A stretch of 59,064 nucleotides of DNA, the filler included. It is 3 parts of 3 records of this genome, joined end to end, with 100 filler letters (N's around TTAATTAATTAA, not from the genome) between each part and the next. Parts side by side here need not be neighbours in the genome. Positions count along the whole stretch, not along the records: positions 23,701 to 44,961 come from DRR723986_7701; 2 more parts are not named here. One strand, 5' to 3'. The notes under the pieces were generated by a model, which saw only the letters and a list, made by a program, of their open reading frames with translations, ran no database searches and was not told the origin of the DNA. Of this stretch, positions 1 through 59,064 are shown one piece after another; positions within the stretch are counted from its first letter, which is position 1, and each line of letters starts with the position of its first letter. Both the position numbers and the translations under genes were made by a program.

Positions 1-1271
1 GATTTTATCTGCGCCCCATATCGAATTTTAATTCGGCGGCCAGCAACAGAAGGCGTTGGGTGCTTTTCAAGGGCGTCCGCCAACCATTGATTAAACCCAG
101 ACGTTGGAATACGCGTGTTCCATAGCTCAAATGCCTCTGCAACCATGGGCATCAACTTTTGTGTGCCTTGACCAGTTAATCCGGAAAAATTGACTATTTT
201 AACCCCTTTGAGTTGAGGCAAGCTTGTCGTAAGAGCATCTTTTAACTGGCGGTGCACTTTCAAGCGGTCATCAACGGCATCCCATTTGTTTAAGGCGATA
301 ACCAAGGCCCGACCTTCATGGACGACTTTTTCTGCTATTTTCAGGTCTTGTTTCTCAATTCCAATTTCAGAATCGAGCAACAGCACAACAACTTCCGCAA
401 ACTGAACGGCACGAAAAGTATCTGCCACTGACATACGCTCTAACTTTTCAGTAACTCGCGCACGCTTACGCAGTCCGGCGGTGTCGAAAAGCTTAACCGG
501 CATACCGTCCCATTCCCAATCAACTGAAATGGAATCGCGTGTCAGCCCTGCCTCAGGGCCTGTAATCAATCGGTCTTCACCGAGCAAATAGTTAATCAGC
601 GTGGACTTACCTGCATTCGGACGCCCCACAATAGCGAGTCTTAAGGGTCGGTCATCCTCAGGCTCATCATGGTCAACAAATTCATACTCAAGATCGCCCT
701 CTTCCGGGCCTTCGTCAACAACGCGCTCTTCATTTGCATCGTCGTCTTCTTGACCGGCATAAGGGTCGATATCAATTGCTTTTAAAGCTTCCACCAATGC
801 CTGGTATAGTTCGCCTAGCCCGTCACCATGTTCGGCAGACAACCCAATGGGCTCGCCCAGTCCCAAGCTATATGCTTCATAAATACCATCAATAACGGCA
901 TTACCTTCGCATTTATTTGCCCCAACGATCACCGGCTTACCCATCTTTCGCAGCCAATCGGCAAAATGCTCATCCGTTGGGGTAACACCGGCACGGGCAT
1001 CATATAGCATCAGGGCAACATCAGCATCATCAAGCGCGCGCTCAGTTTGTTTGCGCATTCTGTCTGACAGTGATCCGGCTTCGCCTTGCTCCAAACCAGC
1101 AGTATCCATTAATGTGAATTCCAGGTCAGCAATGCTCCCTTCGCCTAACCTTCTGTCACGCGTAACACCCGGCGTATCATCAACAATAGCAATTTTCCGC
1201 CCAACCAGGCGGTTGAACAGCGTTGATTTGCCCACATTCGGTCGGCCAACTATTGCAAGTGTAAAAGTCAT
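1..1271 (-). CDS. der: Ribosome biogenesis GTPase Der/EngA (3' end runs off the window)
   Basis: Missing from the ORF track; read by hand from ATG at 1271: MTFTLAIVGRPNVGKSTLFNRLVG, with a second G domain IVGRPNAGKST and DTAG; lies downstream of the bamB-like gene. Confidence 0.95.
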   Translation of the reverse strand, partial: MTFTLAIVGRPNVGKSTLFNRLVGRKIAIVDDTPGVTRDRRLGEGSIADLEFTLMDTAGLEQGEAGSLSDRMRKQTERALDDADVALMLYDARAGVTPTDEHFADWLRKMGKPVIVGANKCEGNAVIDGIYEAYSLGLGEPIGLSAEHGDGLGELYQALVEALKAIDIDPYAGQEDDDANEERVVDEGPEEGDLEYEFVDHDEPEDDRPLRLAIVGRPNAGKSTLINYLLGEDRLITGPEAGLTRDSISVDWEWDGMPVKLFDTAGLRKRARVTEKLERMSVADTFRAVQFAEVVVLLLDSEIGIEKQDLKIAEKVVHEGRALVIALNKWDAVDDRLKVHRQLKDALTTSLPQLKGVKIVNFSGLTGQGTQKLMPMVAEAFELWNTRIPTSGFNQWLADALEKHPTPSVAGRRIKIRYGAQIK

Positions 1272-1292
1272 GATATCTATTTTTGCTCGCTA

Positions 1293-2645
1293 TTAGCGGT
1301 AGGCGAGCAATTCCCCTTCGTCTGTAAGCACTATGAAAGTGCCATCAACCACAATCGGGGCCGTGCTGCTACCCGCAGGAAGCTCTAGGCCGCTTAATAC
1401 TTCACCAGTATAGGGTGACAAAGATAAAGCATAGCCATGCGTGCTAGTAACAAGCAAACGGTTGCCTGCCAAAATCGGGCCATTCCATTTAATGAGATCA
1501 CGGCGCTTTTCTTGATCAAGAAACCTTTGCAATTGAGAAACCCAACGAACTTTGCCATCGCCAAGCGTTACGCTAACAACTTGACCATCAATTGTGGTCA
1601 AAAACGCAAAGTTTCCCGCTACCCATGGCATGTTAACGCCTGCAATATCAGCCTCCCAAGACCGCTCCCCACTTCGAATATCGATAGCCACCATGCTACC
1701 AGCGTGGCTCAGGGCATAAACCTTGCCGCGGTCAATAACAGGCTCACCATCAATGTCTGCAAGGGTTGCAAGCGGTGTAAGTCGCCGAGAACTAGACAAG
1801 GTATCTTGCCACAAAATTCGCCCATTACCAGCTAGCATGGCTATTAACTCCCCCGAGGAAAGGGCAACAACTACAGTACCATTGTCAAATGCGGGGGTTG
1901 CAGCGCCTAGCATACCTGCATTCTCGGCAATGCCTACTTGGTCCCATATTCGGCTGCCATCTGAAGCGTTGAGAGCCAACATTTGATTATCGTGAGTTAC
2001 AGCAAAAATTCTGCCCGCTTCCGCCGTAGGCGCACCGCGAAATGGCACGCCGGCATTGAAGCGCCATAGTTCACGACCTGATCTAGCGTCAAATGCTGCC
2101 AGAAAACCAAAACCTGATGTTGCAAAAACCTTACCGTCGGCATATGCAACGCCGCCACCAAAGCCAACATTGCTGCGCTCATCGGGGTTACGGAATTCTG
2201 CCGACCATAACAAGCTACCGTTTGCTAGCGAAACAGCGAACAAGTCGCCTTCAACATCAAGGGCAAAAACGCGTCCATCAGCAGCGACGGGGCCGGAAAT
2301 GACGCGCCGATACTTGCCATTTCCTCTGCCAATATTACGCCGCCATGCAAGCGATAGGGTGTCCGCAATTTCCAAATGTTGAATGCTGTGTGCAGCGTTG
2401 CCACCCGGCAGAGCCCAGTTTTGATTTCTATAGGGGCGCGGCAGAACTATTGAAAGGTTGCTAATAGAATTATCGGCGTCGAGTGTTTGAGTGGATGTTA
2501 GAATAGAAATTCGCTCTCGGCCTTCATCATCGTAACTTTGCTTGGGTTTGCTATCGCCGCCAAACCAACCACACGCCCCTAATGAAACAGCTGCTATTAG
2601 TGCAGTAAAAACACGCAGCGATGGCGCTAAGAAAGCTTTAATCAT
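1293..2645 (-). CDS. bamB: PQQ-like beta-propeller lipoprotein, BamB-like
   Basis: Lipobox LGAC, repeated A.D...G...W propeller blades, yfgM-bamB-der gene order. Confidence 0.8.
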   Translation of the reverse strand: MIKAFLAPSLRVFTALIAAVSLGACGWFGGDSKPKQSYDDEGRERISILTSTQTLDADNSISNLSIVLPRPYRNQNWALPGGNAAHSIQHLEIADTLSLAWRRNIGRGNGKYRRVISGPVAADGRVFALDVEGDLFAVSLANGSLLWSAEFRNPDERSNVGFGGGVAYADGKVFATSGFGFLAAFDARSGRELWRFNAGVPFRGAPTAEAGRIFAVTHDNQMLALNASDGSRIWDQVGIAENAGMLGAATPAFDNGTVVVALSSGELIAMLAGNGRILWQDTLSSSRRLTPLATLADIDGEPVIDRGKVYALSHAGSMVAIDIRSGERSWEADIAGVNMPWVAGNFAFLTTIDGQVVSVTLGDGKVRWVSQLQRFLDQEKRRDLIKWNGPILAGNRLLVTSTHGYALSLSPYTGEVLSGLELPAGSSTAPIVVDGTFIVLTDEGELLAYR

Positions 2646-3424
2646 TGGTCCTTTCCTTCAGCGCTTGATGATACAGCAGCTTCAGAAGTGTTATCCGTAT
2701 TTTCAGGTGCAGGAGTTTCACTTGCAGCGTCTGTTTCAAGCCCCGAAAGCGGGTCAATACCCAATTGCTTTTCTAAAGCGGCCTTCAGCTGTGTCGCACG
2801 CGCTGAAATGCCTGGCGGCGTTTCAAGGTCATTCACTAATTGAGTAAAGCCGGCTAGTGCAGCTTCCTTATCGCCTATCTTGAGATCAACAAGCGCCAAT
2901 TGTTCTAGGCCTGAGAAATACCAGGGTTCACCTTTAATAGCGACAACCGACAGTCTTGCACGGGCATCATCTAGGTCTGTACCTTCACGAGAAACCAGCA
3001 TTCCAGCAAATAATTGCGCCATGCTGCGAAGGCTTTGATCTGCGTTAGAGTCCGCCGCGACAGCGTCATAACTTGAAATTGCTGTCGGAACATCACCATT
3101 TGCAGAAGCTGCAGCTGCCAGACGCATCCGCCCGAGGGTAGCATACCCATCTTTTAAATCTGGCAGAGCATTTTGCCAGATTTGTACAGCATTTGCGCTA
3201 TCTTCTGTGCTCGCTAAGTTTGCCGCTTCAAAAGCAGTAGAACTTGCTTCTTCCTGCGACTGAATATAGCTTGTGTAACCTTCGCGTCCGCCAACCAGTA
3301 ATACAATACCAACTGCCAAACCGATTAGATATTTACCGTACGCATTCCATAACTGATTCATACGCTCCCGGCGTACTTCATCATCCACTTCCTGAGCGAT
3401 CAGATCCGAATTTATGTCTGACAC
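2642..3424 (-). CDS. TPR-containing membrane-anchored protein, YfgM-like
   Basis: N-terminal EVDDEVRRE..W..YG followed by one TM helix and helical repeats; directly upstream of bamB. Confidence 0.8.
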   Translation of the reverse strand: MSDINSDLIAQEVDDEVRRERMNQLWNAYGKYLIGLAVGIVLLVGGREGYTSYIQSQEEASSTAFEAANLASTEDSANAVQIWQNALPDLKDGYATLGRMRLAAAASANGDVPTAISSYDAVAADSNADQSLRSMAQLFAGMLVSREGTDLDDARARLSVVAIKGEPWYFSGLEQLALVDLKIGDKEAALAGFTQLVNDLETPPGISARATQLKAALEKQLGIDPLSGLETDAASETPAPENTDNTSEAAVSSSAEGKDQ

Positions 3425-3593
3425 ACTATACTCCTCAGAAAAAGCCAGCCTTAAACAATCAATTAAGCGGCAAAATAAAGTAATGTTGGGGCAAAATGGC
3501 CCTAACCTATTAAAAATCGCGCCACCATAGCCAAAGCCGGGCCGATAAGCAACGCCAACTCAACAGTTAATTGTGGTGATTCTTCGACGTTTG

Positions 3594-4442
3594 CTAGGAA
3601 TTCGCTTCACGCATTTTATAGGTATGCTCGTCAGCCGGGAATGACCGGGCTCGCACCTCTTCCGCATACCCCTGAATTGCGGCTTCAATATCATGCCCAA
3701 TTTCGGCAAAACGCTTTACAAACTTGGGGTTTATCGCAAACAAACCTAACATATCTTCTGTTACAAGTATTTGCCCATCACATCCACTTGAGGCGCCTAT
3801 ACCAATCACTGGGCAAGGTACAATTTCAGTAATTTTCCGTCCCAGAGGCTCCGCAACACCTTCGAGAACTAATGCAAACGCACCCGCTTCAGCAATTGCA
3901 ATAGCGTCATCAATAATTGGTTGCCATTCATCGGCCGATCGGCCTCGGGCTGCATAACCACCATGCACATGCACACTTTGCGGCATCAAACCAACATGGC
4001 CAAGAACCGGAATGCCACGACTTGATAGAAACCGAACCGTTTCTGCCATTTCTTTTCCGCCCTCCAGCTTAACAGCCCCTGCTCCGGTTTCAGAGAGCGC
4101 TCTGGCAGCATTTCTAAACGCCTGTTCTTTTGACTCTTCATAAGTACCAAAAGGCAGATCTATTACCACCAAGGCTTGTTTGGCGCCGCGACAGACAGCC
4201 CGACCATGACGTATCATCATATCAAGGTCCACGCCAAGCGTACTATCCATGCCGTATAGAACCATCCCAACGCTATCGCCCACCAAGAGAAGATCGCAGT
4301 GTTTATCAAGCCGTGCTGCCATGGGGGTAATGTAGGCTGTTAAGCACACAATCGGTGTACTGCCTTTCATACCCGCAATATTTTTCGCCGTTGCTTGCCG
4401 TTTGGGTCGTACATCGATCACTGTTTTGTCAGTCGTTGACAC
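3594..4442 (-). CDS. panB: 3-methyl-2-oxobutanoate hydroxymethyltransferase
   Basis: [23 protein letters not shown] and GHVGLMPQ motifs; likely GTG start at 4442 preceded by AGGAGG. Confidence 0.95.
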
Positions 4443-4680
4443 ATTGCGCCTCCTGATCGCATTTAGCCGTGGTTGGCTTGTTTTAGCGAGAATATGCATT
4501 TTTACAACTCGCATAAACAATAACAGCGCATATTTCACTATGAACACTGTGGTGAGAGCATAATAATTTATGCTATCTGGAAATTTAATGCAGTTGATTA
4601 AGGTTCCAGTTTCTTTTTAAATTCTATACCTTATATTACCTCATCATTAGGGCGTTTGTATTTATCTAGGGGAATATACC

Positions 4681-5175
4681 ATGCCAGAAATTACACTGTT
4701 CGGTTGGTTTCACACAATCATTGCTATCGTTGCACTGCTTTCTGGCGTGTATTCCTTAGCAAAATACAAAGTGTTAATGGCCAAAAATACGAGTGCAAAA
4801 ATTTACCTTATCTGTACATTTATCGCTGCTGCATCAGCGCTTGGAATATACAATGCTAGCGGAAGTTTTAATCCAGCCCACGGCTTGGCAATTTTAACCC
4901 TACTTGCACTATTGGTTGGCAGAACAGCGGAAACAACAAAGTTATTTCGTGGTCTATCGCCCTACCTGCAAGCAACTGCTTATTCCGCAACCTTTTTGTT
5001 TCACATGATTCCAGCAATAACTGACGGGTTGATGCGGCTGCCCGTAGACGGCCCAATTGTAACCGACATTGAGGACCCATTTCTGCGTGGCTTTTACCTT
5101 GCATTTTTAATCACATATATTGTGGGCCTTGTGCTGCAACTTCTTTGGTTACGAAAGAATAACAGTAATACCTGA
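4681..5175 (+). CDS. Multi-pass integral membrane protein of unknown function (DUF2306-like)
   Basis: 164 aa, about five hydrophobic segments, His residues in TM segments, GGGGA RBS. Confidence 0.7.
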   Translation: MPEITLFGWFHTIIAIVALLSGVYSLAKYKVLMAKNTSAKIYLICTFIAAASALGIYNASGSFNPAHGLAILTLLALLVGRTAETTKLFRGLSPYLQATAYSATFLFHMIPAITDGLMRLPVDGPIVTDIEDPFLRGFYLAFLITYIVGLVLQLLWLRKNNSNT

Positions 5176-5232
5176 CAATTCTGCTGATTAGTGTTGTCAT
5201 CACCTAAGAATGATAAATCTGATATTTTGCGG

Positions 5233-6273
5233 TTAAGCTGCAGCAATTTCTTTTGTCAATTTGGCCATCAAATCGTTGGCTGACATAGACCTAATTTGAT
5301 CAAAGGCTTGCCCGGCCCAAAGGCTTTGATACTCACCGTTATTCATCTTAACAGCCCAGTTTCGAAGATTACCCGTCAGTGTATTTTGAGCGGGAAAGGG
5401 CAAAACCGGCTTATTTTCCATCATTTTAATGAATTCATTTTCAATGCCACGTGCTCGCCTGCCGGAAAATGCGACGGTAAATGATGTCTTTCGACTTTGT
5501 TGATTCAATAAAAATTCACGGTATGTGTGTTTTGTACCTGCTTCATCACAACACAAAAAAGCAGTTCCCATTTGTGCAGCTGAAGCACCTAACTTCAACG
5601 CTTTTGCAATATCCCCTCCATTCATAATCCCTCCGGCAGCAGCAATTTCCAAATTGGTGTTTCTGGAGAGCTCGGTGATAAGTTCATGCAACGGCAAATT
5701 TTCATCCGAAACTGTCGGATCAAATGTCCCTCTATGACCACCAGCCTCAAAACCTTGAGCAACAATGAAATCTGCGCCAGCCTTCTCGATGGCGACGCCC
5801 TCGTCTATGTTAGTTGCAGTTATACCAACCGCTATCCCTAGCGACTGAGCCTTTTCAATAGTCTTTTGAGCAGGAATACCAAAATGAAAAGTCAGTATAT
5901 CTGGTTTATGATGCCAAATTGGCTCCAACTGCTCTTCGAGGTCCGGGAAAAAAGGCGCTTCTGGAATCGCAAGGGGATAACCTTCTCCAAACTGCAGCGC
6001 TTTCAAGGCTTCAAGTGCAGCGGCTTGATGTTCCTGACCTGGCAAGTTGATCGGTTCAAAAATAAAGAAATTAGCATTTAAAAAACCATCGGTTAATTCT
6101 CTGGTGGCTTTCAAATCTTCGGAAATTCTTTGCGCCGTGCTATAGGCAAAGCCGAAACTACCAACGCCGCCTGCATTAGCAACGGCACCCGCCAATGCAG
6201 GTGTATTCAGCCCCCCAGCCATAGGCGCTTGAATGATTGGAATTTTCAAATTTGAAAGCGTGAACATAGACAT
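5233..6273 (-). CDS. Nitronate monooxygenase family flavoprotein
   Basis: PIIQAPMAGG, QGFEAGGHRG, AAGGIM and QMGTAFL motifs. Confidence 0.92.
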   Translation of the reverse strand: MSMFTLSNLKIPIIQAPMAGGLNTPALAGAVANAGGVGSFGFAYSTAQRISEDLKATRELTDGFLNANFFIFEPINLPGQEHQAAALEALKALQFGEGYPLAIPEAPFFPDLEEQLEPIWHHKPDILTFHFGIPAQKTIEKAQSLGIAVGITATNIDEGVAIEKAGADFIVAQGFEAGGHRGTFDPTVSDENLPLHELITELSRNTNLEIAAAGGIMNGGDIAKALKLGASAAQMGTAFLCCDEAGTKHTYREFLLNQQSRKTSFTVAFSGRRARGIENEFIKMMENKPVLPFPAQNTLTGNLRNWAVKMNNGEYQSLWAGQAFDQIRSMSANDLMAKLTKEIAAA

Positions 6274-6303
6274 AAAGAAGTACCCAGATTGTGTGATTAT
6301 TGC

Positions 6304-6912
6304 TCAGTATCTCGCTTCACGCCACATAGCCCAAAGTGTTGGGCATTCACCCGCCGGCGAAATTATTTCCATTACTTCAAAGCCAAATCTCCGGTAGAAG
6401 GCAACGTTACTTTCCTTGCTACTCTCAAGATAGGTGGGCATATGATGCGCATCTACCCGCTCTAGACCAACCTGCATCAACATACCCCCAAGACCTTTTC
6501 CTTGGTGATGTTTGCGCGCGCCAATGGCAAACAAATAATAATGCGGTGCAACAGGCTTTGCTTTAGTGAGGGCCTCATCAACGGCCATGCCCCTAGATAA
6601 AGAGCCCATGCCGCTGTGTTTGATCATTGATGCCGCAATATCAAGACTGTTCCATAGAGGTATGCTTTTACCTACGCCAGGCGGCAACCATAGTGAACCG
6701 CAATTTCCATTCTCCGTAGCATGACCATACCCTTTGGGCAGATATAGTTTCTTTGCGGCTTTTTCATAGAATTGACGGATACTCTCTTGACCGCCAAATA
6801 TCCATTTATTAACCGGGTCGTCAGAAAAGCTATCGCCGATAATATCGCCAATGAGACGATGCTCGCCTATCAAAAGGTCTCTATGATCTGTCACGACCAA
6901 TTGCTCGTTCAC
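6304..6912 (-). CDS. GNAT family N-acetyltransferase
   Basis: HYYLFAIG..HQGKGLG acetyl-CoA motif and YLESS..NVAFYRRFGF. Confidence 0.88.
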   Translation of the reverse strand: MNEQLVVTDHRDLLIGEHRLIGDIIGDSFSDDPVNKWIFGGQESIRQFYEKAAKKLYLPKGYGHATENGNCGSLWLPPGVGKSIPLWNSLDIAASMIKHSGMGSLSRGMAVDEALTKAKPVAPHYYLFAIGARKHHQGKGLGGMLMQVGLERVDAHHMPTYLESSKESNVAFYRRFGFEVMEIISPAGECPTLWAMWREARY

Positions 6913-7069
6913 ACTCAGTTGAGCCTAACGACACCGCCTTAATAAAAATACGGTTTTGAGTGGTCGAAAACTTTTTAAATATTGCCATTCAATCTTCTAC
7001 TTAATCTCAATGGAAAAAGTTATGTTGTTCCCTATCCCATATATTTACAGCTGTTCACCATAAACATTA

Positions 7070-7951
7070 TTAATGTTCATTTTTCCTTTTGAATAAAGCG
7101 CGGCCCATTCCAGAAGCAATATCAATTCCAACCAACACGAAACCGTTCAATAATAAATGATTGGTGAGAACGCTCAGAGTTTCTTCACTCTTCAATCCTC
7201 GCTCCTCTCCCCCATCAACCGCCAAATATTCTACTTTTTTCAGCGTGCTTTGCGCACCCATTAATATTTCCGGTTCTAGGCCTTCAGCCTCTAGTTTCAG
7301 CAACTTAATGCTTTTTAACGCATTAGATGATGCATATTCGTCAAGGGTGATGGTTTGGATTATCACTTTCTTTTGAAAACCGTCACTTGGTTCTAGTATG
7401 GAAGAATCTCCACCTTCAGAGGCAACATAAAACTCCACCTCTCGTGTTTCACTAAAAAGACCTTTTTTGTTATTGCTAGAATGCGGAGCATTCCTTTGAA
7501 TACACTGGTATTCACGTTCAGACGGCTCGAATGTGTGATAATTTTCAGGTTTAATATGTTTCTTAAAAAACAGAAACAAATCGGAATAATTTGCACCACA
7601 ATCAATAATTAAATCATTTGATTCAAATTCAATACGATCAAGCAAGTATGATTTTGCTAACTTTTGACTGCGAAAGCTTAATCCATTTGAATATAACTCA
7701 TAGCCTCTCATTTTTTCAGAATAAAAATGATTTTCTGATCCGTCTGAAGCAAAGTAGAGCGTTGATTTTTTATCATAAGCAAAACGAACAGAATTACCTT
7801 TAAGTTTTTGATGCAAATTCTTAACGGAACAACTTGCATGTGGACCCAAATGGAATAGAACTCTGTTAGAAAAATCCGTAAAAAACAGTCTATGCGCGTC
7901 AAACAATACCACAAAATAATATTTAATTAATCCAAGTAATTTCAATTGCAT
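7070..7951 (-). CDS. FkbM family SAM-dependent methyltransferase
   Basis: IIDCGAN, TFEPS, ITLDEY and IKLLKLEAEGLEPEILMG; AT-rich relative to neighbours. Confidence 0.85.
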   Translation of the reverse strand: MQLKLLGLIKYYFVVLFDAHRLFFTDFSNRVLFHLGPHASCSVKNLHQKLKGNSVRFAYDKKSTLYFASDGSENHFYSEKMRGYELYSNGLSFRSQKLAKSYLLDRIEFESNDLIIDCGANYSDLFLFFKKHIKPENYHTFEPSEREYQCIQRNAPHSSNNKKGLFSETREVEFYVASEGGDSSILEPSDGFQKKVIIQTITLDEYASSNALKSIKLLKLEAEGLEPEILMGAQSTLKKVEYLAVDGGEERGLKSEETLSVLTNHLLLNGFVLVGIDIASGMGRALFKRKNEH

Positions 7952-7976
7952 TCCTATCTAAAAACAAAAACGTACA

Positions 7977-9524
7977 TTATTCCCACTCAATGGTGCCGGG
8001 TGGCTTTGATGTGATGTCGTATACAACTCTGTTAATACCGCGCACTTCATTAATGATACGCGTCGCAACCCTGCCCAAAAAATCATGCGGGAATGGATAA
8101 TAGTCAGCGGTCATGCCATCAGTAGAGTTTACAGCCCTTATGGCACATACATGATCATAGGTGCGGGCATCACCCATTACGCCCACAGTTTTAACCGGCA
8201 GCAAAACGGCGAAGGCCTGCCAAATGCTATCATAAAGTCCAGCATTTCTAATTTCTTCTAGATAAATAGCATCTGCCTTACGCAGTATATCAGCCTTTTC
8301 GCGCGTAATTTCCCCTGGAATACGAATGGCAAGCCCAGGCCCAGGGAAAGGATGCCGACTGACGAAGTCTTCATGTAGCCCTAATTCTTGGCCTAACAAA
8401 CGAACTTCGTCCTTAAACAACTCACGCAGAGGCTCAACAAGGTCCATTTTCATACGTGCAGGCAAACCACCAACATTATGATGCGATTTAATAGTAACCG
8501 AAGGGCCACCAATGAATGATACAGACTCGATCACATCCGGGTATAATGTCCCCTGTGCCAAAAAGTCTGCCCCACCAACTTTGCGGGCTTCTTCGTCAAA
8601 CACATCTATAAACAAACCGCCAATGATTTTGCGTTTGCGCTCTGGATCAGTCACGCCCGCTAATTTACCAAGAAAAAGATCGGAGGCATCGCGGTGGACC
8701 AGTTTGATGTTGTAATGCTCGCGGAACAGGCTAACCACCTGGTCACTCTCTCCTGCCCGCATCAAACCGTGGTCAACATAAACACACGTTAGCTGATCAC
8801 CGATGGCTTCATGCAACAAAACCGCAACTACAGAACTATCAACACCACCCGACAAGCCACAAATAACTCTTTTATCGCCAACCTGTTCACGGATTTCAGC
8901 AATTTTGGTTTCCTTGAAGCTGGCCATGGTCCAATCGCCAGAACAACCGCATATCTTGGTGACAAAGTTTTCCAAAAGCTTTGCACCATGCGGGGTGTGA
9001 ACCACTTCAGGGTGAAATTGAACGCCGTATAGATTTCTTGCTTCGTGAGCGATAGCAGCAAAGGGTGCCCCTTCGCTTGTGGCAACAATGCCAAAACCAC
9101 TTGGCAGCGCGTCAACATGATCCCCGTGGCTCATCCATACTTGCTCGCGATCACCTTTCGCCCAAACACCGTCAAAAAGCTGGCATTCTTGTGTAACATC
9201 AACAAACGCACGGCCAAATTCCTGATGGTCAGATGAGGTAACACTGCCACCTAACTGCTCCACCATTGTTTGCTGGCCGTAACAAATACCCAGAATTGGT
9301 ATACCCATCGTATAAATTCGTTCAGGCGCGCGCGGCGTATCTGAATGGGTAACGCTCGCAGGCCCACCAGACAAAATAATGCCCGCAGCACCGAAGCCGT
9401 CCAACATCTGTTCCGCCATATTGAATGGCACGATCTCGCAGTAAACCCCTGCCTCACGAACGCGGCGAGCTATTAACTGTGTAACCTGAGAACCAAAATC
9501 AATAATCAGAATATTATCGCTCAT
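7977..9524 (-). CDS. guaA: GMP synthase (glutamine-hydrolysing)
   Basis: [32 protein letters not shown] and C-terminal [10 protein letters not shown]. Confidence 0.99.
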
Positions 9525-9569
9525 AAAAGGCGTTCCCCGTATTTATTTTGAAATTCTTAAGCTGAAAAC

Positions 9570-9595
9570 AAAATGGAGCCAAAAGGCTCCATTTT
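9570..9595. terminator. Rho-independent terminator hairpin downstream of aspS
   Basis: AAAATGGAGCC-AAAA-GGCTCCATTTT perfect inverted repeat. Confidence 0.75.
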
Positions 9596-9602
9596 TCAAC
9601 TA

Positions 9603-11402
9603 TTATTCGTTGTCTTTTGTCGCTTCTTTTTTTGGCGGCTCTACCGACCGAATGTAAAGCTCTCGAAGCTGTTTGTTATCAACTGTGCTAGGTGCACCCA
9701 TCATCAGGTCCTCGGCCTTCTGATTCATCGGGAACATGATAACTTCCCGAATATTAGGCTCATCGGCCAACAGCATAACCATACGGTCAACACCAGGTGC
9801 TAGCCCACCATGCGGCGGCGCGCCGTATTTGAACGCGTTCAACATACCGCCAAATTCAGCTTCAACCGTTGCCTCATCATAACCAGCCATACCAAACGCT
9901 TTAATCATTATGTCAGGGCGATGGTTCCGAATAGCACCAGAAGACAATTCAATACCGTTACAAATGATGTCATACTGATAAGCAAGAATTTCAAGCGGAT
10001 CTTCGTTTTCCAGCGCTTCCATACCGCCTTGTGGCATAGAGAATGGATTGTGAGAGAAATCAATCTTCTTATTTTCTTCATCATATTCAAACATGGGATA
10101 ATCAACGACCCAGCAGAATTTAAACTCATCATCCGAGATCAAGCCAAGCATTTCACCAACGCGTGTGCGAGCAACACCTGCGAGGCGTGCAGCACCCTCT
10201 TCTTTGTCACATGCAAAGAAAACACCGTCATTAGGACCAAGACCCATATCAGAAAGAAGTTTGCTGGTTGCCTCTTCGCCTAGTGCTTTCGCAATGGGAC
10301 CTCGCGCAACACCTTCACTTACGTTGATGTACCCTAGTCCTGCAAAGCCTTCTTTCTTGGCCCAATCATTGGTTGCATCAAAGAATTTACGGCGCGACAT
10401 AGGACCAGAACCCGGCGCAGGAATAGCGCGAACAACAGAACCAGATTCGATCATGTTGGCAAAAATACCGAACCCAGAGCCTCTAAATGCTTCTGTCACA
10501 TCCTGAATTTCAATGGGGTTACGCAGGTCAGGTTTATCATTACCATATTTAAGCATCGATTCTTTAAAGGCGATACGTGGGAACGGTGCTTCCGTAATCT
10601 TTTTATCGGAGAATTTCTTAAACACATTGACCAACACAGGTTCAATGGCGGCAAAAACATCTTCCTGCGTTACGAAGCTCATTTCAACATCAAGCTGGTA
10701 GAACTCACCGGGGCTACGATCGGCCCGTGCATCTTCATCGCGGAAACATGGCGCAATCTGAAAATATCGATCAAAGCCTGAAACCATAATCAGCTGTTTA
10801 AACTGCTGCGGCGCCTGAGGTAGTGCATAGAACTTACCAGGATGCTGACGTGCAGGAACCAAAAAGTCACGGGCGCCTTCCGGGCTCGAAGCAGTAAGGA
10901 TAGGCGTTTGAAACTCGTTAAAGCCCTGCCCCGTCATTTCTGAACGCAATTCTGATATTACTTTTGAACGCAATAAAATATTATTATGAATACGCTCGCG
11001 CCTCAGGTCCAGAAAGCGGTAGGTAAGGCGAATATCTTCTGGATATTCAGTTTCGCCGAACACTGGCAACGGCAATTCACCAGCAGCAGACAACACTTCC
11101 AGTTCAGAAACGTAAATTTCCACATCGCCGGTCGCAAGTTCCTTGTTAATTGTTTCATCGCTGCGCGCTTTTACGACGCCGTCTATGCGAATAACACTTT
11201 CTGCACGCACGTCTTCAGCGGCTGCAAATGATGGACTGTCCACATCAAAAACAAGTTGGGTCATGCCATAGTTATCGCGCAGGTCGATAAACAACAGCCC
11301 GCCATGGTCACGTTTGCGGTGTACCCAACCAGAGAGACGCACTGTCTCACCAACATGGTCTAGGCGAAGTTCGGTACAGGTATGTGAGCGATATTCGTGC
11401 AT
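9603..11402 (-). CDS. aspS: Aspartate--tRNA ligase (probably non-discriminating)
   Basis: [29 protein letters not shown] and GAPPHGG. Confidence 0.99.
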
Positions 11403-11574
11403 AATTTCCTACATATTTTACTATTAAATATCGTGAGTTTTACCCACAAATTTTGGCCGGAAAAACGCATGAAAAACGCCACTTGTCAAGGCTACAGGCA
11501 ATTTAGCGAATAGAAAGCGTGACGTGCCGCCCCTAACTGTGTAATAGAAGCGCCAAACAATAACGGAATATGGC

Positions 11575-12732
11575 ATGCAGCCGATTACATCTTCTAACGA
11601 CTTAGCAGACTTATGCGACCGTCTAAAAACAGCAGAATTTGTCACTGTTGATACCGAATTTCTTCGGGATAGCAGCTATTATTCTAAGCTTTGCCTAATT
11701 CAAATAGCAGATGACGATGGTGCTTTTGCCATTGATCCTTTGGCTGAAGGCCTTGATCTTGCGCCATTCTTTGACCTGATGGCTAATGAAAATGTTGTCA
11801 AAGTTCTTCACGCCTGCAGGCAAGACCTAGAAATTTTCGTAAATATGGTCAACCAACTTCCGACACCGATTTTTGATACGCAAGTAGCCGCAATGGTCTG
11901 TGGCTTTGGTGATTCGGTTGGATATGAAACGTTGGTGAATAAAATTACAGGCGGACAACTTGATAAATCTGCCCGTTACACTGATTGGTCCAAGCGTCCT
12001 CTCAGCGACAAACAACTGAGTTATGCGCTCGGCGATGTTACCTATCTTCGCACCATATACCGTAAGCTGAAAAGTGAATTGGAAAAAACGGGACGCGAAA
12101 GCTGGGTTGAAGAAGAGATGGCTCCGTACAAAGAAACCAGTCTTTACGTTGTTGAACCAAAGGAAGCATGGAAACGCCTTAAAGTTCGAACCAATAAGCC
12201 TCGTTTCCTTGGCGTTTTGCAGTGCCTCGCGGAATGGCGGGAAACCGAAGCCCAGCAAAGAGACATTCCCCGCAACCGTGTTGCGAAAGACGAAACCTTA
12301 TTCGAAATTGCTGCACACCCTCCTAAAGATGCTAACCAGTTGGATCGCCTTCGCGGCGTTCCAAATGGCTTTGGCCGGTCGCGCGCGGGCAAAAGCTTAA
12401 TGGAAGCCCTTGATAACGGGCTTAATTTACCAGAATCAGAACTCCCTCAACTAGCGCGAGCCAAACCCCGGCCTGCAACGCCCCCAATGGCCGACCTTTT
12501 GAAGGTTCTTCTAAAAATTAAATGCGAACAGGCAAAGGTTGCAGCTCGCATGGTTGCAAGTGCACAAGAGTTAGAGCAATGGGCTGCAGAACCTCACAAA
12601 ACTGACCTGCGTGCATTCCATGGCTGGCGCAATGATATATTTGGTAAAGATGCAAAAAAATTAATGACCGGCGACTTAGCTCTGACCGCAAATAACGGCA
12701 GCATCGAAGTTGTTGAGTTAGAAAGCGAATAA
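11575..12732 (+). CDS. rnd: Ribonuclease D
   Basis: DTEF exonuclease motif, FDTQVAA, DWSKRPL, YALGDV, HRDC domain, GWR. Confidence 0.96.
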   Translation: MQPITSSNDLADLCDRLKTAEFVTVDTEFLRDSSYYSKLCLIQIADDDGAFAIDPLAEGLDLAPFFDLMANENVVKVLHACRQDLEIFVNMVNQLPTPIFDTQVAAMVCGFGDSVGYETLVNKITGGQLDKSARYTDWSKRPLSDKQLSYALGDVTYLRTIYRKLKSELEKTGRESWVEEEMAPYKETSLYVVEPKEAWKRLKVRTNKPRFLGVLQCLAEWRETEAQQRDIPRNRVAKDETLFEIAAHPPKDANQLDRLRGVPNGFGRSRAGKSLMEALDNGLNLPESELPQLARAKPRPATPPMADLLKVLLKIKCEQAKVAARMVASAQELEQWAAEPHKTDLRAFHGWRNDIFGKDAKKLMTGDLALTANNGSIEVVELESE

Positions 12733-12748
12733 GTTGTTATTTGCTTAA

Positions 12749-14809
12749 TTACCGCGCCCTAATAACATCTATGCTTTCAAGCGCGGACAAGTAGCTAACC
12801 AAGTCATCTAATGCTACTGAGCCGTATACCAACGTCATCCAATCGTGAATGTCCTGTATCGTTTTAACACCATCAACGAGATTTAACGCCTCATAAGCTT
12901 TTTCGCCGGTTAAGGTCAATTTTGCATGATTTTCAGGGTCCAACTTATCTTCGAGATAACTGTACCCAAACCCATTCATCGGGCCTTCGATAGCAGCGTT
13001 TCGCTGGTAAACACGGGCTTCAATGCCTTTTGGTTCGCTTTTGACTACATCTCCACCAACAAGTGCGGCTAAACTTAATAGAAAAGCCGAAGCGTTTGTT
13101 CTTTGGGCAGAGGTAAGCTTTGCAAACTTTTCAAGGCTGTCGATCTTCAAGTTTTCATTTTCGATGAGCATTCTAAGGCGTGTTTCATGCTGCATATTGG
13201 AGGCCCTAAAAGGCTCAAAACCAATCATAGCAGCCTGTTTGAAAGTATCCTGTTTCAAAACTTCAAGCATAGGTTTAACGCCGTGTGTATCCAAATTAGC
13301 TAAATACCATGCGGTTGTCAGACCAATGAATGCGGCCCTTTTCAGCTTGGTTGGGTCTATCATAGCGGCAGTGTCAAAGTTTGTATGAATATAGCGATCA
13401 GGCCAATCATGCATATAGATGCCCGGAATTCCCCACGTGCCTTCAGAAAAAATTTGATGGTCGCTCCCCATGGAAAATGGCATCATCAGTGCCATTTGAG
13501 GTTCTTTGCCACCATCTTGAGCCACAAGAGGAAAGGCTGTTTGATCGCCACTGGCATACGCCAAACTATGCCGATTAACAAATTCACCAAAATATTGCCC
13601 AACAGCCGGTATAAAACTAGGAATACTGGTCGGTGAACCCGCTATTCTGAATATTGATTTCGTTTCCGGGTTACCGCCAACCATATCCATGTGAATGTTG
13701 GCTTTAATCCTTCTCGCCATTTCTGGACGCGCGTTTAGAAATATGATGCTGCCTTCAATTTCTGCGGGCCAAATGAATCTAATTGTGCGCTTTGGCGGCT
13801 GTATACTGCCCTCATCAATCATTTTTCTAAGTGTTCGGGCTGCTTCCAAGATTGCAACACAACCAGAAGCGTTGTCATTGGCGCCAGGGCGTGGATGGTC
13901 CAAATGGCAAGTGAATGCAATTTCCTGTTCACGCAGCACAGGGTCACTACCATCAATCGCTGCCGTGATTAGCTGATATTTTCCCGGCCTATGATAAGCT
14001 TCAATTTTAGCGTCAAGCCTAACATCTTGTCCGCTTTCCAACTTTTCTTGCAAACGTCGCGCTTCACCGAGCGAAATCATAAAACCAAAGGTTTTCGAAT
14101 TTTCTTCCGGGAAAGAGGACAAATGGCCCCACCTTACTAATCGGTCATCTTCCTTCCACCAAGCTGTGCGCTGATTTGGGGCGTATGAGACAATACCAGC
14201 AGCTTTGTATTTGCCGACGGCCAAATCAGCAATAGCGCCAGGTTGACTACCGGTTAATACGAGCTTTCCCGCAATATCCCTGCCTTGATAATCACTATCC
14301 TTCAATCCTGTCCCAACATCTATTAAGGTAGTTGTAACTGCGCCAGAAAGACTATCTTGGGCCACGCTTAGAGGTACGGCCTCCCAACTAGCCAATCGCC
14401 TTTGCTTTTCCCCGTCATCACCTAATAGCCATAATTCCGCAAAGTCCACATCCCAAGCCATCCGTGATTTCTGAGTGCCAAACATGGTCTTGCCGTCGGC
14501 AGGAAACTCCATAACTTCAGCATTTTCGTAGCCATATGAATTCAGTGCATTAAACATATGTTCGACAGCTTTGCCATACTGGCGGCTTGCTCGCGTTCTA
14601 TGGTATAAGGTGATTTGATCAAGATTTCGCTTAGCTGCGGTACCCGAAACTTCCTCGGCAAATTGTTTCATCACTGGTAGTGGAAGTAATTCCGGATCAG
14701 ACGCCAGCGCAGTACCATGCCCAAGAAAGCTACCTATAAATACTGTTAAAATGGTAAAAGCAGCCAAGCGGCATTGTTCTCTGAGGCGCGCAAAAATCAC
14801 TGATTTCAT
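12749..14809 (-). CDS. Secreted M28-family metallo-aminopeptidase (DUF4910-like) with a PA-type insert
   Basis: Signal peptide ending ALA; HLDH..GANDNASG, AEIEGS, DMVG, GSDH and YIHT..D metal-ligand pattern. Confidence 0.85.
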   Translation of the reverse strand: MKSVIFARLREQCRLAAFTILTVFIGSFLGHGTALASDPELLPLPVMKQFAEEVSGTAAKRNLDQITLYHRTRASRQYGKAVEHMFNALNSYGYENAEVMEFPADGKTMFGTQKSRMAWDVDFAELWLLGDDGEKQRRLASWEAVPLSVAQDSLSGAVTTTLIDVGTGLKDSDYQGRDIAGKLVLTGSQPGAIADLAVGKYKAAGIVSYAPNQRTAWWKEDDRLVRWGHLSSFPEENSKTFGFMISLGEARRLQEKLESGQDVRLDAKIEAYHRPGKYQLITAAIDGSDPVLREQEIAFTCHLDHPRPGANDNASGCVAILEAARTLRKMIDEGSIQPPKRTIRFIWPAEIEGSIIFLNARPEMARRIKANIHMDMVGGNPETKSIFRIAGSPTSIPSFIPAVGQYFGEFVNRHSLAYASGDQTAFPLVAQDGGKEPQMALMMPFSMGSDHQIFSEGTWGIPGIYMHDWPDRYIHTNFDTAAMIDPTKLKRAAFIGLTTAWYLANLDTHGVKPMLEVLKQDTFKQAAMIGFEPFRASNMQHETRLRMLIENENLKIDSLEKFAKLTSAQRTNASAFLLSLAALVGGDVVKSEPKGIEARVYQRNAAIEGPMNGFGYSYLEDKLDPENHAKLTLTGEKAYEALNLVDGVKTIQDIHDWMTLVYGSVALDDLVSYLSALESIDVIRAR

Positions 14810-14865
14810 CTCATTTCCTTCGTATGCAATAATATGGCTTCTATTTTGATGATTAGCCTATTTTA

Positions 14866-16386
14866 CTAACCCACTGAAATTTCGTCGAGTTCGGGTGGGA
14901 ACTCAATCGCTGAACTACGACCCATCAGTCGCGCTAAATGGGAAAGCCTTTTTTCAACCACCTCGTTTGCAATATCCCGGTAGTGAGACGGCACACCAAG
15001 CCACAGGTATTTTTTGGTAACGCGCAACTGCGAAACCATAAGGGCAGCAACTGTTCCCCCAGAAAGGCGCTGCGCTAAACGTAGGGCTGCACCCATCATG
15101 CGAGCCTCTGTGATTGCTCTAACCGGCAGTAATGAAAGTATTTGCACAATATGCGGTGCGTCAACTGGCGCACCATATGCTTGGTTAAGTGCAACAGCGA
15201 TATAAGCCCGTTCAGAATGGCTTATCCCGACAAAATTGCCGTGTAACACGCTTTCAACCGCTTTTTCCGCCCGAAAGTCAGGATGTCCACGCCAGGCAAT
15301 ATCCCCTAACAAGCAAATTGCCATGTGTAGTTTCGTTCGCTGATGGCTATTTTCTGGGCTGGTAAACAGCGGCCGCGACCAATCAAAAATCACTTCCGCA
15401 TGTTCTGCAAAACGGCAGCGTTCATCCGCCAAAACTCGGCACGTATGAATGAACGGGTCCATTTGCTGCTCGGACTTTGATAATGTATCAAATATCAACC
15501 CCTCCCGAAGTCCATAAGCAGAAATAGTGGCGTTCGCCGCCTTCATTTCGTTCAGCAGTTCTTGCAAAATAATCGATGCGACCGGCAGTATCTCACGGCG
15601 GCGCTGCGCTAAATTAGCGCCAAATGGGATATTTTCTGCATCCATCTGGCTGATACGTTTACAGAAGTTTACCATATCGCTTCTGCCAACAGAAAACCCA
15701 TGCAAAATAGGTAACGGGTGGAATTTCTCTGCCATCATCAGTTTTGCAAGGTTTCGCCATGCCCCACCAACCATGTATAGATTGTTGCTCCTAGCGCCTT
15801 TTAGCCAAGGAATGTCTCGAAATTCACTTTGTAAGTGCTTTTTAATTAGATCCGTATTTGAACCAAAACGGCTAATCAGCCTTAATGGCCCTAAAGGAAT
15901 GCTTTTAGTGTTAATGATATTGCCGTCTTGAATTTGGGCTAGTTCAAGTGATCCGCCGCCAAGGTCACCCATTATGCCTGTAGCTGTTGGTTCACCTGAT
16001 AAAACACCGAGCCCTGACAGCCGGCCCTCTTCTTCCCCTTGAATCACATTAATTTTGAACCCTGTTTCATCCAGAATCCGGTCGGCAAATTCAGGGCCAT
16101 TTTTCGCATCACGAACCGCCGCGGTGGCAACTACCAAAGTTTCTGCAACCTGCATTTGGTCACAAAGTGCCTTAAAGCGCTTCATAGTGGACATAGCCGC
16201 CTCTATGGCCTTATCACCCATGTTTCCAGTGGCACCAACCTGTGACCCAAGGCCGCACATTATTTTTTCGTTGAAAACTGTTGCTGGAACACGCGTACGA
16301 CCAGAGAACACGACTAATCGGACAGAATTAGAGCCAATATCGATAACGGCGAGATAATTGCTCTGGCCGTCATGAATATCATCCAT
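14866..16386 (-). CDS. ppx: Exopolyphosphatase, Ppx/GppA family
   Basis: IDIGSNSVRLVV, ATAAVRDA, DLGGGSLE and GLREG; coupled to ppk. Confidence 0.95.
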   Translation of the reverse strand: MDDIHDGQSNYLAVIDIGSNSVRLVVFSGRTRVPATVFNEKIMCGLGSQVGATGNMGDKAIEAAMSTMKRFKALCDQMQVAETLVVATAAVRDAKNGPEFADRILDETGFKINVIQGEEEGRLSGLGVLSGEPTATGIMGDLGGGSLELAQIQDGNIINTKSIPLGPLRLISRFGSNTDLIKKHLQSEFRDIPWLKGARSNNLYMVGGAWRNLAKLMMAEKFHPLPILHGFSVGRSDMVNFCKRISQMDAENIPFGANLAQRRREILPVASIILQELLNEMKAANATISAYGLREGLIFDTLSKSEQQMDPFIHTCRVLADERCRFAEHAEVIFDWSRPLFTSPENSHQRTKLHMAICLLGDIAWRGHPDFRAEKAVESVLHGNFVGISHSERAYIAVALNQAYGAPVDAPHIVQILSLLPVRAITEARMMGAALRLAQRLSGGTVAALMVSQLRVTKKYLWLGVPSHYRDIANEVVEKRLSHLARLMGRSSAIEFPPELDEISVG

Positions 16387-18614
16387 TATGAAGTTCCCAA
16401 GTCATAGGCCATAAGAGGCTCTACAGGCGCATCATCTCCAATCGCCGTTCCTCGGCCAGATAATGATGAGTTGTTCATGAAGTAATGGTGAGCGGAAAAC
16501 ACTTCTTCGCCTTCAACCACTTGATATTTTTCAAAGAACCCATCCGCGTTCATTAGCCATGTTTGAGCATTGTCTTTCAAATTCGCTGCCATCACTTGGC
16601 CCATTATTTGGTCATGAACAGTAGGGTTCTCGATAGGCACAAGTGTTTCCACACGCCTGTTCAAATTACGCGGCATCCAGTCAGCGGAAGAAATGAAAAC
16701 CTTTGCTTGCCTTGATGGCAGGCCATGCCCGTTACCAAAGCAGCAAATACGCGCATGCTCAAGGAAACGACCTACTATTGAACGCACGCGAATATTCTCG
16801 CTTAAACCGGGAATACCGGGCCTGAGAGTACAGATGCCGCGAATGATAAGCTCAACTTGCACATTATTACGAGAAGCTTCATACAGTTTGTCGATAATTT
16901 CGCTATCTAACAATGAATTGAGTTTCACCCATATCACAGCAGGCTTACCTGCCTTTGCAAACTCAATTTCCTTGTCGATCAACTGCACGAGTTGATCGCG
17001 TAAACTAAAGGGCGATAGCACCAATTTTTCTAGTGCAACGGGCTCAATATAGCCTGTTAAATAGTTAAACATTTTGTTGGCATCGCGTGCCAGCGCTTGA
17101 TCAGCAGTGAAAAAAGATAAATCTGTATAAATACGTGCGGTAATTGGATGATAATTACCAGTTCCGAAGTGCAAATAGCTTAACAGTTTACCCTTCTCTC
17201 GCCGCATAACCATTGAGACCTTGCCATGGGTTTTTAGGTCAATGGACCCAAATACTACGTGAACACCGGCCCTTTCTAGATCTCGCGCCCATTTAATATT
17301 CTGTTCTTCATCGAACCGTGCCTTTAACTCAACCACTGCTGTCACCGCTTTACCAGCCTCAGCAGCTTCAATGAGAGCGCCAATGATTAGTGACTGAGAC
17401 CCGGCCCGGTATAGTGTTTGTTTAATGGCAACCACATCTGGATCACGCGCAGCCTGACGAAGAAACAGATGCACAACTTCAAAAGACTCGTATGGGTGAT
17501 GTACAACAAAGTCTTTTGCAGCAATTGCTTTGAATATATCCCCGCTAAAGTCCCTAACCCTTTCAGGATAGCGCGGGTTATAGGGCTTGAAGAGAAGGTC
17601 GGGCCTATCGTCAACAATCAACTGCGTGGTTTCGTTGATGCCAAGAATGCCGTCAACAACAACCACTGCATCGTTATCTGCACCCAGCTTGGTGATAATA
17701 TTTTTACGCAAGGACTTCGGCATACTTTTTTCGACTTTTAGCCGAATAACGCGGCCACGTTTGCGGCGCTTGAGAGCGCTTTCAAATACACGCACCAAAT
17801 CCTCGGCTTCTTCTTCAATTTCGATGTCACTGTCACGAATAACTCTAAAAACGCCGCAGCCCTTAACTTTATAACCTGGGAATAACTCTTTTAGAAACAT
17901 GCCCAACATGCGCTCTAGGGAAATGAACCGTATGCTCTCGCCCTCTGGCAAGCGAATGAAACGTTTTAAATGATTGGGTAAGGGTAAAAGGGCTACCATC
18001 GCTTCACCGTCACGGTCACGCTTTAACGACACCCCCATAGTGAACCCTAGATTGGGTATGAACGGAAATGGATGTGCCGGGTCAACAGCAATGGGTGTAA
18101 GAACTGGTAATATATTTTCGTAAAAATACGCCCGTATCCAGGCTGCTTCAGTCTTTGAAACGTCATCTGAATCAAGGATAAATATGCCCTCAGCGCGCAT
18201 TTCATCTAATAATGATGCCCAAATTATTTGCTGCTTTTTCATCAGTTCTTCAGCAACAGTATTAACTTGAGTAAGCTGTTGAAATGGGGTCAATCCGTCA
18301 TCCGAGAGTACTTCAACACGGGCATCACATTGAGCCCGCAAACCCGCAACCCGCACCATATAGAATTCATCTAGGTTGTTGCCTGATATGGACAAGAAAC
18401 GCATACGTTCCAGCAAAGGGTGCTTCAAGTTACCCGCTTCCTCTAAAACCCGAAGGTTGAACTGCAACCAGCTAACTTCACGGTTTAAAAAACGTTCATG
18501 AGCGGGAAATGAATAAATTGGTTGAGCAATTTCCGGCGCTTTACCACCAGAGCCTTTAGGATCATTGGTGGTGTTCGGCTTTTCTGCCATAGTCGTTTTT
18601 CCGCCGTCAGCCAC
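16386..18614 (-). CDS. ppk: Polyphosphate kinase 1
   Basis: [43 protein letters not shown] and GRFLEH; alternative ATG at 18590. Confidence 0.98.
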
Positions 18615-18722
18615 CCTAAAGCTCCAAAATTCTTACTATTTATCTATAGTTACAAAAAAAATGTGACATTTCAACTTTGTCACATAAGGAAGAATGTCTG
18701 TGATCGTATTAAACGATAGGGT

Positions 18723-19397
18723 TTACATCCCCTCAAGGCACGTTCTCAGAAGTGTCTTCGTGATCTTGCGCTTTTCAGCCAAAGCCGTTTTGTCAACAAG
18801 GTCTACTAGCCGTAGTGCAGCAGAAAATGAACGTTCCATCTGATTCACAGCATAATTTAATACATTAATATTAACCTGTAACTGTCTGTCAGAAAATAAT
18901 TTTACCAACACTACTAAAAGCAATTCATCATCCGGCTCTTCAATAACGGCAACCTGCGCCGTACCAAGCCTTGATACAAGGTCTGGTAACTTGCGCCCCC
19001 ATCTGCCTGGCGCAGTGTCTGCTGTAACCACCAATTTTGCTTTAATTTCTTTAGTCCAATTGAATAAATGAAACAAATAGTCGTCAGAAAATGAGAATTT
19101 ACCCTGCTTATCAAGCTGGTTGATGTCATCTATAATATAGCAAAGGCCAGACTCTAGCGCAGACACATCAGTTTCTGGAGCAATTGCTAAGGCACCATTT
19201 TCTTTGCCCCAACCATGCAACAAATGTGATTTACCAGACCCGGAAGGCCCAATGAGGGCGCCAAAATGGCTGTTAGTTTCGATAAAATTGTTAAGAAACT
19301 GAAATGCTACAGAATTTGATGACGAAACTATAAAGTCAGCTAGGTCAAAGCTAACAGGGTGCCTTAAATTTAAAGGAATTTGTTCACTGTTGGGCAT
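18723..19397 (-). CDS. hdaA: DnaA-like AAA+ protein HdaA
   Basis: N-terminal clamp-binding-like QIPLNL, Walker A GPSGSGKSHL, PDLVSRL, LFSDRQL. Confidence 0.88.
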   Translation of the reverse strand: MPNSEQIPLNLRHPVSFDLADFIVSSSNSVAFQFLNNFIETNSHFGALIGPSGSGKSHLLHGWGKENGALAIAPETDVSALESGLCYIIDDINQLDKQGKFSFSDDYLFHLFNWTKEIKAKLVVTADTAPGRWGRKLPDLVSRLGTAQVAVIEEPDDELLLVVLVKLFSDRQLQVNINVLNYAVNQMERSFSAALRLVDLVDKTALAEKRKITKTLLRTCLEGM

Positions 19398-20548
19398 CAG
19401 GTTTCCGCTTTACCTATTATTTCTTCTTGCTCAGTGGTCTCTTTGTCAGTCGAATTGTTTTCGCGCTTTTTTATAGCAATCCCTTGTGCAGCCTCATCAA
19501 TAACCGTTTCAGTGTCTTGATAATGTTCCAGATAGCGCTCAATCCAATAACGCACCAACACAGCAATGGCGGCGGCGGCAGGCACGGCAATCAAAACACC
19601 AACAAAGCCCATAATTTCTCCGCCAGCAAAGACTGCAAACAACACCCAAACAGGATGCAAACCAACCCGTTCGCCCACTAGTCTAGGCGTTAAAAAAGCA
19701 CTTTCAATTGTTTGTACAATGAAAAATACACCGGCAACTGCCCCTACTTGCATAGGGTCAAAGCCCCACTGCCCGATAGCCATAGCGATGGCAACCAATG
19801 CTGCAAAAAGTGCCCCTACAAAAGGCACAAAAGACATGACCCCAGCTAGTACACCCAATATGACACCAAAATTAAGTCCTGCAACAGACCAACCAATACC
19901 GTACAGCACGCCCATGGTGGTGCTTACTAACAATTGCCCGCGAACGAAGCCTGCCAGCACTTCGTCCACCTTTTTCATTTGCTCTCGAACGACGTCACCA
20001 CCAGAAGAAGGCAGCCAGCTGTCAACTTTAGCGACAAGCAAGTCCCAGTCACGCAGCAAATAGAAGGCCACTACGGGCGATATTAGCATGAGTGTAAGAA
20101 GGTTGAAAAAGGCCAAACCGCCCTTCAAAGCCCCGGTTGCAGCCGCTCTGGCTTGAGACAATAAACCGTCTGAAAAAGTTGAAAGTAAGCTGTCAACATC
20201 AGAACCTAGGTCAACCCCGTAATCATCCATCAAAGTGGCTAAAAACTGGTTAAGCCATGGCCTAAAATTAGCGAGTGTTTTTGGCAATTGCTCGGAAACT
20301 GCAACGAGTTGGGTTTGTAGAATGGGCCAGAACGCCAATACAACGCCAACAATTAGTAGAAAAAACAATGTGATAACAATAGCGGACGCAATACCCCTTG
20401 GCACTTTCCATGTCTCAAAACGATCTGCAACTGGGTCGAGGAAATAGGCGATGGCTAAACCCGCCAAGAACGGCAATAAAACACCGCGTGTTAAATAAAC
20501 CAACAAAGCAGTAATTAAAATACTACCTATCCAAACCCACCTATTCAC
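19397..20548 (-). CDS. AI-2E family transporter (PerM-like)
   Basis: LLPF..G.AIAY.LDP, FVRGQ, LTPRLVG..VGLHPVW; usual context of purM and hda. Confidence 0.92.
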   Translation of the reverse strand: MNRWVWIGSILITALLVYLTRGVLLPFLAGLAIAYFLDPVADRFETWKVPRGIASAIVITLFFLLIVGVVLAFWPILQTQLVAVSEQLPKTLANFRPWLNQFLATLMDDYGVDLGSDVDSLLSTFSDGLLSQARAAATGALKGGLAFFNLLTLMLISPVVAFYLLRDWDLLVAKVDSWLPSSGGDVVREQMKKVDEVLAGFVRGQLLVSTTMGVLYGIGWSVAGLNFGVILGVLAGVMSFVPFVGALFAALVAIAMAIGQWGFDPMQVGAVAGVFFIVQTIESAFLTPRLVGERVGLHPVWVLFAVFAGGEIMGFVGVLIAVPAAAAIAVLVRYWIERYLEHYQDTETVIDEAAQGIAIKKRENNSTDKETTEQEEIIGKAET

Positions 20549-20636
20549 GCCATTCCCCCTGAAATGATTTTTCTTTAACTAAACCCGAAAGAGAATACCA
20601 AAACCAATAAAAACAATAGTTATGATGTTCAGGTGT

Positions 20637-21767
20637 CTAGTTTCGCAATTCCAACATTAGTTGTGTACCAAATGGCTTCAGGTCAAGGCCCTCAAACCGC
20701 AGAGCAAGCGCCAACTGTTCCTCGCGGCCTGTATAACGCAGATAATAATGACTCAATGGAATACCAACTTTACGCGCTTCATATGATTGCACCAGTGTTA
20801 CCGCCGAAAGCCGCCGCTCAACTTCTGCAATGTCATCTAACAACACACTTGGCACAACAACATTAAGTTCGCCCTGCCTTCCAGTGTCCACCAACAATAA
20901 TTCGCGCCATGCACCGTCTATTATTTCAAGTACATGGTCGAACATAGCCACCAGAGCGGCTTGCTCGTCGCCCTCTATTATAGGTATTACCTCAGAGCCA
21001 AAAACACCGCTATCCGTAGCGACGAATTCAAATTTCAACACCTGCGCGCCGTTTTCTGATCGTTCCTGCCGCGAGCTGATCATAACCGCAGAGTTTAAGG
21101 CGTTTATTTGTCCAATTTTCTGTGCGACTTCAGGGTTTAAGCTTTGCACTTCAGAAGCAGTGATAGCTAATCGCTCTTTAATCTCACCACGCGCGAATCT
21201 ATAGCCTCGAATACGGTTAACCCAGTCAACCTCAGCGCGCGCTTGCGATATAATAGGGTCATTTTCCCATAAAAACTTCGACAGACCGCGCTGATGCGCA
21301 TGTAAAACCAAAATAGGTCGGCCGGTGCCGAGCACGTGAGGAACATTGTAACTCGCTAAAAACTCACTAACCCGGTCAGGTTCAAACCCTACATTCATTG
21401 TAGCTAGATAGCGCCGTGATGAGGTTTGCTCTTCAACAATTTCAATACCTCTGATCAAGGCTTGCCGTTCAACAACACTCAAATCTGGCAGCATACCCCG
21501 GTCTTGAATTTGAGTTATTTTCCGCAAAAGCTTTTGATATGCTTCTTCTTCAGCTTTCAATATTGCGACTTGACGGGCACGGCTTGCACTTGAAGCCACC
21601 TCGTCCAACTTAATGTCCCGTATCGTAAATAGTTGGTCCAACGTCGTGTCCTGACGCGCATGCACCTTCAACGACACCGCAAGAAGCGGCATACCTATAA
21701 TTATCAGCAAGAAAACGTGTGATAACGAAGCATTATATTTTGGTAGGTTTAGCATAAGGACTTTCAT
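20637..21767 (-). CDS. Exported DUF2066-like protein
   Basis: Signal peptide, A..AR..A...A...A pattern, Y.A...V.F; divergent from purM as is typical in alphaproteobacteria. Confidence 0.7.
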   Translation of the reverse strand: MKVLMLNLPKYNASLSHVFLLIIIGMPLLAVSLKVHARQDTTLDQLFTIRDIKLDEVASSASRARQVAILKAEEEAYQKLLRKITQIQDRGMLPDLSVVERQALIRGIEIVEEQTSSRRYLATMNVGFEPDRVSEFLASYNVPHVLGTGRPILVLHAHQRGLSKFLWENDPIISQARAEVDWVNRIRGYRFARGEIKERLAITASEVQSLNPEVAQKIGQINALNSAVMISSRQERSENGAQVLKFEFVATDSGVFGSEVIPIIEGDEQAALVAMFDHVLEIIDGAWRELLLVDTGRQGELNVVVPSVLLDDIAEVERRLSAVTLVQSYEARKVGIPLSHYYLRYTGREEQLALALRFEGLDLKPFGTQLMLELRN

Positions 21768-21887
21768 ATCATCTTGCGCGCTACTATAACGCCCCTATGA
21801 GTAATTACGAGACCAAAAGGCCAACGATAGTCAAGGTACTATGATTTAATCAGTAATATGCCAAAATCATGGCAGAGCGAGCATTGA

Positions 21888-22991
21888 ATGACAGATTTAA
21901 AGCAGCCATACACATATAAACAGGCAGGCGTAGACATCGACGCTGGAGATGCGCTCGTAAACAATATTAAACCGCTTGCGGCCAGCACTAAACGCAGCGG
22001 CGCAGACGCAGACTTGGGTGGCTTTGGTGGCCTTTTCGATCTTAAGGCAGCTGGCTATACTGACCCGATATTAGTTGCAGCTAATGATGGTGTTGGCACG
22101 AAGCTGAAGGTCGCGATTGATGCGGGCATCCATAACACTGTTGGCATAGATTTAGTAGCCATGTGTGTAAACGATTTGGTGGTTCAGGGTGCTGAACCCT
22201 TGTTTTTTCTCGACTACATGGCAACTGGCCACCTCAATGTTGAGCAAATGACCCATGTAGTCGCTGGCATTGCTGAGGGTTGCAAGCAAGCAGGTTGTGC
22301 CCTTATTGGCGGCGAAACAGCGGAAATGCCTGGCATGTACCAAGGCGCAGACTATGATTTAGCAGGCTTCAGTGTAGGGGCTGCTGAACGCGGTACCCTG
22401 CTCGATGGCTCAACCATAAAAGCCGGCGATGTTATTTTAGGCCTCATGTCCAGCGGTCCACATTCAAACGGCTATTCCCTCATTCGCAGGCTAGTCTCCG
22501 GCGAAGGGCATAAATACGGCGATAAAGCCCCTTTCGCGGAAACAACACTGGGGGACGTCCTTCTCGCGCCTACTAAAATTTACGTTAAAAGCACGCTTGC
22601 CGCGATTAAAGCCAACCTTGTAAAAGGCTTATCACATATCACGGGCGGCGGTTTTCTGGAAAACATCCCTCGCATTATGCCAGATGGCTTGGTCGCAGAA
22701 ATTGACAGTGGACAATGGGAACTACCCGACGTTTTTAAATGGCTCCAACAGCAAGGTAATATTGAAACTCGTGAAATGGCACGTACCTTCAATTGTGGCA
22801 TCGGCATGGTTGTGATTGTATCGCCAGAAGATGCTATTGAGGCACAGAATGTCTTAACGGCTAAAGGCGAAAAGGTTGTTGTGCTCGGCGAAATTCTACC
22901 TGGCAGCGGGCCAGCAAAATGTCATATTCATGGTAAGGCGGGGACCTGGGGCTCAGGCGCAAATTGGTCTGCAACAACGGGCGACCTCTAG
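21888..22991 (+). CDS. purM: Phosphoribosylformylglycinamidine cyclo-ligase
   Basis: [39 protein letters not shown] and HITGGG. Confidence 0.99.
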
Positions 22992-22993
22992 AT

Positions 22994-23600
22994 ATGCGGA
23001 AACTTAAACTTGGCGTTATGATTTCAGGCAGCGGGACAAACCTGCAAGCCTTGATTGATGCTTGCACGAAAAGTGATTATCCCGCCGAAATATCAATCGT
23101 AATCGCTAACCGACCTGATGCATTTGGTTTGGAGCGTGCCCAAAAAGCCGGAATAAATACCCAATGCATTGACCACAAAGAATTTGCCGACCGTGATAAG
23201 TTTGAAGATGCAGTTCACACCTGCCTTGTGGAAAAAAACGTTGAACTGGTTTGCTTAGCTGGTTTTATGCGCATTCTAAATGCCAGCTTTGTTAATCGAT
23301 GGAAAGACAGGATGATTAACATCCACCCTTCACTTTTGCCATCATACAAGGGTTTGCACACCCACGCTCGCGCCATTGAAGACGGCGTGCGCTTTGGAGG
23401 GTGTACAATCCATTATGTTCGCCCGGAAATGGATGACGGCCCCATTATTATGCAAGCAGCTGTGCCAATTTCGACTGATGAGACTGAAAAAAGCCTGGCC
23501 GAAAAAGTTTTGCAATATGAGCACAAAATTTATCCGGCAGCCGTTCGCCTTATAGCTGAGGGAAAAGTCAGGGTTTCTGCGCGTAAATGCGTATTTAAAA
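22994..23600 (+). CDS. purN: Phosphoribosylglycinamide formyltransferase (truncated at contig end)
   Basis: ISGSGTNLQALI, LAGFMRIL, INIHPSLLP and DDGPII. Confidence 0.97.
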
Positions 23601-23700
23601 NNNNNNNNNNNNNNNNNNNNNNNNNNNNNNNNNNNNNNNNNNNNTTAATTAATTAANNNNNNNNNNNNNNNNNNNNNNNNNNNNNNNNNNNNNNNNNNNN
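23601..23700. other. Artificial contig-joining spacer
   Basis: N44-TTAATTAATTAA-N44, with stops in all six frames; sequence character changes across it. Confidence 0.97.
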
Positions 23701-23792
23701 TATCCTTTTTTGCTTTTGACTCCATACTGGAGCAAAAGCGGATATACATATTCTATTATTAATGTTGAGAAATATGGGCAGCCTTAAAAGAA

Positions 23793-23818
23793 AAAACCCA
23801 GATCTAAGTCTGGGTTTT
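23793..23818. terminator. Terminator hairpin downstream of the VOC gene
   Basis: AAAACCCAGA-TCTAAG-TCTGGGTTTT. Confidence 0.7.
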
Positions 23819-23845
23819 ACGAATGTGTTGTTTCATAGTTGACTG

Positions 23846-24283
23846 TCAATAGTCATCATTGATTTCCAACCAAAGCCCATCAGGATCTTGGATGTAAATC
23901 TGGCGAATACCATCGACTCGGATGGTTACTTTGCCCTTTTCCCCAAGCCAGCTTTCAAATGGATAGTCTGTGCTTTCCAGTGTTTTTATGAAGGCATCCA
24001 TATCCTCCATGCTGAAACAAAGGTGGTTCACTTTAGAGATTTGAGTTGGGACATTTGCGGCTTCAATAATATGAAGAGCAGCTCCACTTCCTATATCATA
24101 CCAAGCATGAAGACCATCTTTGAAAGGTTCTTCAATTTCTTTCAGGCCAACTATTTTCTGATAAAACTCCTTGCTCTCCGCAAGATTGCTTACGTGAACA
24201 GCGATATGGTTGACTTTGATCTGTGCATAAGTACTCATGGTAATTCCTAGTAATAAAAAGGTAAATAAGGTCTTCATCTGCAT
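23846..24283 (-). CDS. Exported VOC/glyoxalase family protein
   Basis: Signal peptide; NHIAVHV, FY..IVGL, NHLCF and YIQDPDG.WLEI. Confidence 0.9.
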   Translation of the reverse strand: MQMKTLFTFLLLGITMSTYAQIKVNHIAVHVSNLAESKEFYQKIVGLKEIEEPFKDGLHAWYDIGSGAALHIIEAANVPTQISKVNHLCFSMEDMDAFIKTLESTDYPFESWLGEKGKVTIRVDGIRQIYIQDPDGLWLEINDDY

Positions 24284-24410
24284 TAGTGGGTTTTGGAAAG
24301 CTTAATGTTAATGGTTTTGGTCATGGATTGAAAATTAATTTTGATAATAAACAAGAAAGCACCCACCAAAGTGAGTGCTTTCCCAATTATGCATTCGATA
24401 ATACCAATCT

Positions 24411-26063
24411 TTATTCCTCCTCTTCTTCATGGAGGTCAGTTGCCATAGCAATTTTCTCTGCCTCATCAAACAACTTGATCGCTTGAAGGTAAACTTCATT
24501 GATGTCATTGACGACTTTGTAGAAAGCGCTGTCATCATAAAGCTGTCGACCTACATGAGCTTTTACCAAGATTTTAAGGTATTCTTTAGACTTATTGAAA
24601 TCAGCTGCGTCAAAGTCAACTTTATTCTTATTGCCATATTCTACCAATTGATTCAGCATCGCGTCACTTACGGTAAAGTCACTGTAATACTGCTCCACGG
24701 TCATATTCTCAAATTTGGCTTTGTTCTCATTTACATAATCCAGCACAAATTCCCTATTTGAATCTGAGTTGAAGAGTCTATTTACATAGGCCGAAGACAT
24801 GGTGGTGTCTAGAGGAACAAAGTAGTCAGGCATGATACCTCCACCGCCATAGACTGTACGTCCTTTCACTGTTTCGTATTTCAAGCTGTCATTGAACTTA
24901 ATACTATCAGCAGAGAAAAACTCTCCGTGTTTGAAACGATTCATGAAATCGCTTTCATAAGCTTCGTAATCAGATCCATAAGGTTTCTGAATAGATCTTC
25001 CCGAAGGAGTATAATACCGAGCTATCGTTAATCTTAATTCAGCACCATCAGACAAGTCAATAGGCATTTGTACCAAGCCTTTTCCAAATGATCTTCTACC
25101 TACAATCAAACCTCTGTCATTATCCTGAATCGCACCTGCAAGAATCTCAGACGCTGAAGCGGATCCTTCATTCACAAGTACGATTATTGGCCCTTCTTCA
25201 AATAGGCCTGGCTTGAAAGCAAAAGCTTTTTGGTTGTACTGGTCTACTTTTCCTTCTTGAGAAACGATCAAAGCTTTACCTCCCAATAGTTCATCAGCCA
25301 TATTAATCGCCGCTCCCATGTAACCTCCTGGATTGCCTTGAAGGTCAATGACCAATTTTTTCATCCCTTTTACTTTCAGGTCATAAAGAGCTTCTTTGAA
25401 CTCATCATAGGTAGTAGCAGCAAATCGGGTTACTTTGATATAGCCAATTTCATCGTTAACCATGTAAGATGCATTGATGCTATATTGAGGGATCTTATCA
25501 CGCGTAATTTTATATTCGATAAGGTCCTTTTGGTTTTTCCGCTTCATGTCCACCACTACAACGGAACCTTTCGGTCCACGTAGTTTTTCAAAGACATCTC
25601 TATTAGTAACTCCGACACCAGCCATCGTTTCTCCATCTACTCTGATGATTTGATCGCCAGATTGAATTCCTAAAGCTTCGGAAGGTCCACCAGTCAAGGG
25701 TGCCACCACATATATGGTATCTCGTATGATTCCAAATTCTACTCCAATTCCATCAAACTCTCCGTCAAGTTGTGATTGAACAATTGAAGCGTCTTTTGCA
25801 GGAATATAGCTGGTATGTGGATCCAAATGTTCCAACATTTTATTGATCCCATAATCTATTAATTCATTGGAATTGACACTGTCTACATAATCTCTGTTGA
25901 CGTACGTCATTATTTCCTGAAGCTTATAAAGTGCAGCCCTTAGGTCATTTTGATTTCCTTTTGGCTCAGCAAAAGTTGCCCCGATCCATATTCCAGCTGA
26001 AATGGCTAATGCCAAAATTATTGGAAGTCTGATTTGGGATTTAGTGTTTTTCGTCTCGCTCAC
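24411..26063 (-). CDS. S41 family carboxyl-terminal processing protease with PDZ domain
   Basis: LDPHT, FDGIGVEF, IDLQGNPGG, SASASEI (catalytic Ser), SFGKG (Lys) and ARYYTPSGR. Confidence 0.95.
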   Translation of the reverse strand: MSETKNTKSQIRLPIILALAISAGIWIGATFAEPKGNQNDLRAALYKLQEIMTYVNRDYVDSVNSNELIDYGINKMLEHLDPHTSYIPAKDASIVQSQLDGEFDGIGVEFGIIRDTIYVVAPLTGGPSEALGIQSGDQIIRVDGETMAGVGVTNRDVFEKLRGPKGSVVVVDMKRKNQKDLIEYKITRDKIPQYSINASYMVNDEIGYIKVTRFAATTYDEFKEALYDLKVKGMKKLVIDLQGNPGGYMGAAINMADELLGGKALIVSQEGKVDQYNQKAFAFKPGLFEEGPIIVLVNEGSASASEILAGAIQDNDRGLIVGRRSFGKGLVQMPIDLSDGAELRLTIARYYTPSGRSIQKPYGSDYEAYESDFMNRFKHGEFFSADSIKFNDSLKYETVKGRTVYGGGGIMPDYFVPLDTTMSSAYVNRLFNSDSNREFVLDYVNENKAKFENMTVEQYYSDFTVSDAMLNQLVEYGNKNKVDFDAADFNKSKEYLKILVKAHVGRQLYDDSAFYKVVNDINEVYLQAIKLFDEAEKIAMATDLHEEEEE

Positions 26064-26220
26064 GGCTTTCTCTTTCAGTTGGTTATATTTCTTTATTGTT
26101 AAGGTAAATTACCCATTTTCCCCCTCATTTCGAAGCGTCTTTTGATAAAGGTTACAAATGTTTATACGAGGGAAGTATATAATGGCTCAATTTATTCCCC
26201 TTTTTTCTGTTAAAAAAAAT

Positions 26221-26228
26221 TATTTTTG
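26221..26228 (+). promoter_or_regulatory. Bacteroidota -7 promoter element (TAnnTTTG)
   Basis: TATTTTTG just upstream of ATG 26233. Confidence 0.5.
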
Positions 26229-26232
26229 CAAC

Positions 26233-26991
26233 ATGCAAACAGAAGACGATTTCGAAAAGGCTCTGATAGGAGATTTAGTTTCTGAAAACTATGTCTTCGC
26301 ATCTGTGCTACATTATTTCGGAATTAGCTTTTATCAGTACCCAACGGAGTCGCTGGAAGTGGTTTGCAAAAAGCACAAGGTGCATTCCAGTCAGCTGATT
26401 ACAGAATTGGAATCTTGGGCGCAGCGCAAGGAGCCAACTACCGAAGAACTTTACTTGAACCCCATCGAAGTTTTAGTGGCTTATCTGAAGAAAAAGCACT
26501 ACTATTTCGTACGACAAGAATTACCTTTTCTTTCTAATATAATCTCTGGGATAGTTCCTGAGCCACAATTTACCGCTTTGATGTCAGATCTTAGGATTAT
26601 GTTCCCACTTTTTGTGGAGGATTTTATACATCATATCCATGAGGAGGAAAACAGGCTTTTCAAAAGAATCGAATTGCTTCAGGATATTGAGGAAAATCGA
26701 TTTTCGTTACAAGATGCCATCACTATTTTAGAGAGAGATCCGGTACATATGCTTGCCGACCAGCATGAAATTCACGATGACGAGATGGAGGGGATTCGAA
26801 AGTTGACCGCTGATTATTCCTTAGCTCCAGAGGCTCCGCTCACCATGAAGGTTCTTTACCACGAATTACAGAATTTCGAACAAGAACTTAGGATCCATGC
26901 AAAAATTGAAGACGAACTTCTTTTCCCTAAGGCGGTTGAACTAGAAAGAGAAGCTTTGCGCCAAATCAAGAAGAAAACTAGAAAAAACTAA
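26233..26991 (+). CDS. Iron-sulfur cluster repair di-iron (Ric/ScdA/YtfE-like) hemerythrin-domain protein
   Basis: ScdA_N-like N-terminus; ligands KH, HIHEEE..LF, H..H and HAKIEDELLFP. Confidence 0.82.
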   Translation: MQTEDDFEKALIGDLVSENYVFASVLHYFGISFYQYPTESLEVVCKKHKVHSSQLITELESWAQRKEPTTEELYLNPIEVLVAYLKKKHYYFVRQELPFLSNIISGIVPEPQFTALMSDLRIMFPLFVEDFIHHIHEEENRLFKRIELLQDIEENRFSLQDAITILERDPVHMLADQHEIHDDEMEGIRKLTADYSLAPEAPLTMKVLYHELQNFEQELRIHAKIEDELLFPKAVELEREALRQIKKKTRKN

Positions 26992-27404
26992 TGCCCAGAA
27001 TACTCGCAATTGATCTGGGAACCAAAAGAACCGGCCTGGCTGTTACCGATACTTTAAAAATGTTGGCTAATCCGCTCGAAACTATAGAAACTTCCACATT
27101 GCTCGATTACCTCAAAAGGTATTGCCAAAAAGAAGAGGTTGATACATTAGTTTTAGGCTATCCAACACGATTGAATGGTGAGCACAACGAAATGACCCCG
27201 AAAGTAATTACTATGAAGGACAGGCTTTCAAAGGCATTTCCCGATAAAAAAATAGAACTCGTCGATGAGCGGTTCACTTCTAAGATGGCCATGCAAAGTA
27301 TGATCACCATGGGAAGTAAAAAGAAAGACAGAAAAGAAAAGGCCGGAAACCTGGACAAGGTAAGTGCGGCAATTATTCTACAATCCTATTTAGAGAGACA
27401 ATGA
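26991..27404 (+). CDS. ruvX: Holliday junction resolvase-like / pre-16S rRNA nuclease RuvX (YqgF)
   Basis: RILAIDLGTKRTGLAVTD, VDERFTS and D..SA.IILQSYL. Confidence 0.96.
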   Translation: MPRILAIDLGTKRTGLAVTDTLKMLANPLETIETSTLLDYLKRYCQKEEVDTLVLGYPTRLNGEHNEMTPKVITMKDRLSKAFPDKKIELVDERFTSKMAMQSMITMGSKKKDRKEKAGNLDKVSAAIILQSYLERQ

Positions 27405-27955
27405 TTTACCCAATAGTTGCTTACGGTAACCCTATTCTGAAAAAAGAAGCTGAGGAAATTACCGAAGGAACCGAGCTCGATGAGCTTATCAAAAATATGT
27501 TTGCTACGATGGACAATGCCAGTGGCGTGGGTCTCGCAGCACCTCAAATCAATCAGGGAATTAGTCTATTTGTGATTGACAGTACATTAATGCTAGATGA
27601 GGATGATGAAGAAGTCGGGATTCGTCGGGCATTTATCAATCCAATTATATTGGATGAATATGGGGATGATTACAGCTTCGAAGAAGGCTGCTTGAGTATT
27701 CCCGAGGTTCGCGCAGAAATTACCCGCCCTGAGACCTTGACTATCGAGTATTACGATAAGAATTGGAATCTGAAAGAAGAAGAATTCACAGGAATGACCG
27801 CTCGGGTAATTCAACATGAATATGATCACCTAGAAGGAGTCCTTTTTATAGATTACCTAAAGGGTCTGAAAAAACGCTTGGTGAAATCCAAATTGATCGA
27901 CGTCAGCAAAGGCAAAATTTCCACAGATTACCGCATGATTTATCCTCTCAAATGA
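27401..27955 (+). CDS. def: Peptide deformylase
   Basis: GVGLAAPQ, EGCLSIP and QHEYDHL. Confidence 0.98.
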   Translation: MIYPIVAYGNPILKKEAEEITEGTELDELIKNMFATMDNASGVGLAAPQINQGISLFVIDSTLMLDEDDEEVGIRRAFINPIILDEYGDDYSFEEGCLSIPEVRAEITRPETLTIEYYDKNWNLKEEEFTGMTARVIQHEYDHLEGVLFIDYLKGLKKRLVKSKLIDVSKGKISTDYRMIYPLK

Positions 27956-28749
27956 TAAAATCTCCCCAACTCAACATAGCACTGGTACAGACGAAACTTT
28001 ATTGGAAAGATAAGGTGGCCAATCTGGCGATGCTGGAAGAGAAAATGTGGGAGATCGAGGATGGGGTTGATTTGATTATCCTGCCTGAGATGTTTCCTAC
28101 AGGGTTTAGTATGGATGCAGCTGAGCTGGCGGAGCCCATGAACCTGAATGTCTGCAAGTGGATGCGGCAGATGGCTTCACAAAAGAATGTCACAATCGCC
28201 GGAAGTGCGATCATCCAAGTGGATGGGAAATATTACAACCGCTTACTTTGGGTGAGTCCTGATGGAATGATTCAGCATTATGACAAGCGTCACCTTTTCC
28301 GTATGGCTGATGAAGATCAATCTTTTTCAGCAGGTGATAGATTGCCGATTTTTGAGTTGAAGGGCTGGAAAATCTGCCCTCAGGTTTGTTATGATTTACG
28401 ATTTCCTATTTGGTCTAGAAATAGAATGATCGATGGGCAGTTGGCTTACGATCTGATTTTTTATGTAGCGTCTTGGCCGGCAGCGAGAGTCTCGGCTTGG
28501 GATGCGCTGCTACCAGCGCGAGCTATTGAGAATTTAGCTTATTCAATAGGATTGAATAGGGTAGCAGAAGATGGAAATGGGATTCAGTATAACGGACATT
28601 CTGCCGCTTATGACTTCAAAGGAAATCCGCTTGAGTTCCTAGGGGAAGAAGAAAAAATCTCCATACTTTCTCTTGATAAAGCAGCTCTGGATTCGTATCG
28701 TGAAAAGTTTCCGGCTTGGATGGATTCCGATAATTTTTCAGTTCAATAA
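27952..28749 (+). CDS. Carbon-nitrogen hydrolase family omega-amidase (YafV-like)
   Basis: LPEMF, YDKRHLF and VCYDLRFP catalytic E-K-C triad; ARAIEN. Confidence 0.93.
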   Translation: MIKSPQLNIALVQTKLYWKDKVANLAMLEEKMWEIEDGVDLIILPEMFPTGFSMDAAELAEPMNLNVCKWMRQMASQKNVTIAGSAIIQVDGKYYNRLLWVSPDGMIQHYDKRHLFRMADEDQSFSAGDRLPIFELKGWKICPQVCYDLRFPIWSRNRMIDGQLAYDLIFYVASWPAARVSAWDALLPARAIENLAYSIGLNRVAEDGNGIQYNGHSAAYDFKGNPLEFLGEEEKISILSLDKAALDSYREKFPAWMDSDNFSVQ

Positions 28750-28882
28750 GCTAACTTCTTAAGGATTCTTACTTTACGTAAGTGGAATTTGAAACAAGGA
28801 TATTTTCCGTATTTTAGCCCCAATATTTTAAGACCCTGTTTCCTCTTTTTTCCAATCCAACTACAGTTTGAAGTGGAGCTGA

Positions 28883-31174
<2,292 letters not shown>

Positions 31175-31192
31175 TACAACAATAAAATTTGG

Positions 31193-31223
31193 AAAGCCAT
31201 CTGAGAAATCAGATGGCTTTTTT
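31193..31223 (+). terminator. Rho-independent terminator of icd
   Basis: AAAGCCATCTGA-GAAA-TCAGATGGCTTT followed by T-tract. Confidence 0.85.
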
Positions 31224-31339
31224 GCTTTACAGTCAACTGATATTTACTGTCTGTTTTGCCACTTAATCGCAAAAACATTACAGAGGTACATTGTCAAGAA
31301 ATTTTTAAGTAATATTTTCAAGCTTAACTTTTTAAAACA

Positions 31340-32086
31340 ATGCCAAAATCCATGATCAAAACTATACTTGTTGACGATGAGAAGCATGCAATAGAAACGC
31401 TTAAAATGCTTTTAGAGCAGCATTTTCCTCTAAAGTTTGATATCTGTGCGATGTGCAATTCAGTAGATCAGGCAATCCCAGCAATTCAAAAGCATGAGCC
31501 GGATTTAGTATTTTTGGACATACAGATGCCTCAAAAAAGCGGTTTTATGCTACTTGAGATATTTCCCCAACGTGATTTTGAAGTGGTATTTACTACGGCA
31601 CATAAGGATCACGCGCTTCCGGCATTTAAACATGCAGCTTTTGATTATTTACTTAAGCCTATTGATCCTGTAGAATTGCAAAAAACTATTGTTCGATTCG
31701 AGGAAAAAAGGAAGCCTAATTCCATTGAAGAAACCTTAGTGAGTATCAAACGACAAATTAGTTCTCACAATATCGTTGATCTAAATACCCAGGACACGGT
31801 AGAGTATGTGGATTTGAATGATATTCTATATCTCAAAGCGGATGGGAATTATACTGAATTTCACTTGGAAGGAGGAAAGAAATTGCTGCTTTCTAAACCG
31901 ATAGGACATTACAAAAAAAGGTTTGAGGAGAGTAATCTTTTTGTTCGAATCCATCATTCTTTCTTAGCAAACGCTACTAAATTTCTTCGCTATGACAAAA
32001 AAGAGGGATTTATGATGTTGAGAAATGGCGATAAAATTTCTGTTTCAGTCCGAAAGAGCTCTACGCTAACTAATGGATTTTATTAA
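31340..32086 (+). CDS. LytTR-family response regulator (REC plus LytTR)
   Basis: VDDE, FLDIQMP, TTAH, DYLLKP, ADGNYT, FVRIHHSF and VSVRK. Confidence 0.95.
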   Translation: MPKSMIKTILVDDEKHAIETLKMLLEQHFPLKFDICAMCNSVDQAIPAIQKHEPDLVFLDIQMPQKSGFMLLEIFPQRDFEVVFTTAHKDHALPAFKHAAFDYLLKPIDPVELQKTIVRFEEKRKPNSIEETLVSIKRQISSHNIVDLNTQDTVEYVDLNDILYLKADGNYTEFHLEGGKKLLLSKPIGHYKKRFEESNLFVRIHHSFLANATKFLRYDKKEGFMMLRNGDKISVSVRKSSTLTNGFY

Positions 32087-35063
32087 GATACTCTTCGTTG
32101 TTTTTTTACTGACTTTGAGTTTTACTTTTTCTACAGAAGCTCAGCAAATACCTTCGTTTAACCTTACCACAGCGGATGGCTTGCCAAACAATGCAATTCG
32201 ATCCCTGCTGGTAGACTCCAGAGGGATTTTGTGGGTCGGAACAGAAAATGGGGTGTCAAAGTTGGAGAGTGGAGTTTTTCAAAACTTTCATGAATCTGAG
32301 GGATTGGGCTTTAATAGCTGCTGGGCGATAGCAGAGGATAGTAATGGGAACATGTGGTTTGGTAGTTATGGGGGAGGTTTTTCGGTTTTTGACGGGAAAG
32401 AATTCCATGTGTTCACTGCAAAGAATGGTCTGGCCGATAATAGAATCCGTCATTTCTTTTCATATAAAAATATGATGCTAATAGGCACTGAAGACGGAAT
32501 TAGCATTGTTGATGTGGATACCTTTGAGATCTATTCGATCCCGGCAAGTATTCGTCAGAATGACTTGAATTTTACTTCAGGATTTTTTGAGATGGGGGAT
32601 AGGCTTTTTTATTCTACGTATAGAAATGGGAGCTATGAAATTATATGGGAAGATAAGGACCCTAAAATTCGAAAAGTTAATGAGTGGCTACCTATTTATT
32701 CTGTTTCTGTCCACAACGACAGTTTGCTACTCGCAGATAAAGGCTCAGTAAAGAAGATTGCTAAATCTGATTTTATCTCAGGAAAAACTCCCTCTCAAAC
32801 TTTTGGACAGTCAGTCGTATGGAAGAAAGTAGATGTCCTAAATGGGCGGAGTTATCTACTAGCAGCTAGTTTGTTTTCCAAAGATGGAGGTGTATTTCGA
32901 CTTGAAAATGATCGGATGGTCGACGCAAGTCAATGGTTTGGTGTTAGTTCAAAGTTTATTCTTAGTGGTGCCATAGACAAAAATCGAAATTTGTTGTACC
33001 TGGGGTCCCAAGATAAGGGCCTGTTTCAAATTCGTCTGGATGATATTATTGTTTATGAGGAATATGATGAGGCGGAAGTAAATGGAATTGCGGGAAGTGA
33101 AATTAAGCTGGGGCTCTTGAGTAATTTGGGATTGGAAATCAGAGACTCAAATGGTTCCAAAGTGAGGGTTGATCGAGGTGAATTTAAAAAGACCCAAGCT
33201 GATTTCTACAGAGATTTTCCTTCCAAAATCCCGCAACATATGGACGGTTTTTTTGAACTTGACCCAACTATATTACCAGAAGATATTGAGTTTTACCAAC
33301 TCCATTTTCAAGACAATTCCTACTGGATTAATACCAATATTGGAATCTTTCAGGTGGATTTGAATGGTCGATTTGTGACCTATTTGCCTGTTCATGCATT
33401 TAGTGTAGGTTTTACACCTGATGGGGAATTATTGGAAACAAACCCTTACGCAGGAGTTAGGATTTATTCCGATCCGAGAATCTTTGAATACACCTATTAT
33501 GAGCCTTCTATACCTTCCACTCCTTTGCAGATTTCAAAGGTAGCGACTGGGGAAAACCGTAGCTATTTGGCATCCGTTTTTCATGGCTTGTATCATTGGG
33601 ATGGCAATGGATTTTTTTCCTATAAAAATGAAGGTATCTGGGATGAGTCCAAATTCAAAACGCTTCACTACCTGAAAGAAGGAATGTTGTTGGCTGGGAC
33701 GGAGTTTGGAGATTTGTATCAAATTAGGACCAAACCTGAATTTGAAATAGTTAGGAAATGGCCAAATGAAGAGTTGCAGGGCAATTCGATCTTATTCATT
33801 GAATCTTATCAGGGTGTATTTTTGGTAGGAACGGAATTGGGTTTGCATATTTTAAGTGAAGGTGAGAATAGATTTTGGGCAGAGGGAATGGGCCAGTTTC
33901 AGCGAGTTTTCAAAAGTGCTAATAGAGTAGAAGATAAGTTGTATATAGGCTTGGATCGTGGGTTCTTTAGGATTAATCTTCCTGATTTGCTTACCCAAAA
34001 ATATCCTGCAATTGAATTGGCTATAACAGATCTAAAAGTAAACAGCAAATCGATCAATGTTGAAGATTTTAAGTGGTTTGCATATCAAGGAGAAAACTTG
34101 ACTCTAAAATCCAATGAGAATTCTTTGTTAATTCGCTTCAAGCCAATAGGTAATTTTAATGGAGGGAAACTTCGATATCATTACAGAATCAAATCAAATG
34201 CGGATTGGTCTGAGTTTAATGATGAGCCACTAATAGAACTTCCTTTTTTACCTTTTGGCAATTATAAGTTGGAAGTGGAGGTCTGGGATTATTTGTCGGG
34301 GAAGATGACAAAGGTTTCTTTACTCGAGTTTTCGATAGCGAAGCCCTACTATCTCAGTGTTTGGTTTATTTGTTTAATGATTTTTTTGGTTGGAGGAGTG
34401 TTTTTCGCGATTTACAGAACTAGGCTTAAGAGAATCCAAACCCAATCTCAACTCAGGCAACGACTTACCGAGATCAAGTTGGAAGCCTTGCAATCCCAGA
34501 TGAATCCCCACTTTACCTTCAATGCCATTAATAGTATTCAATATTATATCCTGAAAAATGATACTGCCCAGGCTCTGAGTTTTTTAGGGAAATTCAGCAA
34601 GCTGATACGAATTACGCTGGAGCAAAGTAGTAAGTCACAGGTTTCTCTGGAGGAGGAGATCATCTACCTCACTCAATACATAGAAGTGGAAAATACCCGA
34701 ATGGATAATCGGGTGAAGTGGGAGATCAAAGGAGATGCATTGGATAGCCAAAAGGAGATTATGATTCCACCCATGTTGATTCAGCCTTTGGTGGAGAATG
34801 TATTTGTACATGCATTTCCGGCAGAGCATCCAAATCCTGAATTGACCATTCTTTATGAAATAATATCTACCAATCAGTTGAGGTGCACTGTTCGGGACAA
34901 CGGCGAGGGTATGGGGCTGGGTTCCGAAAAAAGTCATGAGTCCAAAGGACTCAAAATGATCCGTGAAAAGCTGAGCTTGCTTCCGGGCTATACCTCAGAA
35001 AGCATTGTGGTAGAATCCAGCAATCAAGGCTACGAAGTAAGGATAAAGATTTTTTGCAGTTAA
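32073..35063 (+). CDS. LytS-type sensor histidine kinase with a periplasmic beta-propeller and Y_Y_Y-like domain
   Basis: Signal peptide, GLPNNAIRSL..DSRG.LWVGT repeats, TM near residue 770, SQMNPHFTFNAINSIQ H-box, QPLVEN, VRDNGEG. Confidence 0.93.
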   Translation: MDFIKILFVVFLLTLSFTFSTEAQQIPSFNLTTADGLPNNAIRSLLVDSRGILWVGTENGVSKLESGVFQNFHESEGLGFNSCWAIAEDSNGNMWFGSYGGGFSVFDGKEFHVFTAKNGLADNRIRHFFSYKNMMLIGTEDGISIVDVDTFEIYSIPASIRQNDLNFTSGFFEMGDRLFYSTYRNGSYEIIWEDKDPKIRKVNEWLPIYSVSVHNDSLLLADKGSVKKIAKSDFISGKTPSQTFGQSVVWKKVDVLNGRSYLLAASLFSKDGGVFRLENDRMVDASQWFGVSSKFILSGAIDKNRNLLYLGSQDKGLFQIRLDDIIVYEEYDEAEVNGIAGSEIKLGLLSNLGLEIRDSNGSKVRVDRGEFKKTQADFYRDFPSKIPQHMDGFFELDPTILPEDIEFYQLHFQDNSYWINTNIGIFQVDLNGRFVTYLPVHAFSVGFTPDGELLETNPYAGVRIYSDPRIFEYTYYEPSIPSTPLQISKVATGENRSYLASVFHGLYHWDGNGFFSYKNEGIWDESKFKTLHYLKEGMLLAGTEFGDLYQIRTKPEFEIVRKWPNEELQGNSILFIESYQGVFLVGTELGLHILSEGENRFWAEGMGQFQRVFKSANRVEDKLYIGLDRGFFRINLPDLLTQKYPAIELAITDLKVNSKSINVEDFKWFAYQGENLTLKSNENSLLIRFKPIGNFNGGKLRYHYRIKSNADWSEFNDEPLIELPFLPFGNYKLEVEVWDYLSGKMTKVSLLEFSIAKPYYLSVWFICLMIFLVGGVFFAIYRTRLKRIQTQSQLRQRLTEIKLEALQSQMNPHFTFNAINSIQYYILKNDTAQALSFLGKFSKLIRITLEQSSKSQVSLEEEIIYLTQYIEVENTRMDNRVKWEIKGDALDSQKEIMIPPMLIQPLVENVFVHAFPAEHPNPELTILYEIISTNQLRCTVRDNGEGMGLGSEKSHESKGLKMIREKLSLLPGYTSESIVVESSNQGYEVRIKIFCS

Positions 35064-35154
35064 GAAGCTACAGTTATGAAGTGATTTGGGGCGGGGGTGA
35101 ATTGGGGCCATAAAGTTGTTTTTTGATGGCTACTTTCAAATAAAAAAAACAGCT

Positions 35155-35301
35155 ATGGGGATCTTATCAAAAATTATAAAAGCTATATCAGGCGATTCGC
35201 TTCATTTATACGAAGGTAAAGGTGGAAGCTATTTAAAAACTGGTGGTTCTAAATCAGGAAGAAAGGGTAGGACATTAAGATTTAGTTGGTGGAAAAAATG
35301 A
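35155..35301 (+). CDS. Putative 48-aa cationic amphipathic peptide
   Basis: ATG after an A-rich leader typical of Bacteroidota; stop overlaps the next start (ATGA). Confidence 0.55.
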   Translation: MGILSKIIKAISGDSLHLYEGKGGSYLKTGGSKSGRKGRTLRFSWWKK

Positions 35302-35966
35302 GGTTTTGTAAATCGAAAAGAATCTTTTCGTTTCGATTTTTTTTCTTGTTTCTGGTGATATGCACTTCTTGTAATTCAAAGTCAATTTACGAGATAAGAT
35401 CAGCGGAATTAATAAGTCGTTACTCCGATTTAAGTGAAGGTGCATTGAGTGTGCTTTCTGAAGAGTCTTTTGATTTGTCTAAATCTGATTCTATTTGTAT
35501 TGAATTGAATAGGCTGAATGTTTTTTTATCTGCCGATTTGAATCGATTAGGACTGGAGTTCGGGCTTGATAGTGCTAGCGTAATAAAACCTAAATTATAT
35601 GAACTAGATAGGTTTAAGGATGATGTTGGAATGATCAATAGTTCAAATAAATCTGGGTTTTTAAATATGGTATCATACTTTTTCTTAGATTTTATCATTG
35701 TTGAGTTTATTGTTTTTTTGTTAATCCTATTATTAGGTATCGGAGCTACATCATTTAGACCGTTTGAGTTATATCAGCATGTGTCAGGTTTGTTAATTGT
35801 AATTGTTTTTGGGGCTTTTATAAGTATTGTTTTTGATCCAGTTCAAAGTTTTGGAGTCTATCAAACTAATGAAGATAATTACAGAGAATTTATTGTAGAA
35901 TTTAAAGAAGAGAGTTTTGGTTTTATGGAGGATATTGTCTCAAATAATTTAGACCTGATAAAATGA
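35298..35966 (+). CDS. Hypothetical lipoprotein with two internal TM helices
   Basis: Basic N-terminus, hydrophobic stretch and ICTSC lipobox-like motif; two long hydrophobic segments; ATGA overlaps at both ends. Confidence 0.7.
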   Translation: MRFCKSKRIFSFRFFFLFLVICTSCNSKSIYEIRSAELISRYSDLSEGALSVLSEESFDLSKSDSICIELNRLNVFLSADLNRLGLEFGLDSASVIKPKLYELDRFKDDVGMINSSNKSGFLNMVSYFFLDFIIVEFIVFLLILLLGIGATSFRPFELYQHVSGLLIVIVFGAFISIVFDPVQSFGVYQTNEDNYREFIVEFKEESFGFMEDIVSNNLDLIK

Positions 35967-36619
35967 AAAAAATTGCTTTAGTTCTTTCAGGTTCAATTTT
36001 AGGATTGTTGTTTTTTTTAAAAAAACCAGCAGTAGAGTTTTTAGAACGTTCGCCTAAGATTATTAAAAACATTATAGCGCCTGAACAGCAATCTATTATG
36101 GCTTTAGAAAATATTGGAACTCCAGTAGTTTCAATGGCAAAGTCAAATTTGGATGGGAATAGAAGCTATAGTGTTGCAAGACAAATTGCAGATAAATATT
36201 TGAAAGTTGAGAAAAGAAAAATTCATTCCAAAGGTTTAGTAAATGGAGGAGGGGAAGTTGTTAAACTTATAGATGGATATACGGGAGAAATATTGATTGG
36301 AGGGATGAAGTACGATTATGACCATATAATTAGTGTTAATCAATTATTTACAAGATACAAACATCTCTTAACTGATGAACAAATAGGCATGTTAGCAAAT
36401 GTGCCTGAAAATATAACCCCAACTATAAGAAGAGCTAATATATCAAAGAGCAACGTAGATGCTATCACATGGATGAACAAAGGAAATTCGATAGAAAAAT
36501 ATGGGATAAACCCTGAGTTACTAACTGAAAAATATAATGCTGCTTTAGAAGTTGTGTCAAAAGTGGCTGATAAAATGATAGAGAAAAATATTAGAGAGGG
36601 GATTATAAGTGTCAACTAA
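35963..36619 (+). CDS. Membrane-anchored or exported protein with an HNH-like (His-Me finger) domain
   Basis: N-terminal hydrophobic helix; DGYTG..YDYDHI..N.PENI..T.R..N.SK. Confidence 0.65.
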   Translation: MKKIALVLSGSILGLLFFLKKPAVEFLERSPKIIKNIIAPEQQSIMALENIGTPVVSMAKSNLDGNRSYSVARQIADKYLKVEKRKIHSKGLVNGGGEVVKLIDGYTGEILIGGMKYDYDHIISVNQLFTRYKHLLTDEQIGMLANVPENITPTIRRANISKSNVDAITWMNKGNSIEKYGINPELLTEKYNAALEVVSKVADKMIEKNIREGIISVN

Positions 36620-36757
36620 ATATCGGTTTCCTAACTAACCGTTTACATAGATAATAAATAAAGTGAATGCGCTTTTATTTCATGAATAAAAAAAGCCTTC
36701 CGCCACCCATCAGGCTCAAGCAAAGGAAAGCATGCTCCAGCGTTATAACATTTAACT

Positions 36758-37177
36758 ATGTCCAGACCATACCATCGTGGAGAAATCAATCGTGCCTTTG
36801 AGCGGGTGAAAGCCTTACTTCATTTTGATGCCATGCAGCGTGGAGGAGGCAGGGCTCGTTACATTGATTCCTATACAGGGGAAGAACTATGGGGTGGTGA
36901 TCGCTACGATTACGATCATATATTTCCTTCTGAGTTAATTCATACTCGCTATAAAGATAAACTTACAGATACGGAGATAGCTGAGATTGTAAATATTCCT
37001 GAGAATATTGCGGTGACGCTACGAAGTGTCAATCAGTCAAAAGGTAAAAAAGATCCCGAGCTCTGGATTCAGGATTCCAGATTGATTATATCCACAAAAA
37101 TTAAATTTGGTATTGCGGCTAAAGTCATAGAACGAGCCAAAATTGCTATAGAAAAGAAAGCTAGTCAGTTCTGTTGA
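36758..37177 (+). CDS. Small soluble HNH-like protein, paralog of 35963..36619
   Basis: DSYTG..YDYDHIFP..NIPENI..T.R..NQSKG..D...W; no signal sequence. Confidence 0.7.
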   Translation: MSRPYHRGEINRAFERVKALLHFDAMQRGGGRARYIDSYTGEELWGGDRYDYDHIFPSELIHTRYKDKLTDTEIAEIVNIPENIAVTLRSVNQSKGKKDPELWIQDSRLIISTKIKFGIAAKVIERAKIAIEKKASQFC

Positions 37178-37398
37178 TTTTCTGTCTTTTCTTACAATTA
37201 TGAAGATAATCTATCCACTTATGTGTTATTAATCCTTGCTCTGAAGTTTATGAATATACTTGTGGCTAGTTGGGAGTGACAATTCTCAATGCGTTAAGTA
37301 TTTTTTTAATATCGGACTTATTTCTAGGGGTGGAAATCTGTCCGATTTTTTTTGTTTAACACATAACCCGAAATCAAAATTCCGAAACCCGAATTGGC

Positions 37399-38271
37399 CT
37401 ATTCTTCCTCAAAACTCACATTATTCGCTCGCATAAATTCCTTAATCACCGAAACGTGAATGCATTCACCCAGATGGATAAATGCGTAATCATTCACCTT
37501 TTTTGCTTTGCCGTGGGCAATAATTGCTTTTTCCTCGATATCAAAACCCAGGTGTAAATGCTTGGTTCGGCTCTGCATCCCGCATACTTTTCCGCTGGCA
37601 TCAAATAGCGGACCGCCACTTTGTCCTCTTAGTCCAGGCGTACTCATTTCCATTCCATAGACTTTTCCTTTTTTATCTCCTAGAAAGCGAGTGAGCATTC
37701 CTTCGATCGGGAATCGAGGTGAGCGCATCGCTCCAGTGCTTGTCCATTCAAGAGATTGCTTTTGGGTGTTTAGCTGATAGTTTGAAAACTCAGGAAAAGG
37801 AAAACCGAGTCTGCACAACATCGCGCCGGGATTGATTTCGGCATGATCCTTCTTGAATTTTGGAACATTGGTGAATAGCGTTTTCTCAAAACCTTCAAAT
37901 TTGATCAAAGCCAGGTCGTATTCTGGATGAATAAAAAACCTCATGTTTTTGATCTGATCCACACAGTCTACAAAGGTTACCCGCATCTCGGAAGTAGCAT
38001 CGGGTTTTAAGCCTAGTTTTTTGGCTAAAGCAGAACGTTGTCCCCCGCTAAGATCTTTGCCTTGCTGTAAATAGTTGTTATACTTCTGGTTGATTTGATC
38101 TGCTTGAGATAGCCACTGAGCGACATGCTTGCAAGTCAGTGCATAGCCTTCTTGGTTTACAAAAAATAGCGTAGCAGCACCTCTTTCAATTTGAGTACTT
38201 CCAAAATTTCTGGAGATAGAATGAATCGCCCGGGTATAGCCGGCGGTTTCGAGAATTGCTTTTTCAAACAT
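37399..38271 (-). CDS. Trypsin-like (S1) serine protease without a signal peptide
   Basis: ALTCKHV (His), YDLALIK (Asp) and GQSGGPLF (Ser). Confidence 0.88.
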   Translation of the reverse strand: MFEKAILETAGYTRAIHSISRNFGSTQIERGAATLFFVNQEGYALTCKHVAQWLSQADQINQKYNNYLQQGKDLSGGQRSALAKKLGLKPDATSEMRVTFVDCVDQIKNMRFFIHPEYDLALIKFEGFEKTLFTNVPKFKKDHAEINPGAMLCRLGFPFPEFSNYQLNTQKQSLEWTSTGAMRSPRFPIEGMLTRFLGDKKGKVYGMEMSTPGLRGQSGGPLFDASGKVCGMQSRTKHLHLGFDIEEKAIIAHGKAKKVNDYAFIHLGECIHVSVIKEFMRANNVSFEEE

Positions 38272-38477
38272 TAAAAATTGCTTAAGTAAGGCTTCAAAAT
38301 AGGCAAAAGCATTGTAAAACTGATTTTTTCAAAATTTTTATGGAATTATTTTTCTTCGAAATCGATTGAATACAAGAAGATTTGACGAGCCTCAACAGAT
38401 AGTTTGGGCTAGCCAAATAAATGTAATAACTTAGCCATCCCTCAGGGATTTTTAGCCAAAAGTGGCATACCCGCTAA

Positions 38478-39524
<1,047 letters not shown>

Positions 39525-39551
39525 GGAGAAGTAATTCTCAAAATATACATG

Positions 39552-39578
39552 AAAGCCGATCTCAGGATCGGCTTTTTT
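39552..39578 (+). terminator. Rho-independent terminator of gap
   Basis: AAAGCCGAT-CTCAGG-ATCGGCTTT followed by T-tract. Confidence 0.85.
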
Positions 39579-39635
39579 CATTATCGAGGAAAACAAAAAA
39601 TGGGGCTATATACGTTGTATTAAAAAAGCACTTCT

Positions 39636-40256
39636 ATGATCCTTCCTTTTTTTCCATTGAAACTGGTAGTATTTCCAAAAGAAGAACTGAACCTTCACAT
39701 ATTTGAGCCTAGATATAAAGAGCTGATCAAAGATGTTGAGGAAGGTGGTTTGACTTTTGGGGTTTGTACTTTCATTGATCAGCTTTCCGGATTTGGTACT
39801 GAAGTGAAGTTGGATGAAATTCATACCAGATATGAAGACGGTAGAATGGATATTAAAACAATAGGTCAGCGTGTTTTTAAAATTGCAACCTTTGACAATC
39901 CTTCCCCTAATAAAGGTTATGCCGCTGGTGCTATCGAGTGGCTGGAAGATGATCTCAGGGTCCCGGACTTTTTGCATCATGAGTATATTTTCTACCTCAG
40001 GGAAATGCTTCATTTACTGCATTACGATGTGAGCTTTAATCCTGCAGACGTAGATTCATTTTCTTTTTCTCATAAAATCGGTCTCAAACTGGAGGAGGAA
40101 TTAGAACTTATCAAGCTCCCGTCTGAAGAAAAAAGAACTGAATTCCTCATCAACCATCTCAAAAGAATCATACCGGCTCTAAAAGCGGCTGAGCAAGCCA
40201 AAGAGAAGATCAAACAAAATGGACATTTTAAGCACCTTGATCCATTGGATTTCTAA
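39636..40256 (+). CDS. LON peptidase substrate-binding (N-terminal) domain protein
   Basis: LPFFPL..VVFP.E.LNLHIFEPRY and DGRMDI. Confidence 0.9.
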   Translation: MILPFFPLKLVVFPKEELNLHIFEPRYKELIKDVEEGGLTFGVCTFIDQLSGFGTEVKLDEIHTRYEDGRMDIKTIGQRVFKIATFDNPSPNKGYAAGAIEWLEDDLRVPDFLHHEYIFYLREMLHLLHYDVSFNPADVDSFSFSHKIGLKLEEELELIKLPSEEKRTEFLINHLKRIIPALKAAEQAKEKIKQNGHFKHLDPLDF

Positions 40257-42815
40257 TTACTGCTTTATTTCTTGAGCACGCATCAAATCATCCGTGGCCT
40301 GCAAAATTTTGCTTTTCAGGATTGGGTTGTAGTCTGGGTTTTTATCTAAAAACCCAGAGACGATTTTAGCAGCCTCAGGCGAGGTGTATTGCCCAGCAGT
40401 AACCGACATCCATCTCTTTGGGAAAAAGATGTCTCCAGTCTTCTGAATGTCTTCCAATAAGTCCAAAGCGAGCGGAAGGTGCTTGATTGCTGAATTCTGA
40501 TTCAGCGGATGGTGAATATAGCCACAAGCCGATAATACCCAGGATTCTTTTTCCCGATTGTCAGCTTCTTTAAATGATTCAAAGAAAGTGTCTCTTTCAG
40601 ATTCATTTTGTGATAAAGCTGGGAGAAGAAAGTCAAAGCGGTCGAGTTTATCTGGATTGCTGATTCTCGATCGTTCTTCAGTTAAAATTTCATTTGCTTT
40701 TGGATGACCATAAAGCGCTAAAGTCATTGCCAAACTGGTGAAATTATCAGGGTTGAGTTTCAGGTCTTTGATCTCAACTTCTTTCTTCCAAACTGAATAC
40801 AATCGATCCTGACCAATCGTTGAATAAGCGATCCCACTATAAAGTGAGAAGATTGTTTTCTTCAGATTGGTACTAAGATCCTTTTGCAATTGACTCCAAA
40901 GTTGGCTTTCCAAACCTGGAAGGACTTGTGCCCGCTGATCATCATTAAGATATTTCCAGAAAATAGCGCTGAGTTCTCCAGAAATCAATCTTGAAAGTAT
41001 TTCATTTTCTTCAAGTTCAATTCCCTTTTGAAAAGTCTCAAAAGCCAACATTGGCTCGATGTTCCCTGAAAGTGTGTTCTCAAATAAGTTGATGTAGGAT
41101 TGTCCGCGCATCACTTCATCTGTGAGCGTAGGGATGTTTGACAGAGATGCTTGATCCAAAGGAAAAACCCCATAACCTAAACCATTGCTATTGTAAAGAA
41201 TAGCTGAAGGTTGTTTTGCACCTCTAGCTTCTTTCAAATCCAGAGTTTTTTCCACCATAGAAACCGACAAGGTTTTACTCCCCTCAGGGTAGAAAAAAGT
41301 AATATCAAAAAGCTGAGGCCAGATTTTATCTGAACCATCCTCTGCGTTTTGAGTAATTACAAAAGAACTGATTGTTCCATCTTTTGCGAGCTCGATTTTA
41401 TCAGAAAGGATAGGTCTTCCAGATTGATTTACCCACACTTCACTCCATTGCTGAAGATCCATTTCTGTGTTTTCATCAAGAATTTCCACTAGCTCATTCC
41501 AATCGGCATTTCCATGAGCAAAGGTTTTGATGTATTTCTGAATGCCGTTTTGAAATGCAGCTTGTCCCATACCCGTTTCCAGCTGTCGCATCATGATCGG
41601 AGCCTTGTCGTAGATAATGCTTCCATAAAGCGAGCCAGCGTCCTTCAGGTTGGCTAATTTTTGCTTAATCGGGTTAGTTCCTTTCGTACGGTCTTCTCCA
41701 TAGGCAGAAGGATAGTGGTTGGTTAGAAATGAAAGCTCGTGATTGATGTTAGGGTAGGTGGGGTTGACAAGTTTGCCAGCCATGAAATTTGCAAAAACTT
41801 CCTTCATCCAAACATCCTCAAACCAATCCATAGTCACCAAATCACCAAACCACATGTGTGCAGTCTCATGGCCAATCAACTTTGCCCGCCTCAATAGCTC
41901 CGAGTCAGTAGCATTTTCATCTAAGAAAAGTGAGGACTCCCGGTATTGAATTGCCCCAACATGCTCCATTCCGCCATATTGAAAAATAGGAATAGTGGCA
42001 AAATCAAGCTTCTGAAATGGGAAAGGGTAGGCGGTATATGCTTCTAAGAATTCCTTTGCTTTTTGATGTAAAGTAAAGAGTTCGGGAATGCTAGCTTCAA
42101 TTTTATCAGGATTCGTTTCCCGGTAAAGCATGGTTTGAGGAAAATCTGAATCTGACCTTGCCTCTTCAAATTTGCCTGCTACAAAGGAAAACAGATACGT
42201 GCTCATTAAGTCAGACTTAGAAAAGCGATGAGTGACAAACCCACCATTTTCCTCAGAAGCTTTTTCTGGCGCTCCTGCCAAGACTTTCCAGTCTCTGGGA
42301 GCAGTAATCGTCAGCGAGTAGTTTGCCTTTAAATTTGGCTGATCAAAACAAGGGAAAAGCGTGCTGGCTCGGTCTGGAACTAATAGGGTATAAAGGAAGT
42401 CGTCATTTCTATTGAGCGATAGCTCGCCTGCTATAAATTTTATGGCGATAGCATTGCTTCCTTTTGTCAGTGATTCCTTAGGGATAACCAAGTGTTGGTC
42501 CCTATGATCGATCTCTGTTTCCATTCCATTTACCTCGAGAGAAAGCAGATGAGAAGATTCCTCGTTGAAATCTAAAATCAATGGATGTGAAAGATCAGTG
42601 ATTTCAACTTCCAATAACAAACTAGATGGAATTGTGGCCGACTTTTCCGCAGGAATTTCAAAAGTCAAGTCGTAATGAATGTCCGATACTTGTTGTTTTC
42701 GGAATTGGGCTAACTCAGATGAGATTCCGGGGTCGTAGAAATGCTTGTCTGACACAAGTTTTTCACAGGAAGCAAACAGCAAGGCGATTCCACAAAGCAG
42801 CAAGAGGTTTTTCAT
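40257..42815 (-). CDS. M1 family aminopeptidase, lipoprotein
   Basis: Lipobox FASC, FPCFDQP..KA, GGMEH, HETAHMWFGD..E and Y.K. Confidence 0.93.
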   Translation of the reverse strand: MKNLLLLCGIALLFASCEKLVSDKHFYDPGISSELAQFRKQQVSDIHYDLTFEIPAEKSATIPSSLLLEVEITDLSHPLILDFNEESSHLLSLEVNGMETEIDHRDQHLVIPKESLTKGSNAIAIKFIAGELSLNRNDDFLYTLLVPDRASTLFPCFDQPNLKANYSLTITAPRDWKVLAGAPEKASEENGGFVTHRFSKSDLMSTYLFSFVAGKFEEARSDSDFPQTMLYRETNPDKIEASIPELFTLHQKAKEFLEAYTAYPFPFQKLDFATIPIFQYGGMEHVGAIQYRESSLFLDENATDSELLRRAKLIGHETAHMWFGDLVTMDWFEDVWMKEVFANFMAGKLVNPTYPNINHELSFLTNHYPSAYGEDRTKGTNPIKQKLANLKDAGSLYGSIIYDKAPIMMRQLETGMGQAAFQNGIQKYIKTFAHGNADWNELVEILDENTEMDLQQWSEVWVNQSGRPILSDKIELAKDGTISSFVITQNAEDGSDKIWPQLFDITFFYPEGSKTLSVSMVEKTLDLKEARGAKQPSAILYNSNGLGYGVFPLDQASLSNIPTLTDEVMRGQSYINLFENTLSGNIEPMLAFETFQKGIELEENEILSRLISGELSAIFWKYLNDDQRAQVLPGLESQLWSQLQKDLSTNLKKTIFSLYSGIAYSTIGQDRLYSVWKKEVEIKDLKLNPDNFTSLAMTLALYGHPKANEILTEERSRISNPDKLDRFDFLLPALSQNESERDTFFESFKEADNREKESWVLSACGYIHHPLNQNSAIKHLPLALDLLEDIQKTGDIFFPKRWMSVTAGQYTSPEAAKIVSGFLDKNPDYNPILKSKILQATDDLMRAQEIKQ

Positions 42816-43070
42816 GACCCAACAATCAGCATATTTCGGTGGAATCGCAAGCGTTATTGGATGAATGCAATTGTCTCTTTTGGTGTGATATGCCTTGAAA
42901 AAAAACTGCAGACTGCTCCAAGTCTGTATTCTTTAGGTCACTGTGATTCTTTATGATTAAACCTTGCTATTCTTAAAGTGGATTTGATAACGACTTTTAT
43001 ATAAGTGTCTGCTCATTTTATTAGGCGAACAATCAATTATAGCTCAATGAAACTTTTGCGCCAGAGCCTA

Positions 43071-44585
43071 TCATTCCTGATCAGTATCCCTAATCTCAGC
43101 CTTTTGGGAAATGACCCTGATTTGATCATCCAACTCGTTTGCGGAATCTAACAAGAAGTCCAGCAATTCACTTTGCTGCAATTCTTCGGATGGGGTATTT
43201 TTAATCAAGTCAACAAGCCCCATAATTCTGGCGAGTGGGGCACGGATAACATGAGATTGTAGCCATGCTATATCTCTGAATTTTTTGTTTTGTTGCTTAA
43301 TAGACATCATACTTTTGACCTTTTCCGTGTTGTCTAAACAAGCCCCAATCAAACCAATTACTTTACCATTCTGATCCAATTTTTGCTTTGCCCAGGAACG
43401 GAGATATCTTTCTTCTCCATTTGGGCGGATTATCCTTTCTTCAAATTCGCTATCTTCTCCGGTTTTCAATACATGCTCAATTATCCCACGAACCATGGGA
43501 CGATCATCAGGGTGGAGTAATTCAAGGTATCCCTCAAAGGTGGCTTTGAATTCATGTCTGTTCAATCCGTAGATGGAGTACAGGGCTGGTGACCATGTCA
43601 CAATATTGTGTTCAATATCCCAGTTCCAGTTGCCAAAATGTGCCAACTCCTGACTTTGAAGCATGAGCAAATTGGATTCTCTAATAATTTCTGATTTTTG
43701 TCTATTCTCTAAAATGATCTGCAACAAGGCTGTCACGCGTTCCATCACCTGGAGTTCGTCGACGGTGGGCGTTTTAGGCTCATGATAGTACATTGCTAGG
43801 GTGGCCATCACCTCGCCTTCAGTACTGATCACCGGGTTTGACCAGCAGGATTTTAATCCGTGAATTAAAGCTGCCTCCCTGTAATTAGCCCACTTAGGGT
43901 CGGTGGAAATATCGGAAACTATTACCTGCTTTTTTAAAGCTGCTGCTGAACCACATGACCCAACATTCTCACCGATCAGTTGATTCTCAATAGCCTTCAT
44001 ATAGTCTTCAGGTAAAGAAGGAGCAACCCCCTCGTATAAATGCCCGTTTTTAATTTTCATTACCGAACAATGCATCTGCGGAAACAAAGTTTCTAATCCT
44101 TTGAGGTAACTAAGAAGAAGCTCATTGAGGGAATTATCTATGTAAAGTCGAAAAACATTTTTTTCCAACTCTTCCATGGCAATTAGTCTTTGATAATTAG
44201 TGGTCTCCTTCATCATACCACTAAGAAAAGGGAGTCTGCCTTCCTCATGTGTGAAGGCGACAAAATCCTTTACCCACTTAATATTCCCTTCTTCACTGAT
44301 CATACGATACTCAAATGAATGAATGATGCCTGGGTTGTTTCTTAAGTTACGGTATTGAAAAACTACACCAATATCGTCTGGATGTATGCGGCTTTCCCAG
44401 AAACCAGGAGATTCTGCCCATTTTTCAAGCGAAAAACCTAAAACGTGTGTCCCTTCATTTCTATTGAAGTTTATTTGCCGCATATCTATATCAGCTTCCC
44501 ACACAAAGTCACCCATGGATCGCAGAAATGCATACAATTGGTCAGGGTTATTGTTCATAAGTGCTAAGAGTAAATTTGTCTTCAA
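43071..44585 (-). CDS. Cytoplasmic PAS-GAF-PAS-HisKA signalling protein lacking a HATPase domain
   Basis: Two HPDD PAS_3 motifs, GAF GSCG..A..VIVSDI.TDP.W, and SHVIRAPLARIMGL H-box near the C-terminus. Confidence 0.85.
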   Translation of the reverse strand: MKTNLLLALMNNNPDQLYAFLRSMGDFVWEADIDMRQINFNRNEGTHVLGFSLEKWAESPGFWESRIHPDDIGVVFQYRNLRNNPGIIHSFEYRMISEEGNIKWVKDFVAFTHEEGRLPFLSGMMKETTNYQRLIAMEELEKNVFRLYIDNSLNELLLSYLKGLETLFPQMHCSVMKIKNGHLYEGVAPSLPEDYMKAIENQLIGENVGSCGSAAALKKQVIVSDISTDPKWANYREAALIHGLKSCWSNPVISTEGEVMATLAMYYHEPKTPTVDELQVMERVTALLQIILENRQKSEIIRESNLLMLQSQELAHFGNWNWDIEHNIVTWSPALYSIYGLNRHEFKATFEGYLELLHPDDRPMVRGIIEHVLKTGEDSEFEERIIRPNGEERYLRSWAKQKLDQNGKVIGLIGACLDNTEKVKSMMSIKQQNKKFRDIAWLQSHVIRAPLARIMGLVDLIKNTPSEELQQSELLDFLLDSANELDDQIRVISQKAEIRDTDQE

Positions 44586-44901
44586 TAAATAAGCTACAAA
44601 ATAATTTGCAGCTAGTAATAGGTAAGCAAATTGGTGGAATGGGATAATTCACCACTACCTATTTAAAATGGCTTAAATCTTAATGAAACCTACCTATTTC
44701 ACTGAATATTAAACGTGAGGTATAGCTAGATAATGTAATTGATGAAAGTTGGAGCTAAAAACTTACGAAAATAATAGGAGTATTAGGTAGGTGTGGTGTT
44801 AATTTCCTGAAATTCAACTTAGTAAGTTGCTGAATTGTTTATACTTTAGGAAAAAAGGTAGTAATGCAAGCCTTAGGATAAAAAGATAGGCTAAAAATAA
44901 G

Positions 44902-44930
44902 AAAAGCAGACCATTTCTAGTCTGCTTTTT
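44902..44930 (-). terminator. Terminator downstream of the tRNA
   Basis: AAAAGCAGAC-CATTTCTA-GTCTGCTTTT. Confidence 0.75.
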
Positions 44931-44932
44931 TG

Positions 44933-44961
44933 TGATCCCGCTGGGGCTCGAACCCAGGACC
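44933..44961 (-). tRNA. 3' half of a tRNA, truncated by contig end; anticodon not visible (resembles Bacteroidota tRNA-Lys)
   Basis: Minus strand reads GGTC-CTGGG-TTCGAGC-CCCAG-CGGGATC-A: T-arm, acceptor strand and discriminator. Confidence 0.85.
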
Positions 44962-45061
44962 NNNNNNNNNNNNNNNNNNNNNNNNNNNNNNNNNNNNNNN
45001 NNNNNTTAATTAATTAANNNNNNNNNNNNNNNNNNNNNNNNNNNNNNNNNNNNNNNNNNNN
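44962..45061. other. Artificial contig-joining spacer
   Basis: Identical N44-TTAATTAATTAA-N44 linker; GC rises sharply after it. Confidence 0.97.
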
Positions 45062-45391
45062 TTCGACAACTTCAAGACCGCGCTGCACGTCGCCAGCGGC
45101 ATCGGGCAGGGTTTTGCCATGCTCGCGCGACAGGGCCTCGGCCAGTTTGTCCATGTCACGGTTCAGCAGATCGACCAGCTTCATCAACACCCGTGCGCGG
45201 CGCTGCGGGTTGGTTGCGGCCCATGCGGGCTGTGCGGCGGCGGCGTATTCAACCGCTTTGTCCAACTCTTCCTTGCTGGCCAGCGGGCATTTTGCCTGCA
45301 CTTCGCCGGTTGCGGGGTTCATCACATCAGCAAAACGGCCCGACGTGCCTTTGACGTGTTCACCGTTCAGATAGTGGGTAAGCTCTTGCAT
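45062..45391 (-). CDS. mmsA: CoA-acylating methylmalonate-semialdehyde dehydrogenase (N-terminal part only)
   Basis: NPATGEVQ, WAATNPQRRARV and EHGKT..DA.GDVQRGLEVVE; GGAGG RBS. Confidence 0.88.
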
Positions 45392-45465
45392 CATGTCCTC
45401 CATTGGCATTTGCCGCAGGATAGGCTTGCAAAAAGCCATGTAAAAGAGGCAAGATTTCAAAATGG

Positions 45466-45483
45466 TTTTGCAATTTTGCAAAA
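45466..45483. promoter_or_regulatory. Probable LysR recognition site between divergent mmsA and lysR
   Basis: TTTTGCA-ATTT-TGCAAAA inverted repeat containing T-N11-A. Confidence 0.55.
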
Positions 45484-45507
45484 CAATGTCTGAGAAAGGC
45501 CGCTGCT

Positions 45508-46401
45508 ATGCAAAACTGGGATGACCTGCGGCTGTTTCTGGCTGTCGCGCGGGAACAAAGCCTGTCCGGTGCGGGCAAACAACTGCGGCTTGATCCGGCC
45601 ACGCTGGGGAGGCGGGTTGCGCGGCTGGAAAAGGATCTGCAAGCCGCGTTGTTTGTGAAATCCCCGCAGGGCTATGCGCTGACCGAAGCGGGCGGACAGT
45701 TGATGGAGCGGGCCGAGGCGGCAGAGCAAGCCATGCGCGTGGCCCGCGCCGGTGTGTCCGCGCCCAGCGACCGGTTGAGCGGACAAATTCGGATCGGTGC
45801 GCCCGACGGTTGTGCCAATTTCCTGCTGCCGCAGGTCTGCGCGGGGATCGTCGCCGAAAACCCCGGTCTGGATATTCAAATCGTGGCATTGCCTCGAGTG
45901 TTCAATCTGTCGCGCCGCGAGGCAGATATGGCCATCGGGGTCAGCGCCCCGACCGCCGGGCGGTTGGTTGTGCAAAAGATCACCGATTATCACCTGCATC
46001 TGGCGGCCTCCGCCCAGTATTTGCAGGCCCATCCCAAAATCACCGAACAGGCGGATCTGCAATCGCACCGTTTGGTGGGCTATATCCCCGATATGATCTT
46101 TGACCGCGAGCTGGACTACCTTGGCGATCTGGGCGAGGCGCGTGTGCCATTGGCGTCCAACTCCGTCTCCGTGCAGGTGCATATGATCCAGCAGGGCGGC
46201 GGCGTTGGGGTGGTGCATGATTTCTCGCTGCCCTTTGCGCCGGGGGTTCAGAAGATCCTGGAACAGGAGGTCAGCCTGACACGGTCCTTTTACCTGATCC
46301 GCCACGCGGATGATCAACGTAACCTGAGATTGAGCCGCTTTGCCGATCAGTTGATCACCGCCCTGCGCTCTGAGGTCGCAGCGCTTGAGGCAAAAGCTTG
46401 A
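45508..46401 (+). CDS. LysR family transcriptional regulator
   Basis: NWDDLRLFLAVAR..SLS.A HTH, LTEAG, LSRREAD; divergent from mmsA. Confidence 0.95.
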   Translation: MQNWDDLRLFLAVAREQSLSGAGKQLRLDPATLGRRVARLEKDLQAALFVKSPQGYALTEAGGQLMERAEAAEQAMRVARAGVSAPSDRLSGQIRIGAPDGCANFLLPQVCAGIVAENPGLDIQIVALPRVFNLSRREADMAIGVSAPTAGRLVVQKITDYHLHLAASAQYLQAHPKITEQADLQSHRLVGYIPDMIFDRELDYLGDLGEARVPLASNSVSVQVHMIQQGGGVGVVHDFSLPFAPGVQKILEQEVSLTRSFYLIRHADDQRNLRLSRFADQLITALRSEVAALEAKA

Positions 46402-46459
46402 CTCAATTGCCCAATCTGGTGACGCTGGGGGCAGGGATGAATTAATTGGAGGTCCTGCC

Positions 46460-46894
46460 ATGCTGGTGTCACAAATTCTCAAGACCAAACCTGACGATGC
46501 GGTGGTGACGTCCCCCCCAAGTTTATTGATCTCCGAAGCGGCCAAGATCCTGTCCGAAAAACGCATCGGTACATTGGTGATTTCCAAGGATGGCAAATCC
46601 CCTGATGGCATCTTGTCGGAACGTGACATCGTGCGCGAGCTGGGCAAATCCGGCAGTGGCTGCCTGACCCTGACCGTGGACAAATTGATGACCTCCAAGC
46701 TGGTCACCTGTTCGCGTGATGATCGCGCCGATGAGGTTCTGCAAAAGATGACCGAAGGGCGGTTCCGCCACATGCCGGTGCTTGAAGACGGCAATCTGGT
46801 TGGCTTGATCTCGCTTGGCGATGTGGTCAAGGCGCGGTTGATGGAACTGTCGATGGAAAAAGACGCCCTGCAAGGGATGATCATGGGGCATTAA
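46460..46894 (+). CDS. CBS-domain pair protein
   Basis: GILSERDIVR, M...RFRHMPV and GLISLGDVVK; GGAGG RBS before ATG 46460. Confidence 0.93.
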   Translation: MLVSQILKTKPDDAVVTSPPSLLISEAAKILSEKRIGTLVISKDGKSPDGILSERDIVRELGKSGSGCLTLTVDKLMTSKLVTCSRDDRADEVLQKMTEGRFRHMPVLEDGNLVGLISLGDVVKARLMELSMEKDALQGMIMGH

Positions 46895-46960
46895 GCCGCT
46901 TGCGCCTTTGGGCAAGCCATGTTTGCTTGCCCGCCAAAGATTCTAACTGAGGACCACCTC

Positions 46961-47461
46961 ATGCGCGTTGGCCTGTATCCCGGCACTTTCGATCCCATCA
47001 CATTGGGCCATATTGATATTATTCGCCGCGCGACGACGTTGGTGGACAAGCTGGTGATCGGGGTTGCGATCAACCGCGACAAGGGGCCGCTGTTCAGTCT
47101 GGAAAAGCGGGTCGAGATGATCGAGGCCGAATGCGCAGAGCTGAGCCGCCAAACCGGGGTTGAGATTGTCGCCCATCCGTTTGAGAACCTGCTGATTGAT
47201 TGCGCCCGCGATGTGGGCGCCCAGATGATCGTGCGCGGCCTGCGGGCGGTGGCGGATTTTGAGTATGAATATCAGATGGTTGGCATGAACCGCCAGCTTG
47301 ATAACTCCATCGAGACGGTGTTCCTGATGGCCGAGGCGCAGCATCAGGCGATCGCCAGCAAGCTGGTCAAAGAGATCGCCCGCCTTGACGGCGACGTCAG
47401 CAAATTTGTTACGCCGAGCGTGAACAAAGACCTGCTGGAAAAGTTCCCGCGAGAGGGTTAA
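46961..47461 (+). CDS. coaD: Phosphopantetheine adenylyltransferase
   Basis: YPGTFDPITLGH and RGLRAVADFEYE. Confidence 0.98.
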   Translation: MRVGLYPGTFDPITLGHIDIIRRATTLVDKLVIGVAINRDKGPLFSLEKRVEMIEAECAELSRQTGVEIVAHPFENLLIDCARDVGAQMIVRGLRAVADFEYEYQMVGMNRQLDNSIETVFLMAEAQHQAIASKLVKEIARLDGDVSKFVTPSVNKDLLEKFPREG

Positions 47462-47506
47462 CCGCCCCGGTACAGGGGGGCGGCGCGGCACCTTTGGAGG
47501 CTGGGC

Positions 47507-48508
47507 CTACAGATAGCCCGCCATCACACTGGCGGTGTCCAGCATCCGGTTCGAGAACGCCCATTCATTGTCATACCACGCCAGCACGCGCAGCAGATTG
47601 CCCTGCTGCACAGAAGTCTGATCGCTGGCAAAGATCGTGCTGCGCGGATCGTGGTTGAAATCAATCGACACCAATTTGCGGTCAGTGACGCCCATCACAC
47701 CCGCCAATGGCCCATCTGCGGCGGCCTGCATCGCGGCGTTCACCTCTTCGGCGGTCACATCGGTGTTCAGTTCCACCACCAGATCCACGCAAGACACATT
47801 CGGCGTCGGCACGCGGATTGCCGTGCCGGTGATCAACCCGTCCAGATGCGGCAGAACCACACCCAATGTCTCGGCCGCGCCAGTGGTGGTCGGGATCATC
47901 GACAGCGCCGCGGCGCGTGCACGGTACAGGTCTTTGTGGTCGCGGTCATGCACCGGCTGGGTGCCGGTATAGCTGTGCACGGTGGTCATATGGCCGCGCT
48001 GAATGCCAAAGGCCTCATGCAGGGCATGGGCCAGGGGTGCCAGACAATTGGTGGTGCAGGAGGCATTGCTGATCACCGCCTCAGTGCCGTCGATAAGCCC
48101 GTGATTCACCCCGTAAACAATTGTTTTTATGTCACCTTTGCCGGGGGCAGAGATCAACACCCGCTTTGATCCGTTCCTCAGATGCAGCCCGGCCTTTTCC
48201 GGTGTGCGGAAATGTCCGGTGCATTCCAGCACAATATCCACATCCCCCCAGGGCAGCTGATCCGGCGCCCGTTCCGCCGTGACCCGGATCGGCCCGCGCC
48301 CCACATCCAGCGTGTTCTCGCCAAGGGTGACGGGGCGGCCATAGCGGCCATGCACGGAATCAAATTCAAACAGATGCGCGTTGGTTTCCAGCGGGGCCAG
48401 ATCATTGATCGCCACCACCTCAAACATATCATCGCCGCGGTCCATGATCGCCCGCAGCACATTGCGCCCGATGCGGCCAAAGCCGTTGATCGCCAGTTTC
48501 ACAGTCAT
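47507..48508 (-). CDS. gap: Type I glyceraldehyde-3-phosphate dehydrogenase paralog (INDL type)
   Basis: [25 protein letters not shown] and WYDNEWAFS. Confidence 0.95.
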   Translation of the reverse strand: MTVKLAINGFGRIGRNVLRAIMDRGDDMFEVVAINDLAPLETNAHLFEFDSVHGRYGRPVTLGENTLDVGRGPIRVTAERAPDQLPWGDVDIVLECTGHFRTPEKAGLHLRNGSKRVLISAPGKGDIKTIVYGVNHGLIDGTEAVISNASCTTNCLAPLAHALHEAFGIQRGHMTTVHSYTGTQPVHDRDHKDLYRARAAALSMIPTTTGAAETLGVVLPHLDGLITGTAIRVPTPNVSCVDLVVELNTDVTAEEVNAAMQAAADGPLAGVMGVTDRKLVSIDFNHDPRSTIFASDQTSVQQGNLLRVLAWYDNEWAFSNRMLDTASVMAGYL

Positions 48509-48632
48509 GGCATCACCTTTTGATCAAATTATCTGTGCTGAAAATGCGCTCTTGCGGCGCAGTGTCAACGCCTTGAGAGGGAATAAAAAGTACCGATACA
48601 ATGTTCTGCGATGCAGCAATCGCCGGAGGGCG

Positions 48633-48776
48633 TCAGCGCCAGAAGGCGATCCACTCAATCAGTTCTGTGAATTTTTTGGCAAGGAAAACAACATGCTCAG
48701 TGCCAAACAGGATCATATCAATCACCAAAGCGGCGATCAGCAATGACCCCAGAATGATGGCAAGGCGGTTTGTCAC
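48633..48776 (-). CDS. 47-aa small membrane protein (below the ORF-track cutoff)
   Basis: Hand translation from GTG: MTNRLAIILGSLLIAALVIDMILFGTEHVVFLAKKFTELIEWIAFWR; co-oriented between the two gap genes. Confidence 0.75.
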   Translation of the reverse strand: MTNRLAIILGSLLIAALVIDMILFGTEHVVFLAKKFTELIEWIAFWR

Positions 48777-48836
48777 GTCGTATTCGTCCAAATGATGCGC
48801 CCCCGATATGACAGGGGCACATCATGGATGCAAGGA

Positions 48837-49838
48837 TCAGCCCAACTGGCCCATCGCAACTGCCACATCGGCCATGCGCACCGAAAATGCCCATTCGTTG
48901 TCATACCAGCCCAACACCCGCACGGTGCGGTCGGCCACAACAATGGTCTGATCGGGCGCAAAGATGCAGGATTCTTCGGTGTGGTTGAAGTCGATGCTGA
49001 CTTTCTGTTCCGGGTCATAGCCCAGCACACCTTTCATATGCCCCTCTGCAGCGGCCTTGGCGGCGGCGTTGACCTCTTCGACGGTCACATCGCGCGAGGC
49101 GGTGAAGGTCAGATCAACCGCGCTGACGTTTGGCGTGGGCACGCGCATCGCGGTGCCGTCCAGCTTGCCCTTGAGGGCAGGCAGAACTTCACCCAGCGCT
49201 TTGGCGGCACCGGTGGAGGTGGGGATCAGCGCCATCGCCGCGGCGCGCGCGCGGTAAAGGTCGGAATGGCGCCGGTCCAGCGTCGGCTGATCGCCGGTGT
49301 AGCTGTGGATCGTGGTCATCAGCCCGCTTTCGATGCCGATCGCCTCATGCATCACTTTGGCAAGCGGGGCGAGGCAATTGGTGGTGCAGGACCCGTTGGA
49401 AATCATCCGGTCCGAGGCTTGCAGCGTGTCGTGATTGACGCCGTAAACCACTGTGCGGTCTACGTTTTTGCCCGGCGCGGACAACAAAACCCGCTTGGCA
49501 CCCTGTTCCAGATGCACACCGGCCTTGTTGCCGTCGTTGAACTTGCCGGTGCATTCCAGAACCACGTCACAGCCGGACCAGTCGAGTTCTTCGAGGTTAT
49601 AGGTCGACATCACTTCGATGTCGTTGCGGCCCAGATTGATGTAACCGTCATCCACCGTGATCTCGCCCGGAAAACGGCCATGAACGGAATCATACTTGAT
49701 CAGATGCGCCGCCGTGGACAGCGGCCCGGTGGCGTTGATCTTGACCACTTCGATATCTTCACGCGCAGAGGCGGAGATATGGCTTAGCGTGCAACGGCCA
49801 ATCCGGCCAAATCCGTTAATACCAACTTTGATGGTCAT
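48837..49838 (-). CDS. gap: Type I glyceraldehyde-3-phosphate dehydrogenase paralog (INAT type)
   Basis: [28 protein letters not shown] and WYDNEWAFS. Confidence 0.95.
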   Translation of the reverse strand: MTIKVGINGFGRIGRCTLSHISASAREDIEVVKINATGPLSTAAHLIKYDSVHGRFPGEITVDDGYINLGRNDIEVMSTYNLEELDWSGCDVVLECTGKFNDGNKAGVHLEQGAKRVLLSAPGKNVDRTVVYGVNHDTLQASDRMISNGSCTTNCLAPLAKVMHEAIGIESGLMTTIHSYTGDQPTLDRRHSDLYRARAAAMALIPTSTGAAKALGEVLPALKGKLDGTAMRVPTPNVSAVDLTFTASRDVTVEEVNAAAKAAAEGHMKGVLGYDPEQKVSIDFNHTEESCIFAPDQTIVVADRTVRVLGWYDNEWAFSVRMADVAVAMGQLG

Positions 49839-49924
49839 GGCGGCAATCCTTTATGGGGGCTTTGGGCGCTCTATATCTGGGGCTTGCCCAAAGGTTAAAG
49901 GGGCAATTCGGCCTGATAAGGGAC

Positions 49925-49957
49925 TGTTAGCGATAAACTTTTGTGTTAGCGATAACC
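49925..49957. promoter_or_regulatory. Two LacI-family (CceR-like) operator sites upstream of gap
   Basis: TGTTAGCGATAA twice, 19 bp apart; the second copy is a GTT-N6-AAC palindrome. Confidence 0.65.
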
Positions 49958-50019
49958 CAGAGGTTTTGCCAGGGGCGGTTTCCGCGCTAGCTTGGGCAGG
50001 TAACAAGAAGGATGGGGTT

Positions 50020-50994
50020 ATGAGTGGTCTGATTGCATTGCTGGACGATGTGGCAGCGATTGCCAAAGTGGCGGCATCGTCGGTGGATGATGTGATCGGG
50101 CAAGCGGCCAAGGCCGGGTCCAAGGCCGCAGGCGCAGTGATTGATGATGCGGCAGTGACGCCCAAATATGTGCAGGGGTTCGAGGCCAGCCGCGAACTGC
50201 CGGTGATCTGGCGGATCACCAAGGGATCGTTACGCAACAAGCTGTTGTTTCTGCTGCCCGTTGGCCTTGCCCTGTCAAACTTTGCCCCATGGGCCATTCC
50301 ACCGCTCTTGATGCTGGGCGGGGCCTACCTGTGTTTTGAGGGGGCGGAAAAGGTCGCTCATGCGCTGGGGCTCAGCCACGGGCACGAAGATTTCCCCGGC
50401 CATGACGTTATCCCAGATGATCCCGCCCATCTGGAAGAGCAGAAAGCCGCCGGGGCAATCAAGACCGATTTCATCCTTTCGGCTGAGATCATGACCATCG
50501 CCTTGGCCGCCATCCCGCCCAGCAATTTCTGGATGGAGGCCGCGACGCTGGCGGCGGTGGCCGTAATGATCACGGTTGCGGTCTATGGCTCGGTTGCGGT
50601 GATCGTCAAAATGGACGATCTGGGCCTTTGGATGGCCAACAAGGGGCGGCTGGGGCTGACCCGCACCATCGGGCGCGGGTTGGTCAAAGGGATGCCCAGC
50701 TTTTTGAAAACGCTCACAATTGTAGGCACCGCCGCGATGCTTTGGGTGGGCGGATCCATCATCATCCACGGGCTTGAAGAGCTGGGCTTTGGCACGTTAG
50801 GCCACTGGGTGCATGACGCGGCCTATGCCATTGGGCACAGCATGCATGACCGGTTTGTCGGGATCGTTGAATGGGCATCAAAGGCCGTGATGGACGGGGT
50901 GTTTGGTCTGGCGCTGGGGCTGATCCTGATCCCCATCGGGGAAAAGGTGATTACACCGCTTTGGCGTGGGATTTTTCACCGCCGCGCGGCGTAA
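50020..50994 (+). CDS. DUF808 (YedI-like) inner membrane protein
   Basis: GLIALLDDVA, IDDAAVTP.YV, RELPVIW, GAIKTDFILSAEIM and VGTAAMLWVGG. Confidence 0.93.
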   Translation: MSGLIALLDDVAAIAKVAASSVDDVIGQAAKAGSKAAGAVIDDAAVTPKYVQGFEASRELPVIWRITKGSLRNKLLFLLPVGLALSNFAPWAIPPLLMLGGAYLCFEGAEKVAHALGLSHGHEDFPGHDVIPDDPAHLEEQKAAGAIKTDFILSAEIMTIALAAIPPSNFWMEAATLAAVAVMITVAVYGSVAVIVKMDDLGLWMANKGRLGLTRTIGRGLVKGMPSFLKTLTIVGTAAMLWVGGSIIIHGLEELGFGTLGHWVHDAAYAIGHSMHDRFVGIVEWASKAVMDGVFGLALGLILIPIGEKVITPLWRGIFHRRAA

Positions 50995-51166
50995 CCGCCC
51001 GGCGCTGGCTGCGCAGATAGGCCAGACAAATCACGGATATCATCACCAGTTGGCCGACCAGAACGGCCAACCCAAACGCGCCCGCCGCAGAGCCGCCATT
51101 GGCCAGATGATAGAGACCGAACGCAAGGCCAGACATCATTGCAATCAAGAGATAAGCAATCGCCAC
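50951..51166 (-). CDS. Small two-TM hypothetical protein
   Basis: GTG after a GAAAGGA RBS; two hydrophobic helices; 3' end overlaps the convergent DUF808 gene. Confidence 0.5.
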   Translation of the reverse strand: MAIAYLLIAMMSGLAFGLYHLANGGSAAGAFGLAVLVGQLVMISVICLAYLRSQRRAVTPRGGEKSHAKAV

Positions 51167-51335
51167 AGTTGTCCTTTCCCATCCGTTTTGCAGCCAGAAT
51201 AAACCGATCCAGAATAACAACTCGTTAACTCTTACTGCCACAACCCTAAGTTACACAGCGCACATTGCAACAGATTTGTGCCGCTTTGAAAAATTGCGCA
51301 GTTTCCTGCTGTCAAAACAGTGGAGATAGGCAAGA

Positions 51336-51369
51336 AAAACCCCGCCTGATACCAATCAGACGGGGTTTT
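51336..51369 (-). terminator. Terminator downstream of tkt
   Basis: AAAACCCCGCCTGAT-ACCA-ATCAGACGGGGTTTT. Confidence 0.8.
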
Positions 51370-51393
51370 GATTTTACGTTTGTGTCTGGTGGC

Positions 51394-53409
51394 TTACAGC
51401 AGCGCCTTGGCCTTTTCGGCAACATTGGCAGCCGTGATGCCGAACTTTTCAAACAGCTCTTCTGCCGGGGCGGAGGCGCCAAAACGATCCATGCCCACAA
51501 AATCGGCCTTACCGAACTTGCCGCGCTCGCCCAGCAGCCACTGATCCCAGCCCTGACGGACACCGGCCTCAACGCCGACACGTACCGCGCCGCCGGGCAG
51601 AACCCGCTTGCGATAGGCTTCGTCCTGCTCTGCGAACAGCTCCATGCAGGGCATGGACACAACCCGCACGCCAATGCCTTCGGCTTGGAGCAGGTCACGC
51701 GCTGCCAAGGCGACCGACACTTCGGAACCGGATGCGATCAGGATCACCTGACGTTTGCCTTCGGCATCGGCCAGAACATAGGCCCCTTTGGAGGACAGGT
51801 TGTTGTTCTTATGCTCGGTCCGCACGGTCGGCAGCCCCTGACGGGTCAGGGACAGAACCGATGGCGTTTCTTTGGATGTCAGCGCGATTTCCCATGCCTC
51901 TGCGGTTTCCACGGTGTCCGCGGGGCGGAACACATAGGTGTTGGGTGTCGCGCGGCTGATCGCGAGATGTTCAACCGGCTGGTGCGTCGGGCCATCCTCG
52001 CCCAGACCAATGCTGTCATGGGTCATCACAAACACTGTTGGCACTTTCATCAAGGCCGCAAGACGCATGGAAGGGCGCGCATAATCGGTAAAGCACATGA
52101 ATGTACCGCCATAGGGACGCACACCGCCGTGCAGCGCCATGCCGTTCATCGCGGCGGCCATGCCATGCTCGCGAATACCCCAGTAGACATAACGCCCACC
52201 GCGGTTGTCCACGTCAAACACACCCAGATCGGCGGTTTTGGTGTTGTTGGAGCCGGTCAGATCAGCCGAGCCGCCAACCGTTTCAGGCAGGATCGGGTTC
52301 AGCACCTCCAGAACCTTTTCCGAAGAGGCGCGGGTGGCCAGTTTGGGCGCGGCTTCTGACATCTGCTTTTTGAACGCCTTAACCGTCGCGCTCAGCTTTT
52401 TGGGCGCGTCGAAGGCCAGTGCACGGGTGAAATTCTCGCGCTTGGCACGGGGCAGGGCCTCAAAACGGGCCTCCCATGCGGCGCGGTCTTCTGCGCCGCG
52501 CTTGCCGATCTCTTCCCACGCGGATTTCACATCGGCAGGCACTTCGAACGGGCCGGTTGTCCAGCCGTATGCCTCTTTCGCGGCAGCCATCTGTGCGGGA
52601 TCGGTCAATGCGCCGTGACCCTTGGAGGTGTCCTGCGCCGCGTGGCCAAGGGCGATGTGGGTTTTGCAGGCGATCATGCTGGGCAGATCGGATTTGCGGG
52701 CTTCGGTCAGCGCCGCGTCAATCTCATCGGGGTTGTGCCCGTCGATCTCAATCGTGTGCCAACCTGCGGCCTTGAAACGCGCAACCTGATCGGTGCTGTC
52801 AGACAGAGTTACCGGACCGTCAATGGTGATGTTGTTGTTGTCCCACATCACGATCAGCTTGCTCAGCTTGTGACGGCCCGCAAGGGTGATCGCCTCCTGG
52901 CTCACACCTTCCATCAGGCAGCCGTCACCGGCGATGACATAGGTGAAGTGATCCACAACCTTTTTGCCATAGCGGGCGCGTTGGATTTCTTCAGCCATGG
53001 CAAAGCCGACGGAGTTGGCGATGCCCTGACCCAGCGGGCCAGTGGTGGTTTCAATCGCATCCGCGAGGAAGTTTTCCGGGTGGCCGGCGGTGCGGGCGCC
53101 CATCTGGCGGAAGTTCTTGATCTCTTCGATCGGGAACTGCACGTCGCCGACAAGATGCAACAGCGCATAAATCAGCATGGAGCCGTGACCCGCAGACAGG
53201 ATGAACCGGTCGCGGTCGGGCCATGTGGGGGTGGCCGCATCAAACTTCAGGTGCTTTTCGAACAAGACGGTAGCGACATCGGCCATGCCCATGGGCATGC
53301 CGGAATGGCCGGAGTTTGCTTCGGCCACAGCATCCAGCGTCAGGGCGCGAATGGCGGTGGCTTTTGACCAATGGTCAGGGTTGGCGGTGCGCAGGGCGTT
53401 GAGATCCAA
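51394..53409 (-). CDS. tkt: Transketolase
   Basis: [39 protein letters not shown] and GEDGPTHQP. Confidence 0.99.
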
Positions 53410-53680
53410 AACGGGGCTTCCTTATCAGGCAATGGACGTGTTGCGCCCGTGCATACCAGCGATGGGGCAAAGTTCAAGCCAAAGCCAAGCGCATTGGCGC
53501 GTTCGGCGCGCAAGGTGGTTGAACTTCGCCGTTCAAGCTGCTGATCTGAAAGGGGGGCGCAATTGCCCGGCAGTTTGGGTAGGATCAAGAAAATATGTCT
53601 CACCGGGCGATTCGCGCGTGGATCGGCGGCCAATTGCGGGCCTGCCCCGGTGAAAGCAGATGAGGGGATGATAAACGGCT

Positions 53681-54178
53681 ATGAGCAATATTGAGGAACT
53701 ACAGCGCCGGATTGCCACAGCGATGGACCGCGTTGCACAGGGTGTCGAACAAATGGGCAATGCCGCACCGGCGCCTGATCCCGAGACCGCCCAGGCGCTT
53801 GAGGATGAACGCACGGCCAATGCCCAGCTGAGCGAACGCATCCGCACGCTCAAAACCAAATCCGAAACCGAAGCCGCCGCCCTGCACAGTCAGGTTGAGG
53901 AAAGCCGCTCACGCATTGCGTTGCTTGATATCGAATTGCAGCGGCTACGCCGCGCCAATCAGGAGCTGACCAACGCCTGTGCGGCCCTGCGGGCGGCCAA
54001 TTTCGAAGGGGTGGGCGATGCCCATCTGATCAACAAGGCAATGCTGGCAGAGCTTGAGGCGCTGCGGGCGGCCCGTGCGGCGGATGTCGCGGAATCCTCT
54101 GCCATTCTTGCGGCGCTGACCCCGCTGGTGAACGGGGCGGCGGATGGCACAAACAACGAGGAGAACGCCGATGCCTGA
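53681..54178 (+). CDS. Coiled-coil protein upstream of zapA
   Basis: Heptad-rich helical sequence, LEDER.ANAQL.ER; overlaps the zapA start. Confidence 0.75.
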   Translation: MSNIEELQRRIATAMDRVAQGVEQMGNAAPAPDPETAQALEDERTANAQLSERIRTLKTKSETEAAALHSQVEESRSRIALLDIELQRLRRANQELTNACAALRAANFEGVGDAHLINKAMLAELEALRAARAADVAESSAILAALTPLVNGAADGTNNEENADA

Positions 54179-54572
54179 GGTTCGGATCACAATCGGTGGA
54201 CGGCAATTCGAAGTGGCCTGTCAGGAGGGCGAGGAAAGCTATCTGCATTCCGCCGCCAAGATGCTGGACGACGAGGCGCAAGTCCTGAGCGATCAGGTTG
54301 GCCGGATGCCTGAGGCACGGATGCTGTTGATGGCCGGTCTGATGCTGGCCGACAAGACCGCATCGGTCGAGGATCGCATCGCCGAGGTCCGCGCCGAGCT
54401 GGCCGAGCGCGAGGCCGAATTGGCCGGGCTGCGCAACGCCACGGTTGAACCGGAACGCATCGAGGTGCCAGTGGTGCCGCAGCAGGTGACCGAAACGCTG
54501 GCCGATCTGGCCGCACAGGCCGAGGCACTGGCCGCGTCTGTGGAAGAAAAAGCAACCGCTTCAAAAGGTTAA
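54171..54572 (+). CDS. zapA: Cell division protein ZapA
   Basis: MPEV.I.IGGR.FEVACQ.GEE..L and R.LLMAGLMLAD; GAGGAG RBS. Confidence 0.92.
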   Translation: MPEVRITIGGRQFEVACQEGEESYLHSAAKMLDDEAQVLSDQVGRMPEARMLLMAGLMLADKTASVEDRIAEVRAELAEREAELAGLRNATVEPERIEVPVVPQQVTETLADLAAQAEALAASVEEKATASKG

Positions 54573-55291
54573 AGCGGTGGCGTCACCGCCTTTGGCAAAT
54601 CAACGATCAAAGGCGGACGCGCCGATTTTTGCGGAAAGCTGACCGCCAGCTTGCGGGCGATATCCTGGCTGAGCAGGACGGTCACTGCATTCTCGATGTT
54701 TTGCGATCTTTGCATCAAATCGCGCAGGTCCGTTACCTCCCATGCGACATAGCTGCACCCCGCTTCTGCGATGACGGTGGCCGTGGCCGGACCGCCCAGC
54801 AGGAACGAGATTTCACCCAGCAGGTTGTCTGGCCCCAGCTCGGTTTTCAGATCATCGCGGATCAGGCTGAAGCCATAAGAAGTCGTGAGATATAAATGGG
54901 TTGGCTGGACACCTTGATGCAAAAGTTCGGTGCTTTGATCCACCGTCACGAACTGCGCCTTGCGCATCAACCTGCGGAACTGACCGGGATTGAAATTGGG
55001 AAAGCTGCGATAGAGCGTTAACATCTCTTCGCTCATGCCCAAGGTGGACCGTTCTTTGAAAATCCGAACAATCACCGGCACATTGGACAGCGCAATCAGA
55101 CTGCTGGCCACAATCGCCTCCCACAGGGGCCGGTCGCCGATATTGTAGTAATACAGGATGTAGAACAGGCTGCCGGACATCAGAAATGTCCTGAGGATCA
55201 ATTCGTTACGGGTCAACAGCCCCAGAACATAGCACAGCGTGGCAAGGTGAACAAAACTCGCCGGAGAGGCGAGATAGGCAAAAATATCCAA
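54569..55291 (-). CDS. Membrane protein with a cyclic-nucleotide-binding (Popeye-like) domain
   Basis: About three N-terminal TM helices, Y..F..F.P..FRRL linker, LGEISF beta-roll and C-terminal DIARKL; no CRP HTH. Confidence 0.75.
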   Translation of the reverse strand: MDIFAYLASPASFVHLATLCYVLGLLTRNELILRTFLMSGSLFYILYYYNIGDRPLWEAIVASSLIALSNVPVIVRIFKERSTLGMSEEMLTLYRSFPNFNPGQFRRLMRKAQFVTVDQSTELLHQGVQPTHLYLTTSYGFSLIRDDLKTELGPDNLLGEISFLLGGPATATVIAEAGCSYVAWEVTDLRDLMQRSQNIENAVTVLLSQDIARKLAVSFPQKSARPPLIVDLPKAVTPPL

Positions 55292-55412
55292 AGCGAAAAA
55301 CCAATCTTGAAATCTCGCCGGAGACTACATTCGCCGCCGCAAAACGCAAGAGATTGCTCAGATCGGACAGGATAGGGCGGGGCGGTCTGTCGCGGAGCGC
55401 CCCGCCATAGGA

Positions 55413-55775
55413 TCAACCGTTCGCTTCGCGAATTTTGTCGGCCGCGTCTTTGTCGTAGGTCACGCCATTGTCGTCAAACAACGTGTCCAGCTCGCCCGAA
55501 AGGGTCATCTCGGTGATGATGTCACAGCCGCCCACAAACTCGCCCTTGACGTAAAGCTGCGGGATGGTCGGCCAATCAGAGAAATCCTTGATCCCCTGAC
55601 GCAGGCCTTCATCGGCCAACACATTCACGTCGGAATAATTGACGCCCATGTAGTTCAGCACGCCAGCCACCCGCGAGGAAAATCCGCACTGCGGCATTTC
55701 CTTGGTGCCTTTCATGAACAGCACAACATCGTTGGCGGTGATTGTGTCTTTGATCTGTGTTGCAGCTTCGCTCAT
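55413..55775 (-). CDS. grxD: Monothiol glutaredoxin Grx4
   Basis: FMKGT..MPQCGFS and [18 protein letters not shown]. Confidence 0.97.
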
Positions 55776-55779
55776 CAGA

Positions 55780-56121
55780 TTAATCCTTTGTTTGGTCTTT
55801 TTGAAACGCGGTGTGGAACCGCGCGGCATAGGTTTCATCGTCGGCAAGCGGTTCGATATCGGTATCGGCGCTTGTCGTAAAAAATCCAAATCCCTTGCGG
55901 GTCCAGTTGGTTTGCCCCCGTTCAAGGCTTTCGTTGCGGCGCGTGGCGCTTGAGACGATGCGCATGTCCAGCGCTTCCATACCCAGCGGTGTCTTTTCCT
56001 CGGCGCGGCGGGCCGGTTGGCGGCTCGACAAGGGGCGGTAGGTGCCTTTTTGGGCGCGGTACTGGCCATAGCTGATCACGGCGACAACGGCCACGATGGT
56101 CCCTATGATCCAGACCCACAT
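55780..56121 (-). CDS. Hypothetical single-pass membrane protein
   Basis: N-terminal TM helix; packed between bolA and grxD with 4-nt gaps. Confidence 0.6.
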
Positions 56122-56125
56122 CGGA

Positions 56126-56362
56126 TCAATCCGGCGCTTTGGTGGTCAGGGCCAGCGCATGCAGATCGCCGTTTGGCCCGTCCATCTTGCCCTTGAGGGC
56201 GGCATAGACCGCACGTTGTTGTTGCACCCGGTTCATGCCCTTGAATGAGGCATCGACCACCATTGCGGCCATATGCACGCCGTCATTGCCTTCGACGGTG
56301 ATCTGCGCATCGGGAAAGGCGGCGCGGATCAGGTCTTCGATTTCGCTGGCTTGCATGGGCAT
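56126..56362 (-). CDS. bolA: BolA/IbaG family protein
   Basis: I...FPDA, F.G..RVQQQRAVY.AL and LHALAL.T; near grxD. Confidence 0.92.
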   Translation of the reverse strand: MPMQASEIEDLIRAAFPDAQITVEGNDGVHMAAMVVDASFKGMNRVQQQRAVYAALKGKMDGPNGDLHALALTTKAPD

Positions 56363-56530
56363 GTGGTGGCTCCGGTCTTGGGGTTTTGGCTTGTGACAGA
56401 TGTAGTCGCGTGGCGGCCCCGGTGCAAGCGATCCACGTGGAATTGATTGGTGATATTGGCGCATGCACCAAGATGCGGTTTCCCACCGCCGCGTTAACCG
56501 TTAGCGTGGCAGGAGCACAAAGGAGACCCC

Positions 56531-57499
56531 ATGCAAAACCGAGAGACAGCACCCGAACAGGCGCTCCGCTGGGTGCAGGCGGGCGAGGGGGCCGCGCTGG
56601 CCACGGTGATCGAAACATGGGGATCGGCTCCGCGCCGGGTGGGTGCGCAACTGGTCGTCTCGGGCACTGGCGCGATGGAGGGGTCGGTGTCCGGCGGCTG
56701 TGTCGAAGGCGCGGTGGTGATCGAGGCGTTGGACGCCTTGCAGGACGGTGAAAGCCGCCTGTTGGAATACGGGGTCAGTGACGGCGACGCTTTTGCCGTT
56801 GGTCTGGCCTGCGGCGGCACGATCCGGGTGCTGGTCGAACCCATCGGGGCAGGCGGAATGCCGGTAGACATGCTGGCCGATCTGGTTGCAGCCCGCGCGG
56901 CCCGCAGGCCGTTGGCCTATGAGGTCGCTTTGGACGGAAGCACCCGCAGTCTTGTGACGCAAGGCCATGCAGACCGCTTTCGCGCAGACCGATCCGGCCT
57001 GTCGGATGATGGCAAGACCTTTGTCGCGATTCACAATCCGCCCCTGCGGATGGCCATCGTTGGGGGCGTGCACATCGCGCAGTATCTTGAAGGCATGGCG
57101 CGGGCGGTTGGCTTTGACACCTACATCATCGACCCGCGTGAGGCCTTCGGATCAGAGGCACGGTTTCCCGGCGCACAGGTGATCAACGACTGGCCCGACG
57201 ATGCGCTGCGCGATCTTGGGGTGGATGCACGCACCGCGCTGGTTCTATTGACCCATGATCCCAAACTGGATGATCCGGCGATCGGGTTGGCCTTGGCCGC
57301 TGGCCCGTTCTACATTGGTGCCTTGGGCAGCAGCCGCACCCACGCCGCGCGGCGGGCACGGCTGGAAGAGGCGGGTTTCCAGCCCGCGCAAATAGACATG
57401 ATCCACGGCCCGGTTGGCCTTGACATCGGCGCCTCGGGACCGGCGGAAATTGCCGTTTCGATCATGGCCGAAGTGATCCAGACCCTGAGGCAGGCATGA
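56531..57499 (+). CDS. xdhC: XdhC/CoxI family molybdoenzyme maturation factor
   Basis: TWGSAPR..G, GSVSGGCVE, GLACGG, THDPKLDD, YIGALGS and PVGLDIG. Confidence 0.93.
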   Translation: MQNRETAPEQALRWVQAGEGAALATVIETWGSAPRRVGAQLVVSGTGAMEGSVSGGCVEGAVVIEALDALQDGESRLLEYGVSDGDAFAVGLACGGTIRVLVEPIGAGGMPVDMLADLVAARAARRPLAYEVALDGSTRSLVTQGHADRFRADRSGLSDDGKTFVAIHNPPLRMAIVGGVHIAQYLEGMARAVGFDTYIIDPREAFGSEARFPGAQVINDWPDDALRDLGVDARTALVLLTHDPKLDDPAIGLALAAGPFYIGALGSSRTHAARRARLEEAGFQPAQIDMIHGPVGLDIGASGPAEIAVSIMAEVIQTLRQA

Positions 57500-58485
57500 A
57501 GTTTGGCCCGGTTCCCTTAAGCGCGGCTCAAGGCGCGGTGTTGGCTCATTCGGTCGCGGTGGATGGAGGCCGCTTGCGCAAGGGGCGCGTGATTTCGCAA
57601 GCGGATGTGGCGGCGATGCAGGCGGCGGGGTTGAAAGAGGTCATCGTCGCAACGCTGGACACCGATGATGTGGCCGAAGACAGCGCGGCAGGGGCGCTGG
57701 CCGCCGCGATCCTTGGCCAAGCGGACGGTCTGTCAGCAACGCGGCCTTTCACAGGGCGGGTTAACCTGATTGCCGATGGGCCGGGGGTGGCTGTGCTGGA
57801 CGTGGCCGCGCTTGAGGCTATCAACGCGGTGCATCCGATGATCACTATCGCCACTGTCCCGCCGTGGCAGCAGATGGCCAAAGGCGGCATGGTCGCCACG
57901 ATCAAGATGATCTCCTACGCGGTGCCACAAAAGGCGCTGAATGCGGCTGTGACGGCGGCGGGGGCAGGGGCGATTAGGCTGGCGCAGCCGCAGATCAAAA
58001 CCGCAAGCCTGATCATCACCGAAATCCCCGGCGGGGTCGGCGACAAGGGGCGTACCGCCATTGCCGGACGGCTGGAGGCACTGCGGGTGGATCTGATCGA
58101 AACGGTGATGACCGCACATCAAACTGTGCCGCTGGCCGAAGCCATCGCGCAGGCCCAAAGCGATCTGGTGCTGATCCTCACCGGGTCGGCGACCTCGGAT
58201 ATTGATGATGTTGCCCCTGCGGCCCTTCGCCGCGCCGGGGGGCAGATCACCCGTTTTGGCATGCCGGTTGATCCGGGCAATCTGTTGTTCCTGGGCGATC
58301 TTGCGGGCCGTCCGGTGATCGGCCTGCCGGGCTGCGCCCGCGCGCCGGCGCTGAACGGTGCCGATTGGGTTTTGTCTCGTGTGGCCTGCGGGATCGCGGT
58401 GTCCTCGGCAGATATCGCTGGTATGGGCGTTGGTGGTTTGCTGAAAGAAATCCCGACACGGCCAATGCCGCGAAGGGGAAGCTGA
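57496..58485 (+). CDS. Molybdopterin-binding (MoeA/MoCF_biosynth-like) protein
   Basis: MKFG......A.G..LAHS, GRVNL, GMPVDPGNLL, GLPGCAR.P..NG.D and GVGGLLKEIP.RP. Confidence 0.85.
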   Translation: MKFGPVPLSAAQGAVLAHSVAVDGGRLRKGRVISQADVAAMQAAGLKEVIVATLDTDDVAEDSAAGALAAAILGQADGLSATRPFTGRVNLIADGPGVAVLDVAALEAINAVHPMITIATVPPWQQMAKGGMVATIKMISYAVPQKALNAAVTAAGAGAIRLAQPQIKTASLIITEIPGGVGDKGRTAIAGRLEALRVDLIETVMTAHQTVPLAEAIAQAQSDLVLILTGSATSDIDDVAPAALRRAGGQITRFGMPVDPGNLLFLGDLAGRPVIGLPGCARAPALNGADWVLSRVACGIAVSSADIAGMGVGGLLKEIPTRPMPRRGS

Positions 58486-58626
58486 CCCTACGTCATACCT
58501 TACGTCATATTGCCGGGGAGGCGCTGCATCATCCTGCCACGCCCCAAAAATGCTGAGGTTTTCTATTCTCATACGCGCTTTGCCGTGCTTAACTCCCTTC
58601 AAACAAGAACCAAAAGGGAGGAAGAC

Positions 58627-59064
<438 letters not shown>

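Follow-up and report, generated by a model that had tools for sequence, protein, structure and literature searches.

A LytTR two-component system and a nuclease-like gene bracket an exchanged gene slot in Algoriphagus, with related frames in other Bacteroidota

In an Algoriphagus genome close to A. winogradskyi, we found a vertically inherited frame, with a LytTR two-component system at its 5' end and a small nuclease-like gene (P6) at its 3' end, bracketing a slot whose content is exchanged among Algoriphagus lineages and varies among marine relatives. Frames built on the same logic, with many other cargos, recur in Cyclobacteriaceae and Flavobacteriaceae. The locus is composite rather than a single six-gene cassette; as to its function, we infer, with slightly better than even confidence, a regulated conflict or defence slot swapped by recombination. 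A sequence-only reading of the same DNA had not recognised the architecture as a named system and had proposed screening for known ones; PADLOC named no defence system in the window (the whole 59-kb stretch of DNA analysed), and we found no published description of the architecture.

Six ORFs were read on the plus strand: a response regulator (RR), a sensor histidine kinase (HK), a cationic peptide, a 222-aa protein, and two nuclease-like proteins, P5 and P6 (Table 1). As previously described, all six are co-oriented and lie between the icd terminator and a convergent protease gene. The icd terminator, a GCCATCTGA-GAAA-TCAGATGGC hairpin followed by a T run, is legible in the sequence though absent from the terminator scanner output, and is kept in two relatives (L001 and L005). 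Pfam likewise bears out the proposed LytTR two-component system, with REC and LytTR domains in RR and, in HK, His_kinase (PF06580) and ATPase domains. The extracytoplasmic part of HK is large (Reg_prop/Y_Y_Y), follows a signal-like N-terminus and is separated from the kinase domains by a single hydrophobic span. The reported overlap of the two genes is 14 nt. RR is genus-core, being 98.8% identical to its A. winogradskyi counterpart and found in seven Algoriphagus loci. The protease is a genus-core neighbour that is not part of the frame outside Algoriphagus: the window and eight Algoriphagus loci fall in its cluster, and the remaining 46 loci have no member there.

Table 1. Features of the locus, in positions of the window.
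Feature	Position	Strand	Basis or remark
icd terminator hairpin and T run	31196..31223	+	Upstream border of locus; read in sequence
RR, response regulator, REC and LytTR DNA-binding domains	31340..32086	+	Pfam Response_reg 2.4e-19, LytTR 1e-11
HK, sensor histidine kinase	32073..35063	+	Pfam
Conserved non-coding element, left slot edge, 42 nt	35064..35105	+	Sequence comparison
Strain-specific AT-rich cargo, 31% GC	35106..36697	+	blastn and alignment breakpoints, GC statistics
Cationic ORF, 48 aa, orphan	35155..35301	+	Stop overlaps next start
Orphan envelope protein, 222 aa	35298..35966	+	Signal or lipobox-like N-terminus, soluble part, two hydrophobic helices
P5, 218 aa, His-Me-finger (HNH-type) domain	35963..36619	+	AF2, VIA, motif
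Remnant of 83-aa Cys-rich gene, 3' end	36698..36748	+	DNA alignment with L001, L005, L007
P6, 139 aa, His-Me-finger (HNH-type) nuclease-like	36758..37177	+	AF2, VIA, motif
Terminator-like hairpin and T run	37328..37351	+	Between convergent P6 and protease; consensus scan only
Trypsin-like serine peptidase, 290 aa	37399..38271	-	Pfam Trypsin_2 2.3e-09

The swap has exact breakpoints by blastn and alignment, and the flanks of the AT-rich part are 96-99% identical to A. winogradskyi. The tract that has been replaced runs from about 33.5 kb to 36.7 kb; it consists of a diverged 3' part of HK and the 1.6-kb AT-rich cargo, with only about 35106-36700 being strain-specific. HK is 99-100% identical to that of L001 up to about position 33500 and 77-98% identical per 150 nt from there to its stop, and its 3' third is mosaic. 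Where the cargo now stands, the closest relative has a GTPase gene and an 83-aa Cys-rich gene; the replacement deleted the first and most of the second. On the left, similarity to this relative stops at the last base of the 42-nt element (ACAGTTATG..TTTGGGGCGG..GTGAATTGG). Related sequence lies 3' of the HK stop in eight of eight Algoriphagus loci, irrespective of cargo, and the element is a candidate regulated promoter or operator; a LytTR box was not definable, motif counts being at chance level. On the right, 16 codons and a stop (FRHPSGSSKGKHAPAL) are left of the Cys-rich gene, which precedes P6 in relatives, and this remnant marks the right breakpoint.

Positions 35106-36702 have a GC content of 31.2%, the minimum among all 1597-nt windows of the 59-kb stretch (0.09% of which reach a value as low), against 36% in RR, 39% in HK, 41% in P6 and 43% in the protease; the AT-rich stretch of about 35100-36700 had earlier been picked out by eye. 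Contigs from two seawater metagenome runs contain pieces of the cargo with zero or one difference. Of the horizontal acquisition that the sequence-only reading proposed for the six genes as one cassette, the part concerning the AT-rich tract stands, as it is exchanged relative to A. winogradskyi; the single cassette does not, since seven Algoriphagus loci share the synteny of RR, HK, P6 and the protease.

The genes of the HK-P6 interval differ among these loci. The slot holds an IIGP-like GTPase in L001 and L007, proteins of 176 aa and 191 aa in L005 and L011, a P-loop three-gene set in L006 and L008, and an RCC1-repeat lipoprotein in L003. Cargo is AT-richer than HK in seven of seven relatives, and its type does not track species relatedness; between L006 and L011, for example, HK is 86% identical and P6 only 65%, with different cargo.

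P6 is present in 54 genome loci of Bacteroidota, Algoriphagus included, as the conserved last gene of a recurring order that begins with a regulator, continues with small genes of DUF6140 or Cys-rich type and runs through a highly variable cargo. The regulator is either a LytTR two-component system of the window type or a WYL protein; counted upstream and on the same strand, HK is found in 16 of the 54 loci, a WYL gene in 24, and one or the other in 39 (37 of the 48 whose upstream sequence reaches 5 kb or more). A DUF6140, cys52 or cys83 small gene is found in 37. Empty frames also occur: RR-HK-P6 in L037, RR-HK-DUF6140-P6 in L013, and WYL-cys52-P6 in L017 and L023. Two-component loci are mostly from Cyclobacteriaceae and WYL loci mostly from Flavobacteriaceae, so the linkage counts are not phylogenetically independent. 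Twelve of the 54 loci have neither regulator within the retrieved stretch, which counts against a conflict slot.

One alternative is a neutral recombination hotspot, in which the two-component system, probably glycan-sensing, would be an ordinary chromosomal one that governs a separate regulon, P6 would be a small gene unrelated to it, and foreign AT-rich genes would turn over between them without shared regulation or function. Bacteroidota carbohydrate-sensing systems typically use Reg_prop/Y_Y_Y sensors, as HK does. Among 401 sampled Cyclobacteriaceae genomes, P6 was found in 18, HK in 25 and both in 17, so the HK orthogroup lacks P6 in eight of 25 genomes, which also counts against a conflict slot. 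Six of the seven retrieved HK loci without P6 have unrelated genes (GH43, FAD oxidoreductase) or opposite-strand genes downstream, a pattern that fits a kinase with its own glycan-sensing role; the seventh has a cys83 gene and then the contig end. The heterogeneous, mostly unannotated cargo, with 27 of 50 representatives lacking a Pfam family, would suit a neutral hotspot as well and counts against a conflict slot. In favour of a conflict slot, the HK orthologue is a single full-length copy adjoining P6 in five of five genomes from five genera. Against a neutral hotspot, HK is present in 17 of the 18 P6-bearing genomes and adjacent in at least nine (nine of the 17 with both have them at most 10 kb apart on one contig). 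The linkage holds in Flavobacteriaceae too, with other outer flanks (L037, L044); empty frames put the regulator directly before P6; a WYL regulator occupies the same position in 24 loci; and the genes are all co-oriented with overlapping or short junctions. Taken together, we think a neutral hotspot unlikely. A core two-component system beside a random assortment of cargo was what the sequence-only reading had set against its own proposal; the system is core and the cargo varies, but this cargo is no random assortment: it sits in a recurring frame whose last gene, P6, is tied to the HK orthogroup.

We model P5 and P6 as His-Me-finger (HNH-type) nucleases. The P6 model (AF2 pLDDT 90.4) matches Vibrio cholerae endonuclease I (2vnd) by VIA with Z 8.4 (115 aligned residues, rmsd 3.5) and Cas9 HNH with Z 5.3-5.8, and H54, N79, E82, N83, N92 and K95 are invariant in 23 of 23 sequences. 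P5 (pLDDT 74.5, confident over residues 60-218) has an N-terminal hydrophobic helix and a disordered linker before a nuclease-like domain that matches endonuclease I (Z 5.8) and Gme HNH (Z 5.0) and retains D120-H121, N146, N150, N159 and K162. The fold matches are moderate, with a best Foldseek E of 0.037 and a single VIA Z above 8; neither protein has a significant sequence match among solved structures, and Pfam matches to HNH_4, GmrSD_C and GH-E fall under their cut-offs. A D-H ... N ... N ... K motif is present, as in His-Me-finger nucleases, and we take its residues to have catalytic roles. The models resemble endonuclease I (Vvn/EndA/Dns) and, at Z 4-6, Cas9-type HNH domains, and differ from both in an extra helical insert between the hairpin and the Asn helix. 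Motif and modelled fold agree with the HNH-like pair proposed earlier. The two proteins, called paralogous earlier, are homologous (45% identity across 86 aa, E 3e-24), but we reject P5 as a local duplicate of P6: it clusters with P0031, outside the P6 set, in a separate subfamily with some members carrying lipoprotein signals or an OmpA fusion. The family is small, with 110 representatives at E<=1e-3 among 1.84 billion. In PADLOC, P5 (E 1.4e-6) and P6 (8.2e-5) also match PDC-M40B in its N-terminal region, and P6 matches HEC-05 in its C-terminal part (2e-4), so that the nuclease-like domain is common to them; these matches are at the domain level only, P5 and P6 (218 and 139 aa) being shorter than the two candidates (547 and 600 aa). 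A PDC-M40A partner was not found, nor, in the literature searched, a publication on PDC-M40.

Similarity to endonuclease I, the top fold match of both proteins, could also point to nutrient or DNA-uptake control, in which HK would sense an extracellular polymer and envelope P5 and internal P6 would break down DNA that is outside the cell or coming in, either as a nutrient or to keep transformation in check, as with endonuclease I in Vibrio. One subfamily with lipoprotein signals, another fused to OmpA, and GH43 genes adjoining HK orthologues in two genomes would be consistent with this. We consider it quite improbable, as it leaves the turnover of GTPase, HerA, EcsC and FRG cargo and the WYL regulators unexplained, P6 has no export signal, and P6, present in 18 of 401 family genomes, is sparser than would be likely for a core nutritional function.

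The other two cargo genes are orphans, with no family in Pfam, NCBIfam or PADLOC and no Atlas lead, and the window's own cargo has no homologue of known role. The peptide is cationic as claimed (11 K/R against 2 D/E by inspection), although it is uncertain that its ORF is a real gene. The 222-aa protein, called a lipoprotein in the sequence-only reading, is at most plausibly one: Cys22 and Cys25 lie in a hydrophobic segment at its N-terminus, but two further hydrophobic helices follow. It has matches in none of the 401 Cyclobacteriaceae genomes; in L056 and L057 the gene before a P5-like gene codes for a protein of the same layout, though without detectable homology. The three cargo genes are chained, as noted before, by ATGA overlaps at 35298 and at 35963 (stop 35964-35966).

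This gene set could be read as interbacterial antagonism, the LytTR system inducing a cationic peptide that acts on membranes, together with P5 as an exported nuclease toxin, while the 222-aa protein would give immunity or help in export. By inspection, the net charge of the peptide is about +9 and its N-terminus is amphipathic; P5 has its N-terminal hydrophobic helix and nearest relatives with lipoprotein signals, and the nuclease that its fold matches best, endonuclease I, is periplasmic or extracellular. Firmicutes bacteriocin loci are controlled by LytTR regulators, and a LytTR response regulator near a small peptide gene recalls Agr/Blp/Com-type loci; here, however, the sensor is a large propeller/Y_Y_Y type rather than a polytopic receptor of the peptide-pheromone kinases, the phylum is Bacteroidota, and the six genes show no double-glycine leader, C39-peptidase ABC exporter, T9SS C-terminal domain or T6SS/polymorphic-toxin marker. 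With P6 lacking a signal peptide and relatives' slots holding cytoplasmic GTPases, HerA, EcsC and FRG proteins, we regard antagonism of this kind as very doubtful.

Cargo content bears on the conflict or defence reading in both directions. Ten of the 50 cargo representatives have dynamin, IIGP or septin/AIG1-type GTPase domains or the general GTPase domain MMR_HSR1, and others have HerA, EcsC or FRG. Cargo proteins match the PADLOC candidates PDC-S29 (2e-88), PDC-S15 (4e-38), mad8/HerA (3.5e-23) and LeoBC (2e-17), and genuine defence genes lie in the flanks of several loci (type I REase 1e-298, Avs2 2e-110). At E<=1e-5, PADLOC matched 14 of 49 cargo proteins, many of them through GTPase-domain similarity only, and 9 of 49 flanking ORFs; the rate in cargo is not above that of flanking ORFs, which counts against a conflict slot, and such similar rates would suit a neutral hotspot.

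Core defence hotspots and defence islands have conserved flanking genes, and the locus resembles them in its fixed position, conserved borders and exchanged, strain-variable AT-rich content. Its borders, in contrast, are not housekeeping genes, travel with the slot into other genomic contexts across genera, and include a dedicated sensor system. WYL regulators of the BrxR/CapW type are found alongside a variety of phage defence systems (Picton et al. 2022, PMC9122601), and the WYL genes in 24 of 54 P6 loci likewise form a conserved regulator upstream of changing defence-type cargo. The window has a LytTR two-component system in place of a WYL gene, and P6 loci end in a conserved nuclease-like gene and have DUF6140 or Cys-rich small genes; the passages searched in that paper do not mention Bacteroidetes, HNH or GTPase. 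TRAFAC-type GTPases dominate relatives' cargos, often together with Zn-ribbon and membrane components and in Bacteroidota, as in the conflict systems centred on GTPases (Kaur, Burroughs, Iyer, Aravind 2020, PMC7159879). The window's cargo, unlike these, has no GTPase, and the text of that paper mentions neither LytTR nor two-component systems.

Under the conflict or defence reading, HK would sense an extracytoplasmic signal, and the LytTR regulator would turn on a promoter within the conserved 42-nt element 3' of the HK stop, from which cargo and P6 would be co-transcribed. Cargo modules would be interchangeable conflict modules, most likely anti-phage or anti-foreign-DNA, with P6 as a common cytoplasmic nuclease output; the module in the window would be the putatively envelope-anchored nuclease P5 and a membrane partner. 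Antagonism or defence, as suggested earlier, is a putative role, and the foreign AT-rich three-gene insert of this strain is possibly a swappable defence module.

Comparison with related loci established that this locus is a conserved frame with swapped cargo, and that its kinase (HK) is linked to its last gene, P6, which encodes a 139-aa HNH-like protein. Taking the Algoriphagus winogradskyi genome (G001) as the center of comparison, we searched the window proteins by tblastn against 54 loci with P6 relatives, which had been found by scanning a single genome of each species. The gene order nitrilase-icd-RR-HK-...-P6-protease-gapdh, in which RR is the LytTR regulator, is conserved in seven Algoriphagus loci (L001, L003, L005, L006, L007, L008, and L011, where L001 is A. 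winogradskyi), and the content of the 1.4-1.7 kb interval between HK and P6 varies among them. This slot holds an IIGP-like GTPase and an 83-aa Cys-rich protein in L001 and L007, 176-aa and 191-aa proteins with the Cys-rich gene in L005 and L011, a three-gene P-loop set with the Cys-rich gene in L006 and L008, and a lipoprotein with RCC1 repeats in L003. The peptide, the 222-aa protein, and P5 (a second HNH-like protein) that fill the slot in the window occur in none of the seven. The sequence-only reading had proposed that all six genes from RR to P6 were acquired as one cassette, which fails because RR, HK, P6, and the protease are syntenic in the seven loci and the HK-P6 content differs.

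Coordinates of features in the window and in loci with P6 relatives
Feature	Sequence	Coordinates	Strand	Remark
Hairpin of the icd terminator	window	31196-31223		
RR, LytTR regulator	window	31340-32086	+	
HK, kinase	window	32073-35063	+	
Element 3' of the HK stop	window	35064-35105		
13-nt direct repeat, first copy	window	35069-35081		TACAGTTATGAAG
Left breakpoint	window	35105		42 nt past HK stop
AT-rich stretch	window	35106-36702		
Peptide	window	35155-35301	+	48 aa
222-aa protein	window	35298-35966	+	
P5	window	35963-36619	+	218 aa
Right breakpoint	window	~36697-36703		within last 16 codons of Cys-rich gene
Remnant of Cys-rich gene	window	36698-36748		encodes FRHPSGSSKGKHAPAL*
P6	window	36758-37177	+	139 aa
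13-nt direct repeat, second copy	window	37193-37205		TACAATTATGAAG
Trypsin-like protease gene	window	37399-38271	-	
High-GC end	window	44963-59064		
83-aa Cys-rich protein (cys83)	L001	9740-9991		
Broken P6	L003	10001-10387		A. aquimarinus
Three-gene P-loop cargo (example)	L026	8128-9980		
Type I restriction enzyme	L026	17078-19993		1e-298
Avs2, C-terminal part	L040	14370-15365		2e-110
MkoA-like helicase	L047	15240-17510		3e-29

The part of that proposal concerning horizontal acquisition of the AT-rich stretch stood, as this stretch is swapped relative to A. winogradskyi and both breakpoints can be seen. Flanking proteins are 96-99.7% identical to those of A. winogradskyi, and DNA similarity ends shortly past HK and returns inside the Cys-rich gene, of which only a 3' remnant is left, so that this gene was truncated by the swap. 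HK is 99-100% identical to its L001 counterpart up to ~33.5 kb and then 77-98% identical per 150 nt until its stop, indicating that the replaced tract extends into HK. This mosaic 3' end points to a swap by homologous recombination with a donor that would have carried the same frame. The AT-richness, first judged by eye, was confirmed by a GC content of 31.2%, the minimum of all 1597-nt windows in the 59 kb, with adjoining genes at 36-45%; the cargo is likewise AT-richer than HK in all seven relatives (GC 0.29-0.34 versus 0.39-0.43). Two seawater DNA metagenome runs contained 0.21 and 0.13 of the cargo's sampled words, and short contigs from both match parts of the cargo and flanks with 0-1 differences (none spans a junction), which excludes misassembly as the source of the cargo.

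Cargo type does not track species relatedness. L006 and L011 have HK proteins that are 86% identical with different cargo and a P6 that is merely 65% identical, and L001 and L007 share the same cargo at 79% identity, with a cys83 protein 88% identical, above both HK (64%) and P6 (68%). In L003, P6 looks broken (tblastn aligns residues 11-138 at 78%, and the longest ORF is 61 aa), and the Cys-rich gene is missing there as well.

The gene features described from sequence were borne out: six plus-strand ORFs face a convergent trypsin-like gene, RR and HK overlap by 14 nt, two ATGA overlaps chain the cargo genes, and the hairpin of the icd terminator is legible. The element directly 3' of the HK stop is kept in eight of eight Algoriphagus loci, whichever cargo follows. 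An Rfam search of 30500-39000 gave zero matches, and no tRNA genes were found across the window. Promoter scans defined no promoter, with 23 sigma-70-type matches versus 22.3 in shuffles, and two matches to a Bacteroidota promoter consensus versus 1.85 expected, neither of the latter in the locus.

We considered and rejected an integron-like or site-specific cassette array, which would have an integrase gene and repeated attachment sites bordering the cassettes: the ORF list and Pfam revealed no integrase gene among the neighbors, the repeats within 34900-37400 are short and do not exceed chance, and the HK 3' end is mosaic. A 13-nt direct repeat brackets the cargo and P6; the pair recurs in L001 and, in altered form, in L003, is absent from L005-L011, and an additional copy resembling it overlaps the HK stop codon.

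Beyond the locus, GC content rises from ~0.40-0.46 to 0.58-0.64 from ~46 kb to the window end. Similarity to the A. winogradskyi genome, at 98%, stops near 44962, and the last 14 kb matches nothing there. This end is a high-GC island of foreign origin or else a chimera arising in assembly or binning.

To describe the frame more widely, ORFs of the 54 loci were clustered and then searched with profiles, counting genes upstream of P6 on the same strand. The common layout is a regulator, small genes, variable cargo, and P6. A WYL-domain protein lies 5' of P6 in 24 of the 54 loci and an HK orthologue in 16; one or the other was found in 39 (37 of the 48 with at least 5 kb of upstream sequence). 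Neither occurs in the available stretch of 12 loci, four of which have less than 2.1 kb upstream. Among the small genes, DUF6140 precedes P6 in 24/54 loci, a 52-aa Cys-rich gene (cys52) in 13/54, and cys83 in 10/54. Some frames are empty, reading RR-HK-P6 (L037), RR-HK-DUF6140-P6 (L013), WYL-cys52-P6 (L017 and L023), or WYL-P6 (L048 and L050), and cargo is located 3' of P6 in L046, L048, and L049. A second WYL gene ~600 nt 3' of P6 on the same strand, in L022, L028, L029, L030, L035, and L041 (~10980-11000), suggests frames in tandem. The protease is restricted to Algoriphagus loci. In L001 and its relatives, the cys83 protein consists of a Cys-x2-Cys ... Cys-x2-His unit repeated in tandem; its Pfam match to C2H2 is sub-threshold, and the protein is probably two small zinc-binding modules. 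P6 does not require the Cys-rich gene as an antidote, since that gene is destroyed in the window and missing from several frames.

Linkage of kinase and P6 was assessed in a sample of 401 genomes from Cyclobacteriaceae, with cut-offs of E<=1e-10 for P6 and E<=1e-80 for the kinase. P6 was present in 18 genomes, the kinase in 25, and both in 17. These 17 comprise nine with the two genes at most 10 kb apart on one contig, four with the genes on different contigs and less than 2.1 kb between the kinase and the end of its contig (which cuts two of these kinases short), one with the genes 322 kb apart, and three others on different contigs, two of which have a divergent P6-like copy and the third a kinase match that is weak and partial (29% identity). 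In eight genomes the kinase is found and P6 is not. We inspected seven of these loci and the 322-kb case: six of the seven have unrelated genes (such as GH43 or an FAD oxidoreductase) or opposite-strand genes after the kinase, and in the seventh the contig ends after a cys83 gene. In L062 (genome G061), a close relative of L015, the kinase is joined directly to genes found 3' of P6 in L015 (97-99% identical), so the whole DUF6140-cargo-P6 block is absent there. In five genomes from five genera, the sole full-length kinase homologue is the copy beside P6; of five WYL-type genomes, four lack a full-length kinase orthologue, and in the fifth it lies 29 kb from P6. Linkage is thus strong, not exclusive, and it is not phylogenetically independent, because loci with the two-component system are mainly from Cyclobacteriaceae and WYL-type loci mainly from Flavobacteriaceae.

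The proposed LytTR two-component system was confirmed by Pfam. RR matches PF00072 (2.4e-19, residues 9-117) and PF04397 (1e-11, residues 155-243), and HK matches PF06580 His_kinase (3.9e-21), all above cut-offs; the HATPase_c match of HK (0.0041) is below its cut-off. The first 760 residues of HK carry Reg_prop (1.3e-12) and Y_Y_Y (4.9e-05) repeats with a single hydrophobic span by Pfam and inspection, unlike LytS/AgrC-like sensors, whose sensor domain is polytopic (5TM-Lyt or peptide receptor). LytTR boxes did not stand out, with 10 matches to ACAGTTATG at one mismatch allowed versus 9.6 expected and 58 to TGTGAATTGG at two mismatches allowed versus 74 expected. The WYL profile that matches upstream in relatives had no match between 26758 and 47177 of the window. 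In WYL (BrxR-like) regulated defence loci a WYL gene lies 5' of the cargo; the window has a two-component system in that position instead.

P5 and P6 had been called paralogous, and they share 45% identity across 86 aligned residues (E 3e-24). P6 is 98% identical to its A. winogradskyi homologue; of 39 candidate proteins, 30 matched it at E<=1e-3, the close ones named Algoriphagus. P5 matched none of 337 candidates in a word-indexed search, and its relatives were found later by profile. A joint P5+P6 profile found just 110 cluster representatives at E<=1e-3 among 1.84 billion. Family members are stand-alone (~140 aa), ~200 aa with a lipoprotein-type N-terminus, fused as an N-terminal domain to a membrane helix and OmpA, or PDC-M40B-like (520-570 aa). 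None of 74 pattern matches in IMG/VR viral contigs was confirmed as P6 family.

AF2 modelled P6 with a pLDDT of 90.4, and the P5 domain is also confident. VIA ranks Vibrio cholerae endonuclease I (2vnd) first for both proteins, at Z 8.4 for P6 (115 aligned, rmsd 3.5) and Z 5.8 for P5, which also matches 4h9d (Z 5.0). Cas9 HNH, Gme HNH, McrA, and BrxU are among the next matches for both, as is T5 SciA for P6. Foldseek matches were weak (best E 0.037), Cas9 HNH making up nine of the top 10 rows. H54, N79, N83, N92, and K95 (P6 numbering) are invariant in 23/23 aligned sequences, P5 among them, and D53 is Asp in 21 and Glu in two; the conserved residues would supply the general base (His) and the Asn/metal ligands. 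The models argue, with moderate confidence, for a beta-beta-alpha-metal (His-Me-finger) fold in both proteins. The HNH-like label therefore holds for modelled fold and conserved residues and not for curated profiles: HNH_4 (0.032), GmrSD_C (0.073), and GH-E (0.22) all fell below Pfam cut-offs for P6, P5 had no curated HNH match in Pfam, NCBIfam gave no HNH-family match for either, and a sequence-profile search of the PDB gave chance-level matches (E 0.14 or worse).

A quick tree of 64 rows, leaving out cluster members under 100 aa, pairs P5 on a very long branch with the family member P0031 (SH-aLRT 95), within a seven-row set that includes lipoprotein-type and OmpA-fused forms. This set lies outside a 55-row set (SH-aLRT 96) containing all locus P6 genes, and P5 is therefore an imported distant paralogue and not a tandem duplicate of P6.

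The peptide and 222-aa protein had no match in Pfam, NCBIfam, or PADLOC. The 222-aa protein was found in none of 401 Cyclobacteriaceae genomes, with Atlas scores of at most 0.84; the peptide had no usable Atlas match and failed a homology test against a 58-aa ORF of L005 (E 0.085). In the metagenome loci L056, which begins with a WYL gene, and L057, a 247-aa protein with a lipoprotein signal and membrane helices lies immediately 5' of a P5-like lipoprotein; the 222-aa protein has the same layout, with homology to these undetectable (BLASTP E 0.4; hhalign probability 0.6%). A class II bacteriocin-type locus under LytTR control, which would have a double-glycine leader peptide, a C39-peptidase ABC exporter, and a dedicated immunity gene, was rejected, as the peptide has no GG-type leader by inspection and Pfam found neither ABC_tran nor Peptidase_C39 among the seven proteins.

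Dynamin, IIGP, septin/AIG1-type, or general (MMR_HSR1) GTPase domains are carried by 10/50 representative cargo proteins (Pfam); other domains include HerA, EcsC, FRG, TPR, VWA, and RCC1, and 27/50 have no Pfam family. One three-gene cargo recurs in 10/54 loci (L006, L008, L024, L026, L032, L038, L039, L047, L049, and L051) and consists of a ~215-aa P-loop protein (Walker A by inspection) with ~150-aa and ~247-aa proteins, none matching Pfam (E<=1e-3) or PADLOC (E<=1e-5). PADLOC (E<=1e-5) matched 14/49 cargo proteins, including PDC-S29 (2e-88), PDC-S15 (4e-38), mad8/HerA (3.5e-23), LeoBC (2e-17), and PDC-M40B. Control ORFs, taken one per cluster from 3 kb or more past P6, matched in 9/49 cases, type I REase (1e-298) and Avs2 (2e-110) among them; this control is not a clean negative, and the rates show no enrichment of cargo over flanks. 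Several loci sit in defence-rich neighborhoods: bona fide defence genes (Avs2, type I restriction, and MkoA-like) lie a few kb past P6 in some Flavobacteriaceae loci. Algoriphagus flanks are housekeeping genes. A PADLOC-DB 2.0 check for known systems, as had been advised, found no full named anti-phage system in the window interval, only domain-level matches (REC to PDC-M60B/SduA, P5 and P6 to PDC-M40B, and the protease to RT-Protease_XI) and none for the peptide, 222-aa protein, or HK.

In the mechanism that we favor, the kinase would perceive a signal from outside the cytoplasm, the LytTR regulator would turn on transcription from the element 3' of HK, cargo and P6 would be expressed together, and the cargo modules may act in conflict or defence.

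A bolder, tentative reading, which we consider rather unlikely, is that the frame is a previously undescribed plug-in immune dock of Bacteroidota. Its fixed chassis would comprise a dedicated input regulator (either a WYL protein or a LytTR regulator paired with a propeller/Y_Y_Y kinase that senses the envelope), small DUF6140 or Zn-ribbon proteins, and a terminal His-Me-finger nuclease, into which at least 15 unrelated, GTPase-rich conflict modules would be exchanged by homologous recombination. In the window, the peptide, membrane protein, and exported nuclease would form a module of a new type, acting on incoming DNA at the envelope.

Defence hotspots in general are a near kind. So are the diverse defence systems with WYL/BrxR regulators beside them (PMC9122601) and GTPase-centric conflict systems (PMC7159879). 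The present loci differ from all three in the two-component sensor holding the regulator position, the conserved terminal His-Me-finger gene, and the DUF6140/Cys-rich small genes. Literature searches found nothing on DUF6140, on PDC-M40, or joining LytTR, anti-phage, and two-component.

Even if the locus is only a recombination hotspot, the six-gene-cassette reading is corrected and an allelic cassette exchange is documented with exact breakpoints. Bacteroidota are thinly covered by current defence catalogues, and if the frame is a regulated dock, the P6 family together with the regulator would be a simple handle to mine defence and conflict systems in marine members of the phylum. If the immune reading is true, it would mark the first case of a defence hotspot tied to two-component sensing of the cell envelope, with defence genes under such a sensor and not a cytoplasmic WYL or DNA-damage sensor, and the question of which signal triggers bacterial immunity would become directly testable.
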